Source: Firmicutes bacterium ADurb.Bin153 (GTDB lineage Bacteria > Bacillota > DTU025 > MWDF01). From it: a stretch of DNA of 32,000 nt. Of the stretch, positions 1 to 32,000 are shown piece by piece; the first letter of the stretch is position 1, and each line of letters opens with the position of its first letter. Made by a program: the position numbers and the translations under genes. Below the pieces are notes generated by a model. That model saw nothing but the letters and a program-made list of their open reading frames with translations, searched no databases and was not told where the DNA came from. The stretch lies in contig MWDF01000003.1 in assembly GCA_002070415.1 (NCBI GenBank), forward strand, positions 25,960-57,959. The letters run 5' to 3'.

Positions 1-820
1 TGGCGATCGGGTACTCGGCCCTGACGTAGATGTAGCCGTAGCGCGCGCCGATGGCATAGCCTGCGATGGCCATGCCCTCTATCACCTTGTGCGGGTCGCC
101 TTCCATGACGGCCCTGTCCATGAACGCCCCCGGGTCGCCCTCGTCGCCGTTGCAGACCATGTACTTTACGTCGTTGACCTGCGCCGCTGCGAAACCCCAC
201 TTCCTGCCCGTGGGGAAGCCTCCGCCGCCTCTTCCTCTGAGGCCCGATTCGAGTACGGTGTCTATGACCTGCTGGGGTGTCAACGAGGTGAGGCACTTCG
301 CCAGAGCGGCATAGCCGCCGTTGGCTATATATTCCCTGAGGTCCTCGGCGTTGATCCTGCCGGAACCGGCCAGGGCCACCTTTATCTGCTTCTTGTAGAA
401 AGGTATCTCGCACTCGTGGGTAATCGGCTTGCCCGTCTTGGGGTCCTTGTAGAGGAGCCTTTCGATGACCTGTCCGCCGACGAGGGTCTTTTCCACTATC
501 TCGGATGCGTCCTCGGGCTTTACGTGGCAGTACGTAATCGCGCCGGGTTCGATTCTCACCAGCGGCCCGATGTCGCAGAAGCCGTGGCATCCCGTCTTAA
601 TCGCGTTGACCGATTTCTCGTCCACTTTCTCGTCGTCCAGGACCGCGTTGATGCCGCGCTTGTCGAGCTCCGCCTTCAGGGCGTCGTAGACTTCGATCCC
701 GCCCGAGAGTATGCATCCGGGCCCTACGCACACGAAGACGCGCTTCCCGAAGGAGGACAGCTTCGACAGGTATCTCTCCCTGAGCTCCGAAAGCTGCTTT
801 TCGCTAGTCACCCTGCTCAT
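1..820 (-). CDS. NuoF/HydB(HndC)-type NADH-binding FMN/Fe-S flavoprotein subunit, 5' part only (gene continues beyond window start)
   Basis: Own translation of the minus strand from ATG 820..818: MSRVTSEKQLSELRERYLSKLSSFGKRVFVCVGPGCILSGG...CHGFCDIGP...GLRGRGGGGFPTGRKW...VCNGDEGDPGAFMDR. This is an N-terminal thioredoxin-like 2Fe-2S segment followed by NuoF glycine-rich NADH/FMN motifs. SD AAGAGGAGGG sits 6 nt upstream. There is an ATGA start/stop overlap with the upstream nuoE-like gene. It is absent from the ORF track because there is no stop in the window. Confidence 0.85.
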   Translation of the reverse strand, partial: MSRVTSEKQLSELRERYLSKLSSFGKRVFVCVGPGCILSGGIEVYDALKAELDKRGINAVLDDEKVDEKSVNAIKTGCHGFCDIGPLVRIEPGAITYCHVKPEDASEIVEKTLVGGQVIERLLYKDPKTGKPITHECEIPFYKKQIKVALAGSGRINAEDLREYIANGGYAALAKCLTSLTPQQVIDTVLESGLRGRGGGGFPTGRKWGFAAAQVNDVKYMVCNGDEGDPGAFMDRAVMEGDPHKVIEGMAIAGYAIGARYGYIYVRAEYPIA

Positions 821-1314
821 ACCAATCCCTCCTCTTTCAGAAGGGCATCGATGATGATCTCGGCCGCTTCGGCCGTCATCTGCCCGTATACTTTGTCGTT
901 GACCATGAGCACGGGCGCGAGCCCGCACGCTCCCAGGCAGGCTACGGTCTCGACCGTGAACCTGAGGTCGGACGTCGTGAACTTCCCTTCCTTGAGGCCG
1001 ATCTTCTTGATGATGGCGTCGTAGACCGGCATCGAACCCCTGACATGGCACGCGGTACCGTCGCATACCCTTACCACGTACTTGCCCTTGGGCTCAAGGG
1101 AGAACTGCGCGTAGAAGGTCGCCACGCCGAACACGGTGGCGGCCGGTATGCCGAGCGCTGTCGCGATGTAGGTTAGGATTTCCTCAGGCAGGTACCTGTA
1201 CTCGGTCTGTACCGCCTGGAGGATCGGTATAAGCGCGCTCTGACTTTTACCGTTTTTCTCGATGATGCCATTGATCTTCTCGAATTTCCGCGCTGAGCTA
1301 AGATCCTGGGTCAT
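817..1314 (-). CDS. NuoE/HydC(HndA)-type thioredoxin-like [2Fe-2S] subunit
   Basis: 165-aa ORF. Contains ...LIPILQAVQTEYRYLP..., VRVCDGTACHVRG and ETVACLGACGLAPV, the NuoE four-Cys pattern. Translationally coupled to the nuoF-like gene. Confidence 0.85.
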   Translation of the reverse strand: MTQDLSSARKFEKINGIIEKNGKSQSALIPILQAVQTEYRYLPEEILTYIATALGIPAATVFGVATFYAQFSLEPKGKYVVRVCDGTACHVRGSMPVYDAIIKKIGLKEGKFTTSDLRFTVETVACLGACGLAPVLMVNDKVYGQMTAEAAEIIIDALLKEEGLV

Positions 1315-1339
1315 TTCGGCATTAACCTCCTTGGGTTGA

Positions 1340-2509
1340 TTAGTAGTAAGTTACGCTGACGTCTTTACCTAACGCCCTCATCATCCTGATGACGGCGTCC
1401 ACAGCCTGGCTCTTGAACCTGTAATCCACGAGTGACGCTGCGTCGGTGTGGGCCACGTTCTTGGCCCTGCCGACGAAGAAATCCAACCTGTCCGCATCCA
1501 GCAGCGCCTTAGCCAAAAGCGATGCCGCGTCCCGCCCTGTCATCCCGGCCTTCGTCATCTCGCCGGCATCCACGGCGCCCAGTTTGTCCAGGGCGCTCGT
1601 CAGGGTTATTATCCCCTCGGTCACCATGTCCACGCCCTTCATCTTCGCCATGGGAGGAATCCCGTCCCCCCCGGTGCCGAGGTCTATCTCCATCTCCGCG
1701 CCGAGCTCCCTTGCGAAGAGGTTCCCCGTCGTCCCTCCGCAGATTATCTTCCTGCCCGGCCTTGCCATGAACTTCCTTACGAGTTCCGCGTCCAGTTCCT
1801 TCCTGCTGGGCGGCCCTATGGCCACCGATGTCATCCTGGGCTGCCTTGCAGCTATGCACACCACCGTCGTGTCGTCGCCGGGCTTGCCCCCGTAGAACTG
1901 GTCGCACACTCCCGTAAGCCACTTAGAGAGCTGCGCGCTGTCGCCCCTCGCCTTCGGAACGGTCTTCCTTATGTACTCCGCCACGTTCTCCCATTGCCAG
2001 CCGAGGTTTAGCACATCCCCGAGGCCTGCGTGTATCACCCCGTCAGAGACCATGAACAGATGGTCCCCGTCTTTGACCTCGAAGCTGCCTTCCAGGACTT
2101 CTTTCTCGGCCACCTTGCGCTTCTTCGTGCTGATCTTCGTGACCGTGCCTTCCCTATAAAGGAAGATGTCCGGAGTGTCGTACTCCACGATGTTACCGAC
2201 GCCTCCCTCCGAGAGCCTCACTATGGAGAACGTCGAGTAGGCCACTCCCCTTACCTGGCATATCGGAAGGGTCCTACCTATCGTGTCGACGACGTCTTCT
2301 ATGCCCGAGCCTTCCTTGAGCATGTAAGTGGCGATCCTCGTCGTCAGCGTCGAGAGCACGTTTGCCTTGATGCCAGATCCGAGGCCGTCGGACAGCACGG
2401 CCATTATCGAACCCGAGGCTTTGACTATCTCGACCCTGTCTCCGCAGATCGTCTCGCCATGCTTGCACAAGGACGAGTATGAGGCCTCGTAGTACAGGCC
2501 GGAGCTCAT
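1340..2509 (-). CDS. SpoIIE/PP2C-family serine phosphatase with an extra C-terminal domain of about 160 aa
   Basis: 389-aa ORF. Contains ICGDRVEI...AVLSDGLGSGIKA...FMVSDGVIHAG...GDDTTVV, the PP2C/SpoIIE metal-binding Asp motifs. Its ATG overlaps the stop of the hydS-like gene (ATGA at 2509..2506). It ends 25 nt upstream of the nuoE-like start. Confidence 0.8.
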   Translation of the reverse strand: MSSGLYYEASYSSLCKHGETICGDRVEIVKASGSIMAVLSDGLGSGIKANVLSTLTTRIATYMLKEGSGIEDVVDTIGRTLPICQVRGVAYSTFSIVRLSEGGVGNIVEYDTPDIFLYREGTVTKISTKKRKVAEKEVLEGSFEVKDGDHLFMVSDGVIHAGLGDVLNLGWQWENVAEYIRKTVPKARGDSAQLSKWLTGVCDQFYGGKPGDDTTVVCIAARQPRMTSVAIGPPSRKELDAELVRKFMARPGRKIICGGTTGNLFARELGAEMEIDLGTGGDGIPPMAKMKGVDMVTEGIITLTSALDKLGAVDAGEMTKAGMTGRDAASLLAKALLDADRLDFFVGRAKNVAHTDAASLVDYRFKSQAVDAVIRMMRALGKDVSVTYY

Positions 2510-4185
2510 TCCTCCGAACCCTCCTCGAGCTGCTTCATAAGCCTGGAGAGCAGTACTTTAGTCTCGGCGGCGGCCTCTCCCATGAGGCCTGCCACCTGCT
2601 GGGCGACCCTCATCTGGTTCTCTATGACCCTTCCTGCCCTTTCGGCGGTCTCCCGCCTTTCCTTGACAAGGGCCTCCTTGTCCTTGAACTCGCGGCTCAG
2701 GTCGGATACTATCAGCACCACCATGTCCTTCGACTGCAGGTGCATGTAGGCTTCCTTCGCCCTTTCAAGGCCGCAGTTGCCGTTCGTATGCCTGATAACG
2801 GTCGTCTTGGTCTCGAATACGGTCTTGAAGGGCTCCTTTTCGAAGATGTCCGGGATCGGCCTGCCGACCATGGATTCCGCGGACAGCCCGGTTATGCGGC
2901 AGATCGCAGGGTTGGTGAGCACGACCGTCATGTCGCTCCTGACGCCCAGTATGCCGTTGGGGGACTCGTTAACCACGAGGTTGCCCATGGCTTCGGCGCC
3001 CGATTTCATGAACGGCATGCACATCTCCGGTTCCGCGAGTCCCCTGGTGACCGCGATCGCAAGGTCGCGGCACGTGTAGTAGCCGCAGGCCCCGCAGTCG
3101 GTGCGGTCGTCCTTGGATCCCCTGCCGATCTTCGAGAGCACCTTGGTTATCATCGCCTCGGGAGGTTCCGGTTTCCTGACGTCCTTCGATGAATAGACCG
3201 CCGAAGTGTCGAAGAGCTCGATTTCCTCACCGTTCGCGCTTGCGGCGTGCCGCAGGCTGGCTTTCATGAGGCTCATGCGGCCGGCCTTCCCCTTCGTGCC
3301 CGACGGTCCGCACAGCGAGCAGTCCACGCAGGCCGCAAGGTCCAGCAGCGAGAAGTCCGAGTAGTCGTCCATGTGGCCCAGAGCGTGCATGGACCCCTCT
3401 ATCCCAAGGACCGATATCTCACCTGCGTACTGCCCGCCTTTTACTACCTGCCCGTCTTCCGGCGCCTCGTCTTCTTCCGTGACGTGGCACTCGTCCTCCA
3501 ACTCAACCTCGGGGCAATCTTTTATGGAGAAGCCCTTCTTGTCGAATATGGAGGCCAGCTCGCCGAACGTGAGTACGGAGTCCACGAGTCCCCTGTATTC
3601 CTGCCTTTCGACCTCACCCTTTGAGGCGATGCAAGGTCCGGCGTAAACTATATAGCAGCTCTGGCCGAGCTTATTCCTCAGCTTCCGCGCCTGTGCGACC
3701 ATGGGGGTCGCTACTTGGGCCAGGTTCTCCAGTTTTTCCGGGTAGTATCTTTCGATGAGGTTGACTATGACGGGGCAGTATGACGCTATGACGGGTTTCT
3801 TCGCGGATGTCCCGGCGGACTCCAGGTGGGCCCTTACCGTCGCGGCGGATGCCTTGGCGGTGCTTGAGACATGCGTGAACCCCAGCTTCCTGGCCGCCCC
3901 GGCCACCCTGGCAGGGTCGATTCCGGGGAACGAGGACCTGAACGCGTGGTGCAGTATGAGGGCCGAGGTGGCGCCCGACGCCAACCTTGCCATGACGGGG
4001 CCCCTGTCATCCCTTACGACCTTTGCGGCCTGGGGGCACACTATCGCGCATTCGGCGCATGCGATACAGAGCTCATCCTCGATCTCGGTGTGGCCCCCGG
4101 ACGCTTTGATCGCCTTTACGGGGCAGTACCGTATGCACTTGTAGCAGTCCCTGCAATTCGAAGGGACGCTTTGAATCGCAGGCAT
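2506..4185 (-). CDS. Sensory [FeFe]-hydrogenase-like protein (HydS/HfsB type): 2x[4Fe-4S] ferredoxin domain, H-cluster-like domain, Cx2Cx4Cx16C motif, PAS domain, C-terminal coiled-coil tail
   Basis: 559-aa ORF. CRDCYKCIRYCP and CIACAECAIVCP are two 4Fe-4S motifs. SYCPVIV stands in place of TSCCPxW. GPCIASKGE resembles MPCxxKxxE. AACVDCSLCGP is present. DCGACGYYTCRDLAIAVTRGLAEPEMC equals Cx2Cx4Cx16C. A PAS-like segment follows: NGILGVRSDMTVVLTNPAICRITGLSAESMVGRPI. Confidence 0.75.
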   Translation of the reverse strand: MPAIQSVPSNCRDCYKCIRYCPVKAIKASGGHTEIEDELCIACAECAIVCPQAAKVVRDDRGPVMARLASGATSALILHHAFRSSFPGIDPARVAGAARKLGFTHVSSTAKASAATVRAHLESAGTSAKKPVIASYCPVIVNLIERYYPEKLENLAQVATPMVAQARKLRNKLGQSCYIVYAGPCIASKGEVERQEYRGLVDSVLTFGELASIFDKKGFSIKDCPEVELEDECHVTEEDEAPEDGQVVKGGQYAGEISVLGIEGSMHALGHMDDYSDFSLLDLAACVDCSLCGPSGTKGKAGRMSLMKASLRHAASANGEEIELFDTSAVYSSKDVRKPEPPEAMITKVLSKIGRGSKDDRTDCGACGYYTCRDLAIAVTRGLAEPEMCMPFMKSGAEAMGNLVVNESPNGILGVRSDMTVVLTNPAICRITGLSAESMVGRPIPDIFEKEPFKTVFETKTTVIRHTNGNCGLERAKEAYMHLQSKDMVVLIVSDLSREFKDKEALVKERRETAERAGRVIENQMRVAQQVAGLMGEAAAETKVLLSRLMKQLEEGSEE

Positions 4186-4191
4186 GGGCTT

Positions 4192-4434
4192 TCACTCCCC
4201 CATAATCAACTTCCTGAACTGGACTTCGGCCTCGTCCGGGTCCAACCCGTTAAGGACCGTCCCGTCCAGTTCGACGGAAACACCGCAGGAGCAGTTCTTC
4301 ATACAAAAGCATCCCTTCAGTACAACGTCGCACTGAAGGGCGTTCTCTTCGATGAGCCTCTTATACCTTTCGATCACATCTGGGGCGCCTTTGATGTTGC
4401 AGGCACTTCCGACGCACACTTTAACGGTCTTCAT
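4192..4434 (-). CDS. Small thioredoxin-like (2Fe-2S) ferredoxin-domain protein, first gene of the hydS operon
   Basis: 80-aa ORF MKTVKVCVGSACNIKGAPDVIERY...CFCMKNCSCGVSVELDG. The Cys spacing and fold signature resemble NuoE-like 2Fe-2S proteins. GGAG lies 9 nt upstream. Its stop is 6 nt before the hydS-like start. Confidence 0.6.
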   Translation of the reverse strand: MKTVKVCVGSACNIKGAPDVIERYKRLIEENALQCDVVLKGCFCMKNCSCGVSVELDGTVLNGLDPDEAEVQFRKLIMGE

Positions 4435-4464
4435 TGTTCATTCTCCACAGTATCTTACTCGTTA

Positions 4465-4494
4465 AGTATATCTGTTTTGTACCTCCCTTCACAA
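4465..4494 (-). promoter_or_regulatory. Candidate sigma70-type promoter of the hydS operon (TTGTGA-18-TATACT)
   Basis: The minus strand reads ...tattaTTGTGAagggaggtacaaaacagaTATACTtaacgagtaagatactgtGGAGaatgaacaATG, inside the only AT-rich gap of this region. Confidence 0.35.
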
Positions 4495-4526
4495 TAATAC
4501 GACTGTCTTATTTTCAGTACCGCAAA

Positions 4527-4552
4527 GGCGCACCGCTTTTCCGCGGTGCGCC
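4527..4552 (-). terminator. GC-rich hairpin downstream of darA, a likely intrinsic terminator with a weak U-tract
   Basis: Perfect 10-bp stem GGCGCACCGC/GCGGTGCGCC with a 6-nt loop. On the minus strand it is followed by TTTGCGG. It lies 31 nt after the darA stop. Confidence 0.45.
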
Positions 4553-4582
4553 TCTCCAGCATTTGATAAGTAATTATCAATT

Positions 4583-4909
4583 TCAGACCTTTATGAAACT
4601 TTCAACGTCCATCACGAAAACCGTCGCACCGCCATGCGCCACTTTCACCGGCGGAGGGACGAACCCTCCTTGCGAAGGTATCGGCACACCAAGCGACATG
4701 TACTCCTGTCTGGTTTTGCAGCAGTCCTTTATCATCATGAGCACTTCTTCGACCTTTGCGTCCTCTACGCCCATAAGGAGGGTAGTATTCCCAAGTTTCA
4801 GGAACCCGCCGCTGCTTGCCACCTTGGTGAACATGTAGCCCGCATCCGTAAGGGTCTCGTTGAGTACCCTCATCGTATCGTCCCTGACTATCGCAAGAAT
4901 GAGCTTCAT
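4583..4909 (-). CDS. darA: PII-like cyclic-di-AMP receptor protein (DarA/PstA, DUF970 family)
   Basis: MKLILAIVRDD...TKVASSGGFLKLGNTTLLMGVED...HGGATVFVMDVESF matches the DarA/PstA hallmarks (TGGFLxxGNTT, GGATVFV). Start chosen at ATG 4909 with SD GAGGAGGA 8 nt upstream. The tracked ORF start at 4996 adds an Arg-rich extension that overlaps the MFS gene. Confidence 0.8.
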   Translation of the reverse strand: MKLILAIVRDDTMRVLNETLTDAGYMFTKVASSGGFLKLGNTTLLMGVEDAKVEEVLMMIKDCCKTRQEYMSLGVPIPSQGGFVPPPVKVAHGGATVFVMDVESFIKV

Positions 4910-4931
4910 CTGCCCTTCCTCCTCATCAGCA

Positions 4932-6296
4932 TCAGCTTCGGTCCTCGGCCCTCTTGCTTCCTTTCGTCGTTGTCTGTTTCGACTCGAGCTTGCCAAATAC
5001 CTTCCCCATTATCTTGGAAGGCTCAAAAACCGCGAGGAATACGGCCCAGCCGAACACCCTTATTATCGTCGAAACGAGGAACGTTGGCCCTATCCCCTTC
5101 GCCACCATAAGTGGTCCTCCGATCAGGGACCCTATCGTGCCGGAGAGGAATATGACGGTGTTGGTGACGGCTATGCCGTTTGGCCGCTCGTTCTCGTCCA
5201 CGTACTCGAGCCCCAGGTTGAACATCGAAAGGTTGTAGCCAGCCACGCCGAAGCCCAGTATGGCCTGCCAGGCGAACATCATCCCCAGGTCCTTCCCCGA
5301 AAGGTAGTAGAAGTAGGGGAACAGCGCCTGCCATATCGTCGAATAGGCGAAGACTATCGCGTTGCCCCTTTTCCTCGACAGCCTCCCCCAGAAAGGCGAG
5401 GTCAGCACCACGAACAGGGTTCCTGCGGTGTTAAGCAGGCTTATCATCGATTTGGAAAGTCCCAGCTCCCTGACGTAGAACATCGGAAAGGCGGGGGCCG
5501 ACAGGTATATACCCAGGTTGTACAGGAAAAGGCCCGCCGAGAAGTAGGCGAAACGCCTCCCCAGCTTTTCATCCCTGAACGGCATCGCCAGCCTCTTGAA
5601 CACCGATATGCTCCTCGCCTCGGCCTTCGGAGATGGCACCTCCCTGATGTGCTGCAGCGCGTATATCGAGAGCATGCCGGTGACACCGGATATCGCAAAG
5701 ATCGCGACGTAGCCCCACTCACCGGGGAGCCAGTCAATGAGGTATCCAGCAGCGATAGTGCCCATCACCGCCGCCAGGTTCGCGAGCGCGTTCCTCCTTG
5801 AGAAGACGGCGCCCCACTCGTTTTGCGGGAAGGACACTCCCATCATGTCGGTCCATACGATCAGGTACAGCACCGAGGGCACCGCCTGCAGCGCGTTCAG
5901 CCCTATTACAAGGTCTGCCTTCCAGCCCTGGGGCATGAACGGTATGAAGGCCATCGCTAGGAATACCGCCCTTGTGAGATACCCCGACAGCAACACCAGC
6001 TTCTTGACGCTCTTGCTGCGCTCGGCCACCCCCGCGAAGGGCAGGAACAGGAGGGTGTTCACCAGGGAGGGAAGCAGGTTGACCATGGATATGCCTATAG
6101 CGTTCGCGCCGTATGTGAGCGCCATGATCGATATGAAGGGCGGAACCATGCCCGCAGAGACATAGGCGAGCACACCGTCGGTGACCGCCCATTTATAATT
6201 GTGCCGGAGGTTCTTCCTCTTCAGGATCTCTGGCGTCATCGCCTGCGCGTCCTCCGGCACGGTCCCGTCTTTGGTTGTCCCCTTCAATAGTCCCAT
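4932..6296 (-). CDS. MFS-type transporter, substrate unknown
   Basis: 454-aa ORF, highly hydrophobic with about 12 predicted helices by eye. A cytoplasmic loop RLSRKRGN resembles the MFS RxxxR/K loop. The start is uncertain: ATG 6239 has a better SD (GGAGGA) than ATG 6296. Confidence 0.8.
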   Translation of the reverse strand: MGLLKGTTKDGTVPEDAQAMTPEILKRKNLRHNYKWAVTDGVLAYVSAGMVPPFISIMALTYGANAIGISMVNLLPSLVNTLLFLPFAGVAERSKSVKKLVLLSGYLTRAVFLAMAFIPFMPQGWKADLVIGLNALQAVPSVLYLIVWTDMMGVSFPQNEWGAVFSRRNALANLAAVMGTIAAGYLIDWLPGEWGYVAIFAISGVTGMLSIYALQHIREVPSPKAEARSISVFKRLAMPFRDEKLGRRFAYFSAGLFLYNLGIYLSAPAFPMFYVRELGLSKSMISLLNTAGTLFVVLTSPFWGRLSRKRGNAIVFAYSTIWQALFPYFYYLSGKDLGMMFAWQAILGFGVAGYNLSMFNLGLEYVDENERPNGIAVTNTVIFLSGTIGSLIGGPLMVAKGIGPTFLVSTIIRVFGWAVFLAVFEPSKIMGKVFGKLESKQTTTKGSKRAEDRS

Positions 6297-6309
6297 CGGT
6301 TAACGGAGG

Positions 6310-7125
6310 CTATCTGAGCCCCGCCATCTCCTTGAGCTTCTTAAGCGTCGGCGCCTTGCCGCATGACATCGCCCCTTCAGGGCAGTAGCCGTACTCGTCG
6401 CACGAAGCGCCCGCCCTCCAGAAGACGTTGGGCGCTATCTTCCTGTACTCTTCTAGCAGCCCGTCGAAGAGCGCCCTTATCTCCCACTGCGCCCTCGCGC
6501 AGCACCTCAGGTTGAACATATGCCTTAGCTGGCGCGCGTTCGTAGTAATCACAAACCTCGTCTCGGTCGCGTTAGTGAGCGCAAACCGCACGTCCTCCGC
6601 GGGAAGGCCGGCCTCGTTCAAGCCGTAATCCTGAAGGGCCTGGACCTCCTCCTGCAGCTTGACGAACTTCTCGTAGAACCCTGCGTGCGCTTTCACGCTC
6701 GGGGGCACGACGTAGTTGAAATCCTCTTCCTTGACGTACCTCTGGGACTGCTGAAGCTGGGATGTGTCGGCGCAGCCCTGCTCGGGGTCGCAGACGTAGC
6801 CTACCGCGCAGCCGTGGTCCTTGAACATCTTCATTATCCTGTGCCGGTCGTTCTGCTGGCTGGACACCCTGGAATAGCCCTCGACCGCGAAGCTCGTGTA
6901 CCAGTGCTCCAATGCGCCCATGTGCCCTGAGGATATGAGTCCGCGCACGAAGCGCCCGGTCTCGTCGTCTGATACGGTGCCGTCCTCGCCCGTGACCATG
7001 TCCGCGATCCTGTCTGCGCCTATCGGCGAATAGCACAGCTTGGCCATGAGCATCAGCCTCTCGGTGTTGACGCCGGTTCCCATGAAAGGGTAGTTGATTA
7101 TCCTGAAATTAAGCCCGGTCTGCAT
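6310..7125 (-). CDS. thyX: FAD-dependent thymidylate synthase ThyX (variant with an insertion inside the signature motif)
   Basis: Contains GHMGALEHWYTSFAVEGYSRVSSQQNDRHR...SQLQQSQRY...NARQLRHMFNLRCCARAQWEIR...YCPEGAMSCG. The ThyX RHR / SQRY / AQWEIR motifs are present. SD ACGGAGGGG lies 5 nt upstream. Confidence 0.8.
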   Translation of the reverse strand: MQTGLNFRIINYPFMGTGVNTERLMLMAKLCYSPIGADRIADMVTGEDGTVSDDETGRFVRGLISSGHMGALEHWYTSFAVEGYSRVSSQQNDRHRIMKMFKDHGCAVGYVCDPEQGCADTSQLQQSQRYVKEEDFNYVVPPSVKAHAGFYEKFVKLQEEVQALQDYGLNEAGLPAEDVRFALTNATETRFVITTNARQLRHMFNLRCCARAQWEIRALFDGLLEEYRKIAPNVFWRAGASCDEYGYCPEGAMSCGKAPTLKKLKEMAGLR

Positions 7126-7138
7126 CGGTCCCCTCCGT

Positions 7139-8299
7139 TCATGGCATCTCGGTCATCGTGATTTCGACCGTCTTCTGCTTACCGTTCTTGTCTATGTAAG
7201 TTATCTGCACCTTGCCGCCTATGGCGGCGGAATTGATGAAATCCCTTATCTGCGAGCCCGACTGGATGGCCTTCCCGTCCAGCTCCGTTATGATGTCGCC
7301 CCTCACGAGGCCGGCTTTGGCCAGCGGGCCCGTACGGTCCACGCTGTAGACCATGACTCCCGCCTTCGAAGCCAGGCCGTACCGCGAGGCGATGTCCTCG
7401 GTGACGTCGATGTACTCCGCAAGGCCGATGTACGCCCTTTTGACCTTGCCGTACTTTATGATCTCGTCGGCCGCAGCCATGGCCGCCTTTATCGGGATGG
7501 CGAATCCGATGTTCTGGGCGTTCTCCATGACCGCCGTGTTTATGCCGATCACGAGCCCGTCCGCTGATGCGAGCGCCCCGCCTGAGTTGCCCGGGTTGAT
7601 GGGCGCATCCGTCTGTATGATGCCGGCCAGCGTGATCCCGTTATCCATGTCCAGCGACCTGTTGAGCGCCGATACAACGCCGGCGCTTACCGTATGGTCG
7701 AAGCCGTAGGGGTTTCCTATGGCCACTGCCAGCTCGCCGACCTTCAGATAGTCCGAATCCGCAAGCTTCGCCGCCGGCAGGTCCGTCGCATCGACTTTGA
7801 GCACCGCCACGTCAGTGTAGTCGTCTGAGCCGACGATCTTCGCGGTGAACTCCCTCCCGTCGTTCAGCGTCACCTTGGCCTCCGTAACGTTGCTCACGAC
7901 GTGCGCGTTCGTGATTATGTACCCGTCGGACGATATTATCACCCCTGAGCCGAGGCCCTCGGATTCTTGCACCATAGGTATCGCGAAGAAGGAGTACACT
8001 ACCTCCTGCTGCTTCGTGGCCACCTTGACCACCGATGGTCCCACCATCTGCGCGACGTCGGCGACCGGGCTGAATATCGAATCGGTCCCCGGCGAGAGCA
8101 GCCCGCCGGAGGAGGCGCTCCCCTGCGCTGTAGACGAAGCGCCGTCCGATGCGCCGCCGCTTTGCAGGACCGGCAGGTTCAGGAGTATCGTTCCCACCAA
8201 TACGGCCCCTATAAGGACCCCGGCGAGGGACGCCAGGAAATAGCCCAGGAAGCCGGGCCTTCTTCCGTACGTTCCCCTATCATAGTAGGACATTTTCAC
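7139..8299 (-). CDS. Membrane-anchored HtrA/DegP-family trypsin-like serine protease with C-terminal PDZ domain
   Basis: N-terminal TM helix FLGYFLASLAGVLIGAVLVGTILL. Catalytic motifs ITNAHVV and TDAPINPGNSGGAL. PDZ-like tail ...AGLVRGDIITELDGKAI. Confidence 0.9.
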   Translation of the reverse strand: MKMSYYDRGTYGRRPGFLGYFLASLAGVLIGAVLVGTILLNLPVLQSGGASDGASSTAQGSASSGGLLSPGTDSIFSPVADVAQMVGPSVVKVATKQQEVVYSFFAIPMVQESEGLGSGVIISSDGYIITNAHVVSNVTEAKVTLNDGREFTAKIVGSDDYTDVAVLKVDATDLPAAKLADSDYLKVGELAVAIGNPYGFDHTVSAGVVSALNRSLDMDNGITLAGIIQTDAPINPGNSGGALASADGLVIGINTAVMENAQNIGFAIPIKAAMAAADEIIKYGKVKRAYIGLAEYIDVTEDIASRYGLASKAGVMVYSVDRTGPLAKAGLVRGDIITELDGKAIQSGSQIRDFINSAAIGGKVQITYIDKNGKQKTVEITMTEMP

Positions 8300-8334
8300 T
8301 CCCCCATTTGGATGGCGCGCGTTTGTCGCGCCGA

Positions 8335-8952
8335 CTAGTATTCTATCCCTCTCCTGGCCCCTATCCCCTTGTCGAAGGGATGCTTGACGAGCTTCATCTC
8401 GGTGACCAGGTCCGCTATCGCGACTATCTCCTCGGGCACGTCCCTGCCGGTGATTATGACCTCTACTCCCTTGGCCCTGGATCCGACCAGCTTCACGCAG
8501 TCTTCCACGGTCAGCAGGTCGTATCGTACGGCGTTGGTGAGTTCGTCCAGCACGACCACGTCCGCCTCGGCGTTCTTCAGCGTCCTTAGCGCCAGCACGT
8601 ACGCTTCAGCCGCCAGCTCCAGGTCCGTGCGCGTTACGTTGCCCCGCGTCACGAAGCACTCCATGCACATGTCGCACTTCGCCGCGCCCTCCTTGATCCG
8701 GTCCTGTATCCTGCAGCCCCTGCCGAACTGGTATATCTCGAGCTCCGGTGCCAACTTCTCCGCCGCGTACAGTTCGCCGTAGTAGGTCGAGCCCTTCATG
8801 AACTGTATCACCCTGACGGTGAAGCCGTGTCCTACGGCCCTCATCGCAAGGCCGAGGGCCGCCGTCGTCTTGCCCTTGCCGTTGCCAGTGTAGACCTGGA
8901 CCAGAGCGTCTTCGATCCTTCCGCTGCAGTTTTTCAAGGAAGCTGCCCCCAC
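8335..8952 (-). CDS. cobO: Cob(I)yrinic acid a,c-diamide / cob(I)alamin adenosyltransferase (CobA/CobO/BtuR family)
   Basis: P-loop VYTGNGKGKTTAALGLAMRAVGHG, VVLDELT, and C-terminal TEMKLVKHPFDKGIGARRGIEY, typical of the BtuR/CobO family. Confidence 0.85.
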   Translation of the reverse strand: MGAASLKNCSGRIEDALVQVYTGNGKGKTTAALGLAMRAVGHGFTVRVIQFMKGSTYYGELYAAEKLAPELEIYQFGRGCRIQDRIKEGAAKCDMCMECFVTRGNVTRTDLELAAEAYVLALRTLKNAEADVVVLDELTNAVRYDLLTVEDCVKLVGSRAKGVEVIITGRDVPEEIVAIADLVTEMKLVKHPFDKGIGARRGIEY

Positions 8953-9026
8953 TTCATAAAGCTTTTAGACAATTATAAACCAAGTGGTGCCTTTGCGCCC
9001 GATTCGCCGACAATCAAATAACGAAA

Positions 9027-9050
9027 CGCAGGAGGATTGAATCTCCTGCG
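9027..9050 (-). terminator. Second of two tandem terminator-like hairpins after the btuFCD-like operon
   Basis: 8-bp stem CGCAGGAG/CTCCTGCG with an 8-nt loop. On the minus strand it is followed by TTTCGTTATTTG. Confidence 0.5.
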
Positions 9051-9056
9051 GGGCGC

Positions 9057-9082
9057 AAAAATCCCGCCGCATCCTCGCGGCG
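9057..9082 (-). terminator. Intrinsic terminator after the ABC ATPase gene
   Basis: The minus strand reads CGCCGC-GAGGAT-GCGGCG followed by GGATTTTTGCG. This is a 6-bp GC stem plus a U-tract, 29 nt after the stop at 9111. Confidence 0.55.
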
Positions 9083-9110
9083 TCGACAATGCACGGCCCG
9101 TACGTCCGCC

Positions 9111-9896
9111 TTATGGCTTCGAGCTGGGAGTAAGCATCACGATACCGGGCCTTGACGTCTCCGGGTTGTTCTTGACGACGGCCCGTACGCCGTAGATCTC
9201 CAGTATGTTGTCCGCCGTCAGCACGTCATCCGGCAGGCCCTCGGACACCACGCGGCCTTCCTTCAGCGCTATCAGCCTGTCGCAGTACAGGCCCGCGAGG
9301 TTGAGGTCGTGCATCACGATGATCACCGTGGTGCCCGAAGACGCAAGGCCCTTCAGGATCTCCATGATCTCCAGCTGGTAGGAAATGTCTAGATGCGACG
9401 TGGGCTCGTCGAGCAGCATAACCTTGGGCTCCTGCGCCAGCGCCCTAGCTATGAACACCCTTTGCCGCTCGCCCGATGAGAGCGCGGTTATCTGCCTTCC
9501 CTTAAGATCCCGTACCCCGGCCATGCGCATCGCATCGCAGACCGCCTCGGTGTCACGGCGTCCGGACCTGCCCAGCAGCCCGTTGTAGGGGAACCTGCCC
9601 ATCTCGACGACGTCCCCCACGGTGAAGGCGAACTGAGCGCCCGGGTCCTGAAGGACGGCGCCTATCAGCCTGGCCCTGCCCATGGGCGGCATGGACGAGA
9701 TGTCAGCCCCGTCGTACAGCACCCTTCCCGAGGCCGGCCTCACCACGTGGCCCAGTATCCTAAGCAGCGTGCTCTTGCCGGAGCCGTTGGGCCCTATTAT
9801 CCCCGTCAGGCTGCCGGACGGCACCGAGGCCGTCACTTCCGTAAGGGCAGCCTTGGCACCGTAGGAATAGCATATCCTCTCCATGCGCACTTTCAT
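9111..9896 (-). CDS. ABC transporter ATP-binding protein, FepC/BtuD (iron-siderophore/cobalamin) type
   Basis: Walker A GPNGSGKSTLL, signature LSSGERQRV, Walker B MLLDEPTSHLD. ATGA overlap with the permease stop (9896..9893). Confidence 0.9.
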   Translation of the reverse strand: MKVRMERICYSYGAKAALTEVTASVPSGSLTGIIGPNGSGKSTLLRILGHVVRPASGRVLYDGADISSMPPMGRARLIGAVLQDPGAQFAFTVGDVVEMGRFPYNGLLGRSGRRDTEAVCDAMRMAGVRDLKGRQITALSSGERQRVFIARALAQEPKVMLLDEPTSHLDISYQLEIMEILKGLASSGTTVIIVMHDLNLAGLYCDRLIALKEGRVVSEGLPDDVLTADNILEIYGVRAVVKNNPETSRPGIVMLTPSSKP

Positions 9897-10945
9897 CTTC
9901 CGGGCTTCCCCTCCTTCCTCGACCTCCTGAGGAGGTAGAAGAAGAACGGCGCGCCGACGAGCGCCGTCACCGTACCCACGGGCAGCTCGGCCGGGGAGAT
10001 CACGGTGCGTGCCACCGTATCCGCCGCGACTAGCAGCGCGCCTCCGGCCAGGGCCGATACGGGTATCAGAGCCCTATGGTCGGGACCCGTCATGTACCTC
10101 GCCATGTGGGGCACTATCAGCCCGACGAAACCGATTATCCCGGACACGCCGACTGCGGCCGACGTGGCCAGCGAGCAGGCCACTATCACGGCCTTCTTGA
10201 AGCCCTCGACGCCCAGGCCCATGAAGCGGGCCTGCTCCTCGCCCATCGATATCACGTTCAAGCCTCTGGACATGATCATCAGCGCCGCGATGCCCAATGC
10301 TATATAGGGGGCGGACATGGCGAAATGGCCCCAGTTGCGGGCCGAGAGCGAGCCCATCAGCCACATCATGACCTTGGGCAGGTCCTCGCCGGCCGCCAGC
10401 ATCGTAAATGAGACGAGCGCCCAGATGAAGGAGCCCACCACGACTCCTGACAGAAGAAGGCTCTCGGATTGTATCTTGCCTTTTATCTGTGCCAGCGCCA
10501 TCACAAGCACCATGGAGGCGACGGCTCCGGCGAAAGCGAAGAGCGGTATGGTGCCGCCGAACGCCGCCATGCTCCCGGACGTGAGCACTATTCCTATGCT
10601 CGCCCCGAGCGCCGCGCCGGACGAGACGCCAATTATGTACGGGTCGGCCAGCGGATTGCCCAGCAGCCCCTGGTAACACGCTCCGGCGGCGCCGAGCGCT
10701 GCGCCCGCGGCGAAGCCAAGCATGATCCTCGGGAGCCTGACCTTCATTATTATCGCTTCGTACGCGGGGTCGGCGCCGGCTATGCCAAGGGCCGTACGTA
10801 TGCTTCCGGGAAGGCAGCCCGCCACAGACCTCAGCGTCTCGGCGACAGGCACGCCCACCGTCCCCACCGAGGCCGAGACCATAAGGACGGCCACGGAAAC
10901 GACCAGCACCGCTATTAGTGAGCCCGCGGCCCTTCTCCTTGGCAT
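9893..10945 (-). CDS. FecCD/BtuC-family ABC permease
   Basis: 350-aa polytopic ORF with RLPRIMLGFAAGAALGAAGACYQGLLGNPLADPYIIGVSSGAALG, the FecCD family signature region. Confidence 0.9.
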   Translation of the reverse strand: MPRRRAAGSLIAVLVVSVAVLMVSASVGTVGVPVAETLRSVAGCLPGSIRTALGIAGADPAYEAIIMKVRLPRIMLGFAAGAALGAAGACYQGLLGNPLADPYIIGVSSGAALGASIGIVLTSGSMAAFGGTIPLFAFAGAVASMVLVMALAQIKGKIQSESLLLSGVVVGSFIWALVSFTMLAAGEDLPKVMMWLMGSLSARNWGHFAMSAPYIALGIAALMIMSRGLNVISMGEEQARFMGLGVEGFKKAVIVACSLATSAAVGVSGIIGFVGLIVPHMARYMTGPDHRALIPVSALAGGALLVAADTVARTVISPAELPVGTVTALVGAPFFFYLLRRSRKEGKPGR

Positions 10946-10964
10946 CTTCGACCACCTCGCGAGA

Positions 10965-11849
10965 TTACTTGAACAACTCCGGATGTAGCAACCTGGCGAG
11001 CTCCTCCAGTCCGTCGACCAGCCTCGGCCCCGACCTCACCAGAAGGTCCGGGTTCGCCTCGACGACCCTTCCCGACCTTACTGCTGACAGGTCCGACCAG
11101 GCCTTCCTCGAGAGGACCTCAGCCTTGTTGTAGTTCGTGAGCACTATCAGGTAGGGGTCCTCCTTGATGACGGTCTCTTGGCTGAACACGGGCCAGCCCG
11201 TCACGCCCTCAGCTATGTTCCTGCCGCCGGCGAGTCTTACCAGCTCGTCCACGTACGTGCCCTTGCCAGCGGTCATAAGGGGTTCGTTCCATATCTCCAC
11301 GAACACGGACGGCCTGCTCTTCGCCTTGGCCGCCAGGTCCTGGACCTTCCGGATCCTGGACGAGAGCGAAGCCGCGAGGGCATCCGCCTCGGCTTCCCTG
11401 CCGCCTACCTTGCCCAGCAGCTTGAGCGCTTCGAGCATCTCGGAGACGTTGTCGGCCTTTATGGCGAGCACTTTCACCCCGAGCTCTCTGATCTTCGATA
11501 TGGTGTTGCCGCTCATGCTCGTGTCCGCCACCACCAGGTCCGGCCTCTTCGCGAGCACCGCCTCGATGTTTATGTTCACGTCCCCTACTTTGTCGACCTT
11601 CTTGGCCTCCTCCGGATAGGTGCACCATGCGGTCACCCCGACGAGCCTGTCGCCTAGGCCCACCGCGTAGAGCATCTCCGTCACGCTGGGAACTATGCTC
11701 ACTATCCTCCTTGGTTCTTCCTTTATCGTCACTTCGGTCCCCGTGGCGTCCTTCACCGACAGGGGATAGCCCGCGCTCCTTGCGGCCCCGGACGCGAACG
11801 TCGACAGCAGCAGCACCGCTATCATCGCAAGTATAGTCGATCTTCTCAT
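10965..11849 (-). CDS. Periplasmic/lipid-anchored substrate-binding protein, BtuF-like (cobalamin/siderophore class)
   Basis: Start chosen at ATG 11849 (MRRSTILAMIAVLLLSTFASGAA signal peptide) with SD AAGGAGG 8 nt upstream. Contains RIVSIVPSVTEMLYAVGLGDRLVGVT...PDLVVAD, typical of this class. The tracked start at 11969 lies inside the riboswitch. Confidence 0.85.
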   Translation of the reverse strand: MRRSTILAMIAVLLLSTFASGAARSAGYPLSVKDATGTEVTIKEEPRRIVSIVPSVTEMLYAVGLGDRLVGVTAWCTYPEEAKKVDKVGDVNINIEAVLAKRPDLVVADTSMSGNTISKIRELGVKVLAIKADNVSEMLEALKLLGKVGGREAEADALAASLSSRIRKVQDLAAKAKSRPSVFVEIWNEPLMTAGKGTYVDELVRLAGGRNIAEGVTGWPVFSQETVIKEDPYLIVLTNYNKAEVLSRKAWSDLSAVRSGRVVEANPDLLVRSGPRLVDGLEELARLLHPELFK

Positions 11850-11889
11850 CTGCACTACCTCCTTAGTATAGGACGGTAGTGACTTGCAA

Positions 11890-12190
11890 GCCCTGAAAGA
11901 TGAAAGCCCGCTCACCTTTCGGTGAACGGGCTCAGTAGACCAATTAGGCCTGCATCCCCCTTTTTCCACGAAGGCGGAACAGCTACTTGCACGGGCAGGT
12001 CTCCTGGCTTGCGACCTTTGTTGGCGCTGCCCTTGCCTTCCCGGCTTCTTGCCAGTGGCTCGGGCTTTTCCGGTCGCGTACAGTGGCGGGACCGCGGGCT
12101 TGCCGGAGACCGTTCTTCATATCTCCCCGGTGCCTCTTCCCTATTATCCCCACGCGGTGGGGCACCCATGCAGGTTATGCAGTTGTCACT
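11890..12190 (-). promoter_or_regulatory. Cobalamin (B12) riboswitch with terminator-type expression platform
   Basis: The minus strand contains GGTGCCCCACCGCGTGGGGATAATAGGGAAGAGGCACCGGGGAGA...GGTCCCGCCACTGTA...AAGCCAGGAGACCTGCCCGTGC. The last element is the B12 box (12016..11990). A 12-bp stem follows, AGCCCGTTCACC-GAAA-GGTGAGCGGGCT (11932..11905), then TTCATCTTTC, ahead of the btuF-like SD. Confidence 0.85.
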
Positions 12191-12197
12191 GTGAGTG

Positions 12198-12206
12198 ATT
12201 ATATCA
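12198..12206 (-). promoter_or_regulatory. Extended -10 promoter element (TGaTATAAT) for the riboswitch/btuFCD transcript
   Basis: The minus strand reads acggTGATATAATcactcacag about 15-20 nt upstream of the first riboswitch helix. The -35 (TGGAAA at 17-nt spacing) is weak. Confidence 0.45.
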
Positions 12207-12262
12207 CCGTAGGGGCGCTCTTTCCATACGGCGGTGGCGAAAAGCGAGCCCTGCCCTCAGGA

Positions 12263-14179
12263 TCACCGTGCCTTCCCGCCGCCTTCCCTGAACCTTCTGA
12301 AATCCCCGCTCCTTTGCGTGAGTTCCAAAGCGTCCATCCACTCCAGGAGCGCTATGGCGTATTTCCTCGACGTCCCCAGGGCGTCTCTGAGCATCGCGGC
12401 CGTGAACTGCCCCTCGAAGCTTGAGGCCGCCTTTACGGCCATCCCTATCGCATCCTTGTGGAAGGTGATCTCTGAGGAGGCCTTTACCAATATGCCCTCT
12501 CCTACGAGGTAATCCGCGATCGGGCCTATGCCTTCTTTCGACGCCTTTATGACCTCTTCCAGGTCCGGCGGCGCCAGCAGGCCCTCCTTGAAGGAGGCCT
12601 CGAGCGCCCTTGCCGCGGCCAGTTGCTTCTCGCTTAGCCTTACCTCGTGCGAGGTAAGCCTTACTAGTTCGCCTGACTGCGTTATGCGCCCTTCTGCGGC
12701 CTCACGCTCCAACAGCGCTCCGGCCTGTTTCTTGTCGAGCCAGGGCATCGCCTTCTGCCTGGCCTCCTCTTTGGGCATCCCCTTCCTCAGAGGATGTTCC
12801 AGATGGTACGACGAAAGCGCCGCCTGGAGGCCGTCTGCCAAGAAGCCGTACGAGGCGGCGTCCATGAAGTGGCGCACGCCCTCTGCCTTAAGCTCCACAA
12901 GTGCGCCTTCCCCGACGGCCTTGGCCGACGCGGCAGCGAAGGCCTCCTCGCTCATGTAGGCTTGTCTCCTCAGGGCCCGCTCCTCCATGGGAAGGGCCTG
13001 CGCCCCCTTCGCCCTCGCGCCGGATCTTACAAGTTCTGCCAGCACGACGGCGATATCGGCCGAGGCGAGCTTTGCGATCGACACCGCCTCTTCTTCGGAG
13101 CCCACCTTGCGCCTCGGGGGGGACGCCATTACCACGCGCCCTCCTGCCAGAGTCGCCTGTGGCGAATAGGACCTGAGGATGAAACGGTCGCCCCGCGCGG
13201 GGCAGATCCTCTCCTCGACGTCCAGCTGGATGAAAGCGGTGTCCCCCTGCGGCTGCTTCGGCACCCTGGCCCTTGCTATAGCCTCGACGGTTCCTATGTG
13301 TAGCCTTAGCCTTTCGTTGTGCTCTATCGCAGGCGAGCCTTTCAGCATCCTTAGCTCGGCGTCAATCAGGGACGTGGGGGCAAGCCAGCCCTCCGACGCG
13401 AGGGCCATGCCCCTTTCGACCTCATCCCTGTCTATGCCAGCCAGGTTTAGGGCCACGCGCTGGCCGCGTACGGCCTGCGGCACCTGTTCGTCGTGCACTT
13501 CGACCTTCTTAACCCTGACCGTCCTACCGGGCGGGAGAAGCTCCAGCCTGTCGCCTTCCGCGACGGGCCCGCCCAGGAGCGTGCCGGTCACCACGGTACC
13601 CTGCCCCGTCATGGAGAATGACCTGTCGACGTAGAGGCGGGAGGCCGGCTCGGCGGACCTTTCGCGCGCCTTGGACGAGACTGCGTCCAGCTCGGCCGCA
13701 AGCTTAGCGACGCCTTCGCCCGTGACAGAGGATACCGGCACTATCGGCGCCGCTTCGAGGCTCGTTCCCTCAAGGCGCCCGCGGACTTCCTCTACGACCA
13801 TCTCAAGCCAGTCCTTCTCCACCAGGTCCGCCTTCGTGACCGCCACCACGCCCTTGCTTATCCCGAGCAGCTCGAGGATCTCGAGGTGCTCTTCCGTCTG
13901 CCGCATTATCCCCTCGTCCGCCGCAACCACGAGCAGGGCCACGTCCACGCCGCCGGCGCCGGCCGCCATGTGCTTTATGAACTTCTCGTGCCCGGGCATG
14001 TCGACGACGCCGAGCACCAGTCCGGAAGGCAGGGCGAGGTGGGTGAAACCGAGCTCTATCGTCATGCCGCGCGCCTTCTCCTCGGGAAGGCGGTCCGTAT
14101 CCGTTCCCGTAAGGGCCTTTATCAGCGAGGTCTTGCCGTGGTCGACGTGCCCCGCGGTGCCGAGTATGAGGTGTTTCAT
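12263..14179 (-). CDS. selB: Selenocysteine-specific translation elongation factor SelB
   Basis: 638 aa. N-terminal GTPase MKHLILGTAGHVDHGKTSLIKALTG...DMPGHEKF...TKADL, then a long winged-helix C-terminal extension. ATGA overlap with the selA stop. Confidence 0.95.
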   Translation of the reverse strand: MKHLILGTAGHVDHGKTSLIKALTGTDTDRLPEEKARGMTIELGFTHLALPSGLVLGVVDMPGHEKFIKHMAAGAGGVDVALLVVAADEGIMRQTEEHLEILELLGISKGVVAVTKADLVEKDWLEMVVEEVRGRLEGTSLEAAPIVPVSSVTGEGVAKLAAELDAVSSKARERSAEPASRLYVDRSFSMTGQGTVVTGTLLGGPVAEGDRLELLPPGRTVRVKKVEVHDEQVPQAVRGQRVALNLAGIDRDEVERGMALASEGWLAPTSLIDAELRMLKGSPAIEHNERLRLHIGTVEAIARARVPKQPQGDTAFIQLDVEERICPARGDRFILRSYSPQATLAGGRVVMASPPRRKVGSEEEAVSIAKLASADIAVVLAELVRSGARAKGAQALPMEERALRRQAYMSEEAFAAASAKAVGEGALVELKAEGVRHFMDAASYGFLADGLQAALSSYHLEHPLRKGMPKEEARQKAMPWLDKKQAGALLEREAAEGRITQSGELVRLTSHEVRLSEKQLAAARALEASFKEGLLAPPDLEEVIKASKEGIGPIADYLVGEGILVKASSEITFHKDAIGMAVKAASSFEGQFTAAMLRDALGTSRKYAIALLEWMDALELTQRSGDFRRFREGGGKAR

Positions 14180-15612
14180 CTGTCAGTGTCCTTCATGAAC
14201 GCGCGCGCTATAGCGTCCGCAAGGACAGCAAGCTCGGCGTCCCTGACTGTCCTGAGCGAGAAGAGCATCCCTCCCGCCCGCTCCAGCGCGACTACCGCAG
14301 GCCTTGCCTCCCTAAGGGCGCCGGAAGCTTCGGACGCCTTTACGTCAGACGAGCTCACATGCACTCCGGCGCCTTTGAGCTCGGCTCCGGGCAGTGAGCC
14401 CCCGCCTACCTCGTCAAGGGTCTCCACCGGCCGGAATGAGATGCGCCCGGCGGCGGAAGTACTACCGGTCCTCTCTTTTATCATCGAGCAGAGCATTACG
14501 GCCCTCGACATAATTTCCTCGAACGGCTCTCTGAGCATGGCAACCGTCGGGATGTCGCACGCCGAGTCCTCCGATTCGTACTGGGCCAGGGTGGCGGCCA
14601 GGGCCGCTATCCTCATCTTGTCGACCCTGAAGGCCCTAGCGAGCGGCGAGCGGGATATCTTCGACACTAGATCCGCCTTCCCCGCTATGATGCCGCATTG
14701 GGGCCCTCCGAGCAGCTTGTCCCCCGAGAAGGTCACCACGTCGGCGCCTTGCTCGATCGCGGCCTTCGGAGAAGGTTCCGGAGGCAGGCCGAACGCTTGA
14801 ACGTTCGCAAGGCACCCGGAGCCCACGTCGAATATGAACGGGATCCTGTGCTTCCTGGCGATTTCGGACAGTTCCCTTACGCCGACTTCGGACGTGAAGC
14901 CCGTGATCTTGAAATTGGAGGGATGTACCTTAAGTATCGCGACTGCGCCCTCAGACGCCGCCTTCTCGTAGTCCGAGACCCTGGTCCTGTTCGTAGTCCC
15001 GACTTCCATAAGCACGGCGCCGGTCACCGACATTATGTCCGGCACCCTGAATGAGCCGCCTATCTCGACGAGCTCGCCCCTGGATACCGCAACTTTCCCG
15101 CCCTTGGCCAGCGCGTCCAGGCAAAGCAGCACCGCCGCCGCGTTATTGTTGACGACGATGGCGGATTCCGCACCAGTGATCGAAGCCGCGAGCCCGCCGA
15201 TGTGGGCCTGCCTCGAGCCCCTCCTGCCTTGTACCAGGTCGTACTCGAGGTCGTTGTATCCTTCTGCCGCCTCGACCGCCGCTCTTATCGCAATGCTTGA
15301 CAGGGGCGCCCTCCCCAGGTTCGTGTGGAGCACCACTCCGGTCGCGTTTATCACCCTCACGAGCCCCGGTACGCTGGATCCCAGTCTCTCTTCCGCCGCA
15401 GCCAGGGCGTATGATGCCGCAGCCTGCCTGTCGGGCTTGCCGGCGCCGGCGTCCCTTAAGGACGCTATGGCGGTACGCAGCTGCTTTACGGTAGCCGCCC
15501 TGCCGTACGTTAGGCAAAGTCTCCTGCCCTCGTCCGATCCGATCAGGGAATCTATCGACGGCAGGACGCTCGACGCATCCTTCTTCGAAGAAGCCATCTC
15601 CTCACCTCTCAT
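14176..15612 (-). CDS. selA: L-seryl-tRNA(Sec) selenium transferase SelA
   Basis: 478 aa. Contains ...VINATGVVLHTNLGRAPL... and TFSGDKLLGGPQCGIIAGK (PLP-lysine region), diagnostic for SelA. The alternative start at ATG 15597 is equally plausible. Confidence 0.95.
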   Translation of the reverse strand: MRGEEMASSKKDASSVLPSIDSLIGSDEGRRLCLTYGRAATVKQLRTAIASLRDAGAGKPDRQAAASYALAAAEERLGSSVPGLVRVINATGVVLHTNLGRAPLSSIAIRAAVEAAEGYNDLEYDLVQGRRGSRQAHIGGLAASITGAESAIVVNNNAAAVLLCLDALAKGGKVAVSRGELVEIGGSFRVPDIMSVTGAVLMEVGTTNRTRVSDYEKAASEGAVAILKVHPSNFKITGFTSEVGVRELSEIARKHRIPFIFDVGSGCLANVQAFGLPPEPSPKAAIEQGADVVTFSGDKLLGGPQCGIIAGKADLVSKISRSPLARAFRVDKMRIAALAATLAQYESEDSACDIPTVAMLREPFEEIMSRAVMLCSMIKERTGSTSAAGRISFRPVETLDEVGGGSLPGAELKGAGVHVSSSDVKASEASGALREARPAVVALERAGGMLFSLRTVRDAELAVLADAIARAFMKDTDR

Positions 15613-15667
15613 GGCGCGATGCGCGGTAAAAAGGAATATCAGCCGCAGCCCGGCTGCCTCTGACGCG

Positions 15668-16726
15668 CTAAGGCCTTCTGAACCGTGCCCTTATCATGCG
15701 ATCCGAGCGCGGGATCATCCTCCCTATGACGCTGTGCATGCATCCGCCGGCCTCCAGGCCCTGCACGAGCGCTCCCAGGGCCTGCTCGGGAATCGCGACA
15801 AGCAGGCCGCCCGACGTCTGGGGGTCGAACATCAGCGACGCCACCGACATCGGCACACCGGCGTCCACTTCGACCTTGTCCGCCAGCCAGGAGCGGTTCC
15901 TGGCTGCGCCGCCGGGAAGGAAGCCCTCCTCTGCGAGCCTTGCCGCCCCAGGCAGAAGCGGCACATCCTCCAGCCATACCTCGGCCGAGGTCCCAGAAGC
16001 TTCCGCCATCTCGAATAGGTGGCCGAAGAATCCGAATCCGGTGATGTCGGTGGCGGCCCTCGCCCCCGCTTCCACCATCGCCTCGGACGCTGCCCTGTTA
16101 AGCGCCAGCATGGAAAGCCTTGCCGCTTCTGCCGACTCCTCGGGGCACATCTCGTTCTTTATCGCGGTCGATATGACCCCCGTGCCTATCGCCTTCGTGA
16201 GCACCAGCATGTCATTCGGCCTCGCGTTGGAGTTCGCCGTTATCCTCGACTTTTCCACGATGCCTGTCACCGAGAGGCCGAACTTGAGGTCCTCGTCCTC
16301 TACTGTGTGCCCGCCGGCCACGACCGCGCCCGCTTCGTTCACCTTCTCGGCGCCGCCTTTCACTATCGCCCCGAGCACCTCCTCGCCCAGATCCCTGGGG
16401 AAGCAGGCTATGTTGAGCGCTATCACCGGCCTTGCGCCCATGGCGTATATGTCGGACAGCGCGTTGGACGCGGCGATGGCGCCGAAATCGTACGGATCGT
16501 CAACTATGGGCGTGAAGAAGTCCACCGTCTGGACTATGGCGATGTCCCCGCCCAGGCTGTACACGGCGGCATCGTCGTAGGTGGCCGTGCCCACGATGAG
16601 GTTCTCGGCTACCTGCGGCGGTATGTGGCTCATTATCCTATGAAGGTCCGCCGGACCCATCTTGGCCGCTCAGCCGGCCTTCGACGATATCGCGGTAAGC
16701 CTTTTCACGGTCTTGGTCCCATCCAT
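15668..16726 (-). CDS. selD: Selenide, water dikinase SelD, Sec-containing form (in-frame UGA at 16672..16670)
   Basis: The tracked ORF (15668..16660) extends in frame through one TGA to ATG 16726, which has SD AAGGAGGAG 5 nt upstream. This gives MDGTKTVKRLTAISSKAG-U-AAKMGPADL.... The UGA aligns to the catalytic Cys of the GAGCGCK loop with Lys at +3. The rest (DDAAVYSL...VDFFTPIVDDPYDFGAIAASNALSDIYAMGARP) is canonical SelD. Confidence 0.9.
16645..16672 (-). other. UGA-Sec codon plus candidate bacterial SECIS hairpin inside selD
   Basis: UGA at 16672..16670. Twelve nt downstream is the stem-loop GGUCC-GGC-GGACC (16657..16645), extendable with G.U and A-U pairs. The apical loop contains G residues, as in bacterial SECIS elements. 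Confidence 0.5.
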
Positions 16727-16759
16727 GGGCACTCCTCCTTCCCGCCGCCTCGCGTCCTG

Positions 16760-17392
16760 CTATTGCTTTTTCTTCTCCGCCTTGGCCTTCTGGGCCTTTT
16801 TGGCGGGCGCCTTCTTGCCCTCAGCTTTCACCTCGGGTTCGGTCAGTATCTCCCTGATCAGCATCTTGGATGCCGACACCATGATGTTCGCCTCGAGCGC
16901 CAGCTTCGAAGCGAGCATGAACATCTGGGTGCTGTCGCACTGGTCCCCCATGTAGTCCATCGCCTCATGCACCTTCTCCGCCACGGATTCGCACGCTTCT
17001 TTCTGCAACTTGAGGTACACCCTGTACTTCTCCTCGGTGGAGATCTCTGCCCCCTTCGCGTTTAGGAGCTTGGATATGTCGGATATGGGCAGAACCTGCT
17101 TGGCGGTATCCAGCATGATGAGGTTGGCTATGTGGTCCTTGTTGTACTTCTTCTTTACGGGCCTTTGTATGGTCCCGTCCTTCACGTAGTTGTTGACCAT
17201 GGACGCGGTGAGCGACCTGGCGTCGTCCTTTGCCCTGTAACCCGAGGACTGCCTTTCGAGCATCGTCAGCACCTGGTCCATGTACAGCTCGATTCCGGGC
17301 AGCTCGTCCCAACCCGGCGCGCTAGTGCCCTCGAGCCTCGTTAGCCACTGGATCACTTTGTCTCGGCATTCCTGCATGGCCACAACCTCCAT
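16760..17392 (-). CDS. DUF1836-family protein with Lys/Ala-rich basic C-terminal tail
   Basis: Contains ...ELYMDQVLTMLE...LTASMVNNYVKDGTIQRPVKKKYNKDHIANLIMLDTAKQVLPISDI..., the DUF1836 core as I recall it. The tail is EVKAEGKKAPAKKAQKAKAEKKKQ. The likely true start is ATG 17377 (SD GGAGG 8 nt upstream). The gene ends 33 nt before the selD start. Confidence 0.7.
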   Translation of the reverse strand: MEVVAMQECRDKVIQWLTRLEGTSAPGWDELPGIELYMDQVLTMLERQSSGYRAKDDARSLTASMVNNYVKDGTIQRPVKKKYNKDHIANLIMLDTAKQVLPISDISKLLNAKGAEISTEEKYRVYLKLQKEACESVAEKVHEAMDYMGDQCDSTQMFMLASKLALEANIMVSASKMLIREILTEPEVKAEGKKAPAKKAQKAKAEKKKQ

Positions 17393-17453
17393 GGGATCTT
17401 CTTAACATTAATTTATCACGCTGTGCACCTCGTGTAAAAACAGTATCGTTCGC

Positions 17454-17482
17454 TTGACATGGTAGGCGGCAAGCCTTAATCT
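17454..17482 (+). promoter_or_regulatory. Candidate sigma70 promoter TTGACA-17-TAATCT for the SGNH hydrolase gene
   Basis: cgcTTGACAtggtaggcggcaagcctTAATCTagta lies in the AT-rich divergent intergenic region, with a consensus -35 and exact 17-nt spacing. Confidence 0.45.
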
Positions 17483-17497
17483 AGTATTAATTACTAG
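17481..17497. promoter_or_regulatory. Inverted repeat CTAGTA-N5-TACTAG overlapping the -10/TSS, operator-like
   Basis: ctagtaTTAATtactag has 6-bp perfect arms and starts inside the TAATCT -10 element. Confidence 0.3.
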
Positions 17498-17534
17498 ATG
17501 TCGTGTCTCTGATGTGTCGGAAGGTGCGGTAAAG

Positions 17535-18248
17535 ATGCCTAAAGATGTATGCGTGCTGGGTGATTCCGTAATACTGGGAGTGGTCTACGACGAGGCGCGA
17601 AGCAGGTACTCGATCCTCAGAGACGGTGCTGTGACTTCGCTCACAAGAGGGCTGGGCATGCGTGTGCACAACCTCGCCAGGATGGGCCAGACGTCCGTCG
17701 AGGCAAGGGAGCGGTTCGCCGAGGCCATCAAGGGGGGCCTCAAGGCGGACGCCCTGCTGATAGAGCTGGGCGGCAACGACTGCGACCTCAACTGGGCTGA
17801 AGTGGGGGCCGATCCCGATTCCGACCACAGCCCGCGCATACCGGTGCCGGTGTTCAAAGAGGCGATAGCCGACATAGCTCACATGGCGGACGCTAACGGG
17901 ATGGCGCCGGTTTTCTTCACGCTTCCTCCCCTGGCGCCGCTCAAGTTCTTCGACTGGGTCACGAAAGACGGCATACCCAAGGACAACGTGATGCGCTTTC
18001 TGGGGGACCTGAGCAGGATATACAGGTGGCAGGAGCTTTATAGCCTCTCCATGATGAAGCTCGCCTCGGAGATAGGGGCCCCGCTGATCGACATAAGGGA
18101 GAGGTTCCTCGTGCAGAAGAACTACGAGGATCGCATATGCCTTGACGGGATCCACCCGAACGCGGGAGGGCACGCGCTCATGAAGAAAGCCATATCGGAC
18201 TTCTTCGGCAGCCGGCCAGGCCGTCTCGGGTCGCTAGCCCCGGCCTAG
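17535..18248 (+). CDS. SGNH/GDSL-family hydrolase (lipase/esterase fold)
   Basis: MPKDVCVLGDSVILG (block I GDS), ELGGNDC (block II/III), DGIHPNAGGH (block V DxxH). ATG 17535 has SD GGAAGGTG 8 nt upstream. The track starts the ORF at GTG 17514. Confidence 0.8.
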   Translation: MPKDVCVLGDSVILGVVYDEARSRYSILRDGAVTSLTRGLGMRVHNLARMGQTSVEARERFAEAIKGGLKADALLIELGGNDCDLNWAEVGADPDSDHSPRIPVPVFKEAIADIAHMADANGMAPVFFTLPPLAPLKFFDWVTKDGIPKDNVMRFLGDLSRIYRWQELYSLSMMKLASEIGAPLIDIRERFLVQKNYEDRICLDGIHPNAGGHALMKKAISDFFGSRPGRLGSLAPA

Positions 18249-18393
18249 ACTTATCTTGCCGCAAACCGTAAACGGTGCCCGGCGGCACATCACCCTCCTT
18301 ATTACTTTTCCTTGGAGGAATATTGCCATTGATGAATAATGTTTACTACGGCAGCTTTTCACGGCTGCCCACTTAAGTATCCGATACGGAGGG

Positions 18394-19098
18394 ATGCAAA
18401 TGCTGAGAGCAAGGATACCCGTTGTTCTTGTGCTTCTCGTCATAGCAGCCTCGGTCGCGGGATGTCTGGCCAGTTATACATTCGATTTCATCGACGAGGG
18501 AGACCTCGTGAACGAGCAGGGCGCCTGGTTCGCTGACGGTCCCACCCATTCGTTCACCGAGCAGGGGCTGTGGATGGCCGATTACATGGTAACGGCACCA
18601 TACGGTTACAGCGGCAACTTCAAGTGCACGTTCGAATTCTACGTAAACTACGGCACCGACCCCGTTGAGTGGATGAGTTTCCTTCTCATCGACGACAAGT
18701 GGCAAGACGGCGTCTCCGTAGCCAAGTTCTTCGGGCTCACCATACATAACTACTCTTCATCTTTCGCTTTGGCATCTCCGGCTTACACCGGCCCCGAGTA
18801 TTCGGTATGGCAGGGTTCGGATTTCGATTACTTCAACGAGAACGCAGAGCCGCCGGGAATGGTCAACAACGCGATCAACGTCGTCGAGATATCAAAGCGG
18901 GGCGAGTACTTCACCGTCCGCATGAACGGCACCGTCCTGGGCTCGACCATGCTCATCAAGCCGGCGAACAGGGCCGCATTCTGGTACCCAGGCGTAAGCG
19001 GCTCGTTCGGCTACCCCGCGCCGCACGGTTTCTTCCTCAGGAGGGTCACCGTCTCGTACTGGCCTGGGACGGAATTGGAGGCGAGCTGGGCATTCTAG
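18394..19098 (+). CDS. Hypothetical lipoprotein, probable beta-jelly-roll (LamG/concanavalin-like) fold
   Basis: Lipobox signal MQMLRARIPVVLVLLVIAASVAGC. The body is rich in aromatic residues and beta-strands, ending ...INVVEISKRGEYFTVRMNGTVLGS...FFLRRVTVSYW. SD ACGGAGGG lies 6 nt upstream. The fold guess is weak. Confidence 0.6.
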   Translation: MQMLRARIPVVLVLLVIAASVAGCLASYTFDFIDEGDLVNEQGAWFADGPTHSFTEQGLWMADYMVTAPYGYSGNFKCTFEFYVNYGTDPVEWMSFLLIDDKWQDGVSVAKFFGLTIHNYSSSFALASPAYTGPEYSVWQGSDFDYFNENAEPPGMVNNAINVVEISKRGEYFTVRMNGTVLGSTMLIKPANRAAFWYPGVSGSFGYPAPHGFFLRRVTVSYWPGTELEASWAF

Positions 19099-19110
19099 GC
19101 GACAACAGAC

Positions 19111-19151
19111 GACGGCCTCCGGCTTTTTAGGCGCCGGAGGCCGTCTTATTA
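19111..19151 (+). terminator. Strong intrinsic terminator shared by the convergent lipoprotein gene and tRNA-Sec
   Basis: Perfect 12-bp stem GACGGCCTCCGG/CCGGAGGCCGTC with an 11-nt loop, followed by TTATTAT on the plus strand. It abuts the 3' end of tRNA-Sec on the minus strand. Confidence 0.65.
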
Positions 19152-19246
19152 TGGCGGGAGTGTGTGGGAATCGAACCCACCGCGGACAACAAGTGCCCGC
19201 CACCGGTTTTGAAGACCGAGGGACCCACCGGGACCCAGCCACCCCC
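19152..19246 (-). tRNA. selC: tRNA-Sec (anticodon UCA), CCA encoded
   Basis: Minus strand: GGGGGTGG-CT-GGGTCC-CGGT-GGGTCC-C-TCGGT-CTTCAAA-ACCGG-T-G-GCGGGCA-CTTGT-TGTCCGC-G-GTGGG-TTCGATT-CCCAC-ACACTCCC-G-CCA. It has an acceptor arm of about 8 bp (one terminal mismatch, one G.U). It has a 6-bp D-stem with a 4-nt loop and a C-U-UCA-A-A anticodon loop. It also has a 7-bp long variable arm, a 5-bp T-stem with a TTCGATT loop, and discriminator G. This is the bacterial 8/5 tRNA-Sec architecture, 95 nt. Confidence 0.9.
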
Positions 19247-19281
19247 GAGTCCGCCTCAGGTTGCGTCAGCCTCCCATCCAC

Positions 19282-19290
19282 ATGATACCA
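19282..19290 (-). promoter_or_regulatory. Possible extended -10 (TGgTATCAT) promoter for tRNA-Sec
   Basis: The minus strand reads gacgaTGGTATCATgtgg about 36 nt upstream of the mature tRNA 5' end. No convincing -35 was found. Confidence 0.25.
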
Positions 19291-19406
19291 TCGTCGAGCG
19301 CCGGTGCAAATGACAAGCCGGCATGATCCCCGTCACGCCGGCCTGCCGGACGCACGCCTCATCCGCGGGCGTATACCCTGCTTGGGCATCAAGCATCGTA
19401 CGTCCG

Positions 19407-19844
19407 TCATCCCTGTTCCGTGCCGTCGTCATCCTTCTTCTTGAACAGTCCCTTGAAGTACCTGAAGACCTCCGCAACCGTCTTGGCTATCTCGATGATG
19501 TTGCCCGCGGTCCCGCCGGCCCTAGAGGCCGCCCCCGTAACTACCCTGTCGACGTTGCCGACCATGTCCGCGGCCTTGTCGGTGATTCCTTTCACGCTTC
19601 CGATGACGCCTTCGGCGCCGTCGGCCACCGCTTTAATGCCCGTCATGGCTTCCTCTGCGCTCTTGATCGCCCCGGGGAGAGCGCCCAGCGTGTCGTCCAC
19701 TTTCCCCCTGTTGGCGTCCACGAGGCCGTTGATCCTCCTTACGAGGCCCACGAGTTGCCAGAGCAGATAGGCCAGGAGGGCCATCGCCACGCCCGCCAGC
19801 GCGAGCAATACCGTACGTAGGAAACCGTCCAGAGTTATCTCCAT
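19407..19844 (-). CDS. DUF948-family membrane-anchored protein
   Basis: An N-terminal TM helix VLLALAGVAMALLAYLLWQLVGLV is followed by a helical repeat region RRINGLVDANRGKVDDTLGALPGAIKSAEEAMTGIKAV..., as in DUF948 proteins. SD GGAAGGGGAG. Its start lies 2 nt after the ytxH-like stop. Confidence 0.65.
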   Translation of the reverse strand: MEITLDGFLRTVLLALAGVAMALLAYLLWQLVGLVRRINGLVDANRGKVDDTLGALPGAIKSAEEAMTGIKAVADGAEGVIGSVKGITDKAADMVGNVDRVVTGAASRAGGTAGNIIEIAKTVAEVFRYFKGLFKKKDDDGTEQG

Positions 19845-19846
19845 AC

Positions 19847-20155
19847 CTACTCCCCTTCCGAGATGGGTGGAACCTCAGTTCCTTCCGCTTCGTTCTCCTG
19901 TAGCACCGTCTTGGGTTCCTGTCCGCCCTCGCCCTTCTTCAGCAGTTCTTCGACCTTGGTCTTGACCTTCCCGGCGGCTTTTTTCGCCGCCTCGGCGATA
20001 TCGGCGCGCGTCTGCTCCCCCGGTTTAGGAGCGAGCATTACGCCGGCCAGGACGCCCGCGGCAAGTCCAAGTCCCAAACCCAGGGCGAAGGACCCGAAGG
20101 AGCCGCAGTTATCGGAACAACACCTGGCTTCCTTCCTGCCGTTATCATCCGCCAT
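19847..20155 (-). CDS. YtxH-domain protein (general-stress-type small membrane protein)
   Basis: FALGLGLGLAAGVLAGVMLAPKPGEQTRADIAEAAKKAAGKVKTKVEELLKKG matches the YtxH pattern (Gly-zipper helix, then APKSG.E.R). Start set at ATG 20155 (SD GGGGGGTGA). The tracked start is 20176. Confidence 0.65.
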   Translation of the reverse strand: MADDNGRKEARCCSDNCGSFGSFALGLGLGLAAGVLAGVMLAPKPGEQTRADIAEAAKKAAGKVKTKVEELLKKGEGGQEPKTVLQENEAEGTEVPPISEGE

Positions 20156-20233
20156 CTTGATCACCCCCCGATGCATGGATTGGCATCATACTTCAAACTT
20201 AAGCTTGACCTGTCTTTCACTATCTATAACGTA

Positions 20234-21685
20234 TCAGGCCGCCTTCTTCTTCCTCCTCTTTATCTCCCCGTATATCGGAAGCGCGAACGACATGGCCGAC
20301 AGTATCAGCAGAACAAGGCTTATCGGCCTTTGGAACACGGCCCACGTCCCGCCTATCATCACGGCCCGCCTAAGGTTCACCTCGGCCATCGTGCCCAGCA
20401 CCATGCCCAGCACCATCGGGGGCAGCGGGAACTTGAACTTCCTCAGTATCCAGCCCAGGATGCCGAAGCCGATGCAGATGGCCACGTCGACCATGGAAGA
20501 GCGCACCGCGTAGCTTCCTATGAGCGCGAAGCTGAATATGAACGGGAAGAGGATCTCCTTCCTCACCCTGGTCACGTTAACCCATATCCTGCTGCCCCAC
20601 GTCCCTACGAACAACATGATTATATTCGCTACGAACATCGAGCTGTACAGGTTGAAGACGACGTCCGGGTGTTTTGTGAACAGTTCCGGGCCGGGCTGGA
20701 GGTCGTGTATCATGAGTGCGCCGATCAGTACAGCCGTCGTGGCGCTGCCGGGTATGCCAAGCGTCAGCATCGGGACCAGGGCCCCGCCCACCGATGCGCT
20801 GTCCGCCGCCTCGCCCGCGCACACGCCCTCCGGGATGCCTGTGCCGAACCTCTCCGGCGTCCTGCTGATGCGCCTTTCTATGTCATACGAGATGAACGCC
20901 GCGATCGTGGCGCCGGCGCCGGGGAATATGCCGACTATGGTGCCGATCACGGATGCGCGCAGCATGGTCCATTTCACCTTCCAGTAATCCCTTATACCGG
21001 GCCAGCTGGTCTTCAACGCGGCCGTGACGTTCTGTGTGACGAAATTGAATTCCGATATCTCGCTGAGGACCTCGCTTATCGCAAGCAGCCCTATCAGCGC
21101 CGGTATGAAAGTGAAGCCGTCATACAACGGCACGTAGTTGAAGTTGAACCTCTTCACGCCGAGTATCGGATCCATTCCCACGGTGCACAGCAGCAGCCCG
21201 ATCAGGGTGGACACGAGCACCTTGAGCCAGTCCTTGCCGCCAAGGCTGGCAGTCGCGGAAAGGCCTAGCACGGCCAGCGAGAAGTACTCCTGCGGCCAGA
21301 ACTTGAGCGCTACCTTGGCCAGGGGCCCGGCGAAGGCGATGAGTATGATCACGCTGAAGATGCCTCCTACGACCGAGGCCACAAGCGACATCCCGAGCCC
21401 CCATCCCGCCCTGCCCTGCTTGCACATCGGATATCCGTCGAAGCTCGTGACCGCGGCGGACGGGGTGCCCGGCGTGTTTATCGTAACGGCGGATATCAGC
21501 GCGTTGGAAGGGTCCATCTTGAACGTGAACGGGACCATAAGGGCCACTCCCATCGAAGGGGAGATGCCGGGCATCGCCCCCGCAAGGATCCCCACCACGA
21601 CTCCGACCGTCATCACAAGGAGAGACTGGAGGTTCATTATCCTTACCAAGCCGTTTAAAAGGTTCGTCACAACCACTGGGATCAC
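20234..21685 (-). CDS. tctA: Tripartite tricarboxylate transporter large permease TctA
   Basis: 483-aa polytopic ORF. Contains GILAGAMPGISPSMGVALMVPFTF, GTPSAAVTSFDGYPM and GIFPGAGATIAAFISYD, the TctA family signatures. Confidence 0.9.
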   Translation of the reverse strand: MIPVVVTNLLNGLVRIMNLQSLLVMTVGVVVGILAGAMPGISPSMGVALMVPFTFKMDPSNALISAVTINTPGTPSAAVTSFDGYPMCKQGRAGWGLGMSLVASVVGGIFSVIILIAFAGPLAKVALKFWPQEYFSLAVLGLSATASLGGKDWLKVLVSTLIGLLLCTVGMDPILGVKRFNFNYVPLYDGFTFIPALIGLLAISEVLSEISEFNFVTQNVTAALKTSWPGIRDYWKVKWTMLRASVIGTIVGIFPGAGATIAAFISYDIERRISRTPERFGTGIPEGVCAGEAADSASVGGALVPMLTLGIPGSATTAVLIGALMIHDLQPGPELFTKHPDVVFNLYSSMFVANIIMLFVGTWGSRIWVNVTRVRKEILFPFIFSFALIGSYAVRSSMVDVAICIGFGILGWILRKFKFPLPPMVLGMVLGTMAEVNLRRAVMIGGTWAVFQRPISLVLLILSAMSFALPIYGEIKRRKKKAA

Positions 21686-21701
21686 ACCTCCCGAACCCGG
21701 C

Positions 21702-22268
21702 CTAGATGTCGAAAACGGCCCTTATGATGCTGCCCAGAGGCAGGCTTACGTACAACAGCCTGTAGAAGACGAGATACGAGAACGCCACCCATGAGCCTGA
21801 GATGAGCAGCGCCATGAGGAATTTCCTATAGCCGAGCGCGTACATGCACATGAAGATGAAAGCCGCGGAGCAGATGAAATAACCGAGGTAGTCCATAAGC
21901 GCCGCGCTGATGATAAGGGCGGACAGGACCGCTATTACCTTGTCGGTCCTTCCCGCCGGTTCCGCCCCCTCCTCCGATCCGGTCAGGGCCCTGTAGATCA
22001 TGAACGCCGAAGATGGAATCAGGAGCCCCGCCCAAAGCCTCGGTATCATGGCCGCCTCGTTGCCGTTGAACATGGACGTCTGCAAGTTGGCGCTCAGCAC
22101 CAGGACGAATATTCCCAGCGAGATGAAGGACGTGCTGATGGCGACCAACCCAGCCATCGTCTTCTTCCCCGTCCTAGACGTCACTATGTAGGCCAGCTGA
22201 GTCGCTATCACGAATGCCGCGAGCATGATGGCAAGGCCGGCGCCCTCCGTAAAATAAGTGATTGACAT
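21702..22268 (-). CDS. tctB: Tripartite tricarboxylate transporter small membrane subunit TctB-like
   Basis: 188-aa protein with 4-5 TM helices, positioned between tctC and tctA. SD GAAGGAGG 7 nt upstream. Assigned mainly by context. Confidence 0.7.
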   Translation of the reverse strand: MSITYFTEGAGLAIMLAAFVIATQLAYIVTSRTGKKTMAGLVAISTSFISLGIFVLVLSANLQTSMFNGNEAAMIPRLWAGLLIPSSAFMIYRALTGSEEGAEPAGRTDKVIAVLSALIISAALMDYLGYFICSAAFIFMCMYALGYRKFLMALLISGSWVAFSYLVFYRLLYVSLPLGSIIRAVFDI

Positions 22269-22287
22269 GTCAACGCCTCCTTCACGG

Positions 22288-22321
22288 GGGCAGGGCGCAC
22301 CGATTCGAGTGCGCCCTGCCC
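22288..22321 (-). other. Intercistronic perfect 13-bp GC hairpin between tctC and tctB (no U-tract)
   Basis: GGGCAGGGCGCAC-N8-GTGCGCCCTGCCC starts 8 nt after the tctC stop and ends 19 nt before the tctB ATG. Confidence 0.6.
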
Positions 22322-22329
22322 GTCCTCGC

Positions 22330-23295
22330 CTATTTAATCAGGCCTTCCGCTTTCAGGTAGGCGGTCGAGTCGGCTATGTTCATCTTGATTATCTGGGTGA
22401 AGCGTTCCTCCCTGTAGTTCGTGACCTCTATCGCCTGGTCTTCGAAGAACTTGATCCATTCGGGGTCCGCGTACACCTTGTCGACGAGAGCCTGCAACCA
22501 CTCGACGGCTTCTTTCGGGGTCCCCTTCTCCACGGCGAAGCCCCTCCACATGATCTCATCCTCGACTCCCGATATACCGAGCTCCTTGAACGTGGGGACG
22601 TCGGGGAACTGCTTCAGCCTATTGGGCGCGCACACGGCTGCGATCTTAAGGTCGGGCCTTCCTGTGATATCCGCGGGATTGCCCACGTAGGCCACGCCGA
22701 CTCCTCCCATCAGGGCCGCCATCGCGGCTGGGCCGCTTTCGAACGGCACCCATTTCGCCTTGATACCCGCCCTGTCCCAGAGCTTCAGAGCCACAAGGTG
22801 GTCGTTGCCCCCCGTAGAGGGCCCGACCCAGATCTGGCTGCCTTTCTTCGCCACTGCGTCGCTCACTATGTCGACCCATGTGTTGATCGTGTTGTTCACC
22901 GACGTGATGACGCACTCGGGGTCTCTCATCAGCATCGATATCCACTGGAAGCTCCAGACGTACCTGTCCTGGTTGGACTGCGTCGAGACCACCGTGATTA
23001 TGTTCGAGCTGGTCGCGGCGAATACCGTATAGCCGTCGTTGGGCGCTTCGATCACGTACTCCATGCCGGTCAGCCCGCCGGCGCCCGGCTTGTTCTCCAC
23101 GACGAAGACGGCTTTCGTGTACTTCGATGCGATGTCCACGAACTTCCTGGTAGTAATGTCCATTACTCCGCCCGGCGCTACATAGTTCACTATCCTGATG
23201 GGCTTCTCAGGGAAGCTCGCCGCCCGCACGCCGATGGCAAGGCAGGCAATGATCAGGACTAACGCCGTGAGGACGGCAATTCTCCTGTTTCTCAT
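22330..23295 (-). CDS. tctC: Tripartite tricarboxylate transporter substrate-binding protein TctC (Bug family)
   Basis: Signal/anchor MRNRRIAVLTALVLIIACLAIG, then FPEKPIRIVNYVAPGGVMDITTRKF...ENKPGAGG..., the Bug/TctC motif. Confidence 0.9.
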   Translation of the reverse strand: MRNRRIAVLTALVLIIACLAIGVRAASFPEKPIRIVNYVAPGGVMDITTRKFVDIASKYTKAVFVVENKPGAGGLTGMEYVIEAPNDGYTVFAATSSNIITVVSTQSNQDRYVWSFQWISMLMRDPECVITSVNNTINTWVDIVSDAVAKKGSQIWVGPSTGGNDHLVALKLWDRAGIKAKWVPFESGPAAMAALMGGVGVAYVGNPADITGRPDLKIAAVCAPNRLKQFPDVPTFKELGISGVEDEIMWRGFAVEKGTPKEAVEWLQALVDKVYADPEWIKFFEDQAIEVTNYREERFTQIIKMNIADSTAYLKAEGLIK

Positions 23296-23336
23296 CCCGG
23301 AACCCTCCTTCGAATTGCGTGAAGTCCGTCGCGCGC

Positions 23337-24257
23337 CTATCTTCTCGTCTTGCCGAGGTGGTACAACAGACCGTGCCTGAGCCCCCTGTCGCTTATCGTA
23401 AGTGCATGGACCGCCAGCTTGTTCATTATCGCCTTTACGATCAGGGCGCCGGCGAGTATGACGTCCGCCCTCTTGGGCTGCAGCCCCACGATGAGCTTCC
23501 TCTGCTCGATGGTGTTGGCCGAATAGAGGCCTATCTGCCTTTCCACCTCATCGAGGCTGAGGATGCTCCCCTGTATCTTGTCGGGGTCGTACTCGGGCAT
23601 CTTGAACATGACCGCTCCCATGCTGGTGATGCCCCCGCCCATGCCTACGAGCCTGTCGACTTTCGTATGGACGCCGTTCTCCGACAGGAATCTCAGCACG
23701 TACTTGTATGCCGTATCGACCTCGGAATCTTTTACGGGGTCAGACCTTAGCATCTCCTCTGTGATCCTTACGGCGCCGAGGTCCAGGCTGAACCTCCTTC
23801 CGAGCGCGTCGCCCTCCCCGAATACGAACTCCGTGCTGCCGCCTCCGGTGTCGATGATCGCAAGCCTTCCTTTGCCGATGCCTATACCGGATACCACGGC
23901 AAGGTAGGAGTACTTGGCCTCCTCATCTCCCGTGAGTACCTTGACATCCAGCCCCGAGGCGCTTTTCACCATCCTTGTGAAATCGACCGCGTTCTTCGCG
24001 CTCCTTAGCGCCATCGTACCGACGGCGAGGATCTCGTTCGCCCCTTCGGCCCGGGCGATGTCCGCGAACTGTTTCACGGCCTCGCAGTTGCGGCTCATCG
24101 CGTCGGCCGCCAGCAGCCCCGTCTCTTTCAGGCCCTCGCCCAGCCTCGCTATGTTGTTCCTGTCCGTCACGGCTTCGAAAAGCCCTTCTTTTCCCATGTC
24201 TGCGAGTATGAACTTGATGGAGTTAGTGCCTATGTCAATGACTGCCTTCCTGTCCAT
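23337..24257 (-). CDS. Ppx/GppA-family phosphatase (exopolyphosphatase / pppGpp phosphohydrolase), catalytic core only
   Basis: VIDIGTNSIKFILAD...AVGTMALRSAKN...IIDTGGGSTEF...LDLGAVR are ASKHA-fold Ppx/GppA motifs. At 306 aa it lacks the HD-type C-terminal domain. Confidence 0.85.
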   Translation of the reverse strand: MDRKAVIDIGTNSIKFILADMGKEGLFEAVTDRNNIARLGEGLKETGLLAADAMSRNCEAVKQFADIARAEGANEILAVGTMALRSAKNAVDFTRMVKSASGLDVKVLTGDEEAKYSYLAVVSGIGIGKGRLAIIDTGGGSTEFVFGEGDALGRRFSLDLGAVRITEEMLRSDPVKDSEVDTAYKYVLRFLSENGVHTKVDRLVGMGGGITSMGAVMFKMPEYDPDKIQGSILSLDEVERQIGLYSANTIEQRKLIVGLQPKRADVILAGALIVKAIMNKLAVHALTISDRGLRHGLLYHLGKTRR

Positions 24258-24278
24258 GCCGGCTCCCTCCTCCCGTGC

Positions 24279-24863
24279 CTAAAAGCCGACCGTCTTCTTC
24301 ATCGCCTTGATGTAGTTGATGTTGGGATAGCCCCCCAGCCCCAGCTCCCTGACTGTCTTCATGACCAGCTCAGGGTCTTCGTGCTCCACGCAGAAAGTCT
24401 TCAGCGGCATGCTGTTGAACCAGGTCCTTGCGAATTCCACCGCGGTCCCGTTTATCGTGTAGGCATACCTTTCCTTCCTGACCTCGACGACTTTAAGGTC
24501 CTTGTTGGTCCTTACCAGCTCGTCTAGGAACTGCTCTTTCGTGTACTCCTCCCTTTCGAAGCGCGGCGGCACGACCTTATAGACCGCGAAGATCCTCTTC
24601 AGCTTCTCGACGTCCAGCGGGAAGGCCTCCTTCATCACCGGTTTCCACTGCTCGAGCCTGTCGGCGTTGGTCGCCTGCAGCATCTTGATGTCCATGAGGC
24701 CTTCTCTGATCTTCGTATTCTCGTCGCTCATCCTTGAAAGCACATAGACCTCTTCGCTCCTCTTGGGGGCGGGTTCGCCGAACTTCCTGATATTCTTCTC
24801 GTCCTCCGGAAAATCGGGACCGAATGTCCTCCATTCCCAACGCGGGACTATCTTCTCGTCCAT
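24279..24863 (-). CDS. Hypothetical protein, possibly CYTH-like (triphosphate tunnel) domain
   Basis: Start set at ATG 24863 (SD AAGGGGGTG 7 nt upstream); the tracked start 25022 overlaps the helicase gene. MDEKIVPRWEWRTFG...KIREGLMDIKM...VEVRKERYAY...FCVEHED shows alternating charged beta-strand motifs reminiscent of CYTH, but the N-terminal ExExK is degenerate (WEWR). Confidence 0.45.
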   Translation of the reverse strand: MDEKIVPRWEWRTFGPDFPEDEKNIRKFGEPAPKRSEEVYVLSRMSDENTKIREGLMDIKMLQATNADRLEQWKPVMKEAFPLDVEKLKRIFAVYKVVPPRFEREEYTKEQFLDELVRTNKDLKVVEVRKERYAYTINGTAVEFARTWFNSMPLKTFCVEHEDPELVMKTVRELGLGGYPNINYIKAMKKTVGF

Positions 24864-24919
24864 GAAAACACCCCCTTGTCGTAAGGTTCCGTGAACTTCT
24901 TCGCCAAGGGGGTCGCTTA

Positions 24920-24938
24920 TTCCTACAATTGTATGGAA
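24920..24938. promoter_or_regulatory. Near-perfect palindrome TTCC-TACAATTGTA-(T)GGAA upstream of the CYTH-like/ppx genes
   Basis: The 10-bp core TACAATTGTA (24924..24933) is perfectly self-complementary. It contains a TACAAT -10-like hexamer on either strand and lies about 60 nt upstream of ATG 24863. Confidence 0.35.
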
Positions 24939-25005
24939 ATGTTCATGTTCGGCACCATTCGCCGGCAGGTGATGCCGGGCCCGTCCGGCCGGGCGTCGCG
25001 CCTCC

Positions 25006-27399
25006 CTAGAGGACCACCTCAACGACGCCCCTGTCGATGCTCTCCATGCACGACTTGAGCTTGTAGGCGAGCAGCTCGTCCGCCCGGCCGGCCGACCTGA
25101 GCTGCCTCATTAGGTCTATCGTCCTCCTCAGGGAATGCACTATGTCGCCCTCAGCGTAGCCGGAAGCCTTGACCAGCTCGGGGAACTCCGTACCCGAGCT
25201 CCACTTGTAGGCTATGTCGGCCATCCCGGTGAAGAAGTTGATCTGGCTTGAGCCTATGTACCTCTCCTCCGCCTCCACGATCCTGCCGATAATCGAATAC
25301 ACCCCGGCGAGGTCGAAATGGACGGCCCTCACCGGCATCTCCCCGCGCCTGGGCTCGTAGTCCACGCACATAAGAAGCGACACTGCCTCAGGGACCGTAG
25401 CGCCGTGTACCATCCCGGAGAATACCAGCTCGGTGCTCAAGAGCTCCTGGGTGTGTATCTCCTTGGCCATGATCCCCCTGGGAAGAAGCCTTCGCCTTTC
25501 CATGAAGCCGAGTGATTCGAGCACCCTCGACTTCCTGTCGAACTCCCTTACGTACTTCTCGTCCGGGGCCATGCCGGCGAGCCTCGCCTGCAGCTCGTCC
25601 ACCCTCGAGGAGAGCGCCTGGCGCCTTGCCAGCAGGGCCTTGCACTCCCGCCTTTTCTGCTTCGGGCAGTCCTTGTACCTGCCCTCCTTGAGGTTGGCCT
25701 TCAGCTCCTGGATCCTCGTCTGCAGCAGCGACTTCTTCTCCTTCTGGTGCTTCCTGGCGCGCTTTAGCCTCTTGATGTTGGAGGCCATCTCCTCTTTGAG
25801 CATCGCCTGGTAGACGGGGCACGAGGCTGTGCCGAAATCGCGGCACGCCGTGGCGGAGAATTCCTCGTCGGAAGCTCTCAGGTTCGCCAGCTGGGCCCTT
25901 AGCGAGGCCTTCTGGTTGTCGTTCTGGTAGCTGGCGAAGTTGTGCCTCAAGACTTTGTCTATCTCCTCGGGGCTCCTTCCTTCCACTAGGTTGAGCACCG
26001 TGTTGTAGGAGAGGGAGAACCTGCTCCGCAGGGGCTCCAGCCTTCTTTCGTCTATGGTCGGATAGTCGTCCAGCCTGAACGAAGCCGAGTCGGCCAGGAC
26101 GTAGACGTAGCCTATCTTGTCTATCCCCCTGCGCCCGGCCCTGCCGGCCATCTGGAAGTATTCCTGCATGGTCATCGGCCTGAAATCCACGCCCGTGAAC
26201 TTCCTCATGGAATCGAAGCATACCGTCCTGACGGGGAAATTTATCCCCACTGCGAAAGTCTCCGTCGCGTACAGGACCTTTACGAGCCTGGTCTCAAAGA
26301 GCTCCTCGACGATCTCCTTGAGCACCGGCAGCAGGCCCGCGTGGTGCCAGGCTATGCCGCGCCTGGCGGCCCTTCTCATTGCCGTTACGCTGGGCATAGA
26401 ATCAAGGCCCATGCCCGCCAGCTTGCGCTCGAACACCCGGTCCACGAGAAGCCTCTCGTCCGATGTGAGCAGGTCCGTGTCCCTCACCAGCTCGACGGCC
26501 CTCTCCTCGCAGCCCTTCCTCGAGAACACGAAGTACAGGCACGGTATCCTGTCGTTCTTTATCAGGTGCTTTATGAGGTCGCGGTGCGTGGTGGGCTTCC
26601 TCCTGGACCTTACGCCGTCCTCGTAGCTATCCTTCTCGTCGGCTCCCAGGGCCAGCTCCTCCGCTTCCTGCCTCGCTCTGAAGTCGATGTATTCAGCGAG
26701 GTTGCCCTCGCCGAACTCCCTTTCGAATACCATGTGCTTGAGCGGTACGGCCCTCTTGTTGTGCCGCACCACCTTGACGTCGTGGCCCTTCACGGACCCT
26801 ATCCACTCCGCCAGCTCCTCCGCGTTGGGTATGGTGGCGGAAAGCCCGAGCAGCCTCATGTCCTCGGGCATGAAGATTATCGACTCCTCCCAGACGGTGC
26901 CCCTTTCCTCATCGCCGAGGTAATGGATCTCGTCGAAGATCGCATGGGTCACGCCCGTCAGGTCCTGGGGGGAGAGATGGAGGATGTTGCGGAAGACCTC
27001 GGTCGTCATTATCAGCACCGGGGCGAGGGAGTTGATCACCACGTCCCCGGTTACGATGCCGACGTTCTCTGCACCCAGCAGCCTCTTGAACTCCTTGAAC
27101 TTCTGGTTGGACAGGGCCTTTATGGGCGCTGTGTAGACGACCCTGTGGCCCAGCCTGAACATCTTCTCTATGAGGTAGTCCGCGATGAGCGTCTTGCCGA
27201 CGCCCGTCGGCGCGGAGACGATCACCGAGCTTCCCCGGTCAATGTGCGAAATGGCCAGCTCCTGGAAGGGGTCCAGCGTGAAGCCCCTGTAGACCAGTCC
27301 GTGCTCTTCTTTTGTAAGGAGGGGCCCCGCGTCCTTGAAAGCTGCGCTTGCAGTCCCTCCGCCGATCCCGATACCCTTGGTTTCCATATCTTCCGTCAA
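25006..27399 (-). CDS. Ski2-like DEAD/DEAH-box (superfamily 2) helicase, HelY-like
   Basis: Motif I SAPTGVGKT, motif II FDEIHY (DEIH), SATIPN, helicase-C MAGRAGRRG, and a long C-terminal helical domain. The TTG start at 27399 has SD GGAGGA 5 nt upstream. ATG 27387 is an alternative start. Confidence 0.85.
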   Translation of the reverse strand: MTEDMETKGIGIGGGTASAAFKDAGPLLTKEEHGLVYRGFTLDPFQELAISHIDRGSSVIVSAPTGVGKTLIADYLIEKMFRLGHRVVYTAPIKALSNQKFKEFKRLLGAENVGIVTGDVVINSLAPVLIMTTEVFRNILHLSPQDLTGVTHAIFDEIHYLGDEERGTVWEESIIFMPEDMRLLGLSATIPNAEELAEWIGSVKGHDVKVVRHNKRAVPLKHMVFEREFGEGNLAEYIDFRARQEAEELALGADEKDSYEDGVRSRRKPTTHRDLIKHLIKNDRIPCLYFVFSRKGCEERAVELVRDTDLLTSDERLLVDRVFERKLAGMGLDSMPSVTAMRRAARRGIAWHHAGLLPVLKEIVEELFETRLVKVLYATETFAVGINFPVRTVCFDSMRKFTGVDFRPMTMQEYFQMAGRAGRRGIDKIGYVYVLADSASFRLDDYPTIDERRLEPLRSRFSLSYNTVLNLVEGRSPEEIDKVLRHNFASYQNDNQKASLRAQLANLRASDEEFSATACRDFGTASCPVYQAMLKEEMASNIKRLKRARKHQKEKKSLLQTRIQELKANLKEGRYKDCPKQKRRECKALLARRQALSSRVDELQARLAGMAPDEKYVREFDRKSRVLESLGFMERRRLLPRGIMAKEIHTQELLSTELVFSGMVHGATVPEAVSLLMCVDYEPRRGEMPVRAVHFDLAGVYSIIGRIVEAEERYIGSSQINFFTGMADIAYKWSSGTEFPELVKASGYAEGDIVHSLRRTIDLMRQLRSAGRADELLAYKLKSCMESIDRGVVEVVL

Positions 27400-27400
27400 A

Positions 27401-27637
27401 TCATCCTCCGGAGACCGGTGTGAACAGCAACAGTTCCATCCCGTCTTCCAACGGCGTGTCCTTGGGGATGATCCTTCCTTTGCAGGCGACGTTCATTACC
27501 AGCTCGCTTTTTATTCCTGAATTCACTATGAGGTCCCTTACGCTCTCGCCCTGTCTTCCTTCGTACGTCCATGCCGACCTCTTGTCCTCGGGGAAGAACT
27601 CCACGGCATGGCCCATTACTTTGACGCCTACCCTCAT
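27401..27637 (-). CDS. MoaD/ThiS-family ubiquitin-like sulfur-carrier protein ending in Gly-Gly
   Basis: 78-aa reading frame MRVGVKVMGHAVEFFPEDKRSAWTYEGRQGESVRDLIVNSGIKSELVMNVACKGRIIPKDTPLEDGMELLLFTPVSGG*. It is hidden as the tail of tracked ORF 27401..28213. Its ATG forms an ATGA overlap with the AOR stop. Confidence 0.75.
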   Translation of the reverse strand: MRVGVKVMGHAVEFFPEDKRSAWTYEGRQGESVRDLIVNSGIKSELVMNVACKGRIIPKDTPLEDGMELLLFTPVSGG

Positions 27638-29484
27638 GCCATGAGCCCTCCGGCCTTGAGCTCGTCGACGCATCCGGACAGGCCGAGCCCTTCCAGCGTC
27701 TCCTTCGTCGGATGCCCGTTCGCATCCCAGCCGCGCTCCTTGTAGTAGTCGTCGAGGAGCCTGTCGCAGGAGGCCTTGTCGATGAGCTTGCCCTTGGCCG
27801 GGCCCGAAAGGACGGGCTCTTCCATGAACCGCTTCGGCGGATAGTCGTCGTTCCTTCCGAACCCGGGTATTTCGAGCATCGCCCGCACCCTGTTCATGTT
27901 CCACAGCCTGTCGGCCGCGACGTAGATGTGCTTCCACGTGACCTTCTCTCCGAATACCGCTTCGAACATAGCCTCGTAGTTTTCCAGCTCGAAGCCGATC
28001 TCGACCCACTGCAGCCTGCAGCAGCCTATGAGGTCGAAGGCAGGCCTTATCCTCTGCAGCTCTACCGCCCTTTTCGCCTTGCCTTCCAGCGTGTCCCTTC
28101 CCTTGGCCACATCGAACGTGATCGCCCACGACCTGTTGTGGTGCGCGCCGATGTCCGCGGTCATGTAGGATATCATCATCGCCGGGGCCCACCTTGCGTC
28201 GTATCCGCTCCATTCGAGCCCTTTCACCTGGGTGGCGAAGCGTATGCTGTCATGTCCTAGCCTGTTGGCGGCGATCCTCGTGCCCATCGCCAGCAAGTCG
28301 CCCATGCCCTGCCTCTTTGCGATTATGTTGGCCAGGAACTCGAAGGAACCTATGTCGCCCCAGGAGACGTCCCTTCCCAGCTGCTCTTTAGTTATGATGC
28401 CCTTGTCGAAGCACTCCAGGGCGAACGCTATGACGGCCCCGCCGGATATCGTATCCAGCCCCAGGTCGTCGCACAGCCTGTTGGCGTAGGCGACGTCTTC
28501 GATCTCAGGCAGCATGCAATCGCCGCCGAGCATCGCGATGGTCTCGTACTCAGGCCCTTCCACGTAGACGTCCTTGCCCGCCCTCTTGAGCCTCGAGTAC
28601 TTCCCGCACGGCGTGGGGCAGGCGAAGCAGCCCTTGTCGGTCACGATGATCTTGTCCTTCATCGCCTGGCCGCCGATCCTCTCGTGGCCTTCGAAGTAGG
28701 TCGTCTGGAAATTCTTGGTAGGAAAGGCGCCGACCTCGTTCACCCAGGGCGTCACGCCGGCGGTCCCGAGGGGCGTCCACTCGGCGAGGCCCGGTTTCTC
28801 GAAGCACTTCCTGTACAGGTCCATGCCCACCTTGAGAACCGCGTCGGGGTCGGCCACGGGGATGCTCTTGCTTCCTCTTACCGCGATCGCCTTCACCTTC
28901 TTCGAGCCGAGCACCGCGCCGATGCCGGTCCTTCCGGCCTGGCGCCCGAAGTCGTGGTTGATGCAGGCGAAATAGACCTTGTTCTCTCCGGCGGGGCCTA
29001 TGCTCGCTATCTGGAAATCCGCGCCCAGCTGCTTTTTGAGCGTCTCTTCCGTTTCGAACGAGCCCTTGCCCCATATGTCGGAAGCGTCCCTGAATTCCAC
29101 TTTGTCGTCATCGACTACAACGGTCACGGGCTTCTCGGAGATGCCCTCCACTATCAGCATGTCATATCCCGCGTACTTGATCTCAGGGCCGAAATGGCCG
29201 CCCATGTTCGAGTCGCCGATTATGCCGGTTGCGGGCGACAGCGTCCCGAACTGGACCTTGCCGGATGCGGGCGTGAATATCCCCGAAAGCGGGCCGGGGG
29301 CGACCGCCACTTTGTTGAGCGGGCCGAACGGGTCCGCCCCGACGGGCACCTCGTCGTAGATGGTCTTGTCGACGAAACCGCGGCCTCCGATGAAGTCCTT
29401 CGCGAGCTTCATATCCAGGGGCTCCTTCTTGAAGGTCCTGGCCCCTACGTCTATCCTCAGGACGTAGCCTGCATAGCCGTTCAT
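27634..29484 (-). CDS. Aldehyde:ferredoxin oxidoreductase family enzyme (tungsten/molybdopterin, AOR)
   Basis: Start set at ATG 29484 (MNGYAGYVLRIDVGARTFKKEPLDMKLAKDFIGGRGF..., the canonical AOR N-terminus). The [4Fe-4S]/pterin region is DKGCFACPTPCGK, and ...GLDTISGG... is present. The tracked start 29859 is an out-of-frame overlap with the ferredoxin gene. Confidence 0.9.
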   Translation of the reverse strand: MNGYAGYVLRIDVGARTFKKEPLDMKLAKDFIGGRGFVDKTIYDEVPVGADPFGPLNKVAVAPGPLSGIFTPASGKVQFGTLSPATGIIGDSNMGGHFGPEIKYAGYDMLIVEGISEKPVTVVVDDDKVEFRDASDIWGKGSFETEETLKKQLGADFQIASIGPAGENKVYFACINHDFGRQAGRTGIGAVLGSKKVKAIAVRGSKSIPVADPDAVLKVGMDLYRKCFEKPGLAEWTPLGTAGVTPWVNEVGAFPTKNFQTTYFEGHERIGGQAMKDKIIVTDKGCFACPTPCGKYSRLKRAGKDVYVEGPEYETIAMLGGDCMLPEIEDVAYANRLCDDLGLDTISGGAVIAFALECFDKGIITKEQLGRDVSWGDIGSFEFLANIIAKRQGMGDLLAMGTRIAANRLGHDSIRFATQVKGLEWSGYDARWAPAMMISYMTADIGAHHNRSWAITFDVAKGRDTLEGKAKRAVELQRIRPAFDLIGCCRLQWVEIGFELENYEAMFEAVFGEKVTWKHIYVAADRLWNMNRVRAMLEIPGFGRNDDYPPKRFMEEPVLSGPAKGKLIDKASCDRLLDDYYKERGWDANGHPTKETLEGLGLSGCVDELKAGGLMA

Positions 29485-29885
29485 CAGTAGCGGCCCCCCT
29501 TCGAAGTGTCCGAATCGTAGACTGCGGCCCTGGGGCATGCCGCGACGCACGCGCCGCATGCGTTGCACTTCTTCGCCTTCTCTCCGTCCAGAAGCAGCAT
29601 GACGTCGAACGGGCAAGCGGCTACGCAGGCTCCGCACTGTATGCATAGCTCCTCGTCGATTTCGAATGTGTCGCCCTTCTTCGAGATGGCCCCCGTAGGG
29701 CAGACGTTCGCGCACTCGCCGCACTGGGTGCAGTACTTTATTACATAGTCCCCGGGTGCCGGGAACCTTCCCTCGGGCCTTATGAAAGACCTCTTGGGAT
29801 TTACTTCCCCGCGCCGCGTCATCGAGCATGCCAGCTGGCACGCCTTGCATCCGGAGCATAGCTTGTCTATAGTCGCAAGGTGCAA
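29484..29885 (-). CDS. Polyferredoxin with four 4Fe-4S-type Cys motifs (AorA-like electron-transfer subunit)
   Basis: CSGCKACQLAC, CTQCGECANVCP, CIQCGACVAACP, CNACGACVAACP. The likely start is TTG 29885 (SD GGAGG 8 nt upstream, downstream of a TATAAT box). The tracked ATG 30005 lies inside the upstream terminator. The stop overlaps the AOR ATG (TGATG). Confidence 0.8.
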   Translation of the reverse strand: MHLATIDKLCSGCKACQLACSMTRRGEVNPKRSFIRPEGRFPAPGDYVIKYCTQCGECANVCPTGAISKKGDTFEIDEELCIQCGACVAACPFDVMLLLDGEKAKKCNACGACVAACPRAAVYDSDTSKGGRY

Positions 29886-29918
29886 TCGTGTCGCCTCCAA
29901 TCTATATCCGCTAATGAG

Positions 29919-29924
29919 ATTATA
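29919..29924 (-). promoter_or_regulatory. Consensus -10 box TATAAT upstream of the ferredoxin-AOR-moaD operon
   Basis: The minus strand reads cctattaccTTATAATctcattagcggatatagaTTGGAGGcgacacgaTTG. The -35 is weak. Confidence 0.35.
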
Positions 29925-30009
29925 AGGTAATAGGGGCGGCCCGGAACAGTTCGTATCGCTTCCGGGGCATATTTGGCTCCATGTATCCGGGCGGAGCCCT
30001 TTCATGAAG

Positions 30010-30034
30010 AAGCCGGCGGGATCACCGCCGGCTT
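30010..30034 (-). terminator. Terminator-like hairpin after the repeat lipoprotein gene
   Basis: Perfect 10-bp stem AAGCCGGCGG/CCGCCGGCTT with a 5-nt loop, 18 nt after the stop at 30053. It is followed by CTTCATG, a poor U-tract. Confidence 0.5.
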
Positions 30035-30052
30035 CAGCGTCTGGCTGTGCGA

Positions 30053-31531
30053 TTATGGCGTCTGGATCACCAGCACGCCCAGGTCGTAGGATTCTCCGCC
30101 TACCGTAAGGTCCACGTCATAATACGTATCGACGTAGGCCGGCGACTTGGAGAGCGTCACGGTGTAGTAGCCCGCTATCATGCTGGGTATCGTGAACTTG
30201 CCCTCCTCGTTGGTATACGTGATCCTGGTATAGCCCCAGTCGAACATGGGCTCGAATATCACCATGCAGCTCACTACCGGGGTATCGGTAGGATCGAACA
30301 CCTTGCCGCTCACCGATATGGGTTCCGTGGTCGCGCCCGGTACGAGTATTACCGTATCCATGGTATACGTCGCGGCGAGCGTCGCGTCGAGGTTCATCTC
30401 CTGTTTGATGAATCCGGTCTTCTCCATGGTCACCGTATACGTGCCCAGGGGAAGGTCCGCGACCGACCAGTATCCCGCCACGTCGGTGTACGATATCGCT
30501 ATCGGCAGCGTATCACCTTCTGGTATGAAGCTCACCTTCACGTCCGTGAGGCCCACCATGTCAGTCAGAGGATCGCCGTCGTTGTCCCAGATGACCTGCC
30601 CTTCGGCGTTCGCTGCCCCTGGTGCCACCGCGCCGGGAAGCAGGATGTCCGCGGTGATGCGGGTCGTTATCCTGGAATCCATCGCGTCGAGGTCCACGGT
30701 CTCTGTCACATACCCTGCCTTCTCCGCCTTGACCTTGTACCATCCGGCCTTCACGTCGTCCTTGGACCAGAATCCGAGGGCATCCGTGGTTGCATGAAGC
30801 ACGGCGTAGGCCCCGTATACCGGCGTCAGCGTTATAGTCGCGCCGGGTATCGCGGTCACCCCGTCGTCCTCGTACACGTAGCCGCCCACATCTACCTTGT
30901 CCTGGACGAGCACCAGAGGCGGCACCGGCACTTCGGTTCCGGCCACCGCAACGTCCATGTAGGAGGCCGACGCGTAGCCGTCCTTCTCGCCGTAGACGTC
31001 ATAGGTCCCAGGCAACAGGCCCAGCATCTTGTACGAGCCGGTCGCGTCGGTGTACGCCGTCCTCACCGTGGGCCCGTCCAGCGTTACCAGCGCTCCCATC
31101 AGCGGCAGCATCGCGGTCGCGGGGTTGCCGTCATGGTCCCACACGACGGTGCCGGAGACCTTGGACCCCTCCCCTTCGGAAGGTGTGTACGGCAACGTCT
31201 GCAGAGGCACTATATAGGTCTTGTAGGGCATGAGCACATCGTAGGTGATCGTAACCGGCGTGTCTGCAAGAGGATGCTCGAACTTGATCGTATACGCCTC
31301 CGGCCTTATCGCCCTTCCTGTAGTCCAAGCACCGGTCGCGTCTGCATATCCCATCCATGAAGTACCCGCGGCAGAAGCCGGCGTGAGGGTCACCTTCGCG
31401 TTCGAAGCAGGCGCCCCGCCCTCTAATTGGATAGTCCCTTGAAGCGTCGCAGCCGGCAGGATATTAATAGTGCATCCGGTAAGGCCTATCGCAAGCAACA
31501 GAACCGTCGCAATAAGCAATACTTTCCTCAT
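30053..31531 (-). CDS. Secreted lipoprotein composed of five tandem carboxypeptidase-regulatory-like (CarboxypepD_reg / transthyretin-like beta-sandwich) domains
   Basis: Start set at ATG 31531 (MRKVLLIATVLLLAIGLTGC lipobox). It has five units of about 90 aa with the recurring pattern [VL]xGx[VI]...A.V.L.......TDA.G.[YW].....PG.Y.V...K.G[YF]. An example unit is VSGTVVWDHDGNP...TDATGSYKMLGLLPGTYDVYGEKDGY. Confidence 0.75.
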   Translation of the reverse strand: MRKVLLIATVLLLAIGLTGCTINILPAATLQGTIQLEGGAPASNAKVTLTPASAAGTSWMGYADATGAWTTGRAIRPEAYTIKFEHPLADTPVTITYDVLMPYKTYIVPLQTLPYTPSEGEGSKVSGTVVWDHDGNPATAMLPLMGALVTLDGPTVRTAYTDATGSYKMLGLLPGTYDVYGEKDGYASASYMDVAVAGTEVPVPPLVLVQDKVDVGGYVYEDDGVTAIPGATITLTPVYGAYAVLHATTDALGFWSKDDVKAGWYKVKAEKAGYVTETVDLDAMDSRITTRITADILLPGAVAPGAANAEGQVIWDNDGDPLTDMVGLTDVKVSFIPEGDTLPIAISYTDVAGYWSVADLPLGTYTVTMEKTGFIKQEMNLDATLAATYTMDTVILVPGATTEPISVSGKVFDPTDTPVVSCMVIFEPMFDWGYTRITYTNEEGKFTIPSMIAGYYTVTLSKSPAYVDTYYDVDLTVGGESYDLGVLVIQTP

Positions 31532-31583
31532 ATGATCCGCCTGCCTTCCATTCCTATTTGGCTTTGTATCATTAAAAAGTTCT

Positions 31584-31607
31584 ATGCAGGGGGCCGTTTT
31601 CCTGCAT
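31584..31607 (-). terminator. Terminator-like hairpin after the tryptophanase-family gene
   Basis: The minus strand reads ATGCAGG-aaaacggccc-CCTGCAT followed by AGAACTTTTTAAT, 25 nt after the stop at 31632. Confidence 0.45.
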
Positions 31608-31631
31608 TTGGCGCCCCATCGCTGGAAATAT

Positions 31632-32000
31632 CTACCCAACCGGTTCGAACCTGGCCGTAAAGTGCCTCAGCACCTCGGTCTGCCATACTATCCGATACCC
31701 TCCTATGCCGGCCTTCCTGGCCGATATCTCCTCGAAGGCCCTCGCGACGACCATCATGTGCCTGTCGGTATACGTGCGCCTGGGTATGGCGAGTCGAAGC
31801 AGCTCCAGCTTGTGCGGCACTTCAGCCCCGGTGGCGGGGTCTTTGTGCCCGAACGCGCACGAACCCAGCTCCACTCCCCTTACGCCCGCTTCGACGTAGA
31901 GTTCCACCCCAAGGGCCTGCGCCGGGAATTCCAGCTGCGGTATGCTGGGCAGGTACTCCTTCGCGTCGATGAACACGCCGTGCCCTCCCGCGGGGGTGAT
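31632..32000 (-). CDS. Tryptophanase / tyrosine phenol-lyase family (beta-eliminating lyase), 3' part only
   Basis: The frame is open to the window end: ...ITPAGGHGVFIDAKEYLPSIPQLEFPAQALGVELYVEAGVRGVELGS...LELLRLAIPRRTYTDRHMMVVARAF...VLRHFTARFEPV. The PRRxYT and LRHFTAR motifs are typical of TnaA/TPL C-termini. Confidence 0.85.
   Translation of the reverse strand: MTPAGGHGVFIDAKEYLPSIPQLEFPAQALGVELYVEAGVRGVELGSCAFGHKDPATGAEVPHKLELLRLAIPRRTYTDRHMMVVARAFEEISARKAGIGGYRIVWQTEVLRHFTARFEPVG

Follow-up and report, generated by a model that had tools for sequence, protein, structure and literature searches.

We asked what a HydS-type [FeFe]-hydrogenase-like protein and a PP2C phosphatase are doing at the head of a hydrogenase operon, and whether this HydS could sense H2 at all; the preliminary description of the locus had proposed H2 or redox sensing. 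The locus lies at one edge of the window, by which we mean the whole 32-kb stretch of DNA that was analysed. The DNA comes from the 'Firmicutes bacterium ADurb.Bin153' lineage, uncultured Bacillota of anaerobic digesters.

Operon layout and cassette distribution

An ORF check of window positions 1-4434 verified all five minus-strand genes, together with their coordinates, their ATGA overlaps and the motifs quoted for them. The genes and the parts of the phosphatase are as follows:

1..820, minus strand: HydB (NuoF-like), N-terminal 273 residues, the gene being cut by the window edge (Pfam Complex1_51K 6.4e-28)
817..1314, minus strand: HydC, NuoE-like [2Fe-2S] subunit, 165 aa (Pfam 2Fe-2S_thioredx 3.4e-52)
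1343..1840, minus strand: family-specific C-terminal alpha/beta domain of PP2C, residues 224-389 (AF2 pLDDT 89.7)
1841..2509, minus strand: PP2C/SpoIIE-family catalytic domain, residues 1-223 of 389 (Pfam SpoIIE 2e-13, residues 33-220)
2506..4185, minus strand: HydS/HfsB-type [FeFe]-hydrogenase-like PAS protein, 559 aa (Pfam, AF2, Foldseek)
4192..4434, minus strand: hfsA-like gene leading the cassette, a small (80-aa) thioredoxin-like [2Fe-2S] ferredoxin (Pfam 2Fe-2S_thioredx 7.7e-4, weak)

The description of a tightly packed unit was accurate: 4-nt ATGA overlaps join HydS to PP2C (2506-2509) and NuoE to NuoF (817-820), and 25 nt separate PP2C (full ORF 1340-2509, minus strand, 389 aa) from NuoE. 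Past coordinate 1, where a search for hydA had been advised, identical contigs do carry it after nuoF. They complete the operon in the order hfsA-like 2Fe-2S protein, HydS, PP2C, HydC, HydB (627 aa when complete) and HydA (673 aa), with SpoIID following; this extension was read from six independent contigs, two MAGs among them. The window holds the 5' two-thirds of this six-gene operon. HydC passes the NCBIfam NuoE model (146.5 against a cut-off of 141), and HydA scores 811 bits, above the cut-off of 765, with the NCBIfam model 'NADH-dependent [FeFe] hydrogenase, group A6' and has canonical motifs (TSCCP / MPCTAKKFE / EVMACPGGCIGGGGQ). The proposal that a group-C-type, PAS-bearing (M2f) HydS and an adjacent PP2C are co-transcribed with a HydABC-type hydrogenase is supported.

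No kinase or STAS gene was found in the 32-kb window or downstream of nuoF on the identical contigs, where hydA and then spoIID stand in the place in which a kinase/STAS pair would have given a standard architecture. The preliminary description had called this absence unusual, and in this it was mistaken. Among 80 species-level loci carrying the PP2C phosphatase, a kinase-like gene occurs in one (an APH/Pkinase-like ORF, L059), and the hfsABCD operon of Thermoanaerobacterium also has no kinase (PMC11837493); a linked kinase is generally absent from the cassette. HydS lies directly upstream of PP2C in 79 of the 80 loci, and in 44 of these 79 the HydS stop and the PP2C start share 4 nt or 1 nt, a pattern that shows conserved translational coupling at the sequence level. 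The hfsA-like gene takes position -2 relative to PP2C in 64/80 loci, the same number in which the full hfsA-HydS-PP2C cassette was called, and its Cx4C...Cx3C ligands are conserved in 69 homologues and align with those of NuoE. The hydrogenase context is more varied. The exact gene order of the window recurs in 13/80 loci, HydCBA lies upstream of the cassette in 13, a divergent HydABC is beside it in 4, a monomeric hydrogenase lies downstream in 19, and 31 have no hydrogenase in view, some of these being ended by a contig edge.

The first three genes form a regulatory cassette that is widespread and self-contained and that corresponds to hfsABC and to HydDB group C3, the 'phosphatase-linked' class (PMC5037454). 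In hfsABCD, HfsA is a small protein, HfsB a HydS with a PAS domain, HfsC a Ser phosphatase and HfsD a hydrogenase (PMC5707799, PMC11837493). As in the T. saccharolyticum and T. thermosaccharolyticum operons, the same three genes come first, in the same order and without a kinase, immediately upstream of the hydrogenase thought to be their target. Unlike in hfsABCD, that hydrogenase is a trimeric NuoE/NuoF-type HydCBA rather than a monomeric B1-type enzyme, and the HydS pocket is degenerate. A Caloranaerobacter locus found through its PP2C homologue has the identical hfsABCD layout, and the 19 loci with a monomeric hydrogenase are of this type.

HydS and its H-cluster pocket

HydS matches Pfam Fe_hyd_lg_C (1.7e-32), FeS (PF04060, 1.6e-9), PAS (2.4e-7) and Fer4, and a Foldseek search with its AF2 model (pLDDT 84) still retrieves [FeFe]-hydrogenases, down to E 1.3e-17. 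Its parts are:

2518..2697, minus strand: long C-terminal helix, residues 497-556 (60 residues; AF2 model)
2761..2982, minus strand: PAS domain, residues 402-475 (Pfam; beta-sheet core in the AF2 model)
3019..3096, minus strand: Cx2Cx4Cx16C [4Fe-4S] motif, residues 364-389 (Pfam PF04060)
3286..4005, minus strand: H-domain, residues 61-300, fold kept, pocket remodelled (alignment)
3298..3336, minus strand: variant L3 motif AACVDCSLCGPSG, Cx2C for the family CxGGC (alignment)
4024..4164, minus strand: ferredoxin-like domain at the N-terminus with 2x[4Fe-4S], residues 8-54; each CxxCxxCxxxCP motif is complete

The exact Cx2Cx4Cx16C motif is present as had been reported, followed by PAS and by a long helix where a coiled-coil tail had been described. 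Its four cysteines are invariant in 52 sequences, and the motif has been described for M2e/M2f enzymes (PMC8163306). The helix, in which a QMRVAQ..AGLxGE..AETKV segment is highly conserved, is probably a dimerisation or partner interface. The domain order (2x[4Fe-4S], H-domain, Cx2Cx4Cx16C, PAS) is that of the group C (M2f) HydS of T. maritima and of HydDB C3, and the absence of the Cys299 proton relay and a Gly for M353 are likewise shared (PMC8163306), as are the PP2C neighbour and the adjoining group A bifurcating hydrogenase (PMC5037454, PMC11406978). The group D (M2e) HydS of Thermoanaerobacter mathranii is similar in its N-terminal clusters, its Cx2Cx4Cx16C motif, its missing proton pathway and its position upstream of a bifurcating HydABC (PMC8163306).

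The pocket is where the window HydS departs from these relatives. We scored 15 near-invariant signature positions across 193 HydS homologues. T. maritima HydS and 150 of the 193, which show zero deviations, retain every ligand of the H-cluster and every residue that holds [2Fe], while the window HydS deviates at 7/15 positions, each of them invariant or near-invariant in 150-174 of the 193. The changes include K358S, A230H/P231H, F417A, G422Q, G502C and C503S. The strings SYCP, GPCIASKGE and CVDCSLCGP, previously read as ligand-type motifs, are all found in HydS, but not all of them are canonical: ASYCP has Tyr at C299, GPCIASKGE has Ser at the invariant Lys358, and in L3 the family CxGGC has become CVDC (Cx3C to Cx2C, GG to DC) and Ser takes the place of the bridging Cys503. 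LHHAF also replaces the family LAPSF (APS to HHA). The L3 Cx2C is common to all five members of the HydS sub-clade, and other pocket residues vary even among these five. Model confidence falls below pLDDT 50 at residues 238-252, the F417 loop, and at 291-302, just past L3.

Could this HydS nonetheless assemble a working, if unusual, H-cluster and report H2 partial pressure to PP2C, as proposed for the T. maritima and R. albus proteins? The preliminary description had noted that unconserved H-cluster cysteines would make it a non-hydrogenase Fe-S PAS protein, and this is partly what we see: three of the four (the C300, C355 and C499 equivalents) are in register and the fourth is one residue off its canonical position, while several [2Fe]-holding residues are replaced, which weakens the H2-sensor reading. 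E361 and P301/P354 are retained, as are all accessory-cluster ligands, and sensory hydrogenases already accept changes at C299, M353 and M497 (PMC8163306, PMC10055695). The catalytic HydA in the operon also implies that HydEFG maturases are available. Against this, the altered positions include the Lys with a hydrogen bond to a CN ligand, the backbone motif APS and F417, together with the GG turn and the register of the bridging Cys, and the [2Fe]-cofactor-holding residues are conserved in sensory enzymes (PMC10055695). Moreover, the differences among the five sub-clade members look more like drift than like a defined new site.

Rates of evolution point the same way. The H-domain is 41-43% identical to its nearest intact orthologues, against 68-72% for the C-terminal region, a divergence beyond the range of all 1107 intact pairs. 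Its rate of evolution is 4-5 times that of its neighbours, and its dN/dS is 0.11, against 0.02-0.06 for the other parts of HydS and the neighbouring genes. The fully syntenic sister lineage (L092) has a positional HydS orthologue with an intact pocket, and HydS is the least conserved hyd gene between the two (55% against 69-88%). We infer that the [2Fe] subcluster pocket has been dismantled in the window lineage. Because of the seven pocket changes, the fast H-domain and the intact pocket in the syntenic sister, direct H2 sensing by this HydS is doubtful, and we regard a functional H2 sensor as unlikely. More likely, the protein senses redox state or electron flux through its Fe-S clusters, or is a constitutive partner of the phosphatase or a scaffold for it. 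What is new here is the degenerate pocket in this lineage; the cassette itself was already known.

Loss of the pocket need not mean loss of the gene. That the cassette has lost its function here and HydS is becoming a pseudogene is highly improbable: HydS evolves faster than any other gene of the operon and its pocket residues drift, but its reading frame is complete and recurs unchanged in at least 10 contigs from different samples, and the degenerate state persists across lineages only 54-88% identical. The dN/dS values largely refute such decay (HydS 0.10 overall, its N-terminal Fer4 domain 0.02, Fer4 and C-terminal modules 0.02-0.06, PP2C 0.03, hfsA 0.04). The H-domain, with its fold kept, is itself under purifying selection and so does something. 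In eukaryotic Nar1/NARF, the H-domain fold and Fe-S Cys ligands are kept with no [2Fe] subcluster; these proteins are of an unrelated lineage, serve cytosolic Fe-S assembly and have neither a PAS domain nor a phosphatase partner. By analogy, the window HydS may carry a comparable, Fe-S-only H-domain.

Probable signalling through the phosphatase

The phosphatase active site is intact in sequence: aligned to the SpoIIE structure 3t91, the metal-binding Asp motifs GD24, SD41GLGSG, SD156G and D212D213 are all present, and the catalytic metal-binding residues are invariant in 47 homologues. The dN/dS is 0.02 for the catalytic domain and 0.04 for the C-terminal domain. The latter had been singled out as an uncharacterised region of about 160 aa, and indeed residues ~224-389 matched no Pfam family; the best PDB folds reached only E 9e-3 and TM 0.3-0.48 (UbiX and methylglyoxal synthase), and the best profile match to the PDB was a SIS-domain isomerase at E 0.3. 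It is not, however, peculiar to this locus. Both the domain and the full-length phosphatase occur in at least 598 species, and across 760 50%-identity clusters the domain nearly always occupies residues ~224-390 of ~385-aa proteins. With its invariant GPP, CGG(T), PP, TEG, GxAxN and K, it is a family-specific, strongly constrained domain. The protein has the PPM catalytic fold of the RsbU/SpoIIE partner-switching phosphatases as well as their metal-binding Asp motifs, and its best solved relatives are SpoIIE structures. Its regulatory domain, however, sits at the C-terminus and bears no relation to their N-terminal domains, and neither in the window nor in 79/80 related loci is it linked to an RsbW-type kinase or a STAS substrate.

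We favour, at a probability of roughly 0.6, a known regulatory cassette placed before HydCBA that signals through PP2C, with HydS blind to H2 in the window lineage. The small 2Fe-2S protein would give electrons to HydS or take them from it, and HydS would shift conformation through its C-terminal [4Fe-4S]/PAS/helix module, controlling the activity of a bound PP2C, a contact suggested by gene order alone. PP2C might then dephosphorylate a phosphoprotein encoded elsewhere (gene order is also what suggests a substrate), tuning the expression or activity of hydrogenase and fermentation genes. This mechanism is suggested by genetics in T. saccharolyticum, where deletion of hfsA or hfsB leads to higher adhE expression and to changed hydrogenase activity, an effect that depends on hfsC/hfsD (PMC5707799, PMC11837493); those phenotypes concern a cassette with a monomeric hydrogenase and, presumably, an intact HydS, unlike that of the window. 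That the signalling output of group C enzymes is poorly defined, as had been stated, agrees with the literature (PMC11376134, PMC13104023).

It is somewhat less probable still than H2 sensing that HydS, together with the small 2Fe-2S protein, serves HydABC as an additional electron-transfer subunit (the 'BfuT' view), with PP2C acting on a hydrogenase subunit. Post-translational control of the co-transcribed enzyme had been raised in the preliminary description. The single tight operon with translational coupling fits this, as do the up to four Fe-S cluster sites that HydS retains, the counting of a group C3 gene within bfu gene clusters (PMC11406978), and the lack of any other substrate encoded in the 32-kb window or on the contigs past nuoF. 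Yet the cassette also occurs beside monomeric hydrogenases, either downstream of HydABC or divergent from it (17 loci), and without a visible hydrogenase, and the solved HydABC complexes of T. maritima, T. kivui and A. woodii name no subunits other than HydA/B/C. In addition, PAS and a long helix are typical of signalling proteins, and hfsD by itself is enough to restore the phenotype in T. thermosaccharolyticum, with hfsA-C absent (PMC11837493).

Candidate control upstream of the operon

Two candidate elements precede the hfsA-like gene:

4465..4494, minus strand: sigma-70-like promoter candidate TTGTGA-18-TATACT (consensus scan, 9/12 matches)
4563..4580, no strand: perfect 18-bp palindrome TTGATAAgtaaTTATCAA of Rex-operator type, TTGnnAA-N4-TTnnCAA (pattern scan)

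The promoter match count does not exceed that of shuffled sequences, and 4465..4494 is a weak candidate for the operon promoter. The hfsA-like ATG is 129 nt downstream of the palindrome, which also precedes a terminator-like hairpin and is separated from the predicted -35 by ~70 nt. It differs from the Rex consensus TTGTGAANNNNTTCACAA (PMC6391272) at two positions per half-site, and it is the one match in the window against 0.01 expected, for a pattern widened post hoc. Operon transcription is probably under additional control by Rex (NADH/NAD+), for which we treat this site as a lead and not as proof. Perfect Rex-type palindromes are uncommon, with 8 in 1.33 Mb of related loci; in four of the loci (L012, L024, L025 and L060) one lies just upstream of hfsA. 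In relatives, a rex gene comes after hydA.

The hydrogenase operon and its upstream region

The preliminary description had placed five tightly packed minus-strand genes at 1-4434, and ORF calls bore this out exactly:

4192-4434, minus strand: hfsA-like small [2Fe-2S] protein, 80 aa (ORF)
2506-4185, minus strand: hydrogenase-like HydS, 559 aa (ORF and Pfam)
1340-2509, minus strand: PP2C phosphatase, 389 aa; its ATG overlaps the HydS stop (ATGA)
817-1314, minus strand: NuoE-like HydC, 165 aa, 25 nt past PP2C (Pfam 2Fe-2S_thioredx)
1-820, minus strand: NuoF-like HydB, first 273 codons; ATGA overlap with the NuoE-like gene (Pfam Complex1_51K)

The hfsA-like protein gave a weak thioredoxin-like 2Fe-2S match, and its Cx4C...Cx3C ligands are kept in 69 homologues. 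Many contigs encode the exact NuoE protein, among them contigs of two MAGs and of several digester metagenomes, and identical contigs carry the complete operon: hfsA-like, HydS, PP2C, HydC, HydB (627 aa), and HydA (673 aa), followed by SpoIID, a Germane-domain protein, and DegV. The hydA gene that was to be looked for past coordinate 1 is indeed there, outside the window (on L001, an identical contig extending past its edge). HydA has canonical motifs (TSCCP / MPCTAKKFE / EVMACPGGCIGGGGQ) and passes the NCBI model for NADH-dependent [FeFe] hydrogenase (“A6”). By gene content, namely a NuoE-like HydC, a NuoF-like HydB with its FMN/NADH module, and a canonical HydA, the complex is predicted to be an electron-bifurcating HydABC (group A3 / NCBI “A6”). 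A cyclic-di-AMP receptor gene (PF06153, 4583-4996, minus strand) adjoins the operon upstream, a position it keeps in L092, a syntenic sister locus, and in the related loci L008 and L091.

We found a perfect palindrome, TTGATAAgtaaTTATCAA, at 4563-4580, which is 129 nt upstream of the first ATG of the operon. It resembles the Rex consensus, TTGTGAANNNNTTCACAA (PMC6391272), and is the sole window match to a relaxed Rex-type pattern, against 0.01 expected, the pattern having been written after the site was seen. Perfect Rex-type palindromes are rare in related loci (8 in 1.33 Mb); they lie just upstream of hfsA in L012, L024, and L025, and such palindromes occur before adhE too. In L060, a Rex-type palindrome located 284 nt upstream of hfsA has the same TTGATAA half-site as the window. 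This suggests that the operon may be controlled by NADH/NAD+ through a Rex-type site. A rex gene directly follows hydA in relatives with about 50% identical PP2C (L008:13617-14261); in the window lineage and in L092 it is absent from this position, and a 126-163-nt spacer precedes spoIID (L001:14414-14577, L092:16199-16325). A search of the region before the operon against Rfam gave neither a riboswitch nor a leader RNA. A GC-rich hairpin sits at about 4520-4550, between the palindrome and a promoter-like site.

The phosphatase-linked cassette in related genomes

Homologues that match the phosphatase over its full length, C-terminal domain included, number in the thousands (380-398 aa) and occur in at least 598 species representatives. 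From the phosphatase-bearing species loci we sampled 80, called their ORFs, and classified these against the window proteins. The phosphatase was covered over its full length in all 80 loci, HydS lay immediately 5' of it in 79, and the order small 2Fe-2S protein, HydS, PP2C was recovered in 64. What accompanies this unit varies: HydC-HydB-HydA follows it, as in the window, in 13/80 loci and precedes it in another 13/80, a monomeric B1-type (HfsD-type) hydrogenase follows it in 19/80, and a divergent HydABC is found in 4/80. In 44 of 79 loci the HydS stop runs into the PP2C start, with an overlap of 4 nt or 1 nt, which makes the coupled synthesis of HydS and PP2C a conserved trait. Fusions of HydS to PP2C were not seen among the top matches of the full-length phosphatase and C-terminal-domain searches.

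The preliminary description had called it unusual that no kinase or STAS protein is encoded here, and had held that such a pair right after nuoF would make this the standard architecture. The identical contigs carry no such pair, so the operon does not have that layout, and the survey of 80 related loci shows that absence is the rule. We looked for a kinase, a STAS protein, or a transcription factor in the rest of the 32-kb window, on the contigs past coordinate 1, and among the operon ORFs of the 80 loci, and found none linked to the window cassette. Pfam scans of the operon-contiguous unknown ORFs of the 80 loci returned zero RsbW-type kinases and zero STAS proteins. A linked anti-sigma-type Ser kinase with a STAS substrate, as in RsbU/RsbV/RsbW partner switching, is thus encoded neither in the window nor on the extended contigs nor in the operons of the 80 loci. 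Only one kinase-like gene turned up in the 80 operons with the cassette: in a Eubacteriaceae MAG, an APH/Pkinase-like ORF of 276 aa (L059:2724-3551) separates PP2C from the hydrogenase, and tblastn gave no homologue of it in the other loci or the window. In the survey, the phosphatase-linked cassette behaves as a fixed unit of three genes to which no kinase is linked. To our knowledge, an output partner has been demonstrated for none of the putative sensory [FeFe]-hydrogenases.

The system itself is already known. A small 2Fe-2S protein, HydS, and a PP2C of about 385 aa with a C-terminal domain, tightly coupled on one strand, make up an hfsABC-type cassette. In Thermoanaerobacterium, HfsA is small, HfsB has a PAS domain, HfsC is a serine phosphatase, and HfsD is a hydrogenase (PMC11837493). 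The window matches hfsABCD in the arrangement of the first three genes, but has HydC-HydB-HydA where hfsABCD has the monomeric ferredoxin-linked [FeFe] hydrogenase HfsD. The co-transcribed Ser/Thr (PP2C) phosphatase, whose start overlaps the HydS stop, is also the mark of HydDB group C3, termed “phosphatase-linked (putative)” (PMC5037454), and group C3 genes adjoining A3 hydrogenases have been reported in other phyla (PMC11406978). The signalling mechanism is still called unknown in reviews and in a 2026 study (PMC11376134, PMC13104023). In Thermoanaerobacterium, adhE expression and ethanol yield go up when hfsA or hfsB is deleted, provided that hfsC and hfsD are both intact (PMC5707799).

Two gene families recur near the cassette. 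One, BLAST cluster c2 (10 ORFs in 10/80 loci), lies a few genes away (e.g. L025:16969-19572, L024 ~16977), and NCBIfam identifies its L025 representative as AdhE (1376 bits), a bifunctional acetaldehyde-CoA/alcohol dehydrogenase. Its location, with a perfect Rex-type palindrome before it in L024 and L025, fits the reported regulatory link between hfsB and adhE (PMC5707799). The other is a TnpB-like protein of 460-530 aa with a Cas12f1-like TNB zinc ribbon, found right after the phosphatase in 9/80 species: directly 3' of PP2C in L026, L028, L029, L031, L032, L040, L045, and L060, and at +3 in L068. These proteins share 24-67% pairwise identity, lack the RuvC-I Asp (GVSRG), and mostly have Gln for the RuvC-II Glu. 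From these residues they look like nuclease-dead, TldR-like domesticated TnpB, which could be an output regulator in the species that carry it; the window has no such gene.

In the phosphatase, the Pfam SpoIIE match is confined to residues 33-220, where the metal-coordinating Asp motifs of PPM phosphatases (GD24, D41-G42, D156-G157, D212-D213) are present and invariant in 47 homologues. The preliminary description had pointed to an uncharacterised domain beyond this. The domain is real, and turns out to be a trait of the whole family rather than a peculiarity of this locus. Its 166 residues form a confident alpha/beta domain (AF2 pLDDT 89.7), and an exhaustive search found it in 760 50%-identity clusters, nearly always at residues ~224-390 of ~385-aa proteins; shorter matches look like fragments. 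It belongs to no Pfam family, and comparison with the PDB gave nothing significant, whether by sequence profile (a SIS-domain isomerase came closest, at E 0.3) or by fold (best E 9e-3, TM 0.3-0.48, UbiX and methylglyoxal synthase). Given its constant position, its breadth, and its lack of relatives, we conclude that it is a conserved uncharacterised domain of the entire HfsC family. It has invariant CGG(T), TEG, and GxAxN motifs and a dN/dS of 0.04.

The H-cluster pocket of HydS and the role of the module

In domain content, HydS is a typical group C / M2f protein. Pfam finds Fer4, Fe_hyd_lg_C (1.7e-32), PF04060 (1.6e-9), and PAS (2.4e-7). Both N-terminal CxxCxxCxxxCP motifs, C11-C21 and C40-C50, are complete and covered by Fer4 matches. 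The AF2 model (pLDDT 84) has a PAS sheet and a 60-residue terminal helix and matches solved [FeFe]-hydrogenases with E down to 1.3e-17; for the H-domain, the Foldseek matches to HydA and CpI range from E 1e-17 to 1e-12. The Cx2Cx4Cx16C motif read from the sequence before the PAS domain is found at residues 364-389. The Tyr said to replace the proton-relay Cys is Tyr136 at C299 (CpI numbering, as below), accompanied by Gly183 at M353; across 193 HydS-type sequences, position 299 is Ala in 70, Cys in 61, Ser in 51, and Tyr in 6, and position 353 is Gly in 183.

The pocket itself is another matter. We scored 15 signature positions in the 193 sequences, using HydA of the same operon as the CpI-numbered reference. 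There were no deviations in 150 sequences and one in 24; the window HydS has seven.

Changed pocket positions of the window HydS and their conservation in the family
A230, P231: His, His in the window; Ala/Pro in 181 and 179 of 193
K358: Ser in the window; Lys in 182/193
F417: Ala in the window; Phe/Tyr in 181/193
G422: Gln in the window; Gly in 180/193
G502: Cys in the window; Gly/Ser in 185/193
C503: Ser in the window; Cys in 183/193

The preliminary description saw cluster-ligand-type motifs here, but the canonical cysteine register (C300, C355, C499-x3-C503) is broken. C300, C355, and C499 have their counterparts in C137, C185, and C286; at 503 the residue is a Ser, and Cys residues lie at -1 and +2 (Cx2C). 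As a result of G502 to Cys and C503 to Ser, the L3 motif reads C-V-D-C, not C-x-G-G-C. The residues that hold [2Fe] (A230-P231-S232, K358, F417, G421-G422, G502), each conserved in 160-182 of the 193 sequences, are HHA, Ser, Ala, G-Q, and Cys. The degenerate state is common to the window HydS and four further proteins (P0122, P0129, P0130, P0131): Cx2C occurs in 5/5, and the other pocket positions differ among them. AF2 pLDDT falls below 50 in exactly two such places, the loop of F417 (238-252) and the segment that follows L3 (291-302).

We considered two trivial causes and rejected both. Against an alignment artefact, the same differences came out of three independent MAFFT runs, with 14, 15, and 194 sequences, and the low-confidence AF2 segments coincide with the changed loops. 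Against a sequencing or assembly error, the identical protein is encoded by at least 10 contigs of several origins.

Replacement of Lys358 reportedly abolished cofactor insertion when CpI and CrHydA1 were mutagenised by Knörzer et al. in 2012. According to PMC10055695, both the cysteines and the residues holding the [2Fe] cofactor are retained in sensory enzymes. The window HydS departs from this rule. Together with the rule and the Lys358 mutagenesis, the pocket substitutions argue that this HydS probably does not bind the [2Fe] subcluster; a [4Fe-4S] cluster may be bound at the remodelled site. That HydS is still an H2 sensor, one with an unusual pocket on a hydrogenase fold with three cysteines in register, we consider unlikely.

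We then asked how HydS has evolved relative to its neighbours. Compared with its nearest intact relatives (P0123-P0128), the window HydS is 68-72% identical in the C-terminal Fe-S/PAS/helix region and 41-43% in the H-domain, a ratio of 0.60-0.63. In 1107 pairs of intact HydS at equal C-terminal identity, the H-domain averaged 60% and the ratio was never below 0.69. Gene for gene, the window is syntenic with the sister locus L092, the source of the intact P0128, and identities across this block are 55% for HydS, 69% for hfsA, 76% for PP2C, 76% for HydB, 79% for HydA, and 88% for HydC. Against the closer relative L091, dN/dS was 0.11 for the H-domain, 0.25 for the linker, 0.02 for the Fer4 domain, and 0.06 for the C-terminal region, with 0.03 for both PP2C and HydA. 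The H-domain is therefore relaxed about 4-5-fold, yet not neutral, and these values leave very little room for the view that the cassette is a decaying relic. In PP2C, the nearly invariant NPAHQNPxLP (residues 351-361, within window 1343-1840) is NVAHTDAASLV in the window and its close relatives. Since P0007, the PP2C from the contig of the intact P0128 (L092), also has this altered motif, the change predates the loss of the HydS pocket.

A second, independent pocket-loss group was seen in six cassettes with HydS directly 5' of PP2C (L044, L047, L058, L073, L074, L090), from MAGs assigned to Desulfomonilaceae, Syntrophaceae, and “delta proteobacterium”. Here 11-13 of the 15 signature positions are changed (e.g. 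C300E, C355P, K358Q) and the H-cluster cysteines are gone too, with HfsA and PP2C kept. In 4/6 of these loci (L047, L058, L074, L090) a 288-306-aa ORF follows PP2C; the scanned representative, from L090, has no Pfam match.

We favour, at a probability of roughly 60%, the reading that this is a group C3/hfsABC-type regulatory cassette before a bifurcating HydABC, in which HydS has lost direct H2 sensing and acts either as a scaffold or by way of its Fe-S clusters. The C-terminal module of HydS would act on the coupled PP2C, whose substrate would be encoded away from the operon. That HydS and PP2C serve as accessory subunits and act on HydABC itself, with which they share the operon, seems to us improbable, slightly more so than a persisting H2 sensor. 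What this locus adds to the known system is a degenerate H-cluster pocket that is specific to the lineage, in a module whose other parts are conserved and under selection. The Desulfomonilaceae-like group is a second, more radical case; at least two lineages have abandoned the pocket and kept the remainder of the module. More tentatively, HydS in both lineages might be naturally “H2-blind”, under selection, and coupled to an intact PP2C inside a hydrogenase operon, the job of the cassette then being redox or electron-flux sensing via accessory Fe-S clusters, or a phosphatase scaffold, rather than H2 binding at the H-cluster. If so, pairs of intact and degenerate orthologues (window and L092) would be a natural experiment on “sensory” hydrogenase signalling, and we offer them for experimental comparison. 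The repeated pocket loss argues against assuming “H2 sensor” for metagenomic group C hydrogenases.

Other features of the window

Further genes and RNAs were noted upstream of the operon:

27401-30005, minus strand: aldehyde:ferredoxin oxidoreductase (AFOR_N/AFOR_C), with a poly-ferredoxin and a ThiS/MoaD-like ORF as neighbours; in its longest form the AOR ORF runs into the ThiS-like one, and start codons are provisional
19156-19246, minus strand: tRNA-Sec (76 bits)
12263-16660, minus strand: selenocysteine machinery (SelB, SelA, SelD-like AIRS protein)
11977-12184, minus strand, with 9111-11969 and 8335-8952: cobalamin riboswitch (81 bits), upstream of a Peripla_BP_2/FecCD/ABC transporter operon, with a CobA/CobO-type corrinoid adenosyltransferase gene nearby

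Follow-up and report, generated by a model that had tools for sequence, protein, structure and literature searches.

We found that the selD gene of the window (here, the whole stretch of 32,000 nt of Firmicutes bacterium ADurb.Bin153 DNA that was analysed) very probably encodes a Sec-type selenophosphate synthetase, with a short hairpin downstream of an in-frame UGA as its SECIS. On the minus strand, the reading frame runs from an ATG at 16726..16724 to a TAG at 15670..15668 and holds a single in-frame TGA, at 16672..16670. With this TGA read as U, the N-terminal peptide is MDGTKTVKRLTAISSKAG-U-AAKMGPADL... and the conceptual product has 352 aa. An earlier note on this DNA had described the Shine-Dalgarno sequence, the ATG at 16726, the one TGA, the downstream ATG at 16660, the letters of the hairpin and the peptide; when checked in the sequence all of these were as described, and the length of 352 aa was correct, but the Sec that the note had counted as residue 18 is residue 19. 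The features of the locus are collected in Table 1.

The 352-aa product matches TIGR00476 (selD) at 382.7 bits, against a cut-off of 125, and also exceeds the cut-off of NF002098 (330.7 versus 299). Its alignment with E. coli SelD (3u0o) is full-length (residues 9-341, E 9e-71) and lays RLTAISSKAGCAAKMGPADL over the N-terminal loop of the E. coli protein, with U19 on Cys17 and Lys22 on Lys20, which confirms the earlier suggestion that the UGA occupies the Cys17 position with a Lys at +3. In this stretch G18-U19-A-A-K22 lies opposite G16-C17-G-C-K20, with both the Cys/Sec and the Lys at +3 present; UxxK is the motif given for the SelD family (PMC13188914). Furthermore, the DDAAVY, DFF, NALSDIY and TDITGFG motifs of the product are conserved in the E. 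coli alignment. Homology and this equivalence of residues point to selenophosphate synthetase function for the product, which is about 50% identical to SelD homologues outside its genus and is encoded by the one selD found in the 1.93-Mb, 89% complete genome assembly.

Table 1. Coordinates of selD, its signals and the neighbouring genes in the window
Feature	Position	Strand	Evidence
selD, full-length CDS, 352 aa, predicted Sec at residue 19	15668..16726	-	TGA translated as U; TIGR00476; 3u0o alignment
Strong Shine-Dalgarno AAGGAGGAG, 7 nt 5′ of ATG 16726	16732..16740	-	direct sequence reading
Predicted Sec codon UGA, residue 19, equivalent to E. coli SelD Cys17	16670..16672	-	alignment to 3u0o and 2yye
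Internal Met23 codon, the wrong start of gene callers (330-aa product)	16658..16660	-	ORF list; protein-collection entry
Candidate SECIS hairpin GGGUCC-GGC-GGACCU, 6 bp including one G-U, 3-nt loop, 17 nt UGA-to-loop	16644..16658	-	
selA (Sec synthase)	14176..15612	-	TIGR00474, 496 bits
selB (Sec-specific elongation factor)	12263..14179	-	TIGR00475, 347 bits, full-length match
tRNA-Sec (selC), anticodon UCA	19152..19246	-	ARAGORN; Rfam RF01852, 76.4 bits (gathering score 47)
DUF1836 gene directly upstream of selD	16760..17392	-	Pfam PF08876, 105.9 bits

The UGA is conserved well beyond this genome. In a sample of 41 genomes from its genus, order and phylum, strong matches to selD numbered 36, of which about 33 carry exactly one in-frame TGA; two of the three exceptions do not reach the N-terminus. 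Every selD extracted from the phylum sample has its TGA as the codon in G-U-[AG]-x-K. Among 104 motif-bearing homologues, spanning Bacillota, Chloroflexota, Actinomycetota, Desulfobacterota, Nitrospirota, Acidobacteriota and other phyla, the catalytic codon is TGA in 92 and a Cys codon (TGC or TGT) in 12, a 92:12 ratio that, in a set chosen by similarity to the query, is no population estimate.

The sequence on either side of the TGA bears on where translation starts. Among seven species of the genus, the 18 codons 5′ of the TGA keep their protein sequence (RLTAISSKAG) and vary at synonymous sites, which is the pattern expected of translated sequence. The earlier note had named close relatives without the N-terminal Gly-rich loop as evidence that would count against it; what we found is that the genus keeps these 18 upstream codons as protein. 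Met23, the residue after the Lys, is a Met in this genus only and elsewhere an Ile, Leu, Val, Trp, Tyr or Phe. As it is replaced in most relatives, the downstream ATG is no conserved start.

The hairpin downstream of the UGA pairs GGTCC (16657..16653) with GGACC (16649..16645) around the loop GGC (16652..16650), with a sixth pair between G16658 and U16644. The core begins 12 nt after the UGA, as the earlier note stated, or 11 nt after it when the G-U pair is counted. The published model of the bacterial SECIS (bSECIS) has an apical loop of 3-9 nt with a G within its first two positions, an upper stem of 4-16 bp and 16-37 nt between the UGA and the loop (PMC13188914). Although short, with five Watson-Crick pairs and one G-U, the selD hairpin falls within this model: its GGC loop of 3 nt starts with a G, its stem has 6 bp, and the spacing from UGA to loop (16669..16653) is 17 nt. 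A permissive Rfam search of 16560..16740 returned chance-level matches only and no SECIS family.

In the proposed mechanism, translation would start at ATG 16726, and the hairpin in the mRNA (16658..16644) would recruit SelB carrying Sec-tRNA(Sec) to the UGA at 16672..16670, so that Sec would be inserted at residue 19, in the N-terminal Gly-rich loop (G-U-A-A-K). Both the binding of SelB to this hairpin and the insertion of Sec are what we infer from the sequence.

The hairpin overlies the codons of M-G-P-A-D-L, and synonymous codon choice is thus constrained there. Folding energy gives a modest signal in the gene itself. The 81-nt fold around the UGA has a z of -0.93, the energy alone being unremarkable at that width, and a 39-nt window compared with synonymous recodings of the same selD gives p = 0.2. 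The hairpin region alone reaches -8.6 kcal/mol, versus -3.98 ± 1.93 for the synonymous recodings (p = 0.05). These energy tests are weak because the M-G-P-A-D-L peptide fixes most of the paired bases and leaves only the wobble positions free. Applied to many genes, the same recoding test of the hairpin region separates the two types, the median z being -2.13 in the 91 Sec-type genes and +0.36 in the 12 Cys-type genes.

Codon choice is the more telling measure. Of 52 Sec-type genes with G-P-x-D, all 52 encode the Gly that has to pair with GGU, a codon with a background use of 15% in the same genes, and 51 encode the Asp with GAC, although the compared selD sequences are related and such counts overstate their independence. 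Cys-type genes encoding the same peptide use GGU for the Gly in 2 of 7 cases and GAC for the Asp in 2 of 7, and across the selD of the window GGU accounts for just 2 of 34 Gly codons. A gapless alignment of 89 sequences likewise favours the proposed register, in which 75.8% of the cells are paired versus 22-59% in slid registers. None of 500 shuffles of this alignment matched the observed pairing or covariation score, and nine double changes fall on pair 18-26 of the hairpin alignment.

A similar footprint is seen at closer range. In the selD genes of seven congeneric species, which share 64-85% protein identity, 169 columns have the same degenerate amino acid throughout, and at only 26 of them do all seven use the same codon. 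The codons of the hairpin residues K, G, P, A, D and L are nucleotide-identical in all seven species at six positions out of six, against a background of 12% (binomial P = 3.4e-6). This freeze is local: the two Ala codons just 5′ and the codons 3′ of it vary, and no such run elsewhere is longer than 3. Collectively, a footprint this sharp and local, together with codon choices unlike those of the Cys-type genes, would be hard to explain without a constraint at the RNA level that is tied to the UGA. In its codon choice, in the register controls and in its synonymous freeze across seven species, the hairpin that the earlier note proposed as a SECIS behaves as one.

Gene callers have missed the N-terminal part of this protein, as the earlier note had anticipated. 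In the mechanical ORF list the gene begins at ATG 16660 and has 330 aa; the entry for the SelD of the window in a large protein collection (P0002) is likewise 330 aa long, and those of its nearest relatives have 329-332 aa at 93-94% query cover, one of them bearing the NCBI name 'selenide, water dikinase SelD [Bacillota bacterium]'. The truncated 330-aa product is without both Sec19 and Lys22, and the ORF from Met23 is an annotation artefact. A 2026 review reports the same mis-calling problem for selenoprotein genes (PMC13188914).

Two other accounts of the TGA deserve to be weighed against Sec insertion. The TGA could be a genuine stop, leaving either a 330-aa protein that starts at Met23 or a decaying pseudogene, an account that matches the ORF of the gene callers and has an ATG ready 9 nt after the TGA. 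That ATG, however, has no ribosome-binding site 5′ of it and encodes a residue that most relatives have replaced, whereas the 18 codons before the TGA look translated and the TGA itself is kept in 92 homologues. The protein so produced would be without the equivalents of Cys17 and Lys20, in a genome that retains selA, selB and selC and has this as its sole selD; we give a genuine stop next to no chance of being the right explanation. Alternatively, the UGA could be read through without Sec, by a near-cognate Trp or Cys tRNA or under a reassigned genetic code. Low-level read-through of UGA does occur in bacteria generally. Nevertheless, the stops of the long ORFs in this genome are 2299 TGA, 1794 TAG and 1189 TAA; as TGA is the commonest stop and also ends selA, the genetic code is not reassigned, and that candidate was ruled out. 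The complete Sec machinery encoded beside selD, and an RNA-selected hairpin that stands at SECIS distance in the UGA-type genes only and not in the Cys-type genes, also speak against Sec-free read-through, which we consider very improbable. The preferred reading is accordingly a Sec codon at residue 19.

The genes for selA, selB and tRNA-Sec lie within 7 kb of selD and on the same strand. For selA, an ATG at 15597 behind AGAGGTGAGGAG, its own ribosome-binding site, is a likelier start than that of the longer ORF in Table 1, and the TGA stop of selA overlaps the start of selB (ATGA). The earlier note placed selD at the head of a selD-selA-selB operon, a placement that does not agree with what lies upstream. 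A DUF1836 gene on the same strand ends 33 nt 5′ of the selD start, and such a gene is found directly upstream of selD in 7 of 7 genomes of the genus. The sole promoter-like site near the sel cluster (17438..17410), a consensus match only, stands before the DUF1836 gene. Given this gene and the promoter-like match before it, selD is probably the second gene and not the head of the cluster, and the DUF1836 gene is the probable first gene. Its protein has a Lys-rich C-terminal tail, and the gene may either have a role in selenium metabolism alongside the sel genes or simply come first in their cluster.

Other elements were seen around these genes. The gap between selD and selA contains a GC-rich hairpin, CAGCCGGGCTGCGGCTG, at 15640..15656 on the minus strand, with a weak T-rich tail that makes it terminator-like by pattern; terminator-like sites near selD are no commoner than in shuffled sequence. 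Immediately downstream of selB, a cobalamin riboswitch (RF00174, 81.4 bits, 11977..12184, minus strand) precedes a gene for a BtuF-like/TroA-like substrate-binding protein (10965..11969, minus strand).

Beyond catalysis, the Sec-UGA might serve as a regulatory device, the autocatalytic, selenium-gated switch that the earlier note supposed. Under this hypothesis, full-length SelD would require the selenophosphate that SelD itself makes, a selenium-dependent positive feedback, and termination at codon 19 might in addition exert polarity on selA and selB. The logic of the pathway permits such a loop, with SelD producing the selenium donor for SelA, and selD is a neighbour of selA and selB on one strand. 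The idea goes back to 1996, to judge from a reference in PMC10778597 to Guimaraes et al. (PNAS 93:15086), whose title proposes autoregulation. Catalysis, however, suffices to explain a Sec at residue 19, and the DUF1836 gene, not selD, comes first in the cluster. Moreover, selA has its own ribosome-binding site after a gap of 55-70 nt, which makes translational coupling to selD unlikely. The regulatory reading is a hypothesis that gene order and the ribosome-binding site of selA weaken a little, and we hold it to be unlikely. The broader proposal that the UGA at codon 19 would sense selenium on behalf of the DUF1836-selD-selA-selB cluster as a whole is more doubtful. If it were true, scarce selenium would lead to termination at the UGA and so halt the synthesis of SelD, and the loss of ribosome cover would lower selA and selB; the Sec pathway would then be a bistable, self-reinforcing on/off system, with the DUF1836 gene as part of a selenium module.

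The genome was scanned for TGAs that lie in frame, have coding signal on either side and come with a SECIS-like hairpin, and selD ranked second. The possibility that SelD is the sole selenoprotein of the genome was rejected, as three other candidate selenoprotein genes were found. Their products are secreted paralogues, about 360-375 aa long, whose PQQ_2/BamB-like matches are weak. The three genes rank beside selD in the scan and lie outside the window, on contigs C26 (plus strand; locus L114), C15 (minus strand) and C6 (minus strand), with the TGA at 0-based offsets 6500, 12145 and 43905, respectively. Each has one in-frame TGA after a Cys (C-D-T-U, C-U and C-A-T-U) and a hairpin of the GGGACC/GGUCCC type 14 nt downstream of it. 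When the three were compared with NCBIfam models, none matched except one weak BamB hit far below the cut-off.

All seven genomes of the genus contain relatives of these paralogues, with copy numbers from about 2 to 7 or more. Some 23 full-length matches, down to 23% identity, all carry one TGA, and one further match carries two. Outside the genus, the phylum sample gave a single weak match (E 1e-9), in one genome, and the remaining 33 genomes gave none. Neither 'propeller' nor 'PQQ' appears in the text of the 2026 review of 119 selenoprotein families (PMC13188914). We regard the PQQ_2/BamB-like paralogues as a candidate lineage-restricted, expanded selenoprotein family, one that looks more novel than the Sec-SelD finding. 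The 89%-complete assembly yielded no Sec-type FdhA, SelU/YbbB (tRNA 2-selenouridine synthase), YqeC, GrdA or GrdB, a result that had first raised the possibility of SelD as the sole selenoprotein; for GrdA and GrdB the negatives are weak, their controls having matched nowhere.

The Sec-type selD genes of many other lineages show a second strong hairpin over the codons of A-Q-V-L-R/C/S, about 27-50 nt after the UGA, for example GGCGCAGGUUCUGCGCC (loci L021, L026, L028, L030, L032, L035, L043, L046, L055 and others). Its GGUUC-type loop resembles the loop of the E. coli fdhF SECIS. This second hairpin over A-Q-V-L-R is absent from the selD of the window (p = 0.59) and from the rest of its genus, and over the Sec-type set as a whole the signal is not significant (median z = 0.13). 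The lineages differ in form: many other Sec-SelD genes combine loops of 4-5 nt with a second hairpin, whereas this genus has the 3-nt GGC loop.

This arrangement has known counterparts. Sec-containing bacterial SelD proteins belong to the same TIGR00476 family, have Sec at the same position of the loop followed by x-x-K, and carry a SECIS within the CDS right after the UGA. The Aquifex aeolicus protein (2yye/2zod) has SGCAAKVGPGDL where the product of the window has AGUAAKMGPADL; it was reportedly crystallised with Cys replacing the native Sec. E. coli SelD (3u0o) shares the fold, the catalytic loop and the motifs DDAAVY, DFF, NA(I/L)SDI and TD(V/I)TGFG, but its catalytic residue is a Cys (UGC), no hairpin lies downstream of that codon, and its loop peptide differs from the GUAAKMGPADL found here. 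Like the E. coli fdhF SECIS and the bSECIS consensus, the selD stem-loop starts from about 11 nt after the UGA, has a G at the start of a small loop and leaves 17 nt between UGA and loop. The fdhF element has a GGUC loop with a bulged U; the candidate SECIS of selD is shorter and has the 3-nt GGC loop instead. Mammalian SEPHS2 (SPS2) is also a selenoprotein selenophosphate synthetase, has the same logical feedback loop and is reportedly the object of the 1996 hypothesis of Guimaraes et al.; unlike the selD of the window, it relies on a SECIS in the 3′ UTR and on different factors (SBP2 and eEFSec).

Only one prokaryotic selenoprotein family is more widespread than SelD (PMC13188914), and Sec-SelD examples include Haemophilus influenzae and Clostridia such as Moorella thermoacetica and Clostridium difficile (PMC1794560). 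A Sec-containing SelD, the UxxK motif, an in-frame SECIS and the feedback idea are all already known from the literature, so the biological addition is small, and the finding is the recognition of a known arrangement. Its practical value lies in annotation, as selenoproteome or metabolic reconstructions built on the truncated calls will misread the selD of this MAG and of its relatives. GGU and GAC, as opposed to any codons for the same G-P-x-D-L peptide, are a clean and simple marker of the SECIS, and this codon contrast could serve for the automatic flagging of Sec-type selD genes.
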